Shown here: in pieces, positions 1 to 64,000 of the stretch | Layout of the letters: every line of letters starts with the position of its first letter | Position numbering within the stretch: position 1 is the stretch's first letter | Assembly: GCA_951406725.2 (NCBI GenBank) | Contig: OX597816.1 | Location: forward strand, 71,982,001-72,046,000 | Direction: 5' to 3' | DNA from: Octopus vulgaris | Taxonomy: Eukaryota | Length of the DNA: 64,000 bases | Notes under the pieces: generated by a model | Seen by the model: the letters and a program-made list of their open reading frames with translations, nothing else | Told to the model about the DNA's origin: nothing | Database searches by the model: none | Program-made: the position numbers and the translations under genes

Positions 1-1315
1 CCAGTGAGGTTGACGTCATACTGTCTCACATCTTTGAGCAGGGCCTTAGGCTCAATTCAGACGGCTATGTGTAGCTGTTGGAGACTGGTCAAACCTGGCT
101 GCAGGATCCTTGCCATACCTCCAGAAAGAGTCAGAAGTCGTTTTTGGAGAATTCTCACGACTTCACCAGCTCCATTTTCTAGCCTCTTAATTTACCTGGG
201 TTACTAATTATGGGGCGCGGTTGAGAAAGACGCCAACCGCTCTGCATGCAACAACCACTCCGAAACCGATACTAGCCGCTCTATCCACAATACCAAGGCC
301 GAACTGGTGGCCAAGGTCAAGGAGATGTTCGAATATCTTCTCAGGGACACAGTAAGGGACACATGCGCCAGATTTTGAAGCCGTCTTGAGGCTGTGGTGG
401 AAACTGAGGGTGGTTACTTTGGTCAAACTGTTATCTCCTAGTCATAACCAAGTTGGGCAATCTTTCGTTTGTAGTAGCACGTTTCCGTCGATGATTTCCG
501 TAAAAAACTTTTATTTTTTTACATATGGGTTTGCGGGAACATTTGAAGTAATGAGAGCGAAAGAGACTAAGAGAAAGCGATTTTATGACGAGGGAATTTT
601 TTTTTTGAAGTAATGAAAGCATTGATGTACATGTGTGTGTGTGTTTGATGGGGTGTAGGAGACAGACAGTATGTTGTGTAAGTGAAGTGCTTCTGTTAGT
701 ATGTGTGAAAGAAAGAGATAACTGAAATTTTTTACTCGGTGTATGTGTATATGTATGTATGTATGTATGTGTGTATGTATGTATGTGTATGTATCTATGT
801 ATGTGTGTATGTATGTATGTATGGCCGATTCAGTGTACACTGAATCGGCCATACATACATACACATACATGCATACATACATATACACATACACCGAGTA
901 AAAAATTTCAGTTATCTCTCTCTTTCACACATTACTCTCTCTGTCTCTTCACACACACTAACAGAAGCACTTCACTTACACAACATACTGTCTGTCTCCC
1001 ACACCCCATCAAACACACACACACACACACACACATGTACATCAATGCTTCGGTAATTTCAAAAAAATTCCCTCGTCATAAAATCGCTTTCTCTTAGTCT
1101 ATTTCGCTCTTACTTCAAATGTTCCCGCAAACCCATATGTAAAAAAATAAAAGTTTTTTACGGAAATCATCGACGGAAACGTGCTACTACAAACGAAAGA
1201 TCGGCCCCAAGTTGATACCTTTGATTTTTTTTTTTTTTTCAAATACTTCAATTTTTGGATGGGATATGTTTTCCTTTCATTCTATGCAACCAATCAAATT
1301 TAGCCGAATACCCTG
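1..1315 (+). mobile_element. Decayed Tc1/mariner (maT/DD37D-like) transposon 3' part, interrupted by a fold-back element
   Basis: Broken frames give WLQDPCHTSRKSQ..ENSHDF and WGAVEKDANR...NTKAELVAKVKEMF...CARF*SRLEAVVETEGGYF; TIR-like end ..aataccctg at 1315. Confidence 0.7.
456..1206. mobile_element. Palindromic (fold-back) non-autonomous DNA transposon with 8-bp TSD CCAAGTTG, GG-termini (Merlin-like?)
   Basis: Arms ~460-836 and ~837-1201 are reverse complements around the perfect centre atggccgattcagtgtacactgaatcggccat; TSD at 448-455 and 1207-1214. Confidence 0.8.
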
Positions 1316-2374
1316 TGTAATACTACTGGGCACTGCTTAACTATAGAGGTCCCGATGCATCTACGTAACGATATGTTTTTACAGTACACACTCATTAGGG
1401 TTAGTGTCATTACACGTCCACACAGTCGGGACGGGACCTCTGTATTTAAGTTGTACCTATTACTGTTTGGTGCGTCAAGAATCGCTCGATTTTATTTCAT
1501 AATTTTGTCTTCTACAGTACCAATTTTGTCTCGGTTTTCAACATTAGATTTCTCTCGTTCAGATCTTTTAAACAAAACTCTAATTTCTGTCTAAACATAT
1601 GACTAGTCAAAGTGTTACTCCCGTTCCAATTTGATTACATTTTACCTCATGTGTCTTTTTTACTTGCTGCATCAAATATGACAAGATTTAGAAAATTAAA
1701 TTCCTTTTATTGAGATATTGCAATACATATAAGTCTAACTAAAATAACCCTTTCTATTATAGGCATAAAGCCTGAAATTTTGGGAAGTGGTTAGTCAATT
1801 AATTGACCCCAGTGCTCAACAGGTACTTTATTTCATTGACCCCCGAAAGGATGAAAGGTGAAGTCGACCTCGTCGGCATTTGAACTTAGAACCTAAAAAC
1901 AGTGAAATCCCACAAAGCATTGTGTTCAGCATGCTAAATAAATTCTGCTAGCTCGCCGTCTTAAGCCTAATTAAAATAAATACACAGACTATATTACTTA
2001 GTTGCCGCAATGCGTAACTCTTCTGTTTTTTTTTAAACACATATTTTGGCGCTATCATAACTTTTGTTTTTTACTCAACCAATTTTCGAATACAATATCA
2101 CAATATGGCGGATTACTGGTCCTTTTCAATGAACTTTAATCGCAATGAATCTGGTCAAGTATGAGATCAGTTTGAGTGTATAGAAATGGTAAAAAATAAA
2201 TGTTGACGTAAAATACATCATTCTTTATAACTCTGATCCGAATTAGTGTTTATTGATCCTGATTTCATTGAAGCATAGCTAAAACGTTTTGCGATACCCA
2301 CCACCACCATTAAAACAGCAACGAAAAGTAATAACCCTGGGGTCCGAGAGAGATAAGATTATTTTTAATCAAGG

Positions 2375-2614
2375 AAAGGCGACGAGCTGGCACGCCGGGC
2401 GAAATGCGTAGCCATATTCCGTCTGTCGTTACGTTCCGAGTTCAAATTCCGCCGAGGTCGACTTTGCTTTTCATCCTTTCGGGGTCGATAAATTAAGTAC
2501 CAGTTACGCACTGGGCCAATGTAATCGACTTAATCCCCTTGTCTGTCCTTGTTTGTCCCCTCTGTGTTTAGCCCCTTGTGGGTAGTAAAGAAATATATTT
2601 TTAATCAAGGGCCG
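2375..2614 (+). mobile_element. tRNA-derived SINE family A (aaggcggcgagctggc...gcctttcatcctttcggggtcgataaattaagtacc...gccccttgtgggtagtaaagaaat)
   Basis: Flanked by a ~15-bp TSD tatttttaatcaagg. Other copies near 11382+, 21949-, 25077-, 35203+, 35465+, 38792-, 43868+, 56385+, 58677-. Confidence 0.88.
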
Positions 2615-3892
2615 ACATTGAAGCTGTACTGGAAGTGTTGTTGATGGTTCATACAAAACAAATGAAGGGCTTGCGTTTCAACGAAATAAAGACGACGACA
2701 AGGTCAGAGCTGAAAAGAAGTTCATCAATACAGAATGAGCTAGGTTTTATGTCGCTGTGTCAGGAATTCTCTGATCTCAGAATTTGTGCATCGCCTTTGT
2801 GACAAGTCTAGACACAGTTCGATAAGTTCGGTTAAGGTAACCTAAGCGTTGATCATGATGGAACAGCTGCAATTGTGAAGTCTGTCACTCGATGCATGTG
2901 TGATCTTCATACAAGAAATAAGCATTAAGTAAAGCCAAGTGTTTTCAAGTTTATCATATTATCAAATAAAGAAATTTTCTTAATGCAAATTCTCTGATTA
3001 AGAAGATACGTTGAAGAGAAATACCTTGCATGTGAAAAGAAATACAAATTGTACAACAAAAGGAATCACTTGTCATCTGCTTTTAGCTTTAAAAAGAAAC
3101 CCGTGGAATGTGTTGAATAAATTGGATAAAAACTCAGAGTATGTTCAAGTTCTTAGTCTCAGACAACGTTCTAGAATTTCGTGACGATGTTTTGGGCTAC
3201 TTTTTCTTTTAACATATCATTTAAGGGATTTCGAATAGATAATACAAACGACTTAAATTAGACGAAAAAAACTGGGAAAGACTTCCGCCCACCCCCGTTT
3301 TCTCCCAAATTTGTTTATTTTTAATTTTTAAAAAATTTTTGCTAAAAACCCCTTTTCTGATACGGAGGTTCCGAGAAATTGCCAAAAATCGGCATTGTTC
3401 ATTTTTTCCCCCCATCTTTCCTCACCAAATTCTTCAATTTTGACTTTTTTTTCCCCCCAACGCTAACCGTAACCCTAAAACCCTAACTACAGAAATGTTT
3501 TGAAATTTTTATCCGAATCATAATGTCTGTATTTTTCTGCATATTTAGAAAATATGCTCAATAACTGGATATTTTCTGTTTTCAATTACATTTTCATGGG
3601 AGACGATGCCCTTTTCATGGATATTGAGGCGTCCAGATTTTCTCTCTGTCCTCAGGCTCTTTTAATCTTTCTCTGTGTAAGGATCTCTCTGAATTTACAG
3701 AAATACAAAACATTTACCATACGGGAAAACTCTAACATATATCGTTGCTAAATCTTATTTAAATACTAGAATCCGTGACAAAAAAAATAAAATCAATTAC
3801 TGATCCACTTCAAGGCTTAGGTTTGACCAACACAAGATCACTAATATATCTGGGGAAGGACTGTTGCTACACACCTAAATGTCATCTTAGAC

Positions 3893-4138
3893 CAGTGATT
3901 CTCAATCAGTTTTAGGCTATGGATTCCTTCAATTCCTGTTTTATTCTACTAGACCCCCATGTTAAAAACAAATCCAATTGTATTTTTATGATTAAATATT
4001 ATTAGGAATTGTATTAAAAAAAATAAAAATATTTTCTGTATTGTTGAAATATAACCAGTTTATTGCACATAAATTTTAACAACAAAATTTTATATGGACC
4101 TCGCCAAGGAACATATGGACCCCCACTGAGAATGATTG
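3893..4138. mobile_element. hAT (Charlie-type) MITE
   Basis: TIRs cagtgattctca / tgagaatgattg; 8-bp TSD TCTTAGAC on both sides (3885-3892, 4139-4146). Confidence 0.85.
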
Positions 4139-7100
4139 TCTTAGACCATATCCGAAAGTCTGTCATTAACACATTGCTACTGATTCTTTGGCATACTGTC
4201 TTACTTTTCCGTTTTATCGCATCTACCTTGACCCTCCCCCCCAACCCCTATTCCTTCCTCTGAACTAGCAAGTGATGTAGCACCATCACCGAAGTTCATC
4301 CGATGTACTCTCATCTCTCCCTTCTTCTCATTATTCCTGCAGATCCGACTCTAAACATTTTGTTCAATCGTTCCACCCCCAGGAGTTGACTCTCCACCCC
4401 CACCCCCCGGAGTTCTCTCCGTTCACCCAGGACCGTATTCACATTATAGGCTCCCTGGGGAATCAATAAACTGGACCCTATGGTATTTATTGATAGCAAG
4501 CTATTTTGCAAGCATAGATTAGAATTGGGACCCTAGATCCGTGAGGATCCCAAGCAACTGCCTCGTGCGTATCAGGACAATTACACTCACCCTCCTCATA
4601 AGACAATTCCCCCCGATGACAACTCCCTTCTAGGCTAATTACCCCCTCTCCAATATATTAAGAAGTTTTTAATCATCATCTGTCGTCCTCAGGGGTAATT
4701 GTCCATGGGGGTGGGGTAAATGTCCTAGACTCGCCCAGTGAGCCCATGCTTTAAGACGGCACTGCTCCCTCCACGTTTCTTTAATGGGAATCACCCCTGT
4801 TGTATAAAACCTCTGGCCAGACGTTCCAGCTACGATCACTCCGTTTTCACCGCTTTTGCATCTAGAATTACATTAACTGCTTTTTCCCCCATCTCACCCC
4901 CCAAACTGCAGGGCGTGATTTATGAAAAATTTATTTTAGAAGGTCGAACGACCGAAAAGTTTCTGTAGTTGGCTCATTCCCCATTCCAAGTTATCACGGG
5001 TTTACCCAATTATAGTTGACCTGAGGTCAGTCAGCAAAACAATCAGCTCTTTAACACAGACCTTCGATCATAACCATTGTATTCTCTGCTGCGTCGGTTT
5101 ACACTCGTTAGTAACTGCAATTAAGTGGTCGAAATACATAAATGAGTTGAAAGAAAAAAAAACAAAGTTTATAATGCAATCTCTTAATGCTTAGCTTTAA
5201 AGAGAGTAGCTTTTAGTGTCATAATTTTATATACAACTACTATGTTAGGAGACATGAAACGGACAGCGACCCGCCTCCTTTTATTCGGCTGATGGTCCGA
5301 AAATATTAACTCGGTTATCTAAAAATACATCTACGCATGAAATAGGAATCGATACGTCGTATTTTATTCTGTTAATCTCAACTCGAACAGGAATAAAGGA
5401 ATGACAGTTTTCTGTCTATATTTGTGTCTAAACATGCTCGCACCTTGGCAACACAACAACAATTTCTCTTCTCAAAGGTGTGTTTATTTATTTATTCATC
5501 CACACATTCTACATCTCCACAGTAACCGTCGGATCTTCGTTTACACCGAGGAAAAGATACAGAAAAAATTAACGTTTGTATACATTAGTTACTCCCTTAT
5601 GTGTTGTTGCTATTATTTTTAATACAAAAATATCTATATTTAAATCCTTATGTAATGTCTTTATTTTTATTTAAGACGATAAGGTACGATATAGTTGTTA
5701 TTTCTAGCAGACAGGGTGACCACTAGAGGCTCTCTTTTGGGCTACCCGTCAACCTTCAAGGAAAATAAACGTTAGCTTATTAATCCTATGTATTCCTGAA
5801 AAGACGGACTGGTCACAAGAATGCTTTTGCTCATCGATCTGTTTGGCCTGGGTTAATACTGAACTATACATTATATTTATGTCTTTTTCTGAGGATACGT
5901 ATTTTTATTTCCATCCCGATGTGACCCTTACTTTTAAAAGTTATCCGCTATGTCTTCGTAATGTCTTTCGAATATTTGTCCTTGTGGCAAATAAACCTTT
6001 CTTATCGTTATTCGTATTATTATTTCTATAATTTTCCCCGTGTTGTTTTTCTTCGTTTTACTGTTAAATATTGTCATTAACTAACAAATTGGGTTTTTTT
6101 TAGCCCCAGATCAGCCCTAGGATTAATAACATTCAAGCCGTGATTACCACGACTTATATTTTATTTTCAAACACTGTAATATACCTTTTCATTTTAAGAC
6201 AACAGGGTTTCGATTTGAGAGTTGGCTTCTATTTCTAGCACCTCGAGAGACCATATAGGGACTCCCACATTGGGTCTTGTGATATATATATATTTTTTTT
6301 TTGAGACCAGATGACGTTTTGTAAGATGGACGTGACGTAGTACTTAGTATGAGGTTTAGCAGGGACACGAAATGAGTAACAATAGAAGAACGCAGTTAGA
6401 AAGGAGTATCGAGTCTGAATGAAGGCGCAGTACGATCAGCTGTGAGGAGCATAGGCCAGAATAGTAGTGTTTGAGTGGGGAGAGAGGGGACAGTTTTACT
6501 ATGGGCAGGAGATCGGTGAGTTAGTGAATGACACCGTCCCAATCAGATAGGAGTCCTTTTCTTGCGGCAGGTAGAGCTATGTCCCAGGATGTCCATATGT
6601 ATAGTTATAGCAGTAGCAATGACCAGATCAATCCTGATTGAACAGAATGATGGTCAAAAAATATTCCAGCTATGGCCAACCTGCCTTTATCTGAAGCAGT
6701 GCATCCAGCATATTATGCAAAGTGTGTTTTATTTTATTTTAAGACAAATAAATGTGATTTTAGGTACATTTGGCTGCTATTTCTAGCATGTTGAACGACC
6801 ACGTAGAGCCACTCCAACTATTTCATAGTTGGCAGAATCGTTAGAGCATTGTTCAGGATTTTTAGATTTGGGGCTCAAACCTCACCCACGTCAACTCTGC
6901 CTTGGCTTTTACCTATTCCTAAATTTCTTGCCTTGTACACAAGTTAGAAATGGTTGAGTATCAGACAAAATACCTTTTGCTTGTTTCAGGCATTAGACTG
7001 TGGCCATTCTGGAGCACCACTTTTAAGAATTTTTATTTGAATGAATTGACCTCAGTACTTTTTATTTTTGTTTTTTTTGTTTTAAAGCTTGATGCTTATT

Positions 7101-7740
7101 CTATTAGTCTCTTTTGCCGAACCACTAAGTTATGAGTACATAAACACACCAACAACAGTTGTTAAACAATGGTGGGACATAGACACACACACACGCACAC
7201 ACACATGATATATGTGTATAAATAGCATGGCTGCAGTCAAATGACTGAAACAAGTAAAAGAATACTATGGGATTCTTTCAGTTTCCGTCTACCAAATCTA
7301 TGGCCCAAGGCTATAGTGAAAGACATTTGCCTAAGGTGCCACCCAGTGGGACAGAACTCAGAACTATGTGGTTGGGAAGCGAGCTTCTTACCACACAGCC
7401 ATGCCCGTTCTTGCCTTGTGGTATTTAATCTCAGCTTATGTTCCAAGTTCAAATGTCTCCATGCATAGCTTAGCCTTTCCTTCATCCTGGGATCGATAAA
7501 ATGAAGTACAAGTTGAGAACTTGGGCAACTTTAATCAAATTCTTCTCAGCCAGTTTCTATCCTTTAAAGGTCAACTTTATCTTTCATCCTCTCAGGGTTT
7601 ATAAAACAAGTACCAGTTGAGCATTGGGTGATTGTCATTGCCTTGCTCCTCATGACTACTTTACGTATCATCTCTTCATCATTTTAACTTTTCCATGCTT
7701 CTATGGATGAGTTAGAACTCAATGACAGAAAAAAAAATTT

Positions 7741-7924
7741 AGGAGTGGCTGTGTGGTAAGTAGCTTGCTTACCAACCACATGGTTCTGGGTTCAGTCCCA
7801 CTGTGTGGCACCTTGGGCAAGTGTCTTCAACTATAGCCTCAGGCCAACCAAAGCTTTGTGAGTGGATTTGGTAGATGGAAAGTGAAAGAAGTCCGTCGTA
7901 TGTATGTATGTAGATATATATATG

Positions 7925-7961
<37 letters not shown>

Positions 7962-8140
7962 TTGTATGTCAGTGTTTGTTCCTCCACCATCGTTTGACAA
8001 CCGATGTTGGTGTCTTCACGTCCCCGTAACTTAGCAGTTCAGCAAAACAGACCGACAGAATAAGTACTGGGGTCAATTTGTTCGACTAAAGGTGCTGCTC
8101 CAGTATGGCCACAGTCAAATGACTGAAACGAATAAAAGAA
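7741..8140 (+). mobile_element. tRNA-derived SINE family B (CORE-like accttgggcaagtgtctt, internal TA/CA microsatellite, tail cagtcaaatgactgaaac)
   Basis: A/B-box-like head gtggctgtgtggtaag...ggttcagtccc. Other copies near 30401+, 41425-, 59620-, 60653+. Confidence 0.85.
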
Positions 8141-10879
8141 AAGAATAATAAAACTGAATACATGAGTGGAAATCAGACTGGTGTGTGTGTTAAATTAATA
8201 AGGCACTAAAAGAGAATGACCCTCCCCAGACAGGTTTTGATGTTGTTAGACCTTCCTCAGCCAAGCATAGTCTTCACTGTTTATTTGCTGAGGTCTCGTC
8301 CAACCCATGCTAGCATGGAAAACGGACGCTAAACGATGATGATGATGTAGTGACAAGAGAAACACTAAATAAATGTACAATATTATACATGAGTGGGTGG
8401 GGAAAAAACTAATTTATTTTAAAATAACAAATCAGTGTATTTAATTACTCGGATTACAATGATGTTAATTATTGAACTGATATTACTTTTTCTCTCTTCT
8501 AATTAGCTTCTTAATGCTAACTTCATTAAATATGCTAATATTTATTTTATTACACAAACACAGTGTAAGATGGCAAGCTGAGAGAATTACTAGCATTCCA
8601 GACAAAATGCAAAGTAGTGTTTCTTCTAGTTCTATGTTCTGAATTCAAAGTACACTGAAGTCAACTTTGCCCTTCATTCTTTCAGGTCGATAAAATAGTA
8701 CCGGTCAAACCCTGGGGTCTATGTAATCAATTAACTCTCTCCCACAAAATTTCAGACCTTGAACCAATAGAAAGGATACAAAGAGTATGACTGAACAGTT
8801 TAGAGGTTTGCTTTGTTATTACAAGGTTCCAGGTTCAACACTTTATCAAAGTTTTTTACTTTAGTCTTTGAATTGACACTACACTTATGAATGGAAACTG
8901 CATAGATAGATAATGTACAGAAGGTTGTTTGATGGGTTGTATCTAATTCAAAGGTCTGATCTCCTCTTGTCATGCTGACATTGCCCCTTAGAATTACATT
9001 AAGGCAAAACATATGCATTAAGGGTACACATGTAGCCTTAATGTTTTGTGAGTGCCTTGGGAAAAGGGAAGGCTAGGGTTGTCAACCTTGACAACAGACG
9101 AAATAGTGGAATCCTTCAGGTTTGGTGCTCTCTTTAACACCCTTCATGCATCTCCAGGGTAGGTGCAGCTCTCCAGCTCTAAAAGGCAACTCACCTTGGA
9201 GAAGGCCTTTCCAATGTGAAACCTACCCCTGGTTGGTTGCCATAGCTGTCTTAGGCCACTGAGCTATTGTGGGCAGGTCTCCATAGTGGGATTGAAATGT
9301 ATGGACTGATTCAGTTTAAAACTAATCGGCACAGACAGCAAGAAAAGCCCTGCAACATCAAAGATTGGTTTACATAGCCACTTGAGGGCATGCCATTCAT
9401 TCTCATGATCTTTGGACATGAAAAAACTGCCGTCATATCGTGTGTGATATACTTAGCCACTCACACAGTAATTCAATGTATAGGTAGATTAATTGAATAA
9501 ACAGCTGAAATTTTGTGGCTGGAAATTCTAAGTAGCATTACTTAACAAGATTAATCAGTCAATGCTTATCTCTAAGCAAGTAAATCTTGGTGACAACAGA
9601 ATATTGTTCTCTGGGTGACGGATACCCAAACAAAACCACTGACTACAAGAAGATGTAGCAGCTGTTATGTAGTCACTCAACCTGCTAGAAACAAGTGCCA
9701 AATCTTAAATTACATTGGATAAAGTAATTCAACCAACATGCCTTAAAAGAAAATAGACCAAAGAAAAAAAAAGATAAAATGATGGTTGTGTGGTTAAGAA
9801 GTTTGATTCCCAATGACATGTATTAGGGTTCAAACTGACTGCATAGCACCTTAGTTAAGCGTTTTTTAATATGGCCCTGGGCCAACCAAAACCTTATGAG
9901 TAGATTTGATTGGACTGAAATTGAAAGAAGCTCATCATGTGTTTGTGAGTATGTGTATGTATGTATGTATATGTGGGTGTGCTTATATTAGTCTCCTTAT
10001 TGCTTGACAACTGGTGTTGGTTTGTTTGTGTCCCTGTAACTTAGCAGTTCAGCATACTTTAGCTCCGTTTCCATATCAACAGTCCCACTACTATTTTTTA
10101 TCAGACTTTGTACTCGAACCTCTTATCTCCTAGCATAAAGCCACCTTCCTCTCTACTGGCATCCCACTCGGGCAAAAGCGACCTTAGTCTTGCTACTTCG
10201 CTTGTCCTGGCACCATTTCAAAAGCACCCAGTACTCACTGCAAAATTGGTTGACATTAAGGAAGGCATCTAGCCATAGAAACCTTGTCAAAGCAAACATA
10301 GGAGCATTCTGGATCCTGTCAAATCATTCTGTTTATACCATCTTGAGAGATGAATGTTAAAAGATAACAATAAGACTGTTAAGATTGAACAAGTGTGAGT
10401 TGAAAGATTAACAAACGCAAGCATCCCGGTGTCATGCAAATGGCACCCTTGCCAGTGGCACATAAAAGCACCCATTACTCTCTTGGAGTGGATTATTTGT
10501 TATATTTACTTTACATGAAGTATTACAATCTTACATTCACTTTCAAGTCTTTCCCTGATTATCTCCCTTGAAAGCACACATGGTTTCCATGTAAGCTATG
10601 GCGGTGTTGCTATTTCCAAAGTTTTCTTTTCATTGCTCTGTTATTAATTTTACTTGCATCTCTATCTTAGTAGAAACTGGTGGACAAAGAAATCAAACTA
10701 CATAAACAAACCGCATCAAAACCGTTTGGAAATTAAAAATATCACCAACCTGTTCAGTAACAATAATAAAATAAATTTATCCTCGACAATTTTTAGTTTT
10801 ACCAATTTTGAATATATCATCCCTGTTTAAAACCTCTTACCTACTTGACAATTGCATATCTAGCTCTGCTTTGAAGAAA

Positions 10880-11070
10880 GCTTTACTTCTTGGACCCACG
10901 TTTTTTGTGCACAAAGATGTTGTTAAACCTCCATTTACAGCACTGTATGCAGTTCCTTTCCATTTTCTTTCACGCACAGATAAATTTTTCACTTTAGACT
11001 TTAATGGTCGTAAAGACACTATATCAGTGGATAGACTAAAAAAGGCTTTCATAGAGAAAACTGTCCCTGT
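10880..11070 (+). mobile_element. Gypsy/Ty3 LTR retrotransposon integrase C-terminal fragment
   Basis: FVHKDVVKPPFTALYAVPFHFLSRTDKFFTLDFNGRKDTISVDRLKKAF resembles a degenerate GPY/F module ending VSxDRLKPA. Confidence 0.72.
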
Positions 11071-12902
11071 TCCCACAGCAGATGACACACTCACACACAC
11101 AGCATTACAAATATGGCCCACACAACCCCCTTCACATTCCATGACTACCATTGGAATCGATCAAGTACCAAACAAGGATTCTGGATTATTTTTCCAGTTT
11201 TTTTTTACTTAATTTTTGAGAGCGGTTGAGTTCAATTTTAGTATTCTCATTTGTGAGTACAGTCAAGTTTATTTCAGATATTCTCATTTTAAAAATCACA
11301 TCCGGCTAATTGTTGAGAGGAGGTTGGTGTTGCCTTGGCGGAGGTTTGCGCTCTCTGAGTGCTCTTGTTATTATTATTATTAAGGTAGCAAGCTGGCAGA
11401 ATCGTTAGTGCCCTGGATGAAATGCTTGGCAGTATTTTGCCTGTCGCTACATTCTGAGTTTAAATTCCACCGGGGTCCACTTTGCCTTTCATCCTTTTGT
11501 GGTTGATAAATTAAGTACCACTTAAACACTGGGGTCAATGTAATCAACTCATCCCCTCCCTCAAAATTGCTTCCCTTGTGGCCAAATTTGAGACCATTAT
11601 TAATATTACTATTATTATTATTATTATAGTGAGGTGACAGAATCATTAACATGCTGGGTGAAATGCTTCGCAGTATTTCTTCTGTCTTCACATTCTGAGT
11701 TCAAATTCCACTGAGGCCAACTGCCTTTCATCCTTTCAGGGCTGATAAAATAAGTACCAGTTGAGTACTGGGGTCGATGTAATTGACTGTCCCCCTCCCC
11801 CAAATTTCAGGCCTTATGCCTATTGTAGAAAGGATTATCATTATTATTATTATTAACTCTTTACTGTTCAGATTATTCTATCAAACATAATGCCTATTGA
11901 TTCCCATTGATTTGAATTAATATTGCATTATTTCATATCTTCAAGATCTTGATGGTGTAATTACTTGATGTAGAATAACATTGTGGGGTAGGTGTGAGAG
12001 CCTGGATCTGGTCAGTTTGAACATAAAACAGATTAGCTATTTTGGCCGGATGTGGCCAGTTTAAATACTAAAGGGTTAAAGAGCAAAGCACGTGGTGCAG
12101 TGGTTAGAGCATTGGGATCACAATCAGCGGTAGTGAGTTTGATTCCCAGACCAGGCTGTCTGGTGTGTTCTTGAGCAAGACATTTTATTTCACGTTGCTG
12201 CAGTTTACTCAGCTGTAGAAATTGGTTGTGATGTCCCTGGTGCCAAGCTGTATCGGCCCCTTTGCCTTTCCATTGGATAACATCGGTGGCATGGAGAGGG
12301 GAGGCTGGTATGCATGGGTGGCTGCTGGTCTTTCTTAAACAACCATGCCCGGCCTTGTCCCTCGGAGGGGAACTTTCTAGGTGCAATTTCATGGTCATTC
12401 ATGACTGAAGGGGTTCTTTACTCTTTTTTTGAGTATTATTAAAGTTGCTAACTGCCAGAATTGTTAGCATGCTGGGCAAAATTCTTACCGGCATTTCTTC
12501 CAGTTTTATGTTCCGAATTCAAATACCGCCGGGGTCAGCTTTGTCTTTGATCCTTTTGGGGGTTGATGAAATAAATAACAGTCAGATAGTGAGGGAAGGG
12601 TTGATGGAATTGACAACCATCACAATTTCAGGCTTTGTGCCTATAGTAGAATGCATAGCTGTTAATTGTGTATTTCAAATATTGCATTTTTTCCTCAAAA
12701 CCTCCAAGCAACAAAGATGTTGTTGGTATTCTTGGATTATTGTCCACAAGAACAAGAAATATTTCTGAAAGAGTCTAATGAGTATTAACACAATGGGAAG
12801 ACAGTTTCAAACAAGAATCACATCAAGAATGCTTCAGCTGTGACTTCCAATAGAACTACATAAAATAATGTGAATCTTCATATTTCTTTCCAGGAATGAA
12901 AA

Positions 12903-13017
12903 ATGCCAAGTGCTGGAGGCGTGTGCCCTCCAATAATTACACCTTTACATAACCGGCCTACAACAAACTCAACAACAACCAAAATTAATATATCTACTTT
13001 GATTCAGTTAAGTTCAG
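12903..13017 (+). CDS. Coding exon 1: MPSAGGVCPPIITPLHNRPTTNSTTTKINISTLIQLSS(E); DZANK1-like N-terminus
   Basis: Acceptor tttctttccag at 12893, in-frame TGA 6 nt upstream of the ATG, donor cag|gtgagt. Resembles the recalled DZANK1 start (AGSVCVPQIIPL...IDNNTLLEMKS). Confidence 0.85.
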
Positions 13018-15219
13018 GTGAGTTAATGATTTCTTTTTCTTCCCTCTGGCTGGGTAGCCATGTATCTCCTCTACAGCAGCATACCTGTTTCTGACCTCAT
13101 TCTTGATCACTCTCTCTCTCTCCTTCCCTTGCTCTTCCTGCTGGTTAGGTAACCAAATATCTCCTTTACAGTAACACACCCATTTCTGTCCTCTTTCTTG
13201 TTACTCCTCTCTCCCTATCTCTCTCTTCCCCCCCCCCCTTTCTCTCTCTGGTCAGCAAATCACGTACTCCTTTACAGCAAGACACCTGTTTCTGCTTCTC
13301 TATCTCTATGTCACACTCTAACCTTTCATCATCTGACACAAGATTATCTCCGATGCCCCCCCCCCTCTCAAAAATTCCTTGTCTCACAAGTTACTTGGTG
13401 ACCCTGCTGGTGCCATGTAAAAAGCCTCCAGTCCACACTCTGCATGGATGTTGGCATTTGGAAGGGCATCCAGCTGTAAAAACCATGTCAAAACTTACCT
13501 TACCTGTGCTGGTGCCACATAAAAAGCACTCATTCCACTCTGCAGGTTTGTTGGTGTTAGGAAGGGCATCCAGCTATAAAAATCTTACCAAAACTGTTTC
13601 AAATTTTGGCACAGGGCCAATAATTTTGGGGAGGGGGTAAGTTGAGTACATTGATCCCCAGTGTTCAGCTGGTACTTATTTTATCAACCCCAAAAGGATA
13701 AAAGGCAAAGTTGACCTTGACTGGATTTGAACTCAGAACATAAAGAGCTAGAAGAAATATCTAAATATTGACAAGTCCTTTTTACTATGCATACAAGGCC
13801 TGAAATTTTGGGGTAGGTGCTAATCAGTTATGATTTCATTGACTCTAAAGGATGAAAATCCAAGTCAACCTTGACCAAATTTAGACTCAGGCCATAAAAA
13901 TGCTGCTTGATAGTGGTGTCTGAAATGGCCTGCACACCACCATATAACTTGTGTGACGTTGCATTTTTATTCTACCATTTTATTTTGAATTGCACATTGC
14001 GTTTTTATTCTTCTCTTTTGTTTTATAAGTTCAGTGTGCATATGCACATTGTGTGTTCATACTTCCAGGTCCTACTCACAACCGTTTACAGATCATAACC
14101 ATCTTAAGAAACTATGATTGTGAGGAGCATTCTATGCCCTGATGGTTGTGAAAAAATAATAAGTATTATATTTCCTTAAACCCTTCACTTCCTATGGAGC
14201 ATAAGCCAATGCTAACTTTATTGCACCAGTCTTGACTCTGGGTTCCCTTTGCTTCTCTGAAATTATATCCCTACTTTTGCCATTCTGTCTCTGTATCTTA
14301 CCTCCCTGAAAGAAGGCCTTCCTCTCCCAGCTAATGTTGGTTTTCAATTGTCATTGATGCTTTTATAACTTTGCCTTCTTCTAGGTAGGGATGTTGGCCT
14401 TATGCAGACTTATTTTTACATCTGGGAAGAGGTGGTCCATATTAATTTGGTTTTTATCCTTTGACCTGTCCAGCATGGAAGCCCCTATGAGGAGCTTGCA
14501 CTACACTGGCCCTCAGTTCCATTGAGGCACACAGGTCAGCACATTGCAATAAGTTCTGGATCTTCATCATCATCATCATCATCGTTTAACATCCGCTTTC
14601 CATGCTAGCATGGGTTGGACGATTTTGACTGAGGGCTGGCAAACCAGATGGCTACACCAGGCTCCAATCTTGATCTGGCAGAGTTTCTACAGCTGGATGC
14701 CCTTCTTAACGTCAACCACTCCGAGAGTGTAGTGGGTGCTATTTACGTGCCACCGGCACAGGGCCAGTCAGGCGATACTGGCAACGACCTCACTCGGATC
14801 TTTTTACACATGCCACTGGCACAGGTGCCAGTATGGTGATGCTGGTAACAATCACGCTTTATACTAAATTTAAATATTTTATTTCTTACAATAATCAATA
14901 ATAAAGTGTTTTTCTCAAGAACACAATATACCACCCGGTCTAGGAATTGAAACCATGGTCTCACAATCACGAGTGCAACACCCTAACCACTAATCCATGT
15001 GTCTTCACATAATAATATATAATAATATTAGTAATAATAATAATAATGATTTCAAATTTTGGCACAGGGCCAGCAATTTCAGAGAGGGGTTAACAAGCAT
15101 CTTTAACAGAACACCGTGACATTTGCTGCCCCTTTTGAGCTCACAACGCACTAAAGGGGACAGTAGTGCTTGGGTTAAGAATCACTGAACTAGAACATAT
15201 TGTATCCGTATACTTGCAG

Positions 15220-15373
15220 AAACACAAGGTTGCCGTATATATTTTACAACTGATGGGACAAAACCAAGTCATTTCAAACGTAAAGTGGCCGGTCGAGAAA
15301 TCACATTCAAATACTTTGCTCCATTCACTCTGAAATCTGGGAAGAGAACAATTAAAACTATTGCTGTGTCCAG
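15220..15373 (+). CDS. Coding exon 2: ETQGCRIYFTTDGTKPSHFKRKVAGREITFKYFAPFTLKSGKRTIKTIAVS(R); Fn3-associated/CHB_HEX_C-like domain
   Basis: ttgcag acceptor, cag|gtaaaa donor, phase 1 to 2. IYFTTDGxKP...FKYxxPxTL..GK..IKxIAVS signature as in DZANK1. Confidence 0.9.
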
Positions 15374-15450
15374 GTAAAAGAAATTGTATCTGCTTCATTT
15401 GGCTTTCTCCTGTCTTAGTGCAGCTATTTTATATATATATATATATATAT

Positions 15451-18400
15451 CAACAATAAAGGAACGGCCATAATAGGCCATTCACCCACTAGAAATAACA
15501 GCCAAAGCTTCAACCGCAAATAAAAGTCAATTCAGTAAACCAGGAGAAAATTTAAAAAACATTTACCCTGTAATTTCTTATACGATATACCGTTTCATCT
15601 GCTGATTAATGGTAAACTAACCTGATTAAATTAAATCAAGCCAATCTTCCACAGGCCCTCAGATTCCTCAGTAAGAAATAGCCCAAGACGGAACAGATAT
15701 TTTCACGAGGCATTTCCGACGTTGCCAAGTTAATATCTGACCTAAAATTTTCAAATCGTCGCACTCGCGCCAAATTTATCGGCAGCAAATAAATATAAGC
15801 CGTCGATTCCATTACGGAATTAACCAGAAAATTCATAATTAATCAATATAGGGTGGCAAAAAAAAAATTTTGTAGAATTCTTTTGCCACCAGCGGCCTAG
15901 TAGGAAAAAATTAAAATAGTCATAGACCATTTTCAAGTTTAACATCAACAATAAAGGAACGGCCATAATAGGCCATTCACCCACTAGAAATAACAGCCAA
16001 AGCTTCAACCGCAAATAAAAGTCAATTCAGTAAACCAGGAGAAAATTTAAAAAAACATTTACCCTGTAATTTCTTATACGATATACCGTTTCATCTGCTG
16101 ATTAATGGTAAACTAACCTGATTAAATTAAATCAAGCCAATCTTCCACAGGCCCTCAGATTCCTCAGTAAGAAATAGCCCAAGACGGAACAGATATTTTC
16201 ACGAGGCATTTCCGACGTTGCCAAGTTAATATCTGACCTAAAATTTTCAAATCGTCGCACTCGCGCCAAATTTATCGGCAGCAAATAAATATAAGCCGTC
16301 GATTCCATTACGGAATTAACCAGAAAATTCATAATTAATCAATATAGGGTGGCAAAAAAAAAATTTTGTAGAATTCTTTTGCCACCAGCGGCCTAGTAGG
16401 AAAAAATTAAAATAGTCATAGACCATTTTCAAGTTTAACATCAACAATAAAGGAACGGCCATAATAGGCCATTCACCCACTAGAAATAACAGCCAAAGCT
16501 TCAACCGCAAATAAAAGTCAATTCAGTAAACCAGGAGAAAATTTAAAAAAACATTTACCCTGTAATTTCTTATACGATATACCGTTTCATCTGCTGATTA
16601 ATGGTAAACTAACCTGATTAAATTAAATCAAGCCAATCTTCCACAGGCCCTCAGATTCCTCAGTAAGAAATAGCCCAAGACGGAACAGATATTTTCACGA
16701 GGCATTTCCGACGTTGCCAAGTTAATATCTGACCTAAAATTTTCAAATCGTCGCACTCGCGCCAAATTTATCGGCAGCAAATAAATATAAGCCGTCGATT
16801 CCATTACGGAATTAACCAGAAAATTCATAATTAATCAATATAGGGTGGCAAAAAAAATTTTGTAGAATTCTTTTGCCACCAGCGGCCTAGTAGGAAAAAA
16901 TTAAAATAGTCATAGACCATTTTCAAGTTTAACATCAACAATAAAGGAACGGCCATAATAGGCCATTCACCCACTAGAAATAACAGCCAAAGCTTCAACC
17001 GCAAATAAAAGTCAATTCAGTAAACCAGGAGAAAATTTAAAAAAACATTTACCCTGTAATTTCTTATACGATATACCGTTTCATCTGTTGATTAATGGTA
17101 AACTAACCTGATTAAATTAAATCAAGCCAATCTTCCACAGGCCCTCAGATTCCTCAGTAAGAAATAGCCCAAGACGGAACAGATATTTTCACGAGGCATT
17201 TCCGACGTTGCCAAGTTAATATCTGACCTAAAATTTTCAAATCGTCGCACTCGCGCCAAATTTATCGGCAGCAAATAAATATAAGCCGTCGATTCCATTA
17301 CGGAATTAACCAGAAAATTCATAATTAATCAATATAGGGTGGCAAAAAAAATTTTGTAGAATTCTTTTGCCACCAGCGGCCTAGTAGGAAAAAATTAAAA
17401 TAGTCATAGACCATTTTCAAGTTTAACATCAACAATAAAGGAACGGCCATAATAGGCCATTCACCCACTAGAAATAACAGCCAAAGCTTCAACCGCAAAT
17501 AAAAGTCAATTCAGTAAACCAGGAGAAAATTTAAAAAAACATTTACCCTGTAATTTCTTATACGATATACCGTTTCATCTGCTGATTAATGGTAAACTAA
17601 CCTGATTAAATTAAATCAAGCCAATCTTCCACAGGCCCTCAGATTCCTCAGTAAGAAATAGCCCAAGACGGAACAGATATTTTCACGAGGCATTTCCGAC
17701 GTTGCCAAGTTAATATCTGACCTAAAATTTTCAAATCGTTGCACTCGCGCCAAATTTATCGGCAGCAAATAAATATAAGCCGTCGATTCCATTACGGAAT
17801 TAACCAGAAAACTCATAATTAATCAATATAGGGTGGCAAAAAAAATTTTGTAGAATTCTTTTGCCACCAGCGGCCTAGTAGGAAAAAATTAAAATAGTCA
17901 TAGACCATTTTCAAGTTTAACATCAACAATAAAGGAACGGCCATAATAGGCCATTCACCCACTAGAAATAACAGCCAAAGCTTCAACCGCAAATAAAAGT
18001 CAATTCAGTAAACCAGGAGAAAATTTAAAAAAACATTTACCCTGTAATTTCTTATACGATATACCGTTTCATCTGCTGATTAATGGTAAACTAACCTGAT
18101 TAAATTAAATCAAGCCAATCTTCCACAGGCCCTCAGATTCCTCAGTAAGAAATAGCCCAAGACGGAACAGATATTTTCACGAGGCATTTCCGACGTTGCC
18201 AAGTTAATATCTGACCTAAAATTTTCAAATCGTCGCACTCGCGCCAAATTTATCGGCAGCAAATAAATATAAGCCGTCGATTCCATTACGGAATTAACCA
18301 GAAAATTCATAATTAATCAATATAGGGTGGCAAAAAAAATTTTGTAGAATTCTTTTGCCACCAGCGGCCTAGTAGGAAAAAATTAAAATAGTCATAGACC

Positions 18401-20074
18401 ATTTTCAAGTTTAACATCAACAATAAAGGAACGGCCATAATAGGCCATTCACCCACTAGAAATAACAGCCAAAGCTTCAACCGCAAATAAAAGTCAATTC
18501 AGTAAACCAGGAGAAAATTTAAAAAACATTTACCCTGTAATTTCTTATACGATATACCGTTTCATCTGCTGATTAATGGTAAACTAACCTGATTAAATTA
18601 AATCAAGCCAATCTTCCACAGGCCCTCAGATTCCTCAGTAAGAAATAGCCCAAGACGGAACAGATATTTTCACGAGGCATTTCCGACGTTGCCAAGTTAA
18701 TATCTGACCTAAAATTTTCAAATCGTTGCACTCGCGCCAAATTTATCGGCAGCAAATAAATATAAGCCGTCGATTCCATTACGGAATTAACCAGAAAACT
18801 CATAATTAATCAATATAGGGTGGCAAAAAAATTTTGTAGAATTCTTTTGCCACCAGCGGCCTAGTAGGAAAAAATTAAAATAGTCATAGACCATTTTCAA
18901 GTTTAACATCAACAATAAAGGAACGGCCATAATAGGCCATTCACCCACTAGAAATAACAGCCAAAGCTTCAACCGCAAATAAAAGTCAATTCAGTAAACC
19001 AGGAGAAAATTTAAAAAAACATTTACCCTGTAATTTCTTATACGATATACCGTTTCATCTGCTGATTAATGGTAAACTAACCTGATTAAATTAAATCAAG
19101 CCAATCTTCCACAGGCCCTCAGATTCCTCAGTAAGAAATAGCCCAAGACGGAACAGATATTTTCACGAGGCATTTCCGACGTTGCCAAGTTAATATCTGA
19201 CCTAAAATTTTCAAATCGTCGCACTCGCGCCAAATTTATCGGCAGCAAATAAATATAAGCCGTCGATTCCATTACGGAATTAACCAGAAAATTCATAATT
19301 AATCAATATAGGGTGGCAAAAAAAATTTTGTAGAATTCTTTTGCCACCAGCGGCCTAGTAGGAAAAAATTAAAATAGTCATAGACCATTTTCAAGTTTAA
19401 CATCAACAATAAAGGAACGGCCATAATAGGCCATTCACCCACTAGAAATAACAGCCAAAGCTTCAACCGCAAATAAAAGTCAATTCAGTAAACCAGGAGA
19501 AAATTTAAAAAAACATTTACCCTGCTGGTGGCAAAAGAATTCTACAAAATTTTTTTTGCCACCCTATATTGATTAATTATGAATTTTCTGGTTAATTCCG
19601 TAATGGAATCGACGGCTTATATTTATTTGCTGCCGATAAATTTGGCGCGAGTGCGACGATTTGAAAATTTTAGGTCAGATATTAACTTGGCAACGTCGGA
19701 AATGCCTCGTGAAAATATCTGTTCCGTCTTGGGCTATTTCTTACTGAGGAATCTGAGGGCCTGTGGAAGATTGGCTTGATTTAATTTAATCAGGTTAGTT
19801 TACCATTAATCAGCAGATGAAACGGTATATCGTATAAGAAATTACAGGGTAAATGTTTTTTAAATTTTCTCCTGGTTTACTGAATTGACTTTTATTTGCG
19901 GTTGAAGCTTTGGCTGTTATTTCTAGTGGGTGAATGGCCTATTATGGCCGTTCCTTTATTGTTGATGTTAAACTTGAAAATGGTCTATGACTATTTTAAT
20001 TTTTTCCTACTAGGCCGCTGGTGGCAAAGAATTCTACAAAATTTTTTTTGCCACCCTATATTGATTAATTATGA

Positions 20075-20075
<1 letters not shown>
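15451..20075. repeat. ~494-bp tandem array (~8.25 near-identical units) followed by ~1.1 inverted unit; flanked by (TA)n
   Basis: Unit starts at 15451, 15946, 16442, 16936...; orientation switches at 19524; repeated identical ORFs in the track. Confidence 0.97.
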
Positions 20076-20116
<41 letters not shown>

Positions 20117-22402
20117 TTCTTCTGGATCATCTATGCCATCATCACCACCATCAACACTATTCCTATCAAAGCCATCACCCTCGACTCTGTTATCAACCTC
20201 AACACTGTTGTCTTCTTCTTCTTCATCTTCGTCTTCTTCCAATCAGAACTCACGCCATTAGCCACAAAAAATAATCTTTAATTCGAGCCTACTTTAAACT
20301 ACTAAGAATGCATGTGGCAACTTGAAGATCCACCCACCACATGCAGTAGACCGGCAGTTGCACGGGCGCAAAAGCTACGCTGTTATCCTCATTCTGTAAA
20401 TGGTGGATTTTAACAGGTGGTGAGCTGAACCATCCTGGGGTACAGAGGATTCACAATCTAGACTAGGGTTTGAAAGTTTACCACACCATAGTGGGTTACA
20501 CCATGGTTCCTATGCTTTGTGGCAGAAGTAGGAAGAAAGAGTGAGAGAAAGTTGTGGTGAAAGAGTACAGCAGGGTTCCCCGAACCCCCGCCGGAGCTTC
20601 GTGGAGCTTAGGTGTTTTTGCTCAATAAACACTCACAATGCTCAGTCTGGGAATCGAAACCGCGAGTCCGCTGGCCTAACCACTGGGCCATTGCACTTCC
20701 TCTAACACTGTTGTTGTCTTCAGTGCCATTGTCAGACTCCATCACCCTCAATGCCATCGTTGTCACCACCATCACCACCACCATCACTGCTTTCACTGTT
20801 GTCATCACCTCTGACATCATCATCAGCATCAACTATAGTTGTAAGTCTTTCCACTGTTATTTGATTTGCTAGAAATAACAATCAAATCTATGTCAAACTC
20901 CATCTTTGTCTTAAAAAATGAATGAATGCACTAAATAACTATCCAGATATAAGACAGCATAAAACCAGATTTCTTTCTTTTCCTATTTTTTTGAGGCTAG
21001 AACATAAATCAAAATTTCATCACCGGAATTATAACATTTGGATCCAAAGATATGGATTTATTGATCAAGTCTAGTCATTTAGTTGTTGACTAACTACAAG
21101 TTGTATGTATGTTTGATCAAGTTTGACTTTGGGCTAAACAGCACAGTCTCATGCTTTTCCTCAATGGGGCTGGGGTCATCTTGTTAATGGTTTCATCAGG
21201 TGTTGTCATGCAAAAAGCCAACCGGGACCACCAGCACCTCCCATCACATATCATCCCCTCTGCATACAGGGGTCTGTTCTTATGCTAGGCAGTCTGGTTT
21301 CTTCTGCTCAGTATCATAACATGTTGAGGGTTCTTCTGGGTGAGTTTTTGGCCCTCTGCAGAATGGTTTAATGATGGGGCTGCCATCTTGGCAATGAGTC
21401 AATGTGCCACAGGTCACCATTAATCTGGAGCCTACCTGGGGAATCTAGATGGTAACATTCTCTTGGATTTATGGATCATGCAAGCCCCCTCACCATAAAG
21501 TCAGACCCAGGAGGGGGAAACAACATAGCAAAGAATAAAATAAAATAAGAATTTGATAATTAATATTTTATTAAATTTAGCTAATTTATAGATTTTAGTT
21601 TTTGCAAAAATAGTTAAGTAGACAACATCCTAGATTGGCTTTGATTAAATAGACATATGGACAAAAGGAGTCCACCATTGACCATCCCATAGGTTATTGT
21701 TTATTTATTGGTGATAGTGACGTTATTGGTGTTGGACGGTTATAACTGGAATGACTAGTCTACTCAATCAATACTAGTCTGGAGTTAAGCAATAACTTAT
21801 CTACCCACCCAACTATTTTCAAACTGTGTTTCGTTACTTGATCAATCTTTATCTTTTACTTGCTTCAATCATTATACTGTAACCATTTATCAAACATCAC
21901 AGAACTCTTAGCTACCTCTCATGGAACTTTAGGGTTTGGGAAAACCTCTTATTTCTTTATTGCCCACAAGGGGCTAAACATAGAGGGGACAAACAAGGAC
22001 AGACAAAGGACAGCCTGATTACATTGACTCCAGTTCATAACTGGTACTTATTTAATTGACCCCGAAAGGATGAAAGGCAAAGTTGACCTCGGCGGAATTT
22101 GAACTCAGAACGTAGCGGCAGACAAAATACGGCTAAGCATTTCACCCGGCATGCTAACGTTTCTGCCAGCCTGCTGCCTCTATTAAGAAACACTGCTCTA
22201 GGATACAATTTGAGAGAGAATTTTGCTGTTTTTTTTTTTGGGGGGGGGGGTTCTAGCAGGTCCAGTGACACATAGAAGCTCCTTCATTAGCTTTCTGTAT
22301 TTCATATTTCATTATTTTCGTATGTAAAATATTCAATTACAAAGGACGGAATTTGTAATGAAATCGTATCGTTTCATCTTCAAAACTCTATATCTCTTCC
22401 AG

Positions 22403-22544
22403 AGATGGACTTCAAGAAAGTGCTGTTGTCACTAAAACATTTTTTGTGGAAAATGTCCAAGAGTCTGATACCGACAATTCATATGAATACTTCCGCCCAG
22501 TCAAAAGCAACGAACCTTTCAAATCCTCCAGTTATTATAGTAAA
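22403..22544 (+). CDS. Coding exon 3: DGLQESAVVTKTFFVENVQESDTDNSYEYFRPVKSNEPFKSSSYYSK
   Basis: ctcttccag acceptor, aaa|gtaagt donor, phase 2 to 0. Completes the Fn3-associated fold (cf. recalled DZANK1 DCRQSGIVTKVFHV). Confidence 0.88.
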
Positions 22545-22664
22545 GTAAGTCTTTAGCTCCTCTGGTGATGAGCCCTGTTTTGTTTTTAATTACACTTTCT
22601 TCTGTCTTCACCATACATCAATCAACATAATTTACCCAGTTCTATATTTAAGAGATGAGGAATT

Positions 22665-23167
22665 ATGTACATTATTTACATTTGATGGATATTTGTCTTC
22701 ATCTTTGTTGTTAACACAACATTTCGGTTGATATACCCTCCAGCCTTCTTCAGGTGTCTTGGGGAAATTTTGAACCTGGGTTTTCATTCCGAAGGTATTT
22801 TTCGATATTATTATTATTATTAATAACATTATTATTATTATTATTATTCAGGTTACTGCCTGGAATTGAACTCAGAATCTTGGGGTTAGTAGCCCACGCT
22901 CTTAACCACTATGCCCACGGGCATATGGCGTAGTGGTTAAGAGTGTGGGCTACTAAACCCAAGATTTTGACTTTGATTCCAGGCAGTGACCTGAATAATA
23001 ATAATAATAATAGTAATAATAATAATAATATTTAAAAATACCTTAGGAATGAGAACCCAGGTTCAAAATTTCCCAAAGACACCTGATGAAGGCCGGAGGG
23101 TATATCAGCCGAATTGTTGTGTTAACAACAAAGATGAGGACAAATATCCATCAAATGTAAATAATGT
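22665..23167. mobile_element. Inverted pair of Penelope-like terminal repeats (fold-back) with a tRNA-like segment and minimal hammerhead-like motif
   Basis: Arms are reverse complementary about ~22918; the same sequence flanks the GIY-YIG fragment at 42608-43250. Confidence 0.75.
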
Positions 23168-23839
23168 GTAATTTACCCATCACCACACCACATGACTAAA
23201 GACAGAAGGGATGAGAAGAGAGAAGAAGAAAAAGTTGTAAATAATACAGAAACATACAGGGTAATACACACGCAATAGACATACATGCACTTACCTGTGA
23301 TACAAGAAATAGAGATAGATGTATGAAAGAAAAAACAAATATATAGATAAATAAATATATTTGTCACATACCTGGGATAAATATAAGATATAGATAAAGT
23401 AAATAAATCTATATAAAGGCCATGGATACATACAACATATGAAGCAAACCCATACACACACACACAAACACTCACAAGAAATTTCATTGACGGCCAGAAG
23501 AATTTCAACAGGATTAACAATGGCAGCAACAGTGGGGTGACAACAATGGCAATAACAACAACTACCACAATGGCAACACTGTGGGCAAACACACAAACAC
23601 AGAGGAATACAAGAACTGTACCAAATTTCCGGGTCTTAGGACAGCAGCAGCACAATGGGGTGAGAGGATGGGGCTGAGGGGAAGGCCACACTGCTGCTCA
23701 GAACTATGACACACACACACACACTCACATATATATACACACACAAACAAGGACACAAATGCATACACATCTTAGAAGAAGAGAATGGAGTAAGTGAAGC
23801 AAGAACACACTCGAAAACGAAAAGTGTTGCTGAAGAGGT

Positions 23840-23960
23840 CACTCATCATTCTCATCCTTTGACCAACCTATGGTTGGTTGGAACTCCATTGATAATCGCT
23901 TTCCACACTACACGGTCATGTGTTGCTGTGTTCAGATCCATAATACCCAGCCCTGAATCC
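23840..23960 (-). mobile_element. LINE (RTE-like) 3' end fragment
   Basis: Minus strand reads GLGIMDLNTATHDRVVWKAIINGVPTNHRLVKG*, similar to the RTE C-terminal DRxxW motif. Confidence 0.5.
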
Positions 23961-24661
23961 AAAGGTGAAGTATCTGGAAATGTCAGTTTTCTGGAGAAAA
24001 CACTTCCAGAGGAATGCCACAGATGTGTGACAAAAGATTTCCAGACAATGGACAGGAGTTAAAATTACAAAATAAGAACAGTAATAAACGAGTGAAGAGG
24101 AAATATATAATGCATGGGTTTATTTGGCAAAAGAAAACAAACAAAAAATTACCACTCCGAAATACAGTATCTGTTTCACATCAGGAATCTTGCAGCATGA
24201 ATTTTATTAAATCACTTGACTTCAAGTCAAGTTGTATTTATATGGGAGACGTGTGTTGCTCACACACACACACACAAAACAAGTTTCTTTCAGTTTCCAT
24301 CTGTCACATCCACTCACAAGGCTTTGGTTGTCCTGAGGCTATATTAGAAAGGCACTTGCCCAAGGTGTCATGTGGTGGGACTGATCCTGGAACCATGTGG
24401 TTGGGAAGAAAGCTTCTTACCACACAGCCATCATCATTTAACATCTGTTGTCCATGCTAGCATGGGTTGGACGGTTTGACCAGGGCTGGTAAGCTGAGGG
24501 GCTGCACCAGACTCTAGGCTGACTTGGATGGTTTCTATGGCTGGATGCCCTTCCTAATGCCAACCACTCCGAGAGTGTAATGGGTGCTATTACGTACCAC
24601 CAGCATGGGTGTCAGTTTTCATGACACCAATATCTTTGTCTGTCTATCTCTCTCTCTCCCT

Positions 24662-24744
<83 letters not shown>

Positions 24745-24817
24745 AACAGGAATGATATAATCATATTTTTGATGAGTTCATTTTCCTTTCAACACTTTTA
24801 TCTTCTCTTAATTACAG

Positions 24818-24962
24818 AATGACCATTTCCTGTCTGAAGGAGAAGACAAAGACAACCAAATGGTATCTGTTCAACAATCAAGGGAATTCCCTGTTCATCA
24901 AGCTTGGGAAGAAGAAAATGAGGATTTCTATGACCACAGAATTAATTACAGAAATTCTTCAG
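24818..24962 (+). CDS. Coding exon 4: acidic low-complexity linker NDHFLSEGEDKDNQMVSVQQSREFPVHQAWEEENEDFYDHRINYRNSS(E)
   Basis: Polypyrimidine + ttacag acceptor; weak donor cag|gttttt; phase 0 to 1 bridges exons 3 and 5. Confidence 0.75.
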
Positions 24963-26898
24963 GTTTTTAAGGCCACAAATTTTTCTTTAATATTTTTTCT
25001 CCAAGTTTAAGTTGTTAGTATTTCTGATTAGTTCTTCCATGTGGCAGTTTTAATGTTTCCAATAATCATTATTACCTATTTCTTTACTACCCACAAGGGG
25101 CTAAACACAGAGAGGACAAACAAGGACAGACAAACGGATTGTTGATTATATTGACCCCAGTGCGTAACTGATACTTATTTAATCGACCCTGAAAGGATGA
25201 AAGGCAAAGCCTACCTCGGCGGAATTTGAACTCAGAACGTAACGGCAGACGAAATACTGCTAAGCATTTCGCCCGGCGCGCTAACGTTTCTGCCAGCTCG
25301 CCGCCTTTATTACCATTTAACGTCTGCTTTCCATGTTGGCATGAGTTGGACGGTTTGACATGGAGCTGGCTTGCAGGGAACTGTCCAGACACCAGCTGTC
25401 TGTTGTGGCATGGATGCTCTTCCTAATGCCAACCTTTTAGCAGAGTGTGCTGGCTGCATTTTATGTGCCACCAGCACATGTGCATTTACACAACACTAGC
25501 ACAGGTGCTTTTTAAGTGGCACCGGCACCTGAAAAGACAAACCTGTATGTATGGAAGACAACAACTTTACTTAGCTTGACATGTCTTATCAAGTACAGCA
25601 AATCACCACATCTCCCAGTCCCTTGTCATTTCCTCAATGAGGCCCAGCATCCAAAGATCCCTTCTCATCACTTCATCCCATATCTTCCTGGGTCTACCCC
25701 TTCCACTGGCACCCTCCACAATTAGAGCTCTCAGCACTTCTTTATGCAGCTGTCATCACCCGTATGCATTACATGTGTAAATATTCTTTCACCCTCCAGT
25801 TGTTTGACATGGATTAATGTTTTAAAAAAAAACGGCAGTGAATTTGTAAAGTTGAGAGAGTATTGGATTAAATGTCTTCCCTGAAGCTTTTCCCTCATGA
25901 TTGTGAGCTGCCATTTTTACTTCACCTTTGTACAGTGTTTCCCAGCCTATTTTCCCCCTGGAAAATGTATGCCCCATGGTTGGTTGGGAACAAAGAACAG
26001 GTGTAGTATGTTTGCTGTGAAAAAAAAATGTTGTTTCAGCTGTTCTTAACAAGCCCTAGGTCAGTTCTGATTGGGTTAATTGATCTGCTTGAACTAGCAG
26101 CTGAATTTCCCCAAAATCACAATCACACTTTACTGTCTCAGAGAGAAAAAAGGGGGGCATTTTGAATAATGCAATCAAAGATATACAGAAAGATGGGATG
26201 GTCAGAACTGGATTGTCCAACACCAAGCTAAACAACGATAACCTATGATCAAAAGGTTTCTCAGGCATGACTATCTCACTTTTTATTCACACATAGTATT
26301 CCTAGAGCTACATTATCCAATGTGTCTAAGAGTGGCAGTCATAAGAAATAGGAGATTTGAAAGACATGTGGCTGTTAATTCTAGCAACCCAAATAACTAT
26401 GTGGAAATACCCTTTTTAGCTCAAGATACATTAGATAATTCATATTAACCCTTCGTTCTAAAATATTCAAAAACCTGCTCTAGAAAGCATCATAAATGAT
26501 AATTTGGAGGTTTAGTGGGTTTTGAGGCTTTCTGCACTGGACCCCCTTCACTCAGTAAACTCAGCTGGTTGATCAAATCTTGACTTGATCCTGTAGCAGC
26601 AAACCACTGACTTGCCCTGCCCATTTTATTCAAAGCCATCTGGTGATCTCTGCTGGTTTGGGGATAGAATATATGACCCTTCTCTTTGCTGTAATCCCTA
26701 ACTCCAAGCTTAGTCAGTTTTGCAGAATGAATGCTGCCACTAAACCCTGACAGCTTACTCCATTTAGCTTCCAGTATCCCCCACGAGCTTAGGCTTTTGC
26801 ACTGCTCTGCCAGTTCCTTCCAAGGAGCTGGCAGAGCAAAAATTCATCATATAATCTACAGTGGCACCCTTAAAACAAAATTATTATTTTATTTGCAG

Positions 26899-27062
26899 AG
26901 ATGCAGGAACTCCAAAAATCTATCCAGCCAACCAACTACTCTGGAACACAAATCAATATGTTTGGAGTGCCTCCCAATCTATCCAGAAATTTCCATGAAT
27001 GTTTTAATCAATTCCAACCCAAACCCACACAATATGGATTTATCACCGAACAAATGATACGA
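26899..27062 (+). CDS. Coding exon 5: (E)MQELQKSIQPTNYSGTQINMFGVPPNLSRNFHECFNQFQPKPTQYGFITEQMIR
   Basis: ttttatttgcag acceptor, cga|gtaagc donor, phase 1 to 0. Confidence 0.8.
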
Positions 27063-27390
27063 GTAAGCCAGACATCAATTTACAGTCAAAATTAGTTTTG
27101 CAGTTATTGGTTATTTTGCTTTTTTGTGTATTTTGTATTTCTTTTTCTTAGATCCCATAATACTTCTTTCAATCATTGGACTACAGCCATGCTGGGGCAC
27201 TGCCTTAAAGGGTCTTTTAGTTGAACAAATTGACCCCATTACTGGTTTAAGTATGGTACTTATTCTATCGGTCTCTATTGCTGAGCTGTTTATTTACAGA
27301 GATGTAAACAAAGCAACACTACTTGTCTGTCTGTCTATCTGTATCTGTGTACCTATCTATGTATCTCTCTATCTATCTGTAACTATCTAC

Positions 27391-27455
<65 letters not shown>

Positions 27456-28497
27456 CATGTGTAAAAGATTCGAGCAAGGTCGTTGCCAGTGCTGCCTGAC
27501 TGGCCCCGTGCCGGTGGTACGTAAAAGCACCCACTACACTCTCGGAGTAGTTGGGATTAGGAAGGGCATCCAGCTGTAGAAACTCTGCCAGATGAAGATT
27601 GAAGCCTGGTGCAGCCATCTGGTTCGCCAGCCCTCAGTCATATGTCCAACCCATGCGAGCATGGAAAGCGGACGTTAAACGATGATGATGATGATATATG
27701 TAGTTTGTAGAAATACATAAATCCAGAGGAGGAGCACACTCTAAGATGAAGAGAATCAAATATTATAATGGGGGGGACTAGTTTATGGAGTTACCATGGG
27801 TTTTTCGCTCATAAGGGATTTAACCTCACAGCATATCTTCAGATCCCAAACACTGCTGGCCTAAGACCTCTTCAAAAATTTCCCCCTCCATGTTTTGAAG
27901 AGGTCTCAGGCCAGCAGTGTTTGGGGTCTGAAGATATGCCATAAGGCTAAACCCTTATGAGTGAAAAACCCAGGGTAACCCCATAAACCAACCTCCAACA
28001 TTATAATATATATATATATCATCATCATCGTTTAACATCCGCTTTCCATGCTAGCATGGGTTGGCCGGTTCGACTGGGGTCTGGGATGCCAGGAGGCTGT
28101 ACCAGGCCCAGTCTGATCTGGCAGTGTTTCTACAGCTGGATGCCCTTCCTAACGCCAACCACTCCGTGAGTGTAGTGGGTGCTTTTTACGTGTCACTGGC
28201 ACAGAGGCCAGTCGAGGCGGCGCTGGCAACAGCCACGTTTGGTTGGTTCTTATATATGCCACCGGCATCACAACTACAAGTTCCATTGATTTCGCAAAGT
28301 GTTCGCAAGCAGAGTTTTGTGTCCCAAGAAGGAAAGGTATGCATAAGTGGACTGGCTACAACCCAGGTAGAGGCCATGGGTTATGGTCTCACTAGTCATT
28401 GCCTCGGTAAGACCTAATGTTCGAAGGTCGTATATTTATATGTATATATAATCTGTCACACACAATATATGAGAATTACTATATATTTACCTTTCAG

Positions 28498-28690
28498 GGT
28501 CTAAATGATAATAACAGGGCTGTAACTATTGGTGAAATAAGGAACATCATTGAAGAAAATCAACAGAAACAGAATCCTGAAGTTAGGCAGTCTGTTCCTT
28601 TAGCTTTACCTGAAGCTCCTGTCAAGACGAAGGTTGTTGAACGCCTTACATATCGGGATCCACCATTACAAGATGTCAGTGTAGGTCAAG
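28498..28690 (+). CDS. Coding exon 6: GLNDNNRAVTIGEIRNIIEENQQKQNPEVRQSVPLALPEAPVKTKVVERLTYRDPPLQDVSVGQ(G); ends at a GC donor
   Basis: ctttcag acceptor; AAG|GCAAGT donor gives the phase 1 required by exon 7. Confidence 0.82.
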
Positions 28691-28759
28691 GCAAGTATTG
28701 TTTCCTAATCTAATCCTATCATAAAATGATTCTCCAGAAGGGTTAATTCCATAATATAA

Positions 28760-28866
28760 TTATCCTCCAGATGTCCTTTCATCATATGATACTCCAGATG
28801 TGTTAATCCTTTTATAACATGATCCTCCAGATGTGTTAATCCTCTTATAACATGATCCTCCAGATG
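28760..28866. repeat. ~33-bp tandem repeat (tcctccagatgtgttaatcctcttataacatga), ~3 copies
   Basis: Directly visible repeat. Confidence 0.8.
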
Positions 28867-29008
28867 AATAAACAGCCTTCATTGCCTGTTTCTCGAAAAG
28901 CCTTACTTTCTTCCTTAGATGATCCTGCAGATAAGTTGATCTCATATTATGACCCTCTAGAAGTGTTAATCCTTTAATCTTGTACACTAAATTCATCACT
29001 GCACCCAT

Positions 29009-29129
29009 GGCCAACTCTTACCTTACTAACAGCACCCCTCTACATGGCCTGTACTGCTTTCACAAGCCATTCGTCTATCCCTAGCTTCCTCAGAGACCAC
29101 CATATCACAGATTGAGGTACTCTGTCGAA
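29009..29129 (-). mobile_element. RTE-clade LINE reverse transcriptase fragment
   Basis: Minus strand: FDRVPQSVIWWSLRKLGIDEWLVKAVQAM*RGAVSKVRVG. Confidence 0.85.
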
Positions 29130-30225
29130 TTACAGTTGCTCCAGTCCACTCAGCCAGCAAAATTCAGTTGTAGTTCTATTTCAAAGGGCCAGCCGTATCA
29201 CATTGAGCCATGCTGAATTTCACAAAAACCTACATTAAGGGTAAGCGTGTTTGTGAAGTGCTAGCCACTTGCACATTAATTTCACAAGCGTGTTCTTCCA
29301 TTAACTGAATCATCATCATAACCAATGGAGTGCCAGTATAACAATATGGTGGTTTCGTTTTTGGATTTGGTTTGCAAGATTCTTTATATGAGCTCGTGTG
29401 TTGAAGCATATTCTGTTGTGTTGAGGGAGAGTCATTTTCTTTTTGTGCCTTATTATGTAACACACTCACCGGTAAAATTTCCACTTTTTTCTTATTTTTA
29501 TTGTCCTAAAATTTTCGTTGCGTCTTGCAACCTTTTCAATAGTTTTGACTCTTTGGAGTGAAAACTATTGAAAAGGTTGCAAGACGCAACAAAAATTTTA
29601 GGAAATAAGAAAAAAGTGGAAATTTTACCAGTGAGTGTGTTACATTATAAGGCACAAAAAGAAAATGACTCTCCCCAGACACAACAGAATATGGTGGTGG
29701 TTGACTTTCTTTTGTGCTCTTTTTAAGATGCAGTCTTTCCCTCTTGGACTCTTACAATGACACACACACACACACACACACACCCCACTGTGGCAAGATC
29801 AAGACTCCACCTTCCAGATACTGACAATACTTCAGTGAAGAACACAACTGTACTAATGGCTGGAGTATTGTGACTACTGCCTATAGAACTCATTTCATGT
29901 GCTCTAAGGAGTGAGAAAACTAAGTGACCAGTGGCATTTTATTGTTGCAGATGTGCATGATACCCTATCAACCACAACAAAAGGTCTGCCATCTTTTGTT
30001 AGTTCCAAGAGGTTTAAGTCTTGACTTGCACAGGAAAAAATATTTTTAAAGGCACAAAAATACCAAAACCTCAAATTCAGTAGTAACAAGTGTTTCTATG
30101 ACATGCATGCCAATTTGAAATGTTTGAAGTTATTAAACTAATGACAAGTATAAAAATAATAGGATAACCAGAGACAACAAACACTACAGGTGCTGGAATA
30201 ATCCTTCTCTAATATCTATTTATAG

Positions 30226-30329
30226 GGAACCTCAACGAACAGATTCTACACATTTACAGTCATTTGTTGAAATATTCTAAACTTGATGGAGACTTTCGCT
30301 CTAAAGTCTCACATCCATGTTTTGGTAAA
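30226..30329 (+). CDS. Coding exon 7: (G)NLNEQILHIYSHLLKYSKLDGDFRSKVSHPCFGK; DZANK1 pre-ankyrin conserved block
   Basis: tttatag acceptor, aaa|gtaagt donor. Aligns by eye with recalled DZANK1 [39 protein letters not shown]. Confidence 0.87.
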
Positions 30330-30567
30330 GTAAGTTGTTGTTTTTATATTCATGTTTACTATCTCTTTTTAGTATTGCTGTTGAGTTTGTTGTAACCCTT
30401 GTGGCTGTGTGGTAAGTTGCTTGCTTACGAGCCACATGGTTCCGGGTTCAGTCCCACTGCATGGCACCTTGGGCAAGTGCCTTCTACTATAGCCTCGGGC
30501 CAACCAAAGCCTTGTGAGTGGATTTGGTAGACGGAAACTGAAAGAAGCCTGTCATATATATATATAA

Positions 30568-30621
<54 letters not shown>

Positions 30622-30914
30622 CTCTGTTTGTCCCCCCAACATTGCTTGACAACCAATGCTGATGTGTTTACGTCCCCGTAACTTAGCGGTTCGGTAAAAG
30701 GAGCCCTGATAGAATAAGTACTAAGCTTACAAAGAATAAGTCCTGGGGTCGATTTGCTTGACTAAAGGCGGTGCTCCAGCATGGCCACAGTCAAATGACT
30801 GAAACTAGTAAAAGAGTAAAGAGAGTATCCTGGTAAAAGTCAGTCTCAATCCTTTAAGTCTTTTACAGAACAGAAATGAATGACAGAAGAATGTATAAGA
30901 GTTTTTTGTTCCCT

Positions 30915-31409
30915 TACATTGGAAATCCGCTGGCCCAATGGTTTCCCTTCATGGCAGAATAAATAGTCAAGCTTATTTAAGCATTTTATCTGATCAATTT
31001 CTTCCTATGGTTGCAGAACTGTTTCTGGGGGGAAATGCAATCTTTCAGAATGATAATGCACCAATTCACACAGCTAAAGTTGTTACTGAATGGTATGAGG
31101 AACATTCTAGTGAAGTTGAACATGTTATCTGGCCACCACAGTCCCCAGATCTCAATATTATCGAACATTTATGGTGCATTTTAGAAAAACAAGTGAGGAT
31201 TCGATATCCTCCACTATCATCACTACAAGAACTGGAGACTGTTTTAGCTGAAGAGTGGACAAAAATTCCTTTGGAAACAATTCAAACTTTGTACAAGTCC
31301 ATACCTTGTAGAATTCAAGCTGTAATTACAGCCAAAGGCAGTCCTACCCCATATTAAAATAAATTTGTTTGAAGTTTTAAGGTGTATCCATTATTTTGCC
31401 CAACCACTG
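30915..31409 (+). mobile_element. Tc1-like transposon 3' half (transposase C-terminus with D36E spacing, right TIR)
   Basis: ORF 30938-31357: FQNDNAPIH...WPPQSPDLNIIEHLW...SIPCRIQAVITAKGSPTPY; TIR end ..ccaaccactg|TA. Confidence 0.9.
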
Positions 31410-31608
31410 TATATGCATATGTATATATTTGTGTGTCTGTTTGTTCCCCCACCATCACTTGACAACCAATGTTGGTGTGTATACGTACCTGTAACTTAGC
31501 GGTTCAGCGAAACAGAATGATAGAATAAGTACTAGGCTTACAAAGAATAAGTCCTGGGGTCAATTAGTTTGACTAAAGGCAGTGCTCCAGTATTGCCACA
31601 GTCAAATG

Positions 31609-31655
<47 letters not shown>

Positions 31656-33415
31656 ATACGATATAGTGTATATTTACACATAAGGAATCCACTTATAGTA
31701 ATTCAACACATTAGAAAGAACAGCTAGGTTCTATAACCACAAAAATTAGGGATAAAATTTCGACAGGAACGAATTGAAAAATGAAAAACATTAGATGGTA
31801 AAATATTTTTCATTTTTCAATTCCTTCCTGTCGAATATTTTATCCCTAATTTTTATGGTTATAGAACCTAGCTGTTCTTTCTAACGTGTTGAATTACTAT
31901 AAGTGGATTCCTTATGTGTTAATATCGTATGACTATATACATATATACATACATATAAATATAGGACTATTACAATGAACATGGAGGTGAGTAAATCCGC
32001 ATATTTTTTATTTCTACAATCACTTATACAGCATATTTGCTTTAAATGTGTCTGACACATGTTTCTGCTGCCTAGACATTACACAATTACATTTGAACCC
32101 AGTTACTTTCAAATGGTTATTAATCTATGCAATTTTGTTCATATTTATTCATACTGTTACTGTTTTGCTGCTCTTGAATAAAGCAAGAGATAAAACATAG
32201 TTTTAGCATTTCCTTGTAAGTTACACCCCATTTTTTTCGGTTAAAATCAAGAATTAAAAAGTGATACCTTGCAGTATAAGTTTAATTCATTCCATGACCA
32301 GGTTCATCTTATGATTTACTCGTTTTACAAATCAATTTTCCCCATTGAAATTAACTAAAATATAATTAATCCATTCAAGCCTCCAAAAAACACTCAAAAA
32401 TAATTTTTTATGGGTTTTAAAACAGCAAAGGTAGAGTTACAAGTAAAATGACAATTATAAAAAAGAGAGTGCAAAAGAAATATGTAAACTGGTTTTTATT
32501 AACAGAATCACTTTAAAGATGGAACAATTTATGTGCTTGTTCTGTGGATTTCTGCTCATACTTCAAGACAAAAATTTGCATGAGTCTCGGCTTGTACAGC
32601 AAATTACTCGTACAATGGAGCACTTGTATTGCGAAGTTCTACTGTACACAAGTTCAGTAGTTATTGAGGAATCTCAGTGAAAAATGGTTCTTTTGAATGA
32701 ATTGAAATGTACCCTCTATATCATCATCATCATCTTTTAACGTCTGCTTTCCATGCTGGCATGGGTTGGACGGTTTAACTGATGACTGGCAAACCCAGAG
32801 GCTGCACCAGCCTCCATTCTGATCTGGCAAAGTTTCTACAGCTGGATGCCCTTCCTAACACCAACCACTCTGAGAGTGTAGTGGGTGCTTTTTGCGTGCC
32901 ACTGGCACGAGGGCCAATCAGGCAGTACTGGCATCGACCATGCTTGAATGGTGCTTTTTACGTGCCCCCAGCATGGGACCAGTCAGCCAGCACTGGCATC
33001 AACCATGCTTGAATGATGCTTTTTACGTGCCACCGGTGCAGGAGCCAGTCAGGCGGCACTGGCAACGACCTTGCTCTATAATACATGTATATAATTTTTG
33101 AATACACATAGACACATAATGACAACAAGAAATGAATGTTAATCCGAGATATTTCTTTCAAAATATTCAAATAAAAATGACAAATCAGAAATTTAAGTTC
33201 AAACATGCTAATTTGTCCCAAGGTTTTTGTTAGTGGTTGGCGTTAGGAAGGGCATCCAGCTGTAGAAACTCTGCCAGATCAAGATTGAAGCCTGGTGCAG
33301 CCATCTGGTTTGCCAGCCCTCAGTCATTCATCCAACCCATGCTAGCATGGAAAGCGGACGTTAAACGATGATGATGATTCTGCTTGAATTTGAACTCCTA
33401 ACCAATCTCTTCCAG

Positions 33416-33491
33416 GTTTTGACAAGTGACTTTGAAGATGAAGAAGATTGCTACAGAATAACTGTGATAATGGAAAAGCCTGGTGTTCAAC
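33416..33491 (+). CDS. Coding exon 8: VLTSDFEDEEDCYRITVIMEKPGVQ(R)
   Basis: ctcttccag acceptor, aac|gtaaga donor, phase 0 to 1. Matches the position and pattern of recalled DZANK1 LISATVHEDGCEVSIRLNY. Confidence 0.83.
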
Positions 33492-33945
33492 GTAAGATAT
33501 TTGCCATTTTGGTAAACTTTGATGTATGTGTTCATTAATTTTTACAAGGAAAATGTTGATACAGACTTTGAAATTCTGGCTTACCAACAGTCATCAAATT
33601 GTTTGATAACTGGTGGTAAGTTCAAAGTTACTGCCAACCGTTTCTTATTAAAATTAATGAACGTGGTCGTCTACTAAAAAGTCCTGAGTGATCCATCAGT
33701 TTAATGTTAAAATTGATTTTATATACAACTTCATATAAAAACATGCACCTATTAATCCAGGCATGTTTATTTACTTCCTCCATTTCTTTCTCTCTCCATC
33801 TGTTTCCTTTTCTCCCTCCTTTCTGTAGAAGATCTCCAGCTTGAAACGTCAAAGACTCTTCCATCTTTTCCTGAGTGTCAAATTAATACACCTTGTTTGT
33901 TGTTCCCTCACCTGTCCTTGTCTTTTATTTTTTCATGATTTTGAA

Positions 33946-33989
<44 letters not shown>

Positions 33990-36661
33990 ATTATTTGAGG
34001 GAATATTAATCCAAACTTACAGGAAAAAAATTCAATTTAGAAATACTAAATCAAATTTCACACAATATAATATATATAAAAATTAGAAAAAAAAACACCT
34101 TTTATCAATTCAAAATGAACAATTAAATTACACCATCTAGAAAATTACATATAATAGAAATATTAAAATAACAATAAAATATCAATGATTAAGTAAATTG
34201 CAAAAAAAAATAATAAAAACATATATATATATTTTATTAATAAAGCTGCAAAGACATCACAAAAACTGTTACTCAGAGTTTCACATACCTGTTTGTACAA
34301 CGAACGGGAACATGAAACTCTGAGTAACAGTTTTTGTGATGTCTTTGCAGCTTTATTAATAAAGCATATTACTCTACCTCCGGTATTTGGGTACTGTTTT
34401 TTCCCCCCACCTTGTTTCACATTTATGTGCTTATTCTGGTATATATATGTCACAATATATGGATTCAGGTAATCCTGTTGTACTCGTAAAAAAAGGCTCC
34501 TTAATGTATCATTCAACAAAGCATATTGAATATATATGATACATTTATGCAGGCATGTAAGTAATTTATTTATTATTAAATATCATCATCATCATTTAAC
34601 GTCCGCTTTCCATGCTAGCATGGGTTGGACAGTTCGACTGGGGTCTGGGAAGCCAGGAGGCTGCACCAGGCCCAGTCTGATCTGGCAGTGTTTCTACAGC
34701 TGGATGCCCTTCTTAAAGCCAACCACTCCAAGAGTGTAGTGGGTGCTTTTTACATGGCACAGGTGCCAGGCAAGGCTGGCAACAGCCACGATTGGTTGGT
34801 GCTTTTTATGTGCCACTGGCATGGAGCCAATAATAAAATAAATTATGTTTTTAAGTTACAAAACAATTTTAAATGAAACTTCATCAAACTATTTCTGTCA
34901 CTTGTGACTTATATGTGTGTGTGTGTGTGTGTATTTATTGGGACTCCACCAATTTTCTGACTTTTGATGAGGGAGAACTTGAAATTTCTGTGGTTGGCAG
35001 TCTAGTTCACTGTACCTAATATGTATTGTGTGATTTCACTCATTATTTACATTGGTCATGTTAGTGGAGGTATCAAAATTTAGAGAGAGATCCTCTGTTG
35101 GCTCCACCATGTTACCCTTAGCTATGGCTAATACAGGTAAGAGCACTGAGACCATTGGGGCTACTGCTGAACATAAACACCAACCCGTATCAATCCAAGA
35201 TAAGGTGATGAGCTGGCAGAAACATTAACACGCCGGGCGAAATGCGTAGCCATATTTCGTCTGCCGTTATGTTCTGAGTTCAATTTCCGCCGAGGTCAAC
35301 TTTGCCTTTCATCCTTTCGGGGCCGATAAATTATGTACCAGTTACGCACTGGAGTCGATATAATCGACTCAATCCATCTGTCTGTCCTTGTTTGTCTCCT
35401 CTGTGTTTAGGCCTTGTGGGTAGTAAAGAAATAGGTATTTCATCAGCCGTTAAAAAAAAAAAAAAGGCGGCGAGCTGGCAGAAACGTTAGCACGCCGGGC
35501 GAAATGCTTAGCAGTATTTCGTCTGCTGCTACGTTCTGAGTTCAAAATCTGCCGAGGTCGACTTAACCTTTCATCCTTTCGGGGTCGATAAATTAAGTAC
35601 CAGTTACACACTGGGGTCAATGTAATCGACTTAATCTGTTTGTCTTTGTTTGTCCTCTCTGTGTTTAGCCCCTTGTGGGTAGTAAAGAAATACATATCAA
35701 TCCAAGATAAAATAAAATGTTTGTAGAATTATTACATAAGCAAATACTCGAGCAAAACCATTAATCTGAAGGCTTTGGTATCATGGATACTGGAAAATCA
35801 GTGGTGTAGAAATGTGTGTATGTGTTATACTTTTACAAGTTGGGTAACAGTTACTTTGAGGCTTCAGCCTGCTACTCTTCATTGGACTTTGAAGTCATGG
35901 TTAGCTTTGATAATGTTGTTTGCTTGCAGTCCACTGTAAGTGCAAATCTGGGTTTCTTAACATGTTGCATGAACTTTTGTAGACAAGTGGTTCATTTATA
36001 CAGTGTGATTTATGAAGAACTTCTCAAGGTGAATACCACAGAATTCAGTACTCTAATAATACATTTGCATTTAGTTGGATATAAAATTGCCTTCTGATAT
36101 TAACACTGCTTCCATCACTGCTATTTATTTTTTAATAAGCCTGCTGACTATTTGTGACACCAGTAACTGAAAAGCCACTGTTTCTCTATTTATCATTGGC
36201 AGTGATGTTTGACTTGCATGCAGGGCTGGACAGCTGTCACTGAGGAAGTGTAGTATGCTGAAATGACATGATCTGGCAGTTCTGGCATCTGTACCAGACG
36301 GTTCTTGTCTACTATGATATATGCTTGTTTTTACCACTTTGCATCTGTATGAGAGAACCTCTTGAAGTGACTTCTGCAGTATTCACTGCTCTAATAATGC
36401 TTCCATATTTAGTTTGATGTGAAGATTGCTACAGTGTTGATTGTTTCCAGTTCTCTGCATAAAACCTGTCTGGGCTGTTGTTTGATAGACTAGGAGACTA
36501 TTACCTCATTTGGAGACAAGTGAGTTATTAGTGACAGGAAGAGCATCTAGCCATACAAAATAAAACTCTGTTACAGCATACTTTTATCTGATCCATGCAA
36601 GCATGGAAAAGTAGATGCTAAAAATGATGTTGAACTTTTATATTCTATTTTTGCTTCATAG

Positions 36662-37038
36662 GCATTCCCCGTCACAAACTGACCAAATCTAAAAATGGCA
36701 CAAATGAGAAAAAGAAACCGATTTCTGTAACTGCACAACCACAGAAGAAAACTCCCAAGAAAATTCCAAAATCAGATCCATATTTTGAAATGGAAATGGA
36801 AGATATTGAGGTAAGGCCACAAACTAACACCATTGAGAAAATTTCAAATGAGGAAATTCCAAAATCAAATCCTGCTTTTGAAAAGAAAGTTAAGGATATT
36901 GAGGTAAGACCGCAAGTTAAGACCGTTGAGAAAAAGAAACCAGTTGCTGTAACTCCACAGCCGCCAAACAAAGAAACCCCAAAGAAGGAAATTCCAAAAT
37001 CGGACCCTTATTTTGAAATGGAAGTTGAAGATATTGAG
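36662..37038 (+). CDS. Coding exon 9: Lys/Pro/Glu-rich repetitive linker (IPKSDPYFEMExEDIE repeats); alternative ends at 36810, 36903 or 37038
   Basis: ttcatag acceptor, phase 1; open frame; three GAG|GTA donors, all phase 0. Confidence 0.8.
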
Positions 37039-38344
37039 GTAGGATATGACCAAACTTTTACCTTCCATACATCACAGATATGTATTGTCTTTTACACAAA
37101 TAGATGTCTAAAGATTACAGCCTTTAAGGAATGTCTAAAACACAGATAACTGAAATCTAATCAACCACTTGTGTAAGAAACCTCATAAGCACTATTTAAT
37201 CAGATGTCTAAGAAGTACAGCCTCTAACCAATGTCTAAGGAACACAGATCATCATTATCATCACCATCATCATTGTTTAACGTTCACTTTCCATGCTGGC
37301 ATGGATTGGACAGTTTGACTGAGGACTGGTGAGCCAGAAGACTGCACCAGGCTCAATCTGATCTGGCAAAGTTTCTACAGCTGGATGCCCTTCCTAATGC
37401 CAACCACTCCAAGAGTGTAGTGGGTGCTTTTACATGCCACCAACATGAGGGCCAGTCAGGCGATTCTGGCAACGACTACGCTCAAAAGGTGTTTTTATGT
37501 GCTACCTGCACAGGAGCCAGTCCGGCAACACTGGCAATGATCACACTCAAATGTTGCTTTTCACGTGCCACTGACACATATGCCAGTAAAGCAAAGCTGG
37601 CAACAATCACACTCGAATGGTGCTTTTTATGTGCCACTGGCATGGGAGCCAATCCGTGGTCCTGGCAAAAATCACGCTCGGATATGCTTTTAACGTTCCA
37701 CTGGCACAAGTGCCAATCAAGCAGTACTGTCATTGGCCACGTCAGCGATTTGATTTGATTTCATGACTCATCTAATTAAATGTGAGTGTAAGGAGCATCG
37801 ATTTTTAAATATTATATAATGAAATGCCTCATGAGTACAACTTATGATAACAATAAAAATGTCTAACCCTTTAGTATTCACATTACTCTCTCAAATGCAA
37901 TACATTTTTATTCACATTGTTTTGAATTAATAATGCATTATCTTGTAGTTTCATGATTTTCGTGACCTGATTGTTTATTTTTTAGAGTGACATTGTAGAA
38001 TAGGTGTGAGAGCTAGGATCTGGCCAGTTTGAGCATAAAACAGGTAGAATATTTGGGCAGGATATGGCCAGTTTCAGTGCTTAAAGGGTGAAAGTGTGTA
38101 TCCTATTAACGTGCAATGAAACAGATATATAAGGAGTATACCCCATGGCTAATGTTGAAGGAGTACAACCCATGACAGCAATATAATCAGATATCTAAAG
38201 AGTGATAAGAGTGTCATTTGGTTGTAGATTCAGTCCTACGGCATGACAGCTTGGGCAGAGGTTTTCTACTATGGCTGTGTGCAAACCAAAGCCTTGTGAG
38301 TGGATTCTGTAGACAGAAACAGGAAAAACCTCTGTGTGTGTGTA

Positions 38345-38726
38345 TCTCTCTCTATATAAACGGCAGTTTGTCTGTGCGTGTTTCTGTGTGTCTGTTTGCT
38401 TGTACCCTCACCCTGACCACGGCTTTCAACTGATTCTGATGAAACTTGACACACACATAGCCCAATGTCATAATTCAAAACTAACACAGCGAAAATTTTG
38501 AAAAGTTCCCCCAGTTCTGAAAAAAATCGATAAATTCGACATGGGGTCGAGAATCAGAAACACAAACCATAAACTGTCTAGGGGACGCAACTCCACCATT
38601 TTTAACTCTCAAAAAAAAATTTACCATTTTTTTCCATTTTTTTGCTATTTTTTGGCTATAACTCTCTAAAAATGCTTTATAGTTATTTCCCTTACAAACC
38701 TGAGCAACGCCGGGCGATACTGCTAG
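38345..38726 (+). mobile_element. Non-autonomous Helitron
   Basis: A|TC 5' end (tctctctctatataaa); 3' hairpin cctgagcaacgccggg followed by CTAG|T. Confidence 0.8.
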
Positions 38727-38735
38727 TCTATATAT

Positions 38736-38793
<58 letters not shown>

Positions 38794-39566
38794 TTCTTTA
38801 TTGCCCACAAGGGGCTAAACATAGTGGGGACAAACAAGGACAGACAAAGGGATTAAGTCGATTACATCAACCCCAGTGCGAAACTGGTACTTTATTTATC
38901 GACCCCGAAAGGATGAAAGGCAAAGTCGACCTTGGCGGAATTTTAACACAGAACGTAACGACAGACGAAATGCCGCTAAGCATTTCGCCCGACGTGCTAG
39001 ACTATATATATATATATATATATATATAGTCTAACGTTTTTACTAGGTTACCCCTTAATGCTGGTGGCCATGAAAAGCACCCATTACACTCAATAAAGTA
39101 ATTGGTATTAGGAAGGGCATCCAGCTGTGGAAATCATGCCAAAGCAGACGATGAAAGTAAGCCAACACAGGTTGAATGATAATAACGCAAACCTGCATTT
39201 GTGTGTGTGTGTGTGTGTGAGAGACTTGAAACTGCATGGTAGTTGTAAATGAACAACACTGTCATACAAGTGGTGTTTTTTGTTTTTAATCTTCTGTGGA
39301 AACACACCCAGCCTTGAAGAAATATTACCTTTGCTTGGAAACAAGTGAGTGTTGGCAGCAAGAAGAGCATTCAGCCATAGAAAATCTTCCTCAATGTATT
39401 CTTACTGATCCAGAGAAGGATGGAAATAAGGAAATTAAAAGGATACTTTATATATATATATTTAAAAATTTGATTTTATTCGCCTTACTTTGAGCTGTGC
39501 AGATAACAATGGACTGACTTGGTGCTTCAACTTAAGTACCTAATTCAACTGAATCTTAATTATATA

Positions 39567-39847
39567 CTAGCAGTATCGCCCGGCGTTGCTCGGGTTTGTA
39601 AGGGAAATAACTATATAAGCATTTTTAGAGAGTTACTTCCCTTATATAACCCGAGCAAAAATCATTAAAAATGCGGAAAAATGATGGTAAATAGATGCGT
39701 GCTAATACCCAGAAGGGCTCGATATGAATGATGACCATAAGATACCCGCTTTTGGTTAAACTGCACTGCAAAATGTGGGAGTAGTTAGGAATCTAAATCT
39801 GAGGAGACAGAGTCTCACACACACAACTTCAATTTTATATATAAAGA
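39567..39847 (-). mobile_element. Non-autonomous Helitron, same 3' end family, opposite orientation
   Basis: Minus strand A|TCtttatatataaaa ... cccgagcaacgccgggcgatactgCTAG|T. Confidence 0.8.
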
Positions 39848-40681
39848 TATATATAGGGAGAGTTTACAAAAAAAACAAAAGATGAAGACAGGTGGTGTAC
39901 AAAACAAACAGATGTATTAGTATAACACTCAGGAATAGAAAAAGTCTTTTATGTTTCGAGCCTATGCTCTTCTACAGAAAGGGACACAGAAAAAAAACAA
40001 GGAGAGAAAAAAATGTGTGTAGTGGCTAACGATCTATCATGGCGACTGACTTCGTACAGAAGGGTCACACACGAGAGGGAAGAAGTAGGGGAGATAACAA
40101 AGTAAAGATGACCCCCAACACGAAGGTGTGCGTGTGTATAAGAGAGTATGTCTGGACATGTGCGTGTATGTATGTGTAGGTGTGAAAATGTGGGATACAC
40201 ACAATGTACTCAAGTAGATGTGTAAGGAGTGCAGCCCATGAAAATTTAATCAAACAGTTGTATGAGATAATGAGCACAGTCCATAACCTCAATGATCAAA
40301 CACCCTAGAGCATGAGGAAAATGTTTAACATGATCCCAGATTAAACTGAATCTGCATGAATGAGTCCTTAAAATATGACTGGCTGACTATCAGGGTCTTC
40401 AAAGCAGCATTATAGACCCCTGGCCAGATCAGTGCACTGGGTCCTATAGTATTTATTATTAAGTTACCCACAGCATATATATATATATATATATCAAAAT
40501 TGGACTGCTGGGCAATTGACCAGGATGCACATCCCTTTAGACAGCACTGCAGGCTCCTTCACATAAAGCTACCGAGTCAAAGATTACTTTGATAGCAACA
40601 ACATTTATTCAGTTCACTTATAAAACCTCAATATACAATGTTGTCATTCACTGTTCTTAATGTTTCTGTTTCACCTTACAG

Positions 40682-40766
40682 GCTCAAGAGGGAACAGTGA
40701 AGAGTTACCCCAAATTCAATGCTGATCAAGATTGTGAACTTCTAAGAGAAGCTATGAAAGGATTAG
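40682..40766 (+). CDS. Coding exon 10: annexin repeat 1 start AQEGTVKSYPKFNADQDCELLREAMKGL(G)
   Basis: ttacag acceptor, tag|gtaaca donor; annexin F-x-A-x-x-D-x-x-x-L-R-x-AMKGLG motif. Confidence 0.95.
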
Positions 40767-40822
40767 GTAACATATAAATAGATATTCTAATATTATTGCT
40801 TCATTTTACAAATGCCCTCTTT

Positions 40823-41256
40823 CAGGGTCGGATTAAGACCCATCAAGGCCAAGCCAAGCCAAGCACTTCAAAGATTTCGGTGACCCCATAAAAGATTATG
40901 TAATTCAAAATATAAACAATAACAAACCATGAAATAAATTTTTATTTTTCAAAACGAAACAAAACAGTAAGAGGGAAAATAATGTGTATTTTTGTTTAAT
41001 TCCACTTTATTTATATTTGAAAAGTTTCCTCCTACTTTTTTGAATTGCAAGGTCTTTGATCAGATCCTCAAAATTAATCTTAGGTAACACATCTGCACCT
41101 ATACTTCGTAGAGATAAAGGCATCATGAATATTATTTTAGCAAGTTTAAAGTGATTTCTTTCATGCCATAAACCAATTGCTATTTTTGTGGCACCCTCTT
41201 CTTCCCTTGAAGCCCTTAGCACGTGCTTATTTTACTCAATGGTTAATCCAGAACTG
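40823..41256 (-). mobile_element. Internally deleted hAT element
   Basis: TIRs cagggtcggattaa / ttaatccagaactg; 8-bp TSD CCCTCTTT; residual dimerisation-domain tail LSLRSIGADVLPKINFEDLIKDLAIQKSRRKLF. A related partial copy lies at ~42382-42607. Confidence 0.88.
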
Positions 41257-42607
41257 CCCTCTTTCCTCTCTATTTTGGTTTAAGAAAGGGTAAAGCAGAT
41301 ATTGGCTTTGATTCCTCTGATGTGTTGGTTTAGTTTAGCTTCAAGTCCGTTCTAATTCAGCAAGCTTAAGATGAAAGACATTCTTGCCACAACTGGCCTT
41401 AACCATCTTTTTTTTATTTTTTTTATCTTTTACTTGTTTTAGTCACTGCATTGCTGCCATGCTGGGGCACTGCCTTGCAGGGTTTTAGTCAAAAGAAAAA
41501 AAATCAACCCCAGTACTTATTTTTTAGTTTTGTAATTTCTTTCAATCCTGGTAATTATTCTATTGGTCTTTTATGCCAAACTGCTTAGTTCCAAGGACAT
41601 AGACAAACCAGCACTAGGTGTAAAGCAGTGGTAGGGACAAACCCAATCACATGAACACACTCATGCACACACACACACACACACACACACACGTATGTAT
41701 GATAGGCTTCCACACATTTTCTATCAACCAAATCTACTCACAGCTTTTTGGTTGGCCTGCGGTTCTAGTAGAAAACACTTTCCCAAGGTACCATGCAGTG
41801 GGACTGAATTCAGAACTGTGTAGTTAGGAAGCAAACTTCTTACCACACAGCCACATCTGCACTTGTTCACCTTTTATATTTTTGAAACAAACTTAATATG
41901 TGTCTTGACATGTTGTGTTTTGTCTCCCCCCTATCCAGTCCTTTGTATAAATATATCTGGGTTGTTTACTGTTCAGTAGATTAGGAGATTGTTATCCAAC
42001 TTAGAAACAAGCGGAAGTTAACGACAAAGGCATCCTGCTGCAGAGAACTCTACCGCTATGTATTCTTCTGTGATGGTCTATGTTATTCTTGGTTAACCCT
42101 TTCGTTACCAACCCAGCTGAAACCGGCTCTGTAGTACAAATGTCTTTTCGTAAATTTTGAATTAAAATCTTCCATCAAATCTTAGTCACAATTTGTGTTC
42201 TTAATGATAGCTAAGTTATTTTACTAAATTCTTTGTGATATTTAAAATAATTGAGACACAGAGCTTCTCAAAATAAGCATATTAATGAAAGGGTTAATAC
42301 TGTGATGGTAAAAGTTTTGCTTGACATATCAAAGTTAAAAACTTTTTTTTAATAATCCTGTTACTAGAGTGTCACATGTATCTGGGCTGGATAATGGACC
42401 CACTGAGCCTCTAAGCACTTAAAGGATTTTGGTACCCCCATATGTATGTAATTCAAACTATAAACAATAATAAACAATAAAATAAATTTTTATCTTTCAA
42501 AAGGAAACAGAACTAATAGTTAGCTGGAAAATGTTAATTTTTGTATACTTCCATTTCATTTATATTTGAAAAGTTTTCTCTTATTTTTTTAATTGCAAAG
42601 TCTTTTA

Positions 42608-43250
42608 CATTATTTACATTCGACGGATATTTGTCCTCATCTTGTTTGTTGTCAGGACAGTATTCAAGAGTAATACAACACTTCACAAATATCTCCTTCA
42701 AGTAAAACCACCAATAGAAGAGAATATGACCAAAGACTGTGTGTATTCCATCCCATGCAGCTGTGGCAGGTTATACAAAGGCGAAACATGCCGCTTCCTC
42801 AAAATAAGGGTAGACGAACATCACAAAGCTGTGACACAACGAGATATTGATAAATCGGGCATAGCTGATCATGTATGAAAAAATGGAGATCACCTGTGGT
42901 ATGAAATTAAAATAATAGACAGATAACACCACTGGAAAATACGAAAACTAAAAGAAGCAGCACATATGCTAGGACACAACAACCTCCTAAGCAGACCAAG
43001 TGCAGATATGAGCAGCATATGAGCAGCATATGGGAACAGGTAATAAGGAAGGATAGAAAAATATTTAGATTTATAAGCCCTAAAATTCACTCCATAATTG
43101 CCCATGGGCATATGGCATAGGGGTTAAGAGCACGGGCTACTAACCCCAAGATTCTGAGTTCGATTCCAAGCTATGACTTGAACAAAAATAATAATAATAA
43201 TAATATCAAAAAATACCTTATGAATGAGAACCCAGGTTTAAAATTTCCCC
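42608..43250 (+). mobile_element. Penelope-like element 3' fragment (GIY-YIG endonuclease)
   Basis: RTVFKSNTTL...CVYSIPCSCGRLYKGETCRFLKIRVDEH...KSGIADHV...WKIRKLKEA; flanked by terminal-repeat pieces in inverted arrangement. Confidence 0.88.
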
Positions 43251-44247
43251 ATTTACTATGTTCTTATTTTAATGGTTAACCAGGCTCTGATGTGTATTCA
43301 TGTGTTTTAGGTAAGTATTTGCAGAGAAGTATTTGAAAATGATATTGGGGGGATATTTTTTGGTTTCAACCTCCATTGCATGACCTCTAAAAGTACATGG
43401 CATGTTAATGCTGACACACATCATTAATCTAAAATTCTTCTGAGCTACATTATCTGATATCACCTTCCTTATGTCAGGAAAGTGTTAGGTGTAATTTAAA
43501 GGTAATTTAATTGCTGCTTGAAGAACACATTGTATAATGTATTTTAGATACATTATCATTACTTAATGGCCATTTTCCATGCTGGCATGGGTTGGACAGG
43601 AGCTAGTAAAACCAGGAGCTGCACCAGGTTCCGTTGTCTGTCTTGGCATGATTTCTATGGCTGGATGCCCTTTCTAATGCCAGCCACTTTACTCAGAGTA
43701 CTGGGTACTTTTATGTGGCACTTGCATCAGTGCATTTCATGTGTTACCAGCACTGACAGGATCACCAAGCAACTTGCAAGACAAAATTCTCTGGCTGGGA
43801 GTGGGGCGTAGTATTGAGGCAGGGGTGGCTTTGTGTTACTTGAGAGATTAACGGTATTGAGGAATAAAGCGGCGAGCTGGCAGAAACGTTAGCATGCCGG
43901 GTGAAATGCATAGCCGTATTTCGTCTGCCGTTACGTTCTGAGTTCAAATTCCGCTGAGGTCGACTTTGCCTTTCATCTTTTCGGGGTCGATAAATTAAGT
44001 ACCAGTTACACACAGGGGTCGATGTAATCGATTTAATCCATTTGTCTGTCCTTGTTTGTCCCCTCTGTGTTTAGCTCCTTGTGGGCAGTAAAGAAATAGG
44101 TATTGAGGAACAAAGATAGGTGTCTTGTACTATGTTTAAATAAAAGATAGGGTGATCACAATTGGAATACTCGATAAGGACTGACCTGGGCTAAATAACA
44201 ATGATATTAGAACCTTGCTGATTATGGAATACTTTTTGTCTTTTCAG

Positions 44248-44342
44248 GAACTGATGAGGAAACAATTATAAATGTATTAGCATACAGGTCAAGCCCACAA
44301 CGTCAAGAAATTTTGAAGAGATTTAAAACTATGTTTGGAAAG
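44248..44342 (+). CDS. Coding exon 11: annexin (G)TDEETIINVLAYRSSPQRQEILKRFKTMFGK
   Basis: ttttcag / aag|gtaaga; 95 nt, a typical annexin exon size. Confidence 0.96.
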
Positions 44343-45381
44343 GTAAGATACAAGAAAATCCATTACTTGCAAAATAAATCTGGGAGTGAAGAGTGATGGA
44401 CATAACTGTATGTCTCTAACATTGATGTAAGGGGCCACAGCCTCGTGGGAAAGATATAAATGATTAAATCGAGACACTGTGAAACTCATTCAACCCATGA
44501 CAACACAGAAAAATAAATAGAAAACATGCAAGTGAAATTGGGAGGTGAACATTGCAAGAAGCCCATTTTATATATATATATATTCAAAATAAGCAACAAG
44601 GATATCCAAGGTAGTGTAGTACAATCGTTTCATGCTACTTTATTTTATTAAACACTGTAAGTATTACATCAGTTTTGCTCAACATTTTAAAACTGATGTA
44701 ATACTCACAGTGTTTAATAAAATGAAGAAGCATGAAACGATTGTACTACACTACCTTGGATATCCTTGTTGCTTATTTTGATTCTAATCACCCCATTTGA
44801 TTTATATGGATAATACCATACAAAATTCTGGTGCCTTTAACTTAAGTACTATATTCATCTGAATCTAAATTTTGCTGAACTTATATATATATATATGATA
44901 TATGTGTGTGTTGGTGTTTTCTTCTTGTTTTCATGTGTGTTCCTTGAATCAAATACAAGGTCACTGCTCATACAAATGGTGTCATTTGTTTGCAATCTTC
45001 TTCAAGACATGTCCAGCAATTGGTCTGCAAGGACTGTGGAGAAACATTGGTTTTAAATTTTGGCACAAAGCCAGCAGTTTTGTGAGAGGGGTCAAGTGAA
45101 TTAAATCAACCCCAGTGCTCAACTAGTACTTGTTTTATTGAGCTTGAAAGGGATGAATGACAAAGTCAACCTTGGTGGAATTTGAACTCAGAACGTAAAG
45201 ACAGATGAAATGTTGCTAAGCATTCTGCTCCGTAATGATTCTACCAGCTTGCAACCATACCTGTGGGAGATATTACCTTGCTTGGAAACCAGTGTGGGTC
45301 AGCAACAGAAACAGTATCTAACAACAGAAAAACTTGCTTCAACAAGTTTTGTCTGATCCATACTGGTATGGAAAAGTGGAT

Positions 45382-45893
45382 GTTAACCCTTTCATTACCA
45401 TATTCATTTTGAGATGCTCTCTGTTTCTTTCAATTAATTTTAAATATAGCAAAGAATTTAGTAAAATAACTTAGTTATCATTCAGCTAGTGTTAGAAACA
45501 TAAATTGTGACTAAAGTTTGGTGGAAGATTTTAATTCAATACTTATGAAAACAAAAAAATTGTACTACAGTTTTGTACAAAGCCGGTTTCAGCCAAGTTG
45601 GTATCAAAAGGGTTAAGAATTGTTTCTCTATTATATATTTAACCCTTTTGTTACCATATTTCTGTTGAGATGCTTTGTGTTTCTTTCAATTAATTTTAAA
45701 TATAACAAAGAATTTAGTAAAATAATTTAGTTATTATTAAGCTAGTGTTAGGAACATAAATTGTGACTAAGGTTTGGTGGAAGATTTTAACTCAAAACTT
45801 ATGGAAACAAGACATTTGTACTATCGAACCAGAACTGGTTTCAGCCGGGTTCGTATCAAAAAGGTTAAGAATTGTTTCTCTTTTATATATTTT
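45382..45893. mobile_element. Two tandem piggyBac-like MITEs (TTAA|CCCTTT...AAAGGG|TTAA)
   Basis: Copies at 45382-45616 and 45639-45868; an opposite-orientation relative at ~42092-42296. Confidence 0.75.
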
Positions 45894-45965
45894 AGAATGA
45901 TAGAATTAATAATTAGGATGGTAACAATTATGATGACATATATTTCTGTTCCTTCTCTATTTTAG

Positions 45966-46079
45966 GATTTAGTTGCAGAATTGAAAAGTGAACTGAGTGG
46001 TAATCTATGCGAGTGTGTGAAATCTCTATGTATGGCACCAGCAGAATTTGATGCCAAGCACCTCCGAAATGCTATGAAG
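45966..46079 (+). CDS. Coding exon 12: annexin DLVAELKSELSGNLCECVKSLCMAPAEFDAKHLRNAMK
   Basis: ttttag / aag|gtaagt; 114 nt, a typical annexin exon size. Confidence 0.96.
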
Positions 46080-46145
46080 GTAAGTTCACATAATTCTTCT
46101 TTAGTGAATGATATATAACATACATATTAACTTTATATATTTATC

Positions 46146-46480
46146 AAGGCGCGTGGCTCTGTGGTTAGAGCTTCGAACTTATGATCATGAGGTTGTGAGT
46201 TCGAATCCCAGACCTGGCTGTGTGTTGTGTTCTTGAGCAAGACACTTTATTTCACGTTGCTCCAGTTCACTCAGCTGTAGAAATGAGTTGCAACGTCACA
46301 GATGCCAAGCTCTATCGGACCCTTTGCCTTTCCCTTGGATAACACTGGTGGCAGGGAGAGGGGAGGCCGGTATGCATGGGCGACTGCTGGTCTTCCATAA
46401 ACAGCCTTGCCTGGACTTGTGCCTGGGAGGGTAACTTTCTAGGTACAATCTCATGGTCAGTCATGACCGAAGGGGGTCTC
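46146..46480 (+). mobile_element. tRNA-derived SINE family D
   Basis: Head ggcgcgtggctctgtggttagagc...gagttcgaatccc; a near-identical copy at ~12085-12420. Confidence 0.8.
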
Positions 46481-46759
46481 AGCAGCAGTATTTATCAATC
46501 AACCTCTGTGCATAACCAGTAGGATGGCATCATTCAAAAGCTACAACAATGTAAGGAAGCACATTGTGACTAGTTGTGTATAACAACATTCGATAATTTG
46601 ATTGATGCAGTGACCATATATGACGTGATTTACCTATCTAATAACTAATATGTAGTATAACTTGCATTTTGTATATATAACATATAATATACACCATAAC
46701 TTAGTTATAACATATCTAGTATATAGTATAACTTAAGGATTTTATATATAAAAAGGAAT

Positions 46760-47040
46760 ACAAAAAATGGGACAAGAACGCAAAACATCCAGGCAGATGA
46801 TACAAAAAAGGGACAACAAAACATCCAGACAGATGATACAAAAAAGGGACAACAAAACATCCAGACAGATGATACAAAAAAGGGACAACAAAGCATCCAG
46901 ACAGATGATACAAAAAAGGGACAACAAAACATCCAGACAGATGATACAAAAAAGGGACAACAAAGCATCCAGACAGATGATACAAAAAAGGGACAACAAA
47001 ACATCCAGACAGATGATACAAAAAAGGGACAAGAAAAAAC
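46760..47040. repeat. 36-bp minisatellite (acaaaaaagggacaacaaaacatccagacagatgat), ~7.8 copies
   Basis: Directly visible; produces spurious 12-aa repeat ORFs on both strands. Confidence 0.95.
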
Positions 47041-48766
47041 AAGGACGGGTCATTCGGAGTTTTCTTTCCTCAGTTGAGTTCCAGATTACCTTTGCAATTT
47101 CAGCTTGTTATACTTGAGATTGCTCCAATCTGGCCAGCCCCAAGGAAAAAACTAAGCTAAGAGCACTATGTCTAATATGTAATATATAGCATAACTTACA
47201 TATTGCATGCCTAGTATTTAATATTTAATATAAATTACTCATCATAGATTTACAAGACAGTATATGTAATTGTTTAGCTCCCAGGTCAGCCACAGGGTTG
47301 CCATTGATCAAGGTCAACTATACTTCTACACATGTATGGACAGGCCAGGGCAAGTTTTTTTTTTTGTATTTTTTTGAGGGGGACCAGCAGAGGTGGGGAG
47401 ATTTATGGGCATGCAAGCCTCCTCACTCTCCTTGGAACCAGCACTGCTTGATACTTTTGTTTTCACAAACGTTCTGTCAGAATGCAAGGAGCTGGAACAG
47501 ATACTGCAACACAACTAGTCCAACCCTTTGACAATTCTACTAATCTACTGCCTTAGACTGGTACATTTTTTTATTGACCCCCTAAAGTATTAAAGGTAAA
47601 GTTGACCTTGGTGGGATTTGAATTCAGATTGCAGGGGGTCAGAACAATTACCAGGAGATATTGTATCCAACTCTCTATTGACTCTGTCAATTCACCAATT
47701 CAAGTCAATCCTGAATGCAAAGGTTTGTGTATTTTATTCAGCCATAATATATCTAGGACTGTCCGATGTATCTTTCTTCATTTTAATACCGTGATGTGAT
47801 TTGAAGGATACATGATTGCTATTTCTAGCAAGGTGTGTAATCATCATTGATTCAATCAATGAGGTATCAAAGTTGTAACTTTATTTCCTTCTCAGCTGAT
47901 GAACTCATTAAAACAACAATAGAAGCTACCATTTGATCTGTTTCAGAGAGTATATAAGCATATTTGCTTTTTTGCTTCTCTGTCATTCTAATTCAACAAG
48001 TATAGATAATTCAATATGGAAACAATAAGTTGTTCAGATTTATGAATGTATTTGTAATTATATGTATTCGTGTATGTATAAAATTGTCTCATAAACTTAG
48101 CAGTTTGACAAATAGAGATCAATAAAATCAGTACAACATTTAAAATAAGTATTGGAATGATTATGATCAACTAAACCATTAGTGTTTCAGTATGGCCGCA
48201 GTCCAATGACTGAAACCAGTAAAAGAATGAAAGAAAAATCAAAGGCAGGGCACAGCCCTGGCTGTTTGGTTTAGAAGATACTTCCCAGCCATGCAACCAT
48301 GGATTCAGTTCCACTACACAGCACCCTGGGCTGGTTAATGCCTCCTGCGCAGCTCCAAATATTACCTTGCTTGGAAGCAGATGAGGGTTGGAGACGGGAA
48401 AAGCACCCAGTTGTAGAAAATCTGCCTTATCAAATTCTAATTGACCCAGGCAAACAAGGAAAAAATTACATTAAAAAGATGATGATAATAGTATTGTTGA
48501 GGGTCAGTCTACCCCAAATAATGCTTTTATGGGGGTGACACTTTTGGGATCTGCTGTATAAGGTTGGAGGGAGTGCATACTCAAGGGCTGCCCCAAGTGG
48601 CACACACTCTAGCTACGTTACTGGATAATGATGAATGTACCTACAGCTATTCAGCCAGTATGTCTTGTATTTCCTTTGTTGAAGGTTACCGTATTATTCT
48701 AGAAGAATAATCCCATCTCAGCACATTATGTTTTATGAGTTATTCAGTTGCTGAAATTTCTTCCAG

Positions 48767-48857
48767 GGTCTTGGAACTGATGAAACCGTCCTTATTGAGA
48801 TCCTCTGCACACGTTCAAATGCTCAAATCAAAGAAATCATTTCAACTTATAAGAAAA
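48767..48857 (+). CDS. Coding exon 13: annexin repeat 2 GLGTDETVLIEILCTRSNAQIKEIISTYKK(I)
   Basis: ttccag / aaa|gtaagt; 91 nt. Confidence 0.96.
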
Positions 48858-48879
48858 GTAAGTTATAATAATAATAATG

Positions 48880-49205
48880 AAATTATTGAATACAGTGCTC
48901 AGGTGCACCAACACTTGTCAAAAGTGCGTATAAAGTATATGCAGTAATGTACAAATGTCTGGAAAGTGAACGGTGTACGAGTCAAATACATGCTTGCGTG
49001 TGTATGGAGGGGAGAAAATCAGGTGTAGTGTTGGCGAATCTCAGGAAGCATGGAAGTTTTGAAGGATGCAGTGCTCCGTCAACTAACAACTGATGCCAGC
49101 AGTTTGTTCCATGCTTCAGCAACTCTTAGCGTGAAAATATGTTTCCAAAAGTCATGGGAGCTGTGCTGTTTTCTGATTTTGTAAACATGTCTACGGGTGT
49201 TAAAC
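48880..49205 (-). mobile_element. CR1/L2-type LINE 3' end
   Basis: Minus strand TRRHVYKIRKQHSSHDFWKHIFTLRVAEAWNKL...SFKTSM with an (att)n-type tail. Confidence 0.8.
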
Positions 49206-50190
49206 AGATGGAGTAACTGATTCTGTTCCACCATTGTTATGTACAGTTACACATCTGTATGATTAAGAAGGGTTGGGCATGGTTGTCTAACTAAAAGATT
49301 TATTTTGAAATCATGTAGTTTTGGGGTGTCTGTCTCCTGCACAGTACCTTGGGCAAATGTTTTCTACTCTCATTCCAGGCTGATCAAAGGCTTGTGAGTG
49401 AATTTAGTTGATGGAAATTGAAAGATGCTCACATAAATATTTCTTAAGCAATAATATCATTGTCAGTGACTTCGAAGTTTCAACCAGCTCGGCCATCATC
49501 CAACAATGGCTTAGCTGTCTGAAATTTTGAAGTTACCGTCTGTGATATTCTTGTTTAAGAATAATAAATTTGCACTCTACATAAGAGTAGAGTAACCCAT
49601 CAGATTAATGTAAAATTGTTTTTATCATAATGAACATTAATATATATATATATGTGTGATGTGTGTGTGTGTAAATATATATTTTCTTTACTAGTTTCAG
49701 TGCAAGAGCTTCAGCCATGCTGGGGCGCTACTGTTACACATACGTGTGTGTGTGTGTGTGTGTTCTTGACTTGATAGCATGTAATTGTTGTAAATGAATG
49801 ATATTCATTTCCAATATTCTGTGAAAACCTTGTCTGACCATGGTTTTGGAAATAGGCAAGAGTTGGCAACAGGAAAGGTATCTTGGACAGAGAAAAATCT
49901 ACCTCTTTAATCTGTTTGACATGTGCAAGCATGAAAAATTAGACATTGAAATTATGGCATATATCTGTCTGTCTATATATATCCAAAGAAAACATCTGTT
50001 TTATATAAATAAGCAAGATATCTGTATATTCACAGAATTGTATTTGACAAGTTTGAAAGACGAACGAAAGCGCTAATATGAAAATGAAGATATAATAATA
50101 AGAAAAGTTCTTTCCAAAATTCTGACAAATTTTTTTCAATATTTAATTCTTTACATCACACCTAACACTACACACACACACACACACACA

Positions 50191-51081
50191 CAGAGGGTGT
50201 TTCAAAAATTTAATATCATTTGAGATGTAAATATCACAGAAACTACATAGTCAAATCAATTGAAACTAAACAAGCTTAATGTTGAGCAACATAAGGTTTA
50301 TTCCTCCAAATTTGAATGAGAAATTCAAAGGTATGTGGATTCCATGAATGATTTCACAAATGTTCAATATGCGTACCACCTGAAACACGGCCCACGTCAA
50401 GTCGGTAGTCCAGCTCCTCCCAAACACACTGCAGCATGTCTTGGGTAACAGTCTCCAGTGCGGCAGTGATTCTCTGCTTGAGTTCCTCTAGGTTTGCAGG
50501 AAGTGGGGTTGACATACACCAGGCCCTTCACATAGCCCCATGTTTGTACTTTCGCTGGTCATCTGCCATTATGGTCTGAATGAGCTACAGCTTGTAAGGT
50601 TTCATTAGCAAGCATTTCCTCAGGATGCACCAAACTGTCGTTGGAAGGATTTGGGTTTCCAGACTTGTTCTTCTGATGGACTTCTTGGGGCTTCGCAAGA
50701 GTTTTTGGCGAACCCAGTCAACTGTCTCTTCCGATGTTAGTGGTCATCCAGATCCTTTTGCCCTACACAGACAGCCTCCCTCTTTGAATTTTTTCTGCTA
50801 TGTCCAAATTTGCATTCCTGTTGGTGACTTTTTAGAGAACTCCCTCGCAAATGCACCCTGAACAGTCTTGCTCGACTGTGTCTGAGCATACCCCAACATA
50901 CAAAACGCCTTTTTTCTTTCAGTGAATGCTATTTCTATACCTGAAAAGATAAACTTATCAAACACTAAACATAAAATTTTAACCTGTTTCTACACATGCT
51001 GTTAAAATTTGAAGCTACTTGAACAAGAACTGGAAAATTTATTAAATTGCAAAATGATATCAAGTTTTTTGAAACACCTTG
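50191..51081 (-). mobile_element. Internally deleted mariner-type element (DUF4817-HTH, rosa/DD41D-like)
   Basis: TIRs gggtgtttcaaaaa..atatcattt / aaatgatatc..tttttgaaacacc. Minus-strand remnants: KAFCMLGYAQTQSSKTVQGAF...SPKKSIRRTS...KPYKL and WGYVKGLVY...LEELKQRITAALETVTQDMLQCVWEELDYRLDV..GTHIEHL; catalytic core deleted. Confidence 0.82.
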
Positions 51082-51097
51082 TGTGTGTGTGTGAGTG

Positions 51098-51130
<33 letters not shown>

Positions 51131-51494
51131 GGAGAGTTTGCGAAAAAAGCAAAAGACGAAGACAGGTGGTGTACAAAACAAACAGATGTATTAGTATAAT
51201 GCTCAGGAATAGAAAAAGTCTTTTACGTTTTGAGCCTATGCTCTTCTACAGAAAGGGACACAGAAAAAAACAAGGGGAGAAAAAAATGTGTGTAGTGGCT
51301 TACGATCTATCATGGCGACTATATATATACTATATATAGTATATATATACACACACACACACACACACGCATACACATGTCTGAGAAGTAAGCTTTTTAA
51401 ATGCACCACTACACTGGTACCTAAAATATTACTATTTTCTATTTCTATATTAATAGTATTTATTTTTTTTTCCCATGTTCTTTTACTCCTTCAG

Positions 51495-51821
51495 TTTTCA
51501 ATCGAGACTTAGAGAAAGACATAATTTCCGAAACATCAGGACACTTCAAGAGACTCCTTGTGGCACTGGTGACTGCCAACCGAAGCGAAAGCAAACAAGT
51601 GGACCGGAACAAAGCCAACCAGGATGCTAAAGCAATGTACCAAGCCGGGGAAGGCAAATGGGGAACCGATGAGTCAAAATTCCATACCATTCTCATCACT
51701 CGGAGCTACCCTCAGCTGAGGGCCACATTTGCCGAATATGCAAAGATATCCCGTAAGAGCATTGAGGACGCCCTGAAGAGTGAACTCAGCGGAGATCTTT
51801 TGACTAGCATGCTTGCTATTG
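51495..51821 (+). CDS. Coding exon 14: annexin repeats 2-3 FNRDLEKDIISETSGHFKRLLVALVTANRSE...GEGKWGTDESKF...KSELSGDLLTSMLAI(V)
   Basis: cttcag / ttg|gtttgt; 327 nt; repeat-3 GExxWGTDE motif. Confidence 0.96.
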
Positions 51822-53329
51822 GTTTGTGTTTTGATTCTTTTTATTTGATTTTATTCTTTTGCAAGTTTGTCATTCTATCGTGGCCATGCTGGGGCACCAC
51901 TTTTAAGGATTTTGATAAATTATATCTATTATAGGTAAAGGCATGGCTGTGTGGTTAAGAAGTTTGCTTCCCAGTTTCATGGTTTGGGGTTCAGTCCCTT
52001 GCTTCCCATCCACATGGTGCCAGGTTTAGTTCCACTGTATGGCTCCTTAGGTACATGTCTTATACTAAAACCCCAGGCTAACCAAAATCTTTTTAGTGGA
52101 TTTTGTAGATGGAAGCTGAAAGAAACCTCTGTGTGTGTGTTAATGTTTGTGCCTCTTTGTCTTAAGGTCATGCAATAGTTGTAAATGATTGTCCCTGTTA
52201 TACAAGCAGTGTCGTTCATTTCCGATATTCTGCAACAACGTGTCCAGGAAATATTACCTTGCTTGAAAACTGGTGATGGTTGGTTACAGGAAGGGCATCC
52301 AGCCATAGATTATCTACCTCAATAAATTTCATTTGACCTTTGTAAGCATGGAAAAGTGAGCATTCAGGCGGTGCTCCAGCATGGCTGCAGTCAAATGACT
52401 GGAACAAGTAAAAGGATAAAAGGATTAAAACAATGAAAAATGCTAGAAGTTGAGCTTCCGTTTGCATCTATCAAATTCACTCTCAAAGGATTGGTCAACC
52501 AGAGGTTATGGCCGAAGCCAGTTACCCATTGTTCCATGTGGGATTGAACCTAAAACCACTTAACTCAAAACAAATTTTTTTACCACTTGGTCATGCTTAG
52601 GTCAAAGTTTTTTGATGGAAAGGTGTCATGTAGCCTACTTTTATAACCCTTTAATATTCAAATTACTGTCAAATGAAATGCTTATATGTTCACATTGTCG
52701 TCGCCATTTAACATCTGCTTTCCATGCTGGCATGGGTTGGACGATTCGACTGAGGACTGTTCACATTCATTTGAATTTATCATGCATTATATTGTGGCTT
52801 CAAGATTTTGATGATGTGATTATTGATTTTAGAATGACATTGTTTGTTAGGTGTGAGAGGTCAGATCTGGCCAGTTTGAACATTAAAACAGAATATCTAG
52901 GCCAGATATGTCCAGCATGAATACTAAAGGGTTAGGATGTGGGATAACAGTTTTTTCACTTTTCGATTATTATTCATTTATCTGCTCCTCTAATCACCTT
53001 CCTCAATACTACATCCCCAATCGGTGGAAGGGTCTTGTCTTACAAGTGACTTGGTAATGTTAATCGTGTGGGGCCCTGAAAAAGTACCCAGTACACTCAG
53101 TAAAGTGGTTGACAATAAGAAGGGCACCCAGCCATAGAAATCATGCCAAAACAGATATTGGAGGTTGGTGCAGTCTTTGGACACATCTGTTCCAGTTGAA
53201 CTGTTCACCTTGTGCCAGTATGGCAAATTGAATATCAAATGGCGATAATGATTATCTGATTGTAATCTGATGAAACCTATGATGCAGAAACTTAGTGTAG
53301 AAATAGGAAGAATAACCAGTAAATGCATG

Positions 53330-53364
<35 letters not shown>

Positions 53365-54644
53365 ATAAAGAATAGTGAGAATTTACAAAAAAGAAAACAA
53401 AAGACAAAGATGGGTGTGTAAACAACAAATAGATGTATTAGTTTAACGCTCGGGAAGTGAGAAAGTCTTTTACGTTTCGAGCCTACGCTCTTTGACAGAA
53501 AGGAACACAGAAATAAACAGGGAAAGAATATATATATAACTATATATATAGTGAGAATTTACGAAAAAACAAAAGACAAAGACAGGTGTGTAAACAACAA
53601 ACAGACGTATTAGTTTAACGCTCGGGAAGTGAGAAAGTCTTTTACATTTCGAGCCTGCACTCTTTGACAGAAAGGAACACAGAAAGAAACAGGGAGAGAA
53701 AATAAAAATGGTTTAGTGGCTAGCAATCAATCATGGCAAATGCTGGACAGAGGGGTCACAGAGGAGAGCTGAGAAGAAGGGGAGATGGCTTAAAGAACAC
53801 CCATTGTGTACAGGACATCACAAACGAGTGAAAAATATGTAAACATACAAGAGATAAGTACAGGACAAAATAGCGAAAAATACACGATAAGTACAGGACA
53901 TCACCAAGGAGTGAAAAATACGTAAACACATAACGAGAGTTGAGTAAGGGATAAAATACCAAAAGAAGTCTTAACTCCTCTTCAGTTGTCAACTGTTTAT
54001 TACTACCTGTTTTGTTCTTTCAACAAATATATGTATGTATGTTATGTGTATATATGTGTGTGTGTGTGTGTGTGTGTGAATATATATATATAATCAAAAT
54101 AAGCAACAAGTATATCCGAGGTAATGTGGTACGATCGTTTCATGCTACTTCATTTTATTAAACACTAAGCATTACATCAGTTTTAAAATGTCTTAAAATG
54201 TTCTTAAGGAGGAAATCAACCTCTCTGTCTGTATATCTACCCTCTTTATAATCTTGGCACATAAATTAGGGATAAGAATGTGCATTGTCTGATTGTTTGG
54301 AAAATTTCTAAAGGTGGCTGAAGATTGCTCGACATTTTAAAACTGATGTAATGCTTAGTGTTTAATAAAATGAAGTAGCATGAAACGATTGTACCACATT
54401 ACCTCAGATATACTTGTTGCTTATTTTGATTGTAATCACCCCATGGATTTATATGGATAATACCATACAAAATTCTGGTGCCTTTGACTTAAGTACCATA
54501 TTCATCTGAATCTAAATTTTGCTGAACTTTATATATATATATACACACACATACACACACACATACACACACACACACACACATACATGTGAGAGGAAAT
54601 CCACAATTTCCTACATGCATATTATATGTGTATTTATGTGCATG

Positions 54645-54678
<34 letters not shown>

Positions 54679-54904
54679 TATACAATCACACACATAAAAG
54701 AGGAAACCTTTTATGTCACAATTTCCTTTTCCATTTATCTCAAAAAATAATAGATTTTGAACCTAATTAAAAAGGCAAAAAATGGAATAGTTATTTTGAT
54801 ACTATTTAATTTAGTTTAATCCGGACGGATATACAATTTGAACTTCAATAAATCACGCTCAAAACACGTCTGATTGTATATGTCTGATTTTCTTCTCATT
54901 AAAG

Positions 54905-55086
54905 TGCGATGTGTCCAAAACAAAGCCAACTATTTTGCTCGTCAACTGATGAAATCGATGCAAGGTTTGGGCACGGATGATGACACTTTGGTCAGAGTTG
55001 TTACATCACGCTGTGAAATTGATATGGTGCAGATTAAGAAAGAATTCTTCAACCTCGCAAGCCAAAAACTGGAAGATTATATATCT
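54905..55086 (+). CDS. Coding exon 15: annexin repeat 4 RCVQNKANYFARQLMKSMQGLGTDDDTLVRVVTSRCEIDMVQIKKEFFNLASQKLEDYIS
   Basis: AAG acceptor after a pyrimidine tract, tct|gtaagt donor; 182 nt. Confidence 0.95.
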
Positions 55087-55089
55087 GTA

Positions 55090-55392
55090 AGTTCTCTTCG
55101 TCCTTCCTTTCCTCTCTTTTTTCTTCTTTCTCTATTCCTCTTTCTCTTTCCTTCCCTCTCCCTCTCCTTCCCATTTTCTCTCTGACTCTCCATTTCCTTC
55201 TCCTCCCTCTCCTTTTGTCCCCTTCTCTCCCTCCCTCCCTCCCTTTCTTTCTCTTTCCTTCCCTCCCCTCTCCCCTTCTCTCTCCTTTCTCCCCTTCTCT
55301 CTCTCCCTCTTTCTCTTTCCTCCCTTTCTCTCTCCCTTCTTTTTCTCCTCTTCTCTCTCTTTTCCTCTCTTTTTCCCTCTCTTTCTCTCTTA
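55090..55392 (+). repeat. ~300-bp polypyrimidine (CT-rich) tract directly after the exon 15 donor
   Basis: Almost purine-free on the + strand. Confidence 0.9.
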
Positions 55393-55623
55393 TTTTGCAA
55401 ATCATTTACATCACTTAATGTATAAAAAATATGTTCTTTAATCTTTTACTCATCTTAGTCATTAGAAAACCATGTGAGAGAACCATTTTGAAGGATTTAA
55501 TCAATCAAATTGAGCTCCGTACTTAATTTTTTTGTGAAACCAGGTACTTATTCTGTCAGTGTCTGCTTGCCAAACTGCTAAGTTATGGGCTTGTAAACTA
55601 TCCACCACCAGTTGTCAAATGGT

Positions 55624-55668
<45 letters not shown>

Positions 55669-57427
55669 GCACGACAATATATTCATATTCTCTCCCTTTC
55701 CAGAAGGGAAAACCATGAATTTACTTCTTAAACAAGACACCTGCTCCTGTCCCTCTGTTTTATGCATTTGGTGACCTTACTAGTGCTGGTGCCAGGAAAA
55801 AAGCACCCACCTTATACACTCTGTAAAGTGGTTGGCATTAAGAAGGTTGTCTAGCTGTAGAAACCATGTCAAAGCAGACACTGGGGCTCAGCATGGCCCT
55901 TCTGGCTCATTGATTTCTGTAGGAATGGAAAAAAAAACCCATTAAATATTGATGATGAGGAATCTATTTCGAAATGCCGCCTTGAGAACAAGAGGTTTTG
56001 GCAAAATATAAGTGACCAGATTAACCAAACAAGATGACCTGACAAAAGCATCAAGATCAGGAAGAATTAAAGGCGCAACTGATGGTTTCAAACAAGCAGG
56101 AAGTTAGCAGCATGACTACTCTGAAAAAGAAATTCTGTTAGTATTGAGATATCTCACAATTGACTTTTCATCTGATGATTGCCGTCCACGAAGTTTGAAG
56201 TAAGGAAAAAGTAGTTAACTACAGCAACACTGGTTCAATGCATTTCAACAAGAATGATAACATCAGTTGATTTGACCTTTAACAGCCTGCATCTGGTCAG
56301 TTACTATGGCTCTGATGACAGTTTCTTGAATTTTTCTTTCTATATACTGATAAACAAGTGCAGAAACTCTTGTCCAAGTAAGTGGTCTGCCGTTACATTC
56401 TGAGTTCAAATTCCGCTGAGGTCGATTTTACCTTTCATCCTTTCGGGGTCAATAAATTAAGTACCAGTTACGCACTGGGGTCGATGTAATTAACTTAATT
56501 TGTTTGTCCCCTCTATATTTAGCCCCTTGTGGGTAATAAAGAAACATATTAAAGATCAAATCAACTGATGTTATCATTCTTGTTGAAATGCATTGAACCA
56601 GTGTTGCTGGAGTTAACTACTTTTCCATTACTTCAAACTTCATGGACGGCAATCATCAGATGAAATATCATGAGGTATCTTGACATGGGACATTGAGAGG
56701 ACATGCCCAGATATGGATGTACAACATATTTTAAACTGAGGTGGCTGCATTTCACTTGCCTGCTCTTTAGAGAATCAATTTACTGCAGCAATCTGTTGTT
56801 TGGGTCATAACTTGACTTGATTTGAGACAGCATTCACCCGGGGTGGGTTGAGCTGGCTTCATTCATCCTCAATGCTGCATCTCTCACAAATGCTGACCAG
56901 GCCTGGCGATTTGTGGCTAACGACCGCATGATCTCCAACCACTCCTTATTCCAGCGGCGAACGCCGTAGATATGGGGGTCTAGGTTTGGGTCATAAACTG
57001 TTTATAGTGAGATGCATTTTTTGTTCATCTTCATCACAGTTAACAACAATGTCTCTTAGAGTTTTCTTCTATACTGCTGTTGCTAGTTCAAATCCAGATG
57101 ATTGGGACCATGTCATACATGTCTAAGAATAATATACTTAATGTCAATGAATGATTAAATCAATCAAAAGTTAAAGATATACTGTCTATAAATGAGGTTC
57201 TTAGTAAGTCAAATATCTTGAAATCCTTCAGCTTTTTATTTATTTATATATAATGTGTGCTGTATGTGTGTGTGTGTGTATATATATGTATAGAGAGAAA
57301 GAGAGAGAGGTGTATGTACTAAAGGATCATGCCTGCATCTCTTGTTTTGCAGTAGAATTGATTTTTCCTATTGGAAATTCCGTTTTATTTCGCATGTCAT
57401 ATTGATATTTTGTTATTTATTTTACAG

Positions 57428-57506
57428 GGTGATATCTCAGGAGATTACCTAAAGATAATTTTAGCCTTAGTCTCTGGTGGAAAACCTCCTGATTTAAATG
57501 TCATGG
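57428..57506 (+). CDS. Coding exon 16: end of first annexin core GDISGDYLKIILALVSGGKPPDLNVM(G); GC donor (read-through stops at TAA 57539-57541)
   Basis: ttacag acceptor; GDxSGDY motif; TGG|GCAAGT gives the phase 1 needed by exon 17. Confidence 0.85.
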
Positions 57507-57769
57507 GCAAGTTACCATATGGCTTTTTCCTTTATTTATAATTAATTTTCTTTTGTTACACACATATATACATGTATATCTTAAAATATTCTATTTTCCA
57601 TCTGGACTTCCTTGCAGTTGTGTGTAGTGGATGTGCAGAAATTCAAATGCTATTATTTACTGTTACTACTGTTTACTGCAAATGCCAAGTGTTTAAGCAA
57701 TATCAAACAGCTGTTGTGAAAGTAGTGATTTCTAGAAAGAGTATGCAGTGAAAACTTTTAAAATACTGC

Positions 57770-58420
57770 TCACCTTTTCCTTCTTTGGTCACTAAACTCT
57801 GCTTGCAAAGACCTGTTGAGGCAAGTGAAATCACAATCAAAATCAAATTCGACGACTGGCATCTGTGCTAGCGGGGTGCAAAGAGCACCATAGAGCATCA
57901 TATGAGGGTGATCGTTGACGGAGCGGCTAACTGGCTTCCGTGCCAGTGGCACATAAAAGGGCACCATTCGAGTGTGACCGTTACTAGCGTCGCCTTACTG
58001 GCACTTGTTCTCGTGCTAGTAGGGTGCCAAGAGCACCATCCAAGCGTGATCGTTGCCAGAGCAGCCAACTGGCTCCATGCTGGTGACACGTAAAAGGGCA
58101 CCATTCGAGTGTGATCATTACCAGCATCGCCTTTCTGGCACCTGTGCCGGTGGCATGTGTAAAAAGATTCGAGCGAGGTCATTGCCAGTACCGCCTGACT
58201 GGCCCCGTGCTGGTGACATGTAAAAAGCACCCACTACACACTCGGAGTGATTGGCGTTAGGAAGGGCATCCAGCTGTAGAAGCTCTGCCAGATCAAGATT
58301 GGAGCCTGGTGCGGCCGTCTGGTTTGCCAGCCCTCCGTCAAAATCGTCCAACCCATGCTAGCAAAATCGTCCAACCCATGCTAGCATGGAAGGCAGACGT
58401 TAAACGATGATGATGATGAT
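57770..58420 (+). mobile_element. SINE family C with internal tandem subrepeats and (GAT)n tail
   Basis: ...ggcgttaggaagggcatccagctgtaga...ccaacccatgctagcatggaa..gacgttaaacgatgatgat. Other copies near 14564-, 27453+, 28018-, 32721-, 33230+, 34582-, 37250-. Confidence 0.85.
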
Positions 58421-59414
58421 CAACTGCTTCTTATCAATCATCCTCATGATTCAAAATACACTGACAATTTACTTTTGCTTATTCCAGTGTAATAGGATTA
58501 CTTTACAAAATGTATGCAAAGGAATATAGAAGACAAATTCAGTGACTTTGGACATTTTTTGCCATATGTTTAAACAAAATTTATATAACTTTATATCTCA
58601 GATTTTAGTTGTATTTACCTTGTACTTAAAGTAGTTTTGAGACAAAAATTCCTCCATGCATTTATATGAATAATCTATTTCTTTATTACCCACAGGGGGC
58701 TAAACATAGAGGGGACAAACAAGGACAGACATGGGGATTAAGTCGATTACATTGACCCCAGTGATTAACTGGTACTTATTTAATCGACCCCGAAAGGATG
58801 AAAGGCAAAGTCGACCTCGGCGGAATTTGAACTTACAACGTAACGGCAGATGAAATATTGCTAGGCATTTCACCCCAGGCATGCTAACGTTTCTGCCAGC
58901 TCGCCGCCTTATTTATATGAGTAATCTGTTAGTAAAAGGGTAAAGACCAAATTCTACATAGCAGAATCTCTACCAAAATCAGCTTAAAATGAGCATTCCT
59001 ATTACTTTACAAATTATATGATCTCATGACTATCTCAAAGAATTCTTGGCTAAAGCATTTAACCTCCCCCACTTATAGTAAAATAATAAAACTCTTCTAG
59101 CACACATCCTATTTCATGTCAGAATCACCAACTGAAATAATACCTCTATTGAATTCTAAAGCTTGTTTTAAGTGGATAGAATTACAAAACACTGAACTGT
59201 GTAAATTTACAAAGACAATGATGGACTATTTATTTTGTGAGGTATAAAGAGTCACAAAACAGTCTAACCATTCTGCCAATACATCACATGAAGTTTACAA
59301 ACACTGTCTTATGCTCTGTGTGTGTGTGTGTCACAATACTATTTTCCATTGAGTACTCTTTTTGTGTCTTTGTGTGTGTACTTTTATCATGTCTATATTA
59401 TAAAACCACTTCAG

Positions 59415-59500
59415 GAGGAAAGGCTCTGGTGCAGTCAGTTAAGAATAAAAGTGTAAAGCAATTAGATAAAGAAGTGAAAATGGAATCCGAAGATGTACAG
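59415..59500 (+). CDS. Coding exon 17: inter-core linker (G)GKALVQSVKNKSVKQLDKEVKMESEDVQ
   Basis: cttcag acceptor, cag|gttagt donor, phase 1 to 0; C-terminal MESEDVQ resembles MEVEDIE preceding core 1. Confidence 0.78.
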
Positions 59501-60969
59501 GTTAGTATAGATTTATTGAACTTCTTATAACAGTACAGCATTTCATCGGTCATTACATTACAGCCCACAGTCAATAACATACAGTATTTTCTTAACCAGT
59601 ACGATGTTCTCTATAACTTTTACTCTTTAACTTGTTTCACTCATTTGACTGCAGCCATGCTGGAGCACCACCTTTAGTCGAACAAATCGACCCTAGGACT
59701 TATTCTTTGTAAGCCTAGTACTAATTCTATCAGTCTCTTTTGCTGAATCGCTAAGTTACGGGGACATAAACACACCAGCATCGGTTATCAAGCGATGTTG
59801 GGGGGGGGGGGTGGACAAACACAAACACACATATATATATATATACACGTATATACACGGGCTTCTTTCAGTTTCCGTCTACCAAATCTACTCTCACTAG
59901 GCTTCGGTCAGCCCGAGGCTATAGTAGAAGACACTTGCTCGAGGTGCCACACAGTGGGACTGAACCTGTAACCATGTGGTTCGTAAGCAAGGTACTTACC
60001 ACACAGCCACTCCTGTGCCTATTGTACAGAACACTTCAATATTTTATTGTCAACTTGATATTCTTCCTCAGCAATTAAAAAAGCTGTGAAGTTATAACAG
60101 GATTGCTGAGCCATTGAAGGCACGTGGCTTAGTGGTTAGGGTACTCACCTTATGTTCGTAAGGTCATGAGTTCGATTCCTGGTGGCATATTGTGTCCTTG
60201 AGCAAGACACTTTATTTCACATTGCTCCAGTCAACCCAGCTGGTAAAAAAGGAGTAGCAACGGTATTTCAAAGAGCCAACCCTGGTCACATCCTGTGTCA
60301 CACTGAATCTCTCTGAGAACCACATGTCTGTGGAGTGCTCAGCCACTTGCATGTTAATTTCACAAGCAAGCTGCTCCACTGATTGGATCAACAGGTGGGG
60401 GACAAATACATACACAAACACACACACAAACATATAAATATACACAACAGGCTTCTTTCAGTTTCTGTCTACCAAATCCACTCGCAAGGCTTTGGTTGGT
60501 CTGAGGATTTTAGTAGAAGACACTTGCCCAAGGTGCCACACAGTGGGACTGAACCCATCATAACCAACAGAGTGCCAGTTATTTTGCTAAATTCTTTATT
60601 ATTTTCAAAATTGATTGAAACAAAGTTAGTGTAGGTCAACATCAATATGGTAGGTGTGGCTGCATGGTAAGAAGTTTGCTTCCCAACCACACGGTTCTGG
60701 GTTCAGTCCCACTGCATGGCATCTTGGGCAAGTGTCTTCTACTATAGCCTCAGACCAACGAAAGCCTTGTGAGTGGATTTGGTAGACAGAAACTGAAAGA
60801 AGCTTGTCTTGTATATTTATATGTTTGTGTATGTGTTTGTCCCCCACTATCACTTGACAACCGGTGTGTTTACATCCCTGTAACTTAGCAGTTCAGCAAA
60901 ACAGACTGATACCAGATTTTACAAAAAAAAAGACAAATTTAAAAAATAAATACTGGGGTAAATTCCTTC

Positions 60970-62450
60970 AATTAAAATAATATTCATTTTATTTAGCCTC
61001 TAAAATACTTAATATTTTCACGATTTAAAATGCAAAATAACAATATTCGTTTTATTTAACCTCTAAAACGGTTAATATTTTCTCAATTAAAATGCAAAAT
61101 AACAATATTCGTTTTATTTAACCTCTAAAATACTTAATATTTTCATGATTTAAAATGCAAAATAACAATATTCGTTTTATTTAGCCTCTAAAATACTTAA
61201 TATTTTCTCAATTAAAATGCAAAATAACAATATTTGTTTTATTTAACCTCTAAAATACTTAATATTTTCTCAATTAAAATGCAAAATAACAATATTCGTT
61301 TTATTTAACCTCTAAAATACTTAATATTTTCATGATTTAAAATGCAAAATAACAATATTCGTTTTATTTAGCCTCTAAAATACTTAATATTTTTTCAATT
61401 AAAATGCAAAATAACAATATTTGTTTTATTTAACCTCTAAAATACTTAATATTTTCTCAATTAAAATGCAAAATAATATTCATTTTATTTAACCTCTAAA
61501 ACGCTTAATATTTTCTCAATTAAAATGCAAAATAACAATATTCGTTTTATTTAACCTCTAAAACGCTTAATATTTTCTCAATTAAAAGGCAAAATAACAA
61601 TATTCATTTTATTTAACCTCTAAAATACTTAATATTTTCTCAATTAAAATGCAAAATAACATTATTCGTTTTATTTAACCTCTAAAATACTTAATATTTT
61701 CTCAATTTAAAATGCAAAATAATATTCATTTTATTTAGCCTCTAAAATACTTAATATTTTCTCAAGTAAAATACAAAATAATATTTGTTTTATTTAACCT
61801 CTAAAATACTTAATATTTTCTTAAGCAAAATAATATTTGTTTTATTTAGCCTCTAAAATACTTAATATTTTCTCAATTAAAATGCAAAATAATATTTGTT
61901 TTATTTAACCTCTAAAATACTTAATATTTTCTTAAGCAAAATAATATTCGTTTTATTTAGCCTCTAAAATACTTAATATTTTCTCAAGTAAAATGCAAAA
62001 TAATATTCATTTTATTTAGCCTCTAAAATACTTAATATTTTCTCAATTAAAATGCAAAATAATATTCATTTTATTTAGCCTCTAAAATACTTAATATTTT
62101 CTCAAGTAAAATGCAAAATAATATTTGTTTTATTTAACTTCTAAAATACTTAATATTTTCTCAATTAAAATGCAAAATAATATTTGTTTTATTTAGCCTC
62201 TAAAATACTTAATATTTTCTCAATTAAATGCTAAATAACAATATTCATTTTATTTAACCTCTAAAATACTTAATATTTTCTCAAGTAAAATGCAAAATAA
62301 TATTTGTTTTATTTAACTTCTAAAATACTTAATATTTTCTCAATTAAAATGCAAAATAATATTTGTTTTATTTAGCCTCTAAAATACTTAATATTTTCAC
62401 GATTTAAAATGCAAAATAACAATATTTGTTTTATTTAACCTCTAAAATAC
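60970..62450. repeat. AT-rich minisatellite, mostly 59-63-bp units (aaaatgcaaaataacaatattcgttttatttaacctctaaaatacttaatattttctcaatt), ~24 copies
   Basis: Directly visible; ends ~13 nt before the exon 18 acceptor. Confidence 0.95.
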
Positions 62451-62463
62451 TCTTATATTCCAG

Positions 62464-62545
62464 GAAGATCCTACAGTGTTTCCTTATAATCCATTTGACC
62501 CTGAAAGTGATGCAAAAATACTACAGAAAGCTATGAAGGGCTTTG
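62464..62545 (+). CDS. Coding exon 18: start of second annexin core EDPTVFPYNPFDPESDAKILQKAMKGF(G)
   Basis: ttccag / ttg|gtaagc; PTV.P..PFDP..DA..L.KAMKGFG is the classic first-repeat motif; same phases (0/1) as exon 10. Confidence 0.93.
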
Positions 62546-63490
62546 GTAAGCACTTAATGAACTTTATAACTTAAATGAATCTGTTTCCATAATGACAAGT
62601 ATTGGGTTCTTTTACTTGGAATAGGGCAGGATTTTTTTTTATTAGATGGAGGTCAGTTTTTGACAAGGTGCACACATACAATTGTTTCAATGTACAGGAG
62701 AGTGTTCAAATAGGCTGAGGGAAACCAAGCAAGGATTCGTAACAGGAAGGGATTCTGACCATAGAATATTGCCTCAATAACATCTCATCTCATACATTTC
62801 ATCAGAGAAGATGTGGATATAAAAACAAGAATTCTGTTTTCTATCATTTAGTTCCTTTGCTTAACCTTAGTTCTTTAAAATAGCGATTTCTTAGAATTAC
62901 TGTATTTTGATGTGTATAAGAAACCCTTTTTTGTCAAAATTTAGGTTAAAAAAATTTGGGAGTTTCTCATACATGGATAGTATTATAATCCTGTGCAAAA
63001 CCTTTTTTCCAAATTTTAAACACCCCAAAATTAAGTAAAAATACAGTATATCAACTGTGATACTTGTTGGTTTATTTGTGTCCTCATAACTTAGCAGTTT
63101 GGCTTCATTAAACCCCTCAAGGTGGTGCCCCAGCATGGTAGCAGTGTAAAGACTGAAATAAATAAAAGTCAAAATGTAAAAGATATACCCTCACCACCAC
63201 CACTGAAGATGTACGACAAAGAGAATTTCAGCAGGATTTGAATTCAGAGGCTTAATAACTAAATATTGTTTTTTGACTTAAAATATTGTTATGGAGGCAA
63301 GAAAAAGTAAACGAACAGAAAACATTATGCCCCTTGTTCCCCTTTGTTGGAATTGAACCGGCGCTCCAGTTGTTTAGGACAAAGGAAATACCATTGTCCT
63401 GTCAAAGACCACGATTATTAATGGTCCTAGGCATTGATCTATAGTCCCCACATAGTCACGGAAAGTTAAAAAAAAAAAAATGCTACCCGT

Positions 63491-63526
63491 TATAAATACG
63501 GCTAGCATTAAGTTAGTTAGTCAGTT
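63491..63526 (+). promoter_or_regulatory. Candidate core promoter: TATAAATA with TCAGTT initiator ~30 nt downstream
   Basis: TATA at 63491, Inr at 63521-63526, followed by a GC-richer purine-rich segment. Confidence 0.35.
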
Positions 63527-64000
63527 GGTAAGGAGCAGTCAGCGAGAAACCGTGAGAGGGTTGTGTGAGCGGAGTGGACAAGGGAGTGAGTTCGAGATGG
63601 TGGAGTCGGCGAGAGGCAGCAACAAAGATGACAGGCGTGGTCTAGAGAGAGACACAGTGAGTGTGAGAGAGAGAGGTAGTAAGGAAGATGACAGTGAAGG
63701 GGCAGAGAGAGACATAAAGAAGCCGGACTGTTATAGTGGAAGTTTTGTGATGTCAGGGGGTGTTGCAGGCGAGGAATATGCGGTAATGTTTTATTTGTGT
63801 TTTGAATTTCGATGTTTAAATGATTGAAAAAGAAAGAGAAAGAAAAAAAAGCGTGTTGTGGGCTGTTTTCAAAAGAAAAGAAAAGGAAGAAAAGAAAAAA
63901 GAACCTGGAAATGTTTTTGTTTTAAAAAGCAGACGGAACTTTGTGAACTGTTGTGTTAAAAAGAAAAGGGGGAGGAGAGTAGAGCTATAAGAGACTGCTG

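Follow-up and report, generated by a model that had tools for sequence, protein, structure and literature searches.

A DZANK1-like head joined to two annexin tetrads in one octopus gene, a candidate calcium-dependent tether at the ciliary base

Does an annexin gene of Octopus vulgaris that closes its first four-repeat core without a stop codon run on into a second core, and if so, what kind of protein does it encode? The question arises in a window of 64,000 nucleotides (contig OX597816.1, positions 71,982,001 to 72,046,000), for which an earlier note had claimed that the frame passes through a linker exon into a new repeat 1, that the product is an octad or larger, and that the core was duplicated independently. 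The unusual feature of the gene is located upstream of the region which that note covered, and it is a head that, judged by its sequence, derives from DZANK1, a ciliary transition-zone protein. The usual description of annexin heads is that they are short or disordered (PMC12249911), a 2014 survey stated that no extra domains had been reported for eukaryotic annexins (PMC3894181), and our literature search found no description of a fusion between a DZANK1 head and an annexin.

The gene consists of 24 coding exons in a single open frame, with two tetrads of equal exon sizes and a stop after repeat 8 (Table 1). The joined 3,249-nt coding sequence translates letter for letter into the octopus chimera protein P0002 (1,082 aa, of which 414 residues form the head), and isoforms P0001-P0004 differ at exon 9. 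Pfam assigns eight annexin repeats (PF00191) to P0002, making up two full tetrads; weak matches to Myb, Med14 and RPAP3 within the annexin cores were discarded as overlaps. The exon that opens the second tetrad has the phases of exon 10, as had been noticed before (both 0 to 1, 82 vs. 85 nt), and the anticipated annexin exons of 95/114/91 nt are found past the window, followed by exons of 327/182/57 nt ending in TAA, and therefore the gene holds exactly two tetrads. Of the proposal “octad or larger,” the octad stands and the larger form is not confirmed. The 40 kb that follow the stop yielded no additional annexin motif, and a Pfam search of the octopus genome likewise returned no further annexin match on the same contig. 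That a DZANK1-derived head and two complete tetrads are united in one gene is, in our judgment, very probable.

Table 1. Features of the octopus chimera gene. Positions past 64,000 continue the numbering of the window; contig position = number + 71,982,000.
Feature	Position	Strand	Remark
Exon 1: ATG, start of DZANK1-type Ig-like (Fn3_assoc) domain	12903..13017	+	phase-1 intron aligned with DZANK1 exon 1
Exon 2: Fn3_assoc domain core	15220..15373	+	Pfam PF13287 E 3e-12; phases 1 to 2, same as DZANK1 exon 2
Exons 3-4: end of Ig-like domain, then poorly conserved, predicted disordered segment	22403-22544, 24818-24962	+	
Exon 5: conserved GTQ-I-N motif (residues 201-205), candidate LC8 site, short helix	26899..27062	+	
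Exons 6-8: second DZANK1-shared domain, ~residues 290-362	28498-28690, 30226-30329, 33416-33491	+	predicted two helices and beta hairpin
Exon 9: K/P-rich spacer	36662..37038	+	three donor sites (36810, 36903, 37038)
Exons 10-16: annexin tetrad 1	40682..57506	+	sizes 85, 95, 114, 91, 327, 182, 79 nt
Exon 16: end of tetrad 1	57428-57506	+	no stop; GC donor; phase 1
Exon 17: inter-tetrad linker, 86 nt	59415-59500	+	joint from exon 16 in 4/4 runs; kept across molluscs
Exon 18: start of repeat 5 (tetrad 2), 82 nt	62464-62545	+	phase 0 to 1; no own start codon
Intron 18	62546..64000	+	runs off window end
Exons 19-24: rest of tetrad 2, past window	64447-64541, 65185-65298, 67433-67523, 67811-68137, 70333-70514, 71643-71699 (TAA)		

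Both annexin lobes, which share 58% with each other, are predicted as annexin cores in an AlphaFold model (block-mean pLDDT mostly 77-95); at a pTM of 0.42, the model does not fix how the domains lie relative to one another. Foldseek gave annexin VI as the top matches and then single annexins, with an rmsd of about 2 Å over ~311 columns, and the five-helix repeat fold is recovered with a TM to target of 0.91-0.95 for most single annexins. A type II calcium site consists of a GxGT loop and an acidic residue about 40 residues on, according to the text available from PMC3588008. In the octopus protein the motif is present in 8/8 repeats, with D or E exactly 40 residues past each GT loop, including all four loops of tetrad 1, and in the octad alignment all eight acidic caps are found in 35/35 rows and the caps together with all loops in 32/35. 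The two annexin units are predicted to bind membranes in calcium.

The head is homologous to DZANK1 in its two domains and four intron positions, and it carries a TQ motif comparable to that of DZANK1. BLASTP of the head against DZANK1 gave E values of 4e-17 and 5e-6 (the latter for the second shared domain, modeled with pLDDT of ~50-80), profile-profile comparison gave 99.9%, and the sole sequence match in PDB was human DZANK1 (11xu, E 1.2e-7). The intron comparison, which uses only exons 1, 2, the end of 11 and 12 of DZANK1 because its exon 6-10 boundaries are unreliable, includes a 104-nt exon with phases 1 to 0 that both genes possess. An Atlas search with the head returned only generic bacterial Fn3_assoc clusters. 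The TQ motif, which we take to be a candidate site for the dynein light chain LC8, reads TQI in the octopus vs. GTQT/ATQT in DZANK1 and is located ~90 residues ahead of the second domain vs. ~30 in DZANK1. A predicted complex of two copies of residues 188-362 with two copies of octopus LC8 scored 0.27 (mark 0.34) in a run without alignment, and counts neither way. By Pfam, P0002 carries neither the double zinc ribbon (DZR) found in the DZANK1 protein P0126 nor the ankyrin repeats found in P0126 and in the sea-star protein P0140. A separate, intact-looking DZANK1 is encoded in the octopus on contig C6, and a DZR search of the octopus genome gave no match, though single exons score weakly for DZR.

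Such a head is widespread among protostomes. Out of 277 scanned proteins, 53 combine it with annexin repeats, and 39 of these have two full tetrads; the TQ motif is present in 50 of the 53 and absent in three. Molluscs, annelids, rotifers and a priapulid have the head together with two tetrads; flatworms, a brachiopod and a nemertean have it with a single one. The protostome heads form one clade (100/99).

What might such a protein do? In the portions available, DZANK1 is reported to bind DYNLL1/2 and to sit at the cilium base (PMC4617706), a DZANK1 dimer together with an LC8 dimer has been assigned to transition-zone A-microtubules (10.64898/2026.06.11.731632), and in larvae of oyster, flatworm and urchin, ciliary cells co-express annexins that the text does not specify (10.1101/2023.01.04.522730). 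The reading we lean toward, by a little, is that of one chimeric gene whose product, with its DZANK1-derived head and two tetrads, acts as a calcium-switched tether between microtubules or LC8 at the ciliary base and a nearby membrane; for the ciliary tether role taken by itself, we consider the chances to be even. The head, as a dimer bound to LC8, would dock on transition-zone doublets at the place that DZANK1 uses. Through the K/P-rich spacer, which is flexible, the annexin lobes could extend to the ciliary membrane or to that of a vesicle upon a calcium rise, and the doubled core would add avidity or let a single molecule bridge two membranes. The retained parts of DZANK1 may not be its docking parts, because the transition-zone preprint, in the text available, names no DZANK1 residues that touch tubulin. 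Further points against the tether are the loss of the region by which DZANK1 binds NINL, the TQI form and altered spacing of the motif and its absence from three of the 53 proteins, and the wide divergence of the head from DZANK1.

The same chimeric octad might instead link vesicle cargo to cytoplasmic dynein as an adaptor, or be a general annexin of membrane repair or trafficking, with no fixed link to the transition zone. In favor of this, the earliest description of DZANK1 concerned vesicle transport by dynein-1 (PMC4617706); against it, the NINL-binding part of DZANK1 is, in the accessible text of that paper, the zinc-finger region, which is absent from the chimera. The transcript is assembled in all four runs, from four studies, and all eight calcium motifs are intact, both of which suit such a general role, whereas head domains conserved from rotifers to octopus would be needless for a generic repair annexin. 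We consider this alternative a serious possibility that falls short of being probable. Improbable, in our view, is that the head is a relic of DZANK1 with a new, non-ciliary partner or with no targeting role, leaving simply a large annexin. The long branch that separates the head from DZANK1 (0.61 in the head tree) speaks for it, as do head-less database entries that have two tetrads (P0023, P0033, P0038 and P0042) and the short proteins P0151 and P0155, in which flatworm tetrads of the same clade occur. However, constraint on the head motifs is clear, and the head-less entries may be truncated, P0023 and P0042 starting at the first MKG inside repeat 1.

In another reading, two tandem annexin genes were merged by annotation, and the exon at 62464 belongs to a separate paralog. 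Joint 57506>59415, which the earlier note had predicted, lies within one contig in each of four runs from four studies, the runs being presumed RNA, none on record as such, and the evidence being assembled contigs. These contigs extend ~1,130-1,740 nt past exon 17, far enough to contain tetrad 2 in view of the remaining coding sequence of 948 nt, and no added depth is seen beyond the GC donor. We infer that the splice 59500>62464, from linker to tetrad 2, is part of the gene. That read-through of the GC donor would meet a stop after 11 codons, that exon 17 has an in-frame Met, that intron 16 is thinly covered in one run and that single-tetrad relatives exist all leave room for two genes. On the other side, exon 18 has no start codon (an in-frame stop lies seven codons upstream, with no Met between), the sequence from linker to repeat 5 is conserved across molluscs, and eight proteins from ENA or Logan, 1,043-1,159 aa in length, must come from spliced transcripts, because their contigs are only 3.4-5.2 kb long. 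A merged annotation is thus very improbable, and the passage of the frame from the first tetrad through the linker exon into a new repeat 1 holds.

The claim of an independent duplication was right but incomplete. With constrained searches in IQ-TREE (LG+F+G4, 39 of 93 rows), a test that can reject true clades (5/71 in trials), AU tests rejected half-for-half orthology with ANXA6 (p 1.2e-7) and a duplication confined to the octopus (p 0.007); the core was therefore doubled apart from vertebrate ANXA6, but not specially in the octopus, and the duplication predates the mollusc crown. The ANXA6 halves fall in a vertebrate clade (99/95). Clustering of the rotifer halves could alternatively be caused by exchange between halves. 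Other annexins with several tetrads were found in amphioxus, an acoel and a nemertean, so that tetrad doubling looks recurrent and not unique to ANXA6. Before the protostomes radiated, a copy of DZANK1 may have become joined to an annexin tetrad, and the tetrad would have doubled later, probably on several occasions (in molluscs with or without annelids, in rotifers and in the priapulid). That the gene is an invertebrate ortholog of vertebrate ANXA6, as its existing annotation “annexin A6-like” in many molluscs implies, is hardly credible in light of the AU result and the greater likeness of octopus half 1 to its own partner and to ANXA6 half 2 (48.9%) than to ANXA6 half 1 (45.2%), despite the eight repeats, the similar linker and the structural match to annexin VI.

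Dozens of invertebrate “annexin A6-like” labels are wrong on orthology. A folded head from a ciliary protein is kept on annexins in molluscs, annelids, flatworms, rotifers and a priapulid. This makes the chimera a testable candidate for the action of calcium on the link between membrane and microtubule at the cilium base, in animals that swim and feed by ciliary bands. More tentatively, and on balance unlikely in our opinion, the family is as old as the bilaterians, with an LC8-dimerised, doublet-binding DZANK1 head hard-wired to annexin cores as a calcium-gated microtubule-membrane link at the ciliary gate. The family would have disappeared from vertebrates, whereas protostomes with many cilia would have expanded it several times to eight repeats, and the intermediate would survive in the sea-star protein.

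Among known systems, vertebrate annexin A6 (PDB 1avc, 1m9i) resembles the octopus protein in having eight repeats in one chain, two tetrads and a short linker (35 vs. 42 residues in all), one joint of the octopus chain being inferred. ANXA6 entries are mostly ~660-675 aa long with a short head, whereas the octopus head carries domains predicted to be folded, and domain III of the second ANXA6 tetrad has no type II site, according to the available text of PMC3588008, while the octopus has all eight motifs. Long-tailed single annexins (A7, A11, B12-like and four other octopus loci) share the canonical tetrad with calcium motifs; the A7/B12-like examples seen have G/Y/P-rich low-complexity heads, unlike the chimera. 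The 327-nt exon is missing from all four of these other octopus loci, and the three that were reconstructed to their end do not have the intron that directly precedes the last GD-x-SG motif in both chimera tetrads. With DZANK1 the chimera shares the N-terminal Fn3_assoc domain, the second helix-hairpin domain, and four intron positions and phases, and it has a comparable TQ motif, but annexin cores occupy the place of the ankyrins. The chimera amounts to a natural deletion series for DZANK1, displaying what is kept of that protein once zinc ribbons and ankyrins are gone. A further parallel is the sea-star P0140 (Asterias rubens, XP_033629438.1, in a cluster also containing A. amurensis), with which an Atlas search returned only chordate DZANK1 clusters. 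It joins a DZANK1-type head without zinc ribbons to an annexin tetrad, as in the octopus, but keeps the ankyrins and a TQT-GLFYP motif and contains a single tetrad. In the head tree it lies closer to DZANK1 than the protostome clade does, and it may represent either the ancestral state or a separate fusion.

The second annexin tetrad lies in one 24-exon gene on the + strand, and the three exons claimed by the earlier note, namely the last of tetrad 1 (exon 16), a linker (exon 17) and the first of tetrad 2 (exon 18), are all present. The rest of tetrad 2 was found in the next 48 kb downstream of the window, where the frame closes, and these 48 kb hold no further annexin motif, so that of the proposed "octad or larger" only the octad stands. 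Joined, the 24 exons form a 3,249-nt frame whose translation is identical to P0002, a protein of 1,082 aa labelled 'annexin A6-like, Octopus vulgaris' at its source; the gene model is already public, under a misleading name. Internal exons of 95, 114, 91, 327 and 182 nt with matching phases are common to both tetrads, the 327-nt exon is absent from all four other octopus annexin loci, and the intron ahead of the last GD-x-SG motif is absent from all three reconstructed to their end. The shared sizes and phases, with a 327-nt exon absent from the other four loci, argue that tetrad 2 is a duplicate of tetrad 1 and no captured neighbouring gene.

Features of the octad gene, in window numbering continued past 64000
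Feature	Position	Remark
Intronic open stretches	10775-11209, 30899-31354, 42570-42875	resemble Tc1/mariner transposase and retroelement fragments in their motifs
GC-AG intron after exon 6	28691	
Exon 9	36662-37038	internal repeat
In-frame exon-9 donors	36810, 36903, 37038	set spacer length; contig starts compatible with use of at least two
Exon 16	57428-57506	leaves by GC donor, phase 1
GC-AG intron after exon 16	57507	confirmed by contigs
Thin contig cover in intron 16, with in-frame Met in exon 17	58980-59500	cover in one run
Exon 17	59415-59500	
59-bp tandem array	60974-62459	about 25 copies
Exon 18	62464-62545	
TAA stop	71699	

Splicing was followed on assembled contigs of four of the 24 listed runs, drawn from four studies and presumed to be RNA. 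The predicted junction 57506>59415 lies on a single contig in each of the four, which carry no added depth beyond the exon-16 GC donor. In three runs the contig sequence 5' of exon 16 amounts to 906 nt, the sum of exons 10-15 (894 nt) and 12 nt common to two exon-9 donors, in agreement with the modelled splicing; after exon 17 all four contigs extend about 1,130-1,740 nt, the remaining coding sequence being 948 nt. We infer the joint 59500>62464 on three grounds: exon 18 is devoid of a start codon and preceded, seven codons 5', by an in-frame stop; the linker between the tetrads is kept across molluscs; and for eight relatives the full-length protein is encoded on an ENA or Logan contig whose size leaves no room for introns. 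The tandem array ends 4 nt 5' of exon 18, whose acceptor therefore sits at the array edge. The intron-16 cover, taken with the exon-17 Met, is compatible with an isoform restricted to tetrad 2. In the orthologous O. bimaculoides models P0005 and P0045, tetrad 2 is missing in part or whole, a warning that single-tetrad database entries can reflect annotation gaps.

In each of the eight repeats the GT loop is followed, exactly 40 positions on, by an acidic residue, a pattern given as a type II site in PMC3588008, and every one of the 35 octad rows in the protein alignment A1 keeps all eight acidic caps. The AlphaFold model has two confident annexin lobes, an Ig-like domain (~1-106), a helix-hairpin domain (~300-360) and disordered spacers, at a pTM of 0.42 that does not fix the domain arrangement; its Foldseek matches are annexins.

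The head is homologous to DZANK1, a protein of the cilium base. Pfam places Fn3_assoc at residues 34-103 of P0002, residues 3-113 match DZANK1 at 39% (E 4e-17), residues 288-358 match it as well (E 5e-6), and the profile alignment of head and DZANK1 gave 99.9%. Exon 2 finds human DZANK1 as its only match in the PDB, and in the octopus genome one further match on another contig (C6), within a gene that carries zinc-ribbon and ankyrin exons and agrees with O. sinensis DZANK1 at 100% across the 72 residues searched. Four introns of the octad gene and DZANK1 match in aligned place and phase, two of them flanking a 104-nt exon present in both. Of the 53 proteins with head and annexin, 50 have a GTQ-I/V/T motif, a candidate LC8-type motif that 1% of shuffles yield by chance when the octopus segment is shuffled; its DZANK1 counterpart is GTQT or ATQT. 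P0002 is an annexin, and neither ANXA6 nor DZANK1.

ANXA6 halves group with vertebrate A4, A5 and A11-like sequence (99/95), and a separate group (93/99) holds mollusc and annelid halves with single-tetrad members. In AU tests (39 rows, LG+F+G4), a single duplication in molluscs and annelids gave p 0.53 and a mollusc-only duplication p 0.35; rejected were an octopus-only duplication (p 0.007), a single one spanning rotifers as well (p 0.007) or rotifers and the priapulid (p 0.0004), and ANXA6 orthology (p 1.2e-7). Together with the tetrad trees, these values uphold the earlier note's core duplication independent of ANXA6, and they argue for a doubling that predates the mollusc crown and occurred or was homogenised on more than one occasion. 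The earlier observation is confirmed, and its interpretation is right as far as it goes, but incomplete. In the head tree, the 15 protostome rows are monophyletic (100/99), with the sea star branching between this clade and molluscan DZANK1, closer to DZANK1; one old fusion and two fusions both fit, because the set is without deuterostome DZANK1.

Head and annexin occur together in 53 of 277 scanned proteins, 39 with two full tetrads, the taxa being those of the top matches listed and thus no evidence of absence in vertebrates, arthropods or cnidarians. Among the matches listed, octads occur in cephalopods, chiton, gastropods, bivalves, Owenia, bdelloid rotifers and Priapulus, the Priapulus model including part of a third copy, possibly artefactual; a head with a single tetrad occurs in Lingula, Tubulanus, Macrostomum, a cestode and trematodes, and some of these models could be incomplete. 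In two Asterias species the head comes with ankyrins and a single tetrad and lacks zinc ribbons, the scan covering the A. rubens protein only. Among the trematode proteins (P0138, P0142, P0155, P0151), a G/Y/P-rich stretch lies between DZANK1 head and tetrad in two flukes. Shorter fluke proteins labelled 'annexin A11' or 'annexin' fall in the same tetrad clade as the head-bearing ones, long and short forms being possibly alternative starts of one gene.

DZANK1 is located at the cilium base and binds DYNLL1/2, its zinc fingers binding NINL (PMC4617706). In a preprint (10.64898/2026.06.11.731632), one dimer each of DZANK1 and LC8 is assigned to the A-microtubule of the transition zone. Unnamed annexins are expressed in larval ciliary cells (10.1101/2023.01.04.522730), and an annelid atlas has 'annexin7' in ectodermal precursors (10.1101/2020.10.16.342709). 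The head would direct the protein to LC8 and ciliary-base microtubules, and the annexin cores would clamp onto anionic membrane upon a calcium rise. Against such a ciliary tether, the DZANK1 parts retained may not be those that dock, and the TQ motif is shifted in position relative to DZANK1.

Other invertebrate octads are mentioned in older annexin reviews. No description of a DZANK1-annexin fusion or of this octad family was found in the literature searched, most subscription papers being outside its reach, nor any mention of 'eight' or 'fusion' in the available passages of PMC3795353, which include no molluscan annexins. The octad gene is an apparently undescribed DZANK1-annexin chimera of protostomes.

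A second fusion type is P0048 (Babylonia, 1,719 aa), with a Hemingway/CFAP97 domain, which is cilia-associated, followed by 16 annexin repeats; P0136, P0143, P0175 and P0234 have similar N-termini as judged by eye. The P0048-type fusion suggests repeated joining of ciliary domains with multi-tetrad annexins. The DZANK1 head is absent from other multi-tetrad annexins, namely P0287/P0036 (acoel cluster), P0041 (Tubulanus), P0044/P0052 (amphioxus), P0051 and P0050, with 11-12 repeats in acoel and nemertean, 8 in amphioxus, and in one case 17 repeats accompanied by a fascin-like domain; those halves that the tree places mostly group by their own lineage. Of the parts of DZANK1, the Ig-like and helix-hairpin domains and the TQ motif persist in the chimera, the NINL-binding part is gone, and annexin cores stand in place of the ankyrins.
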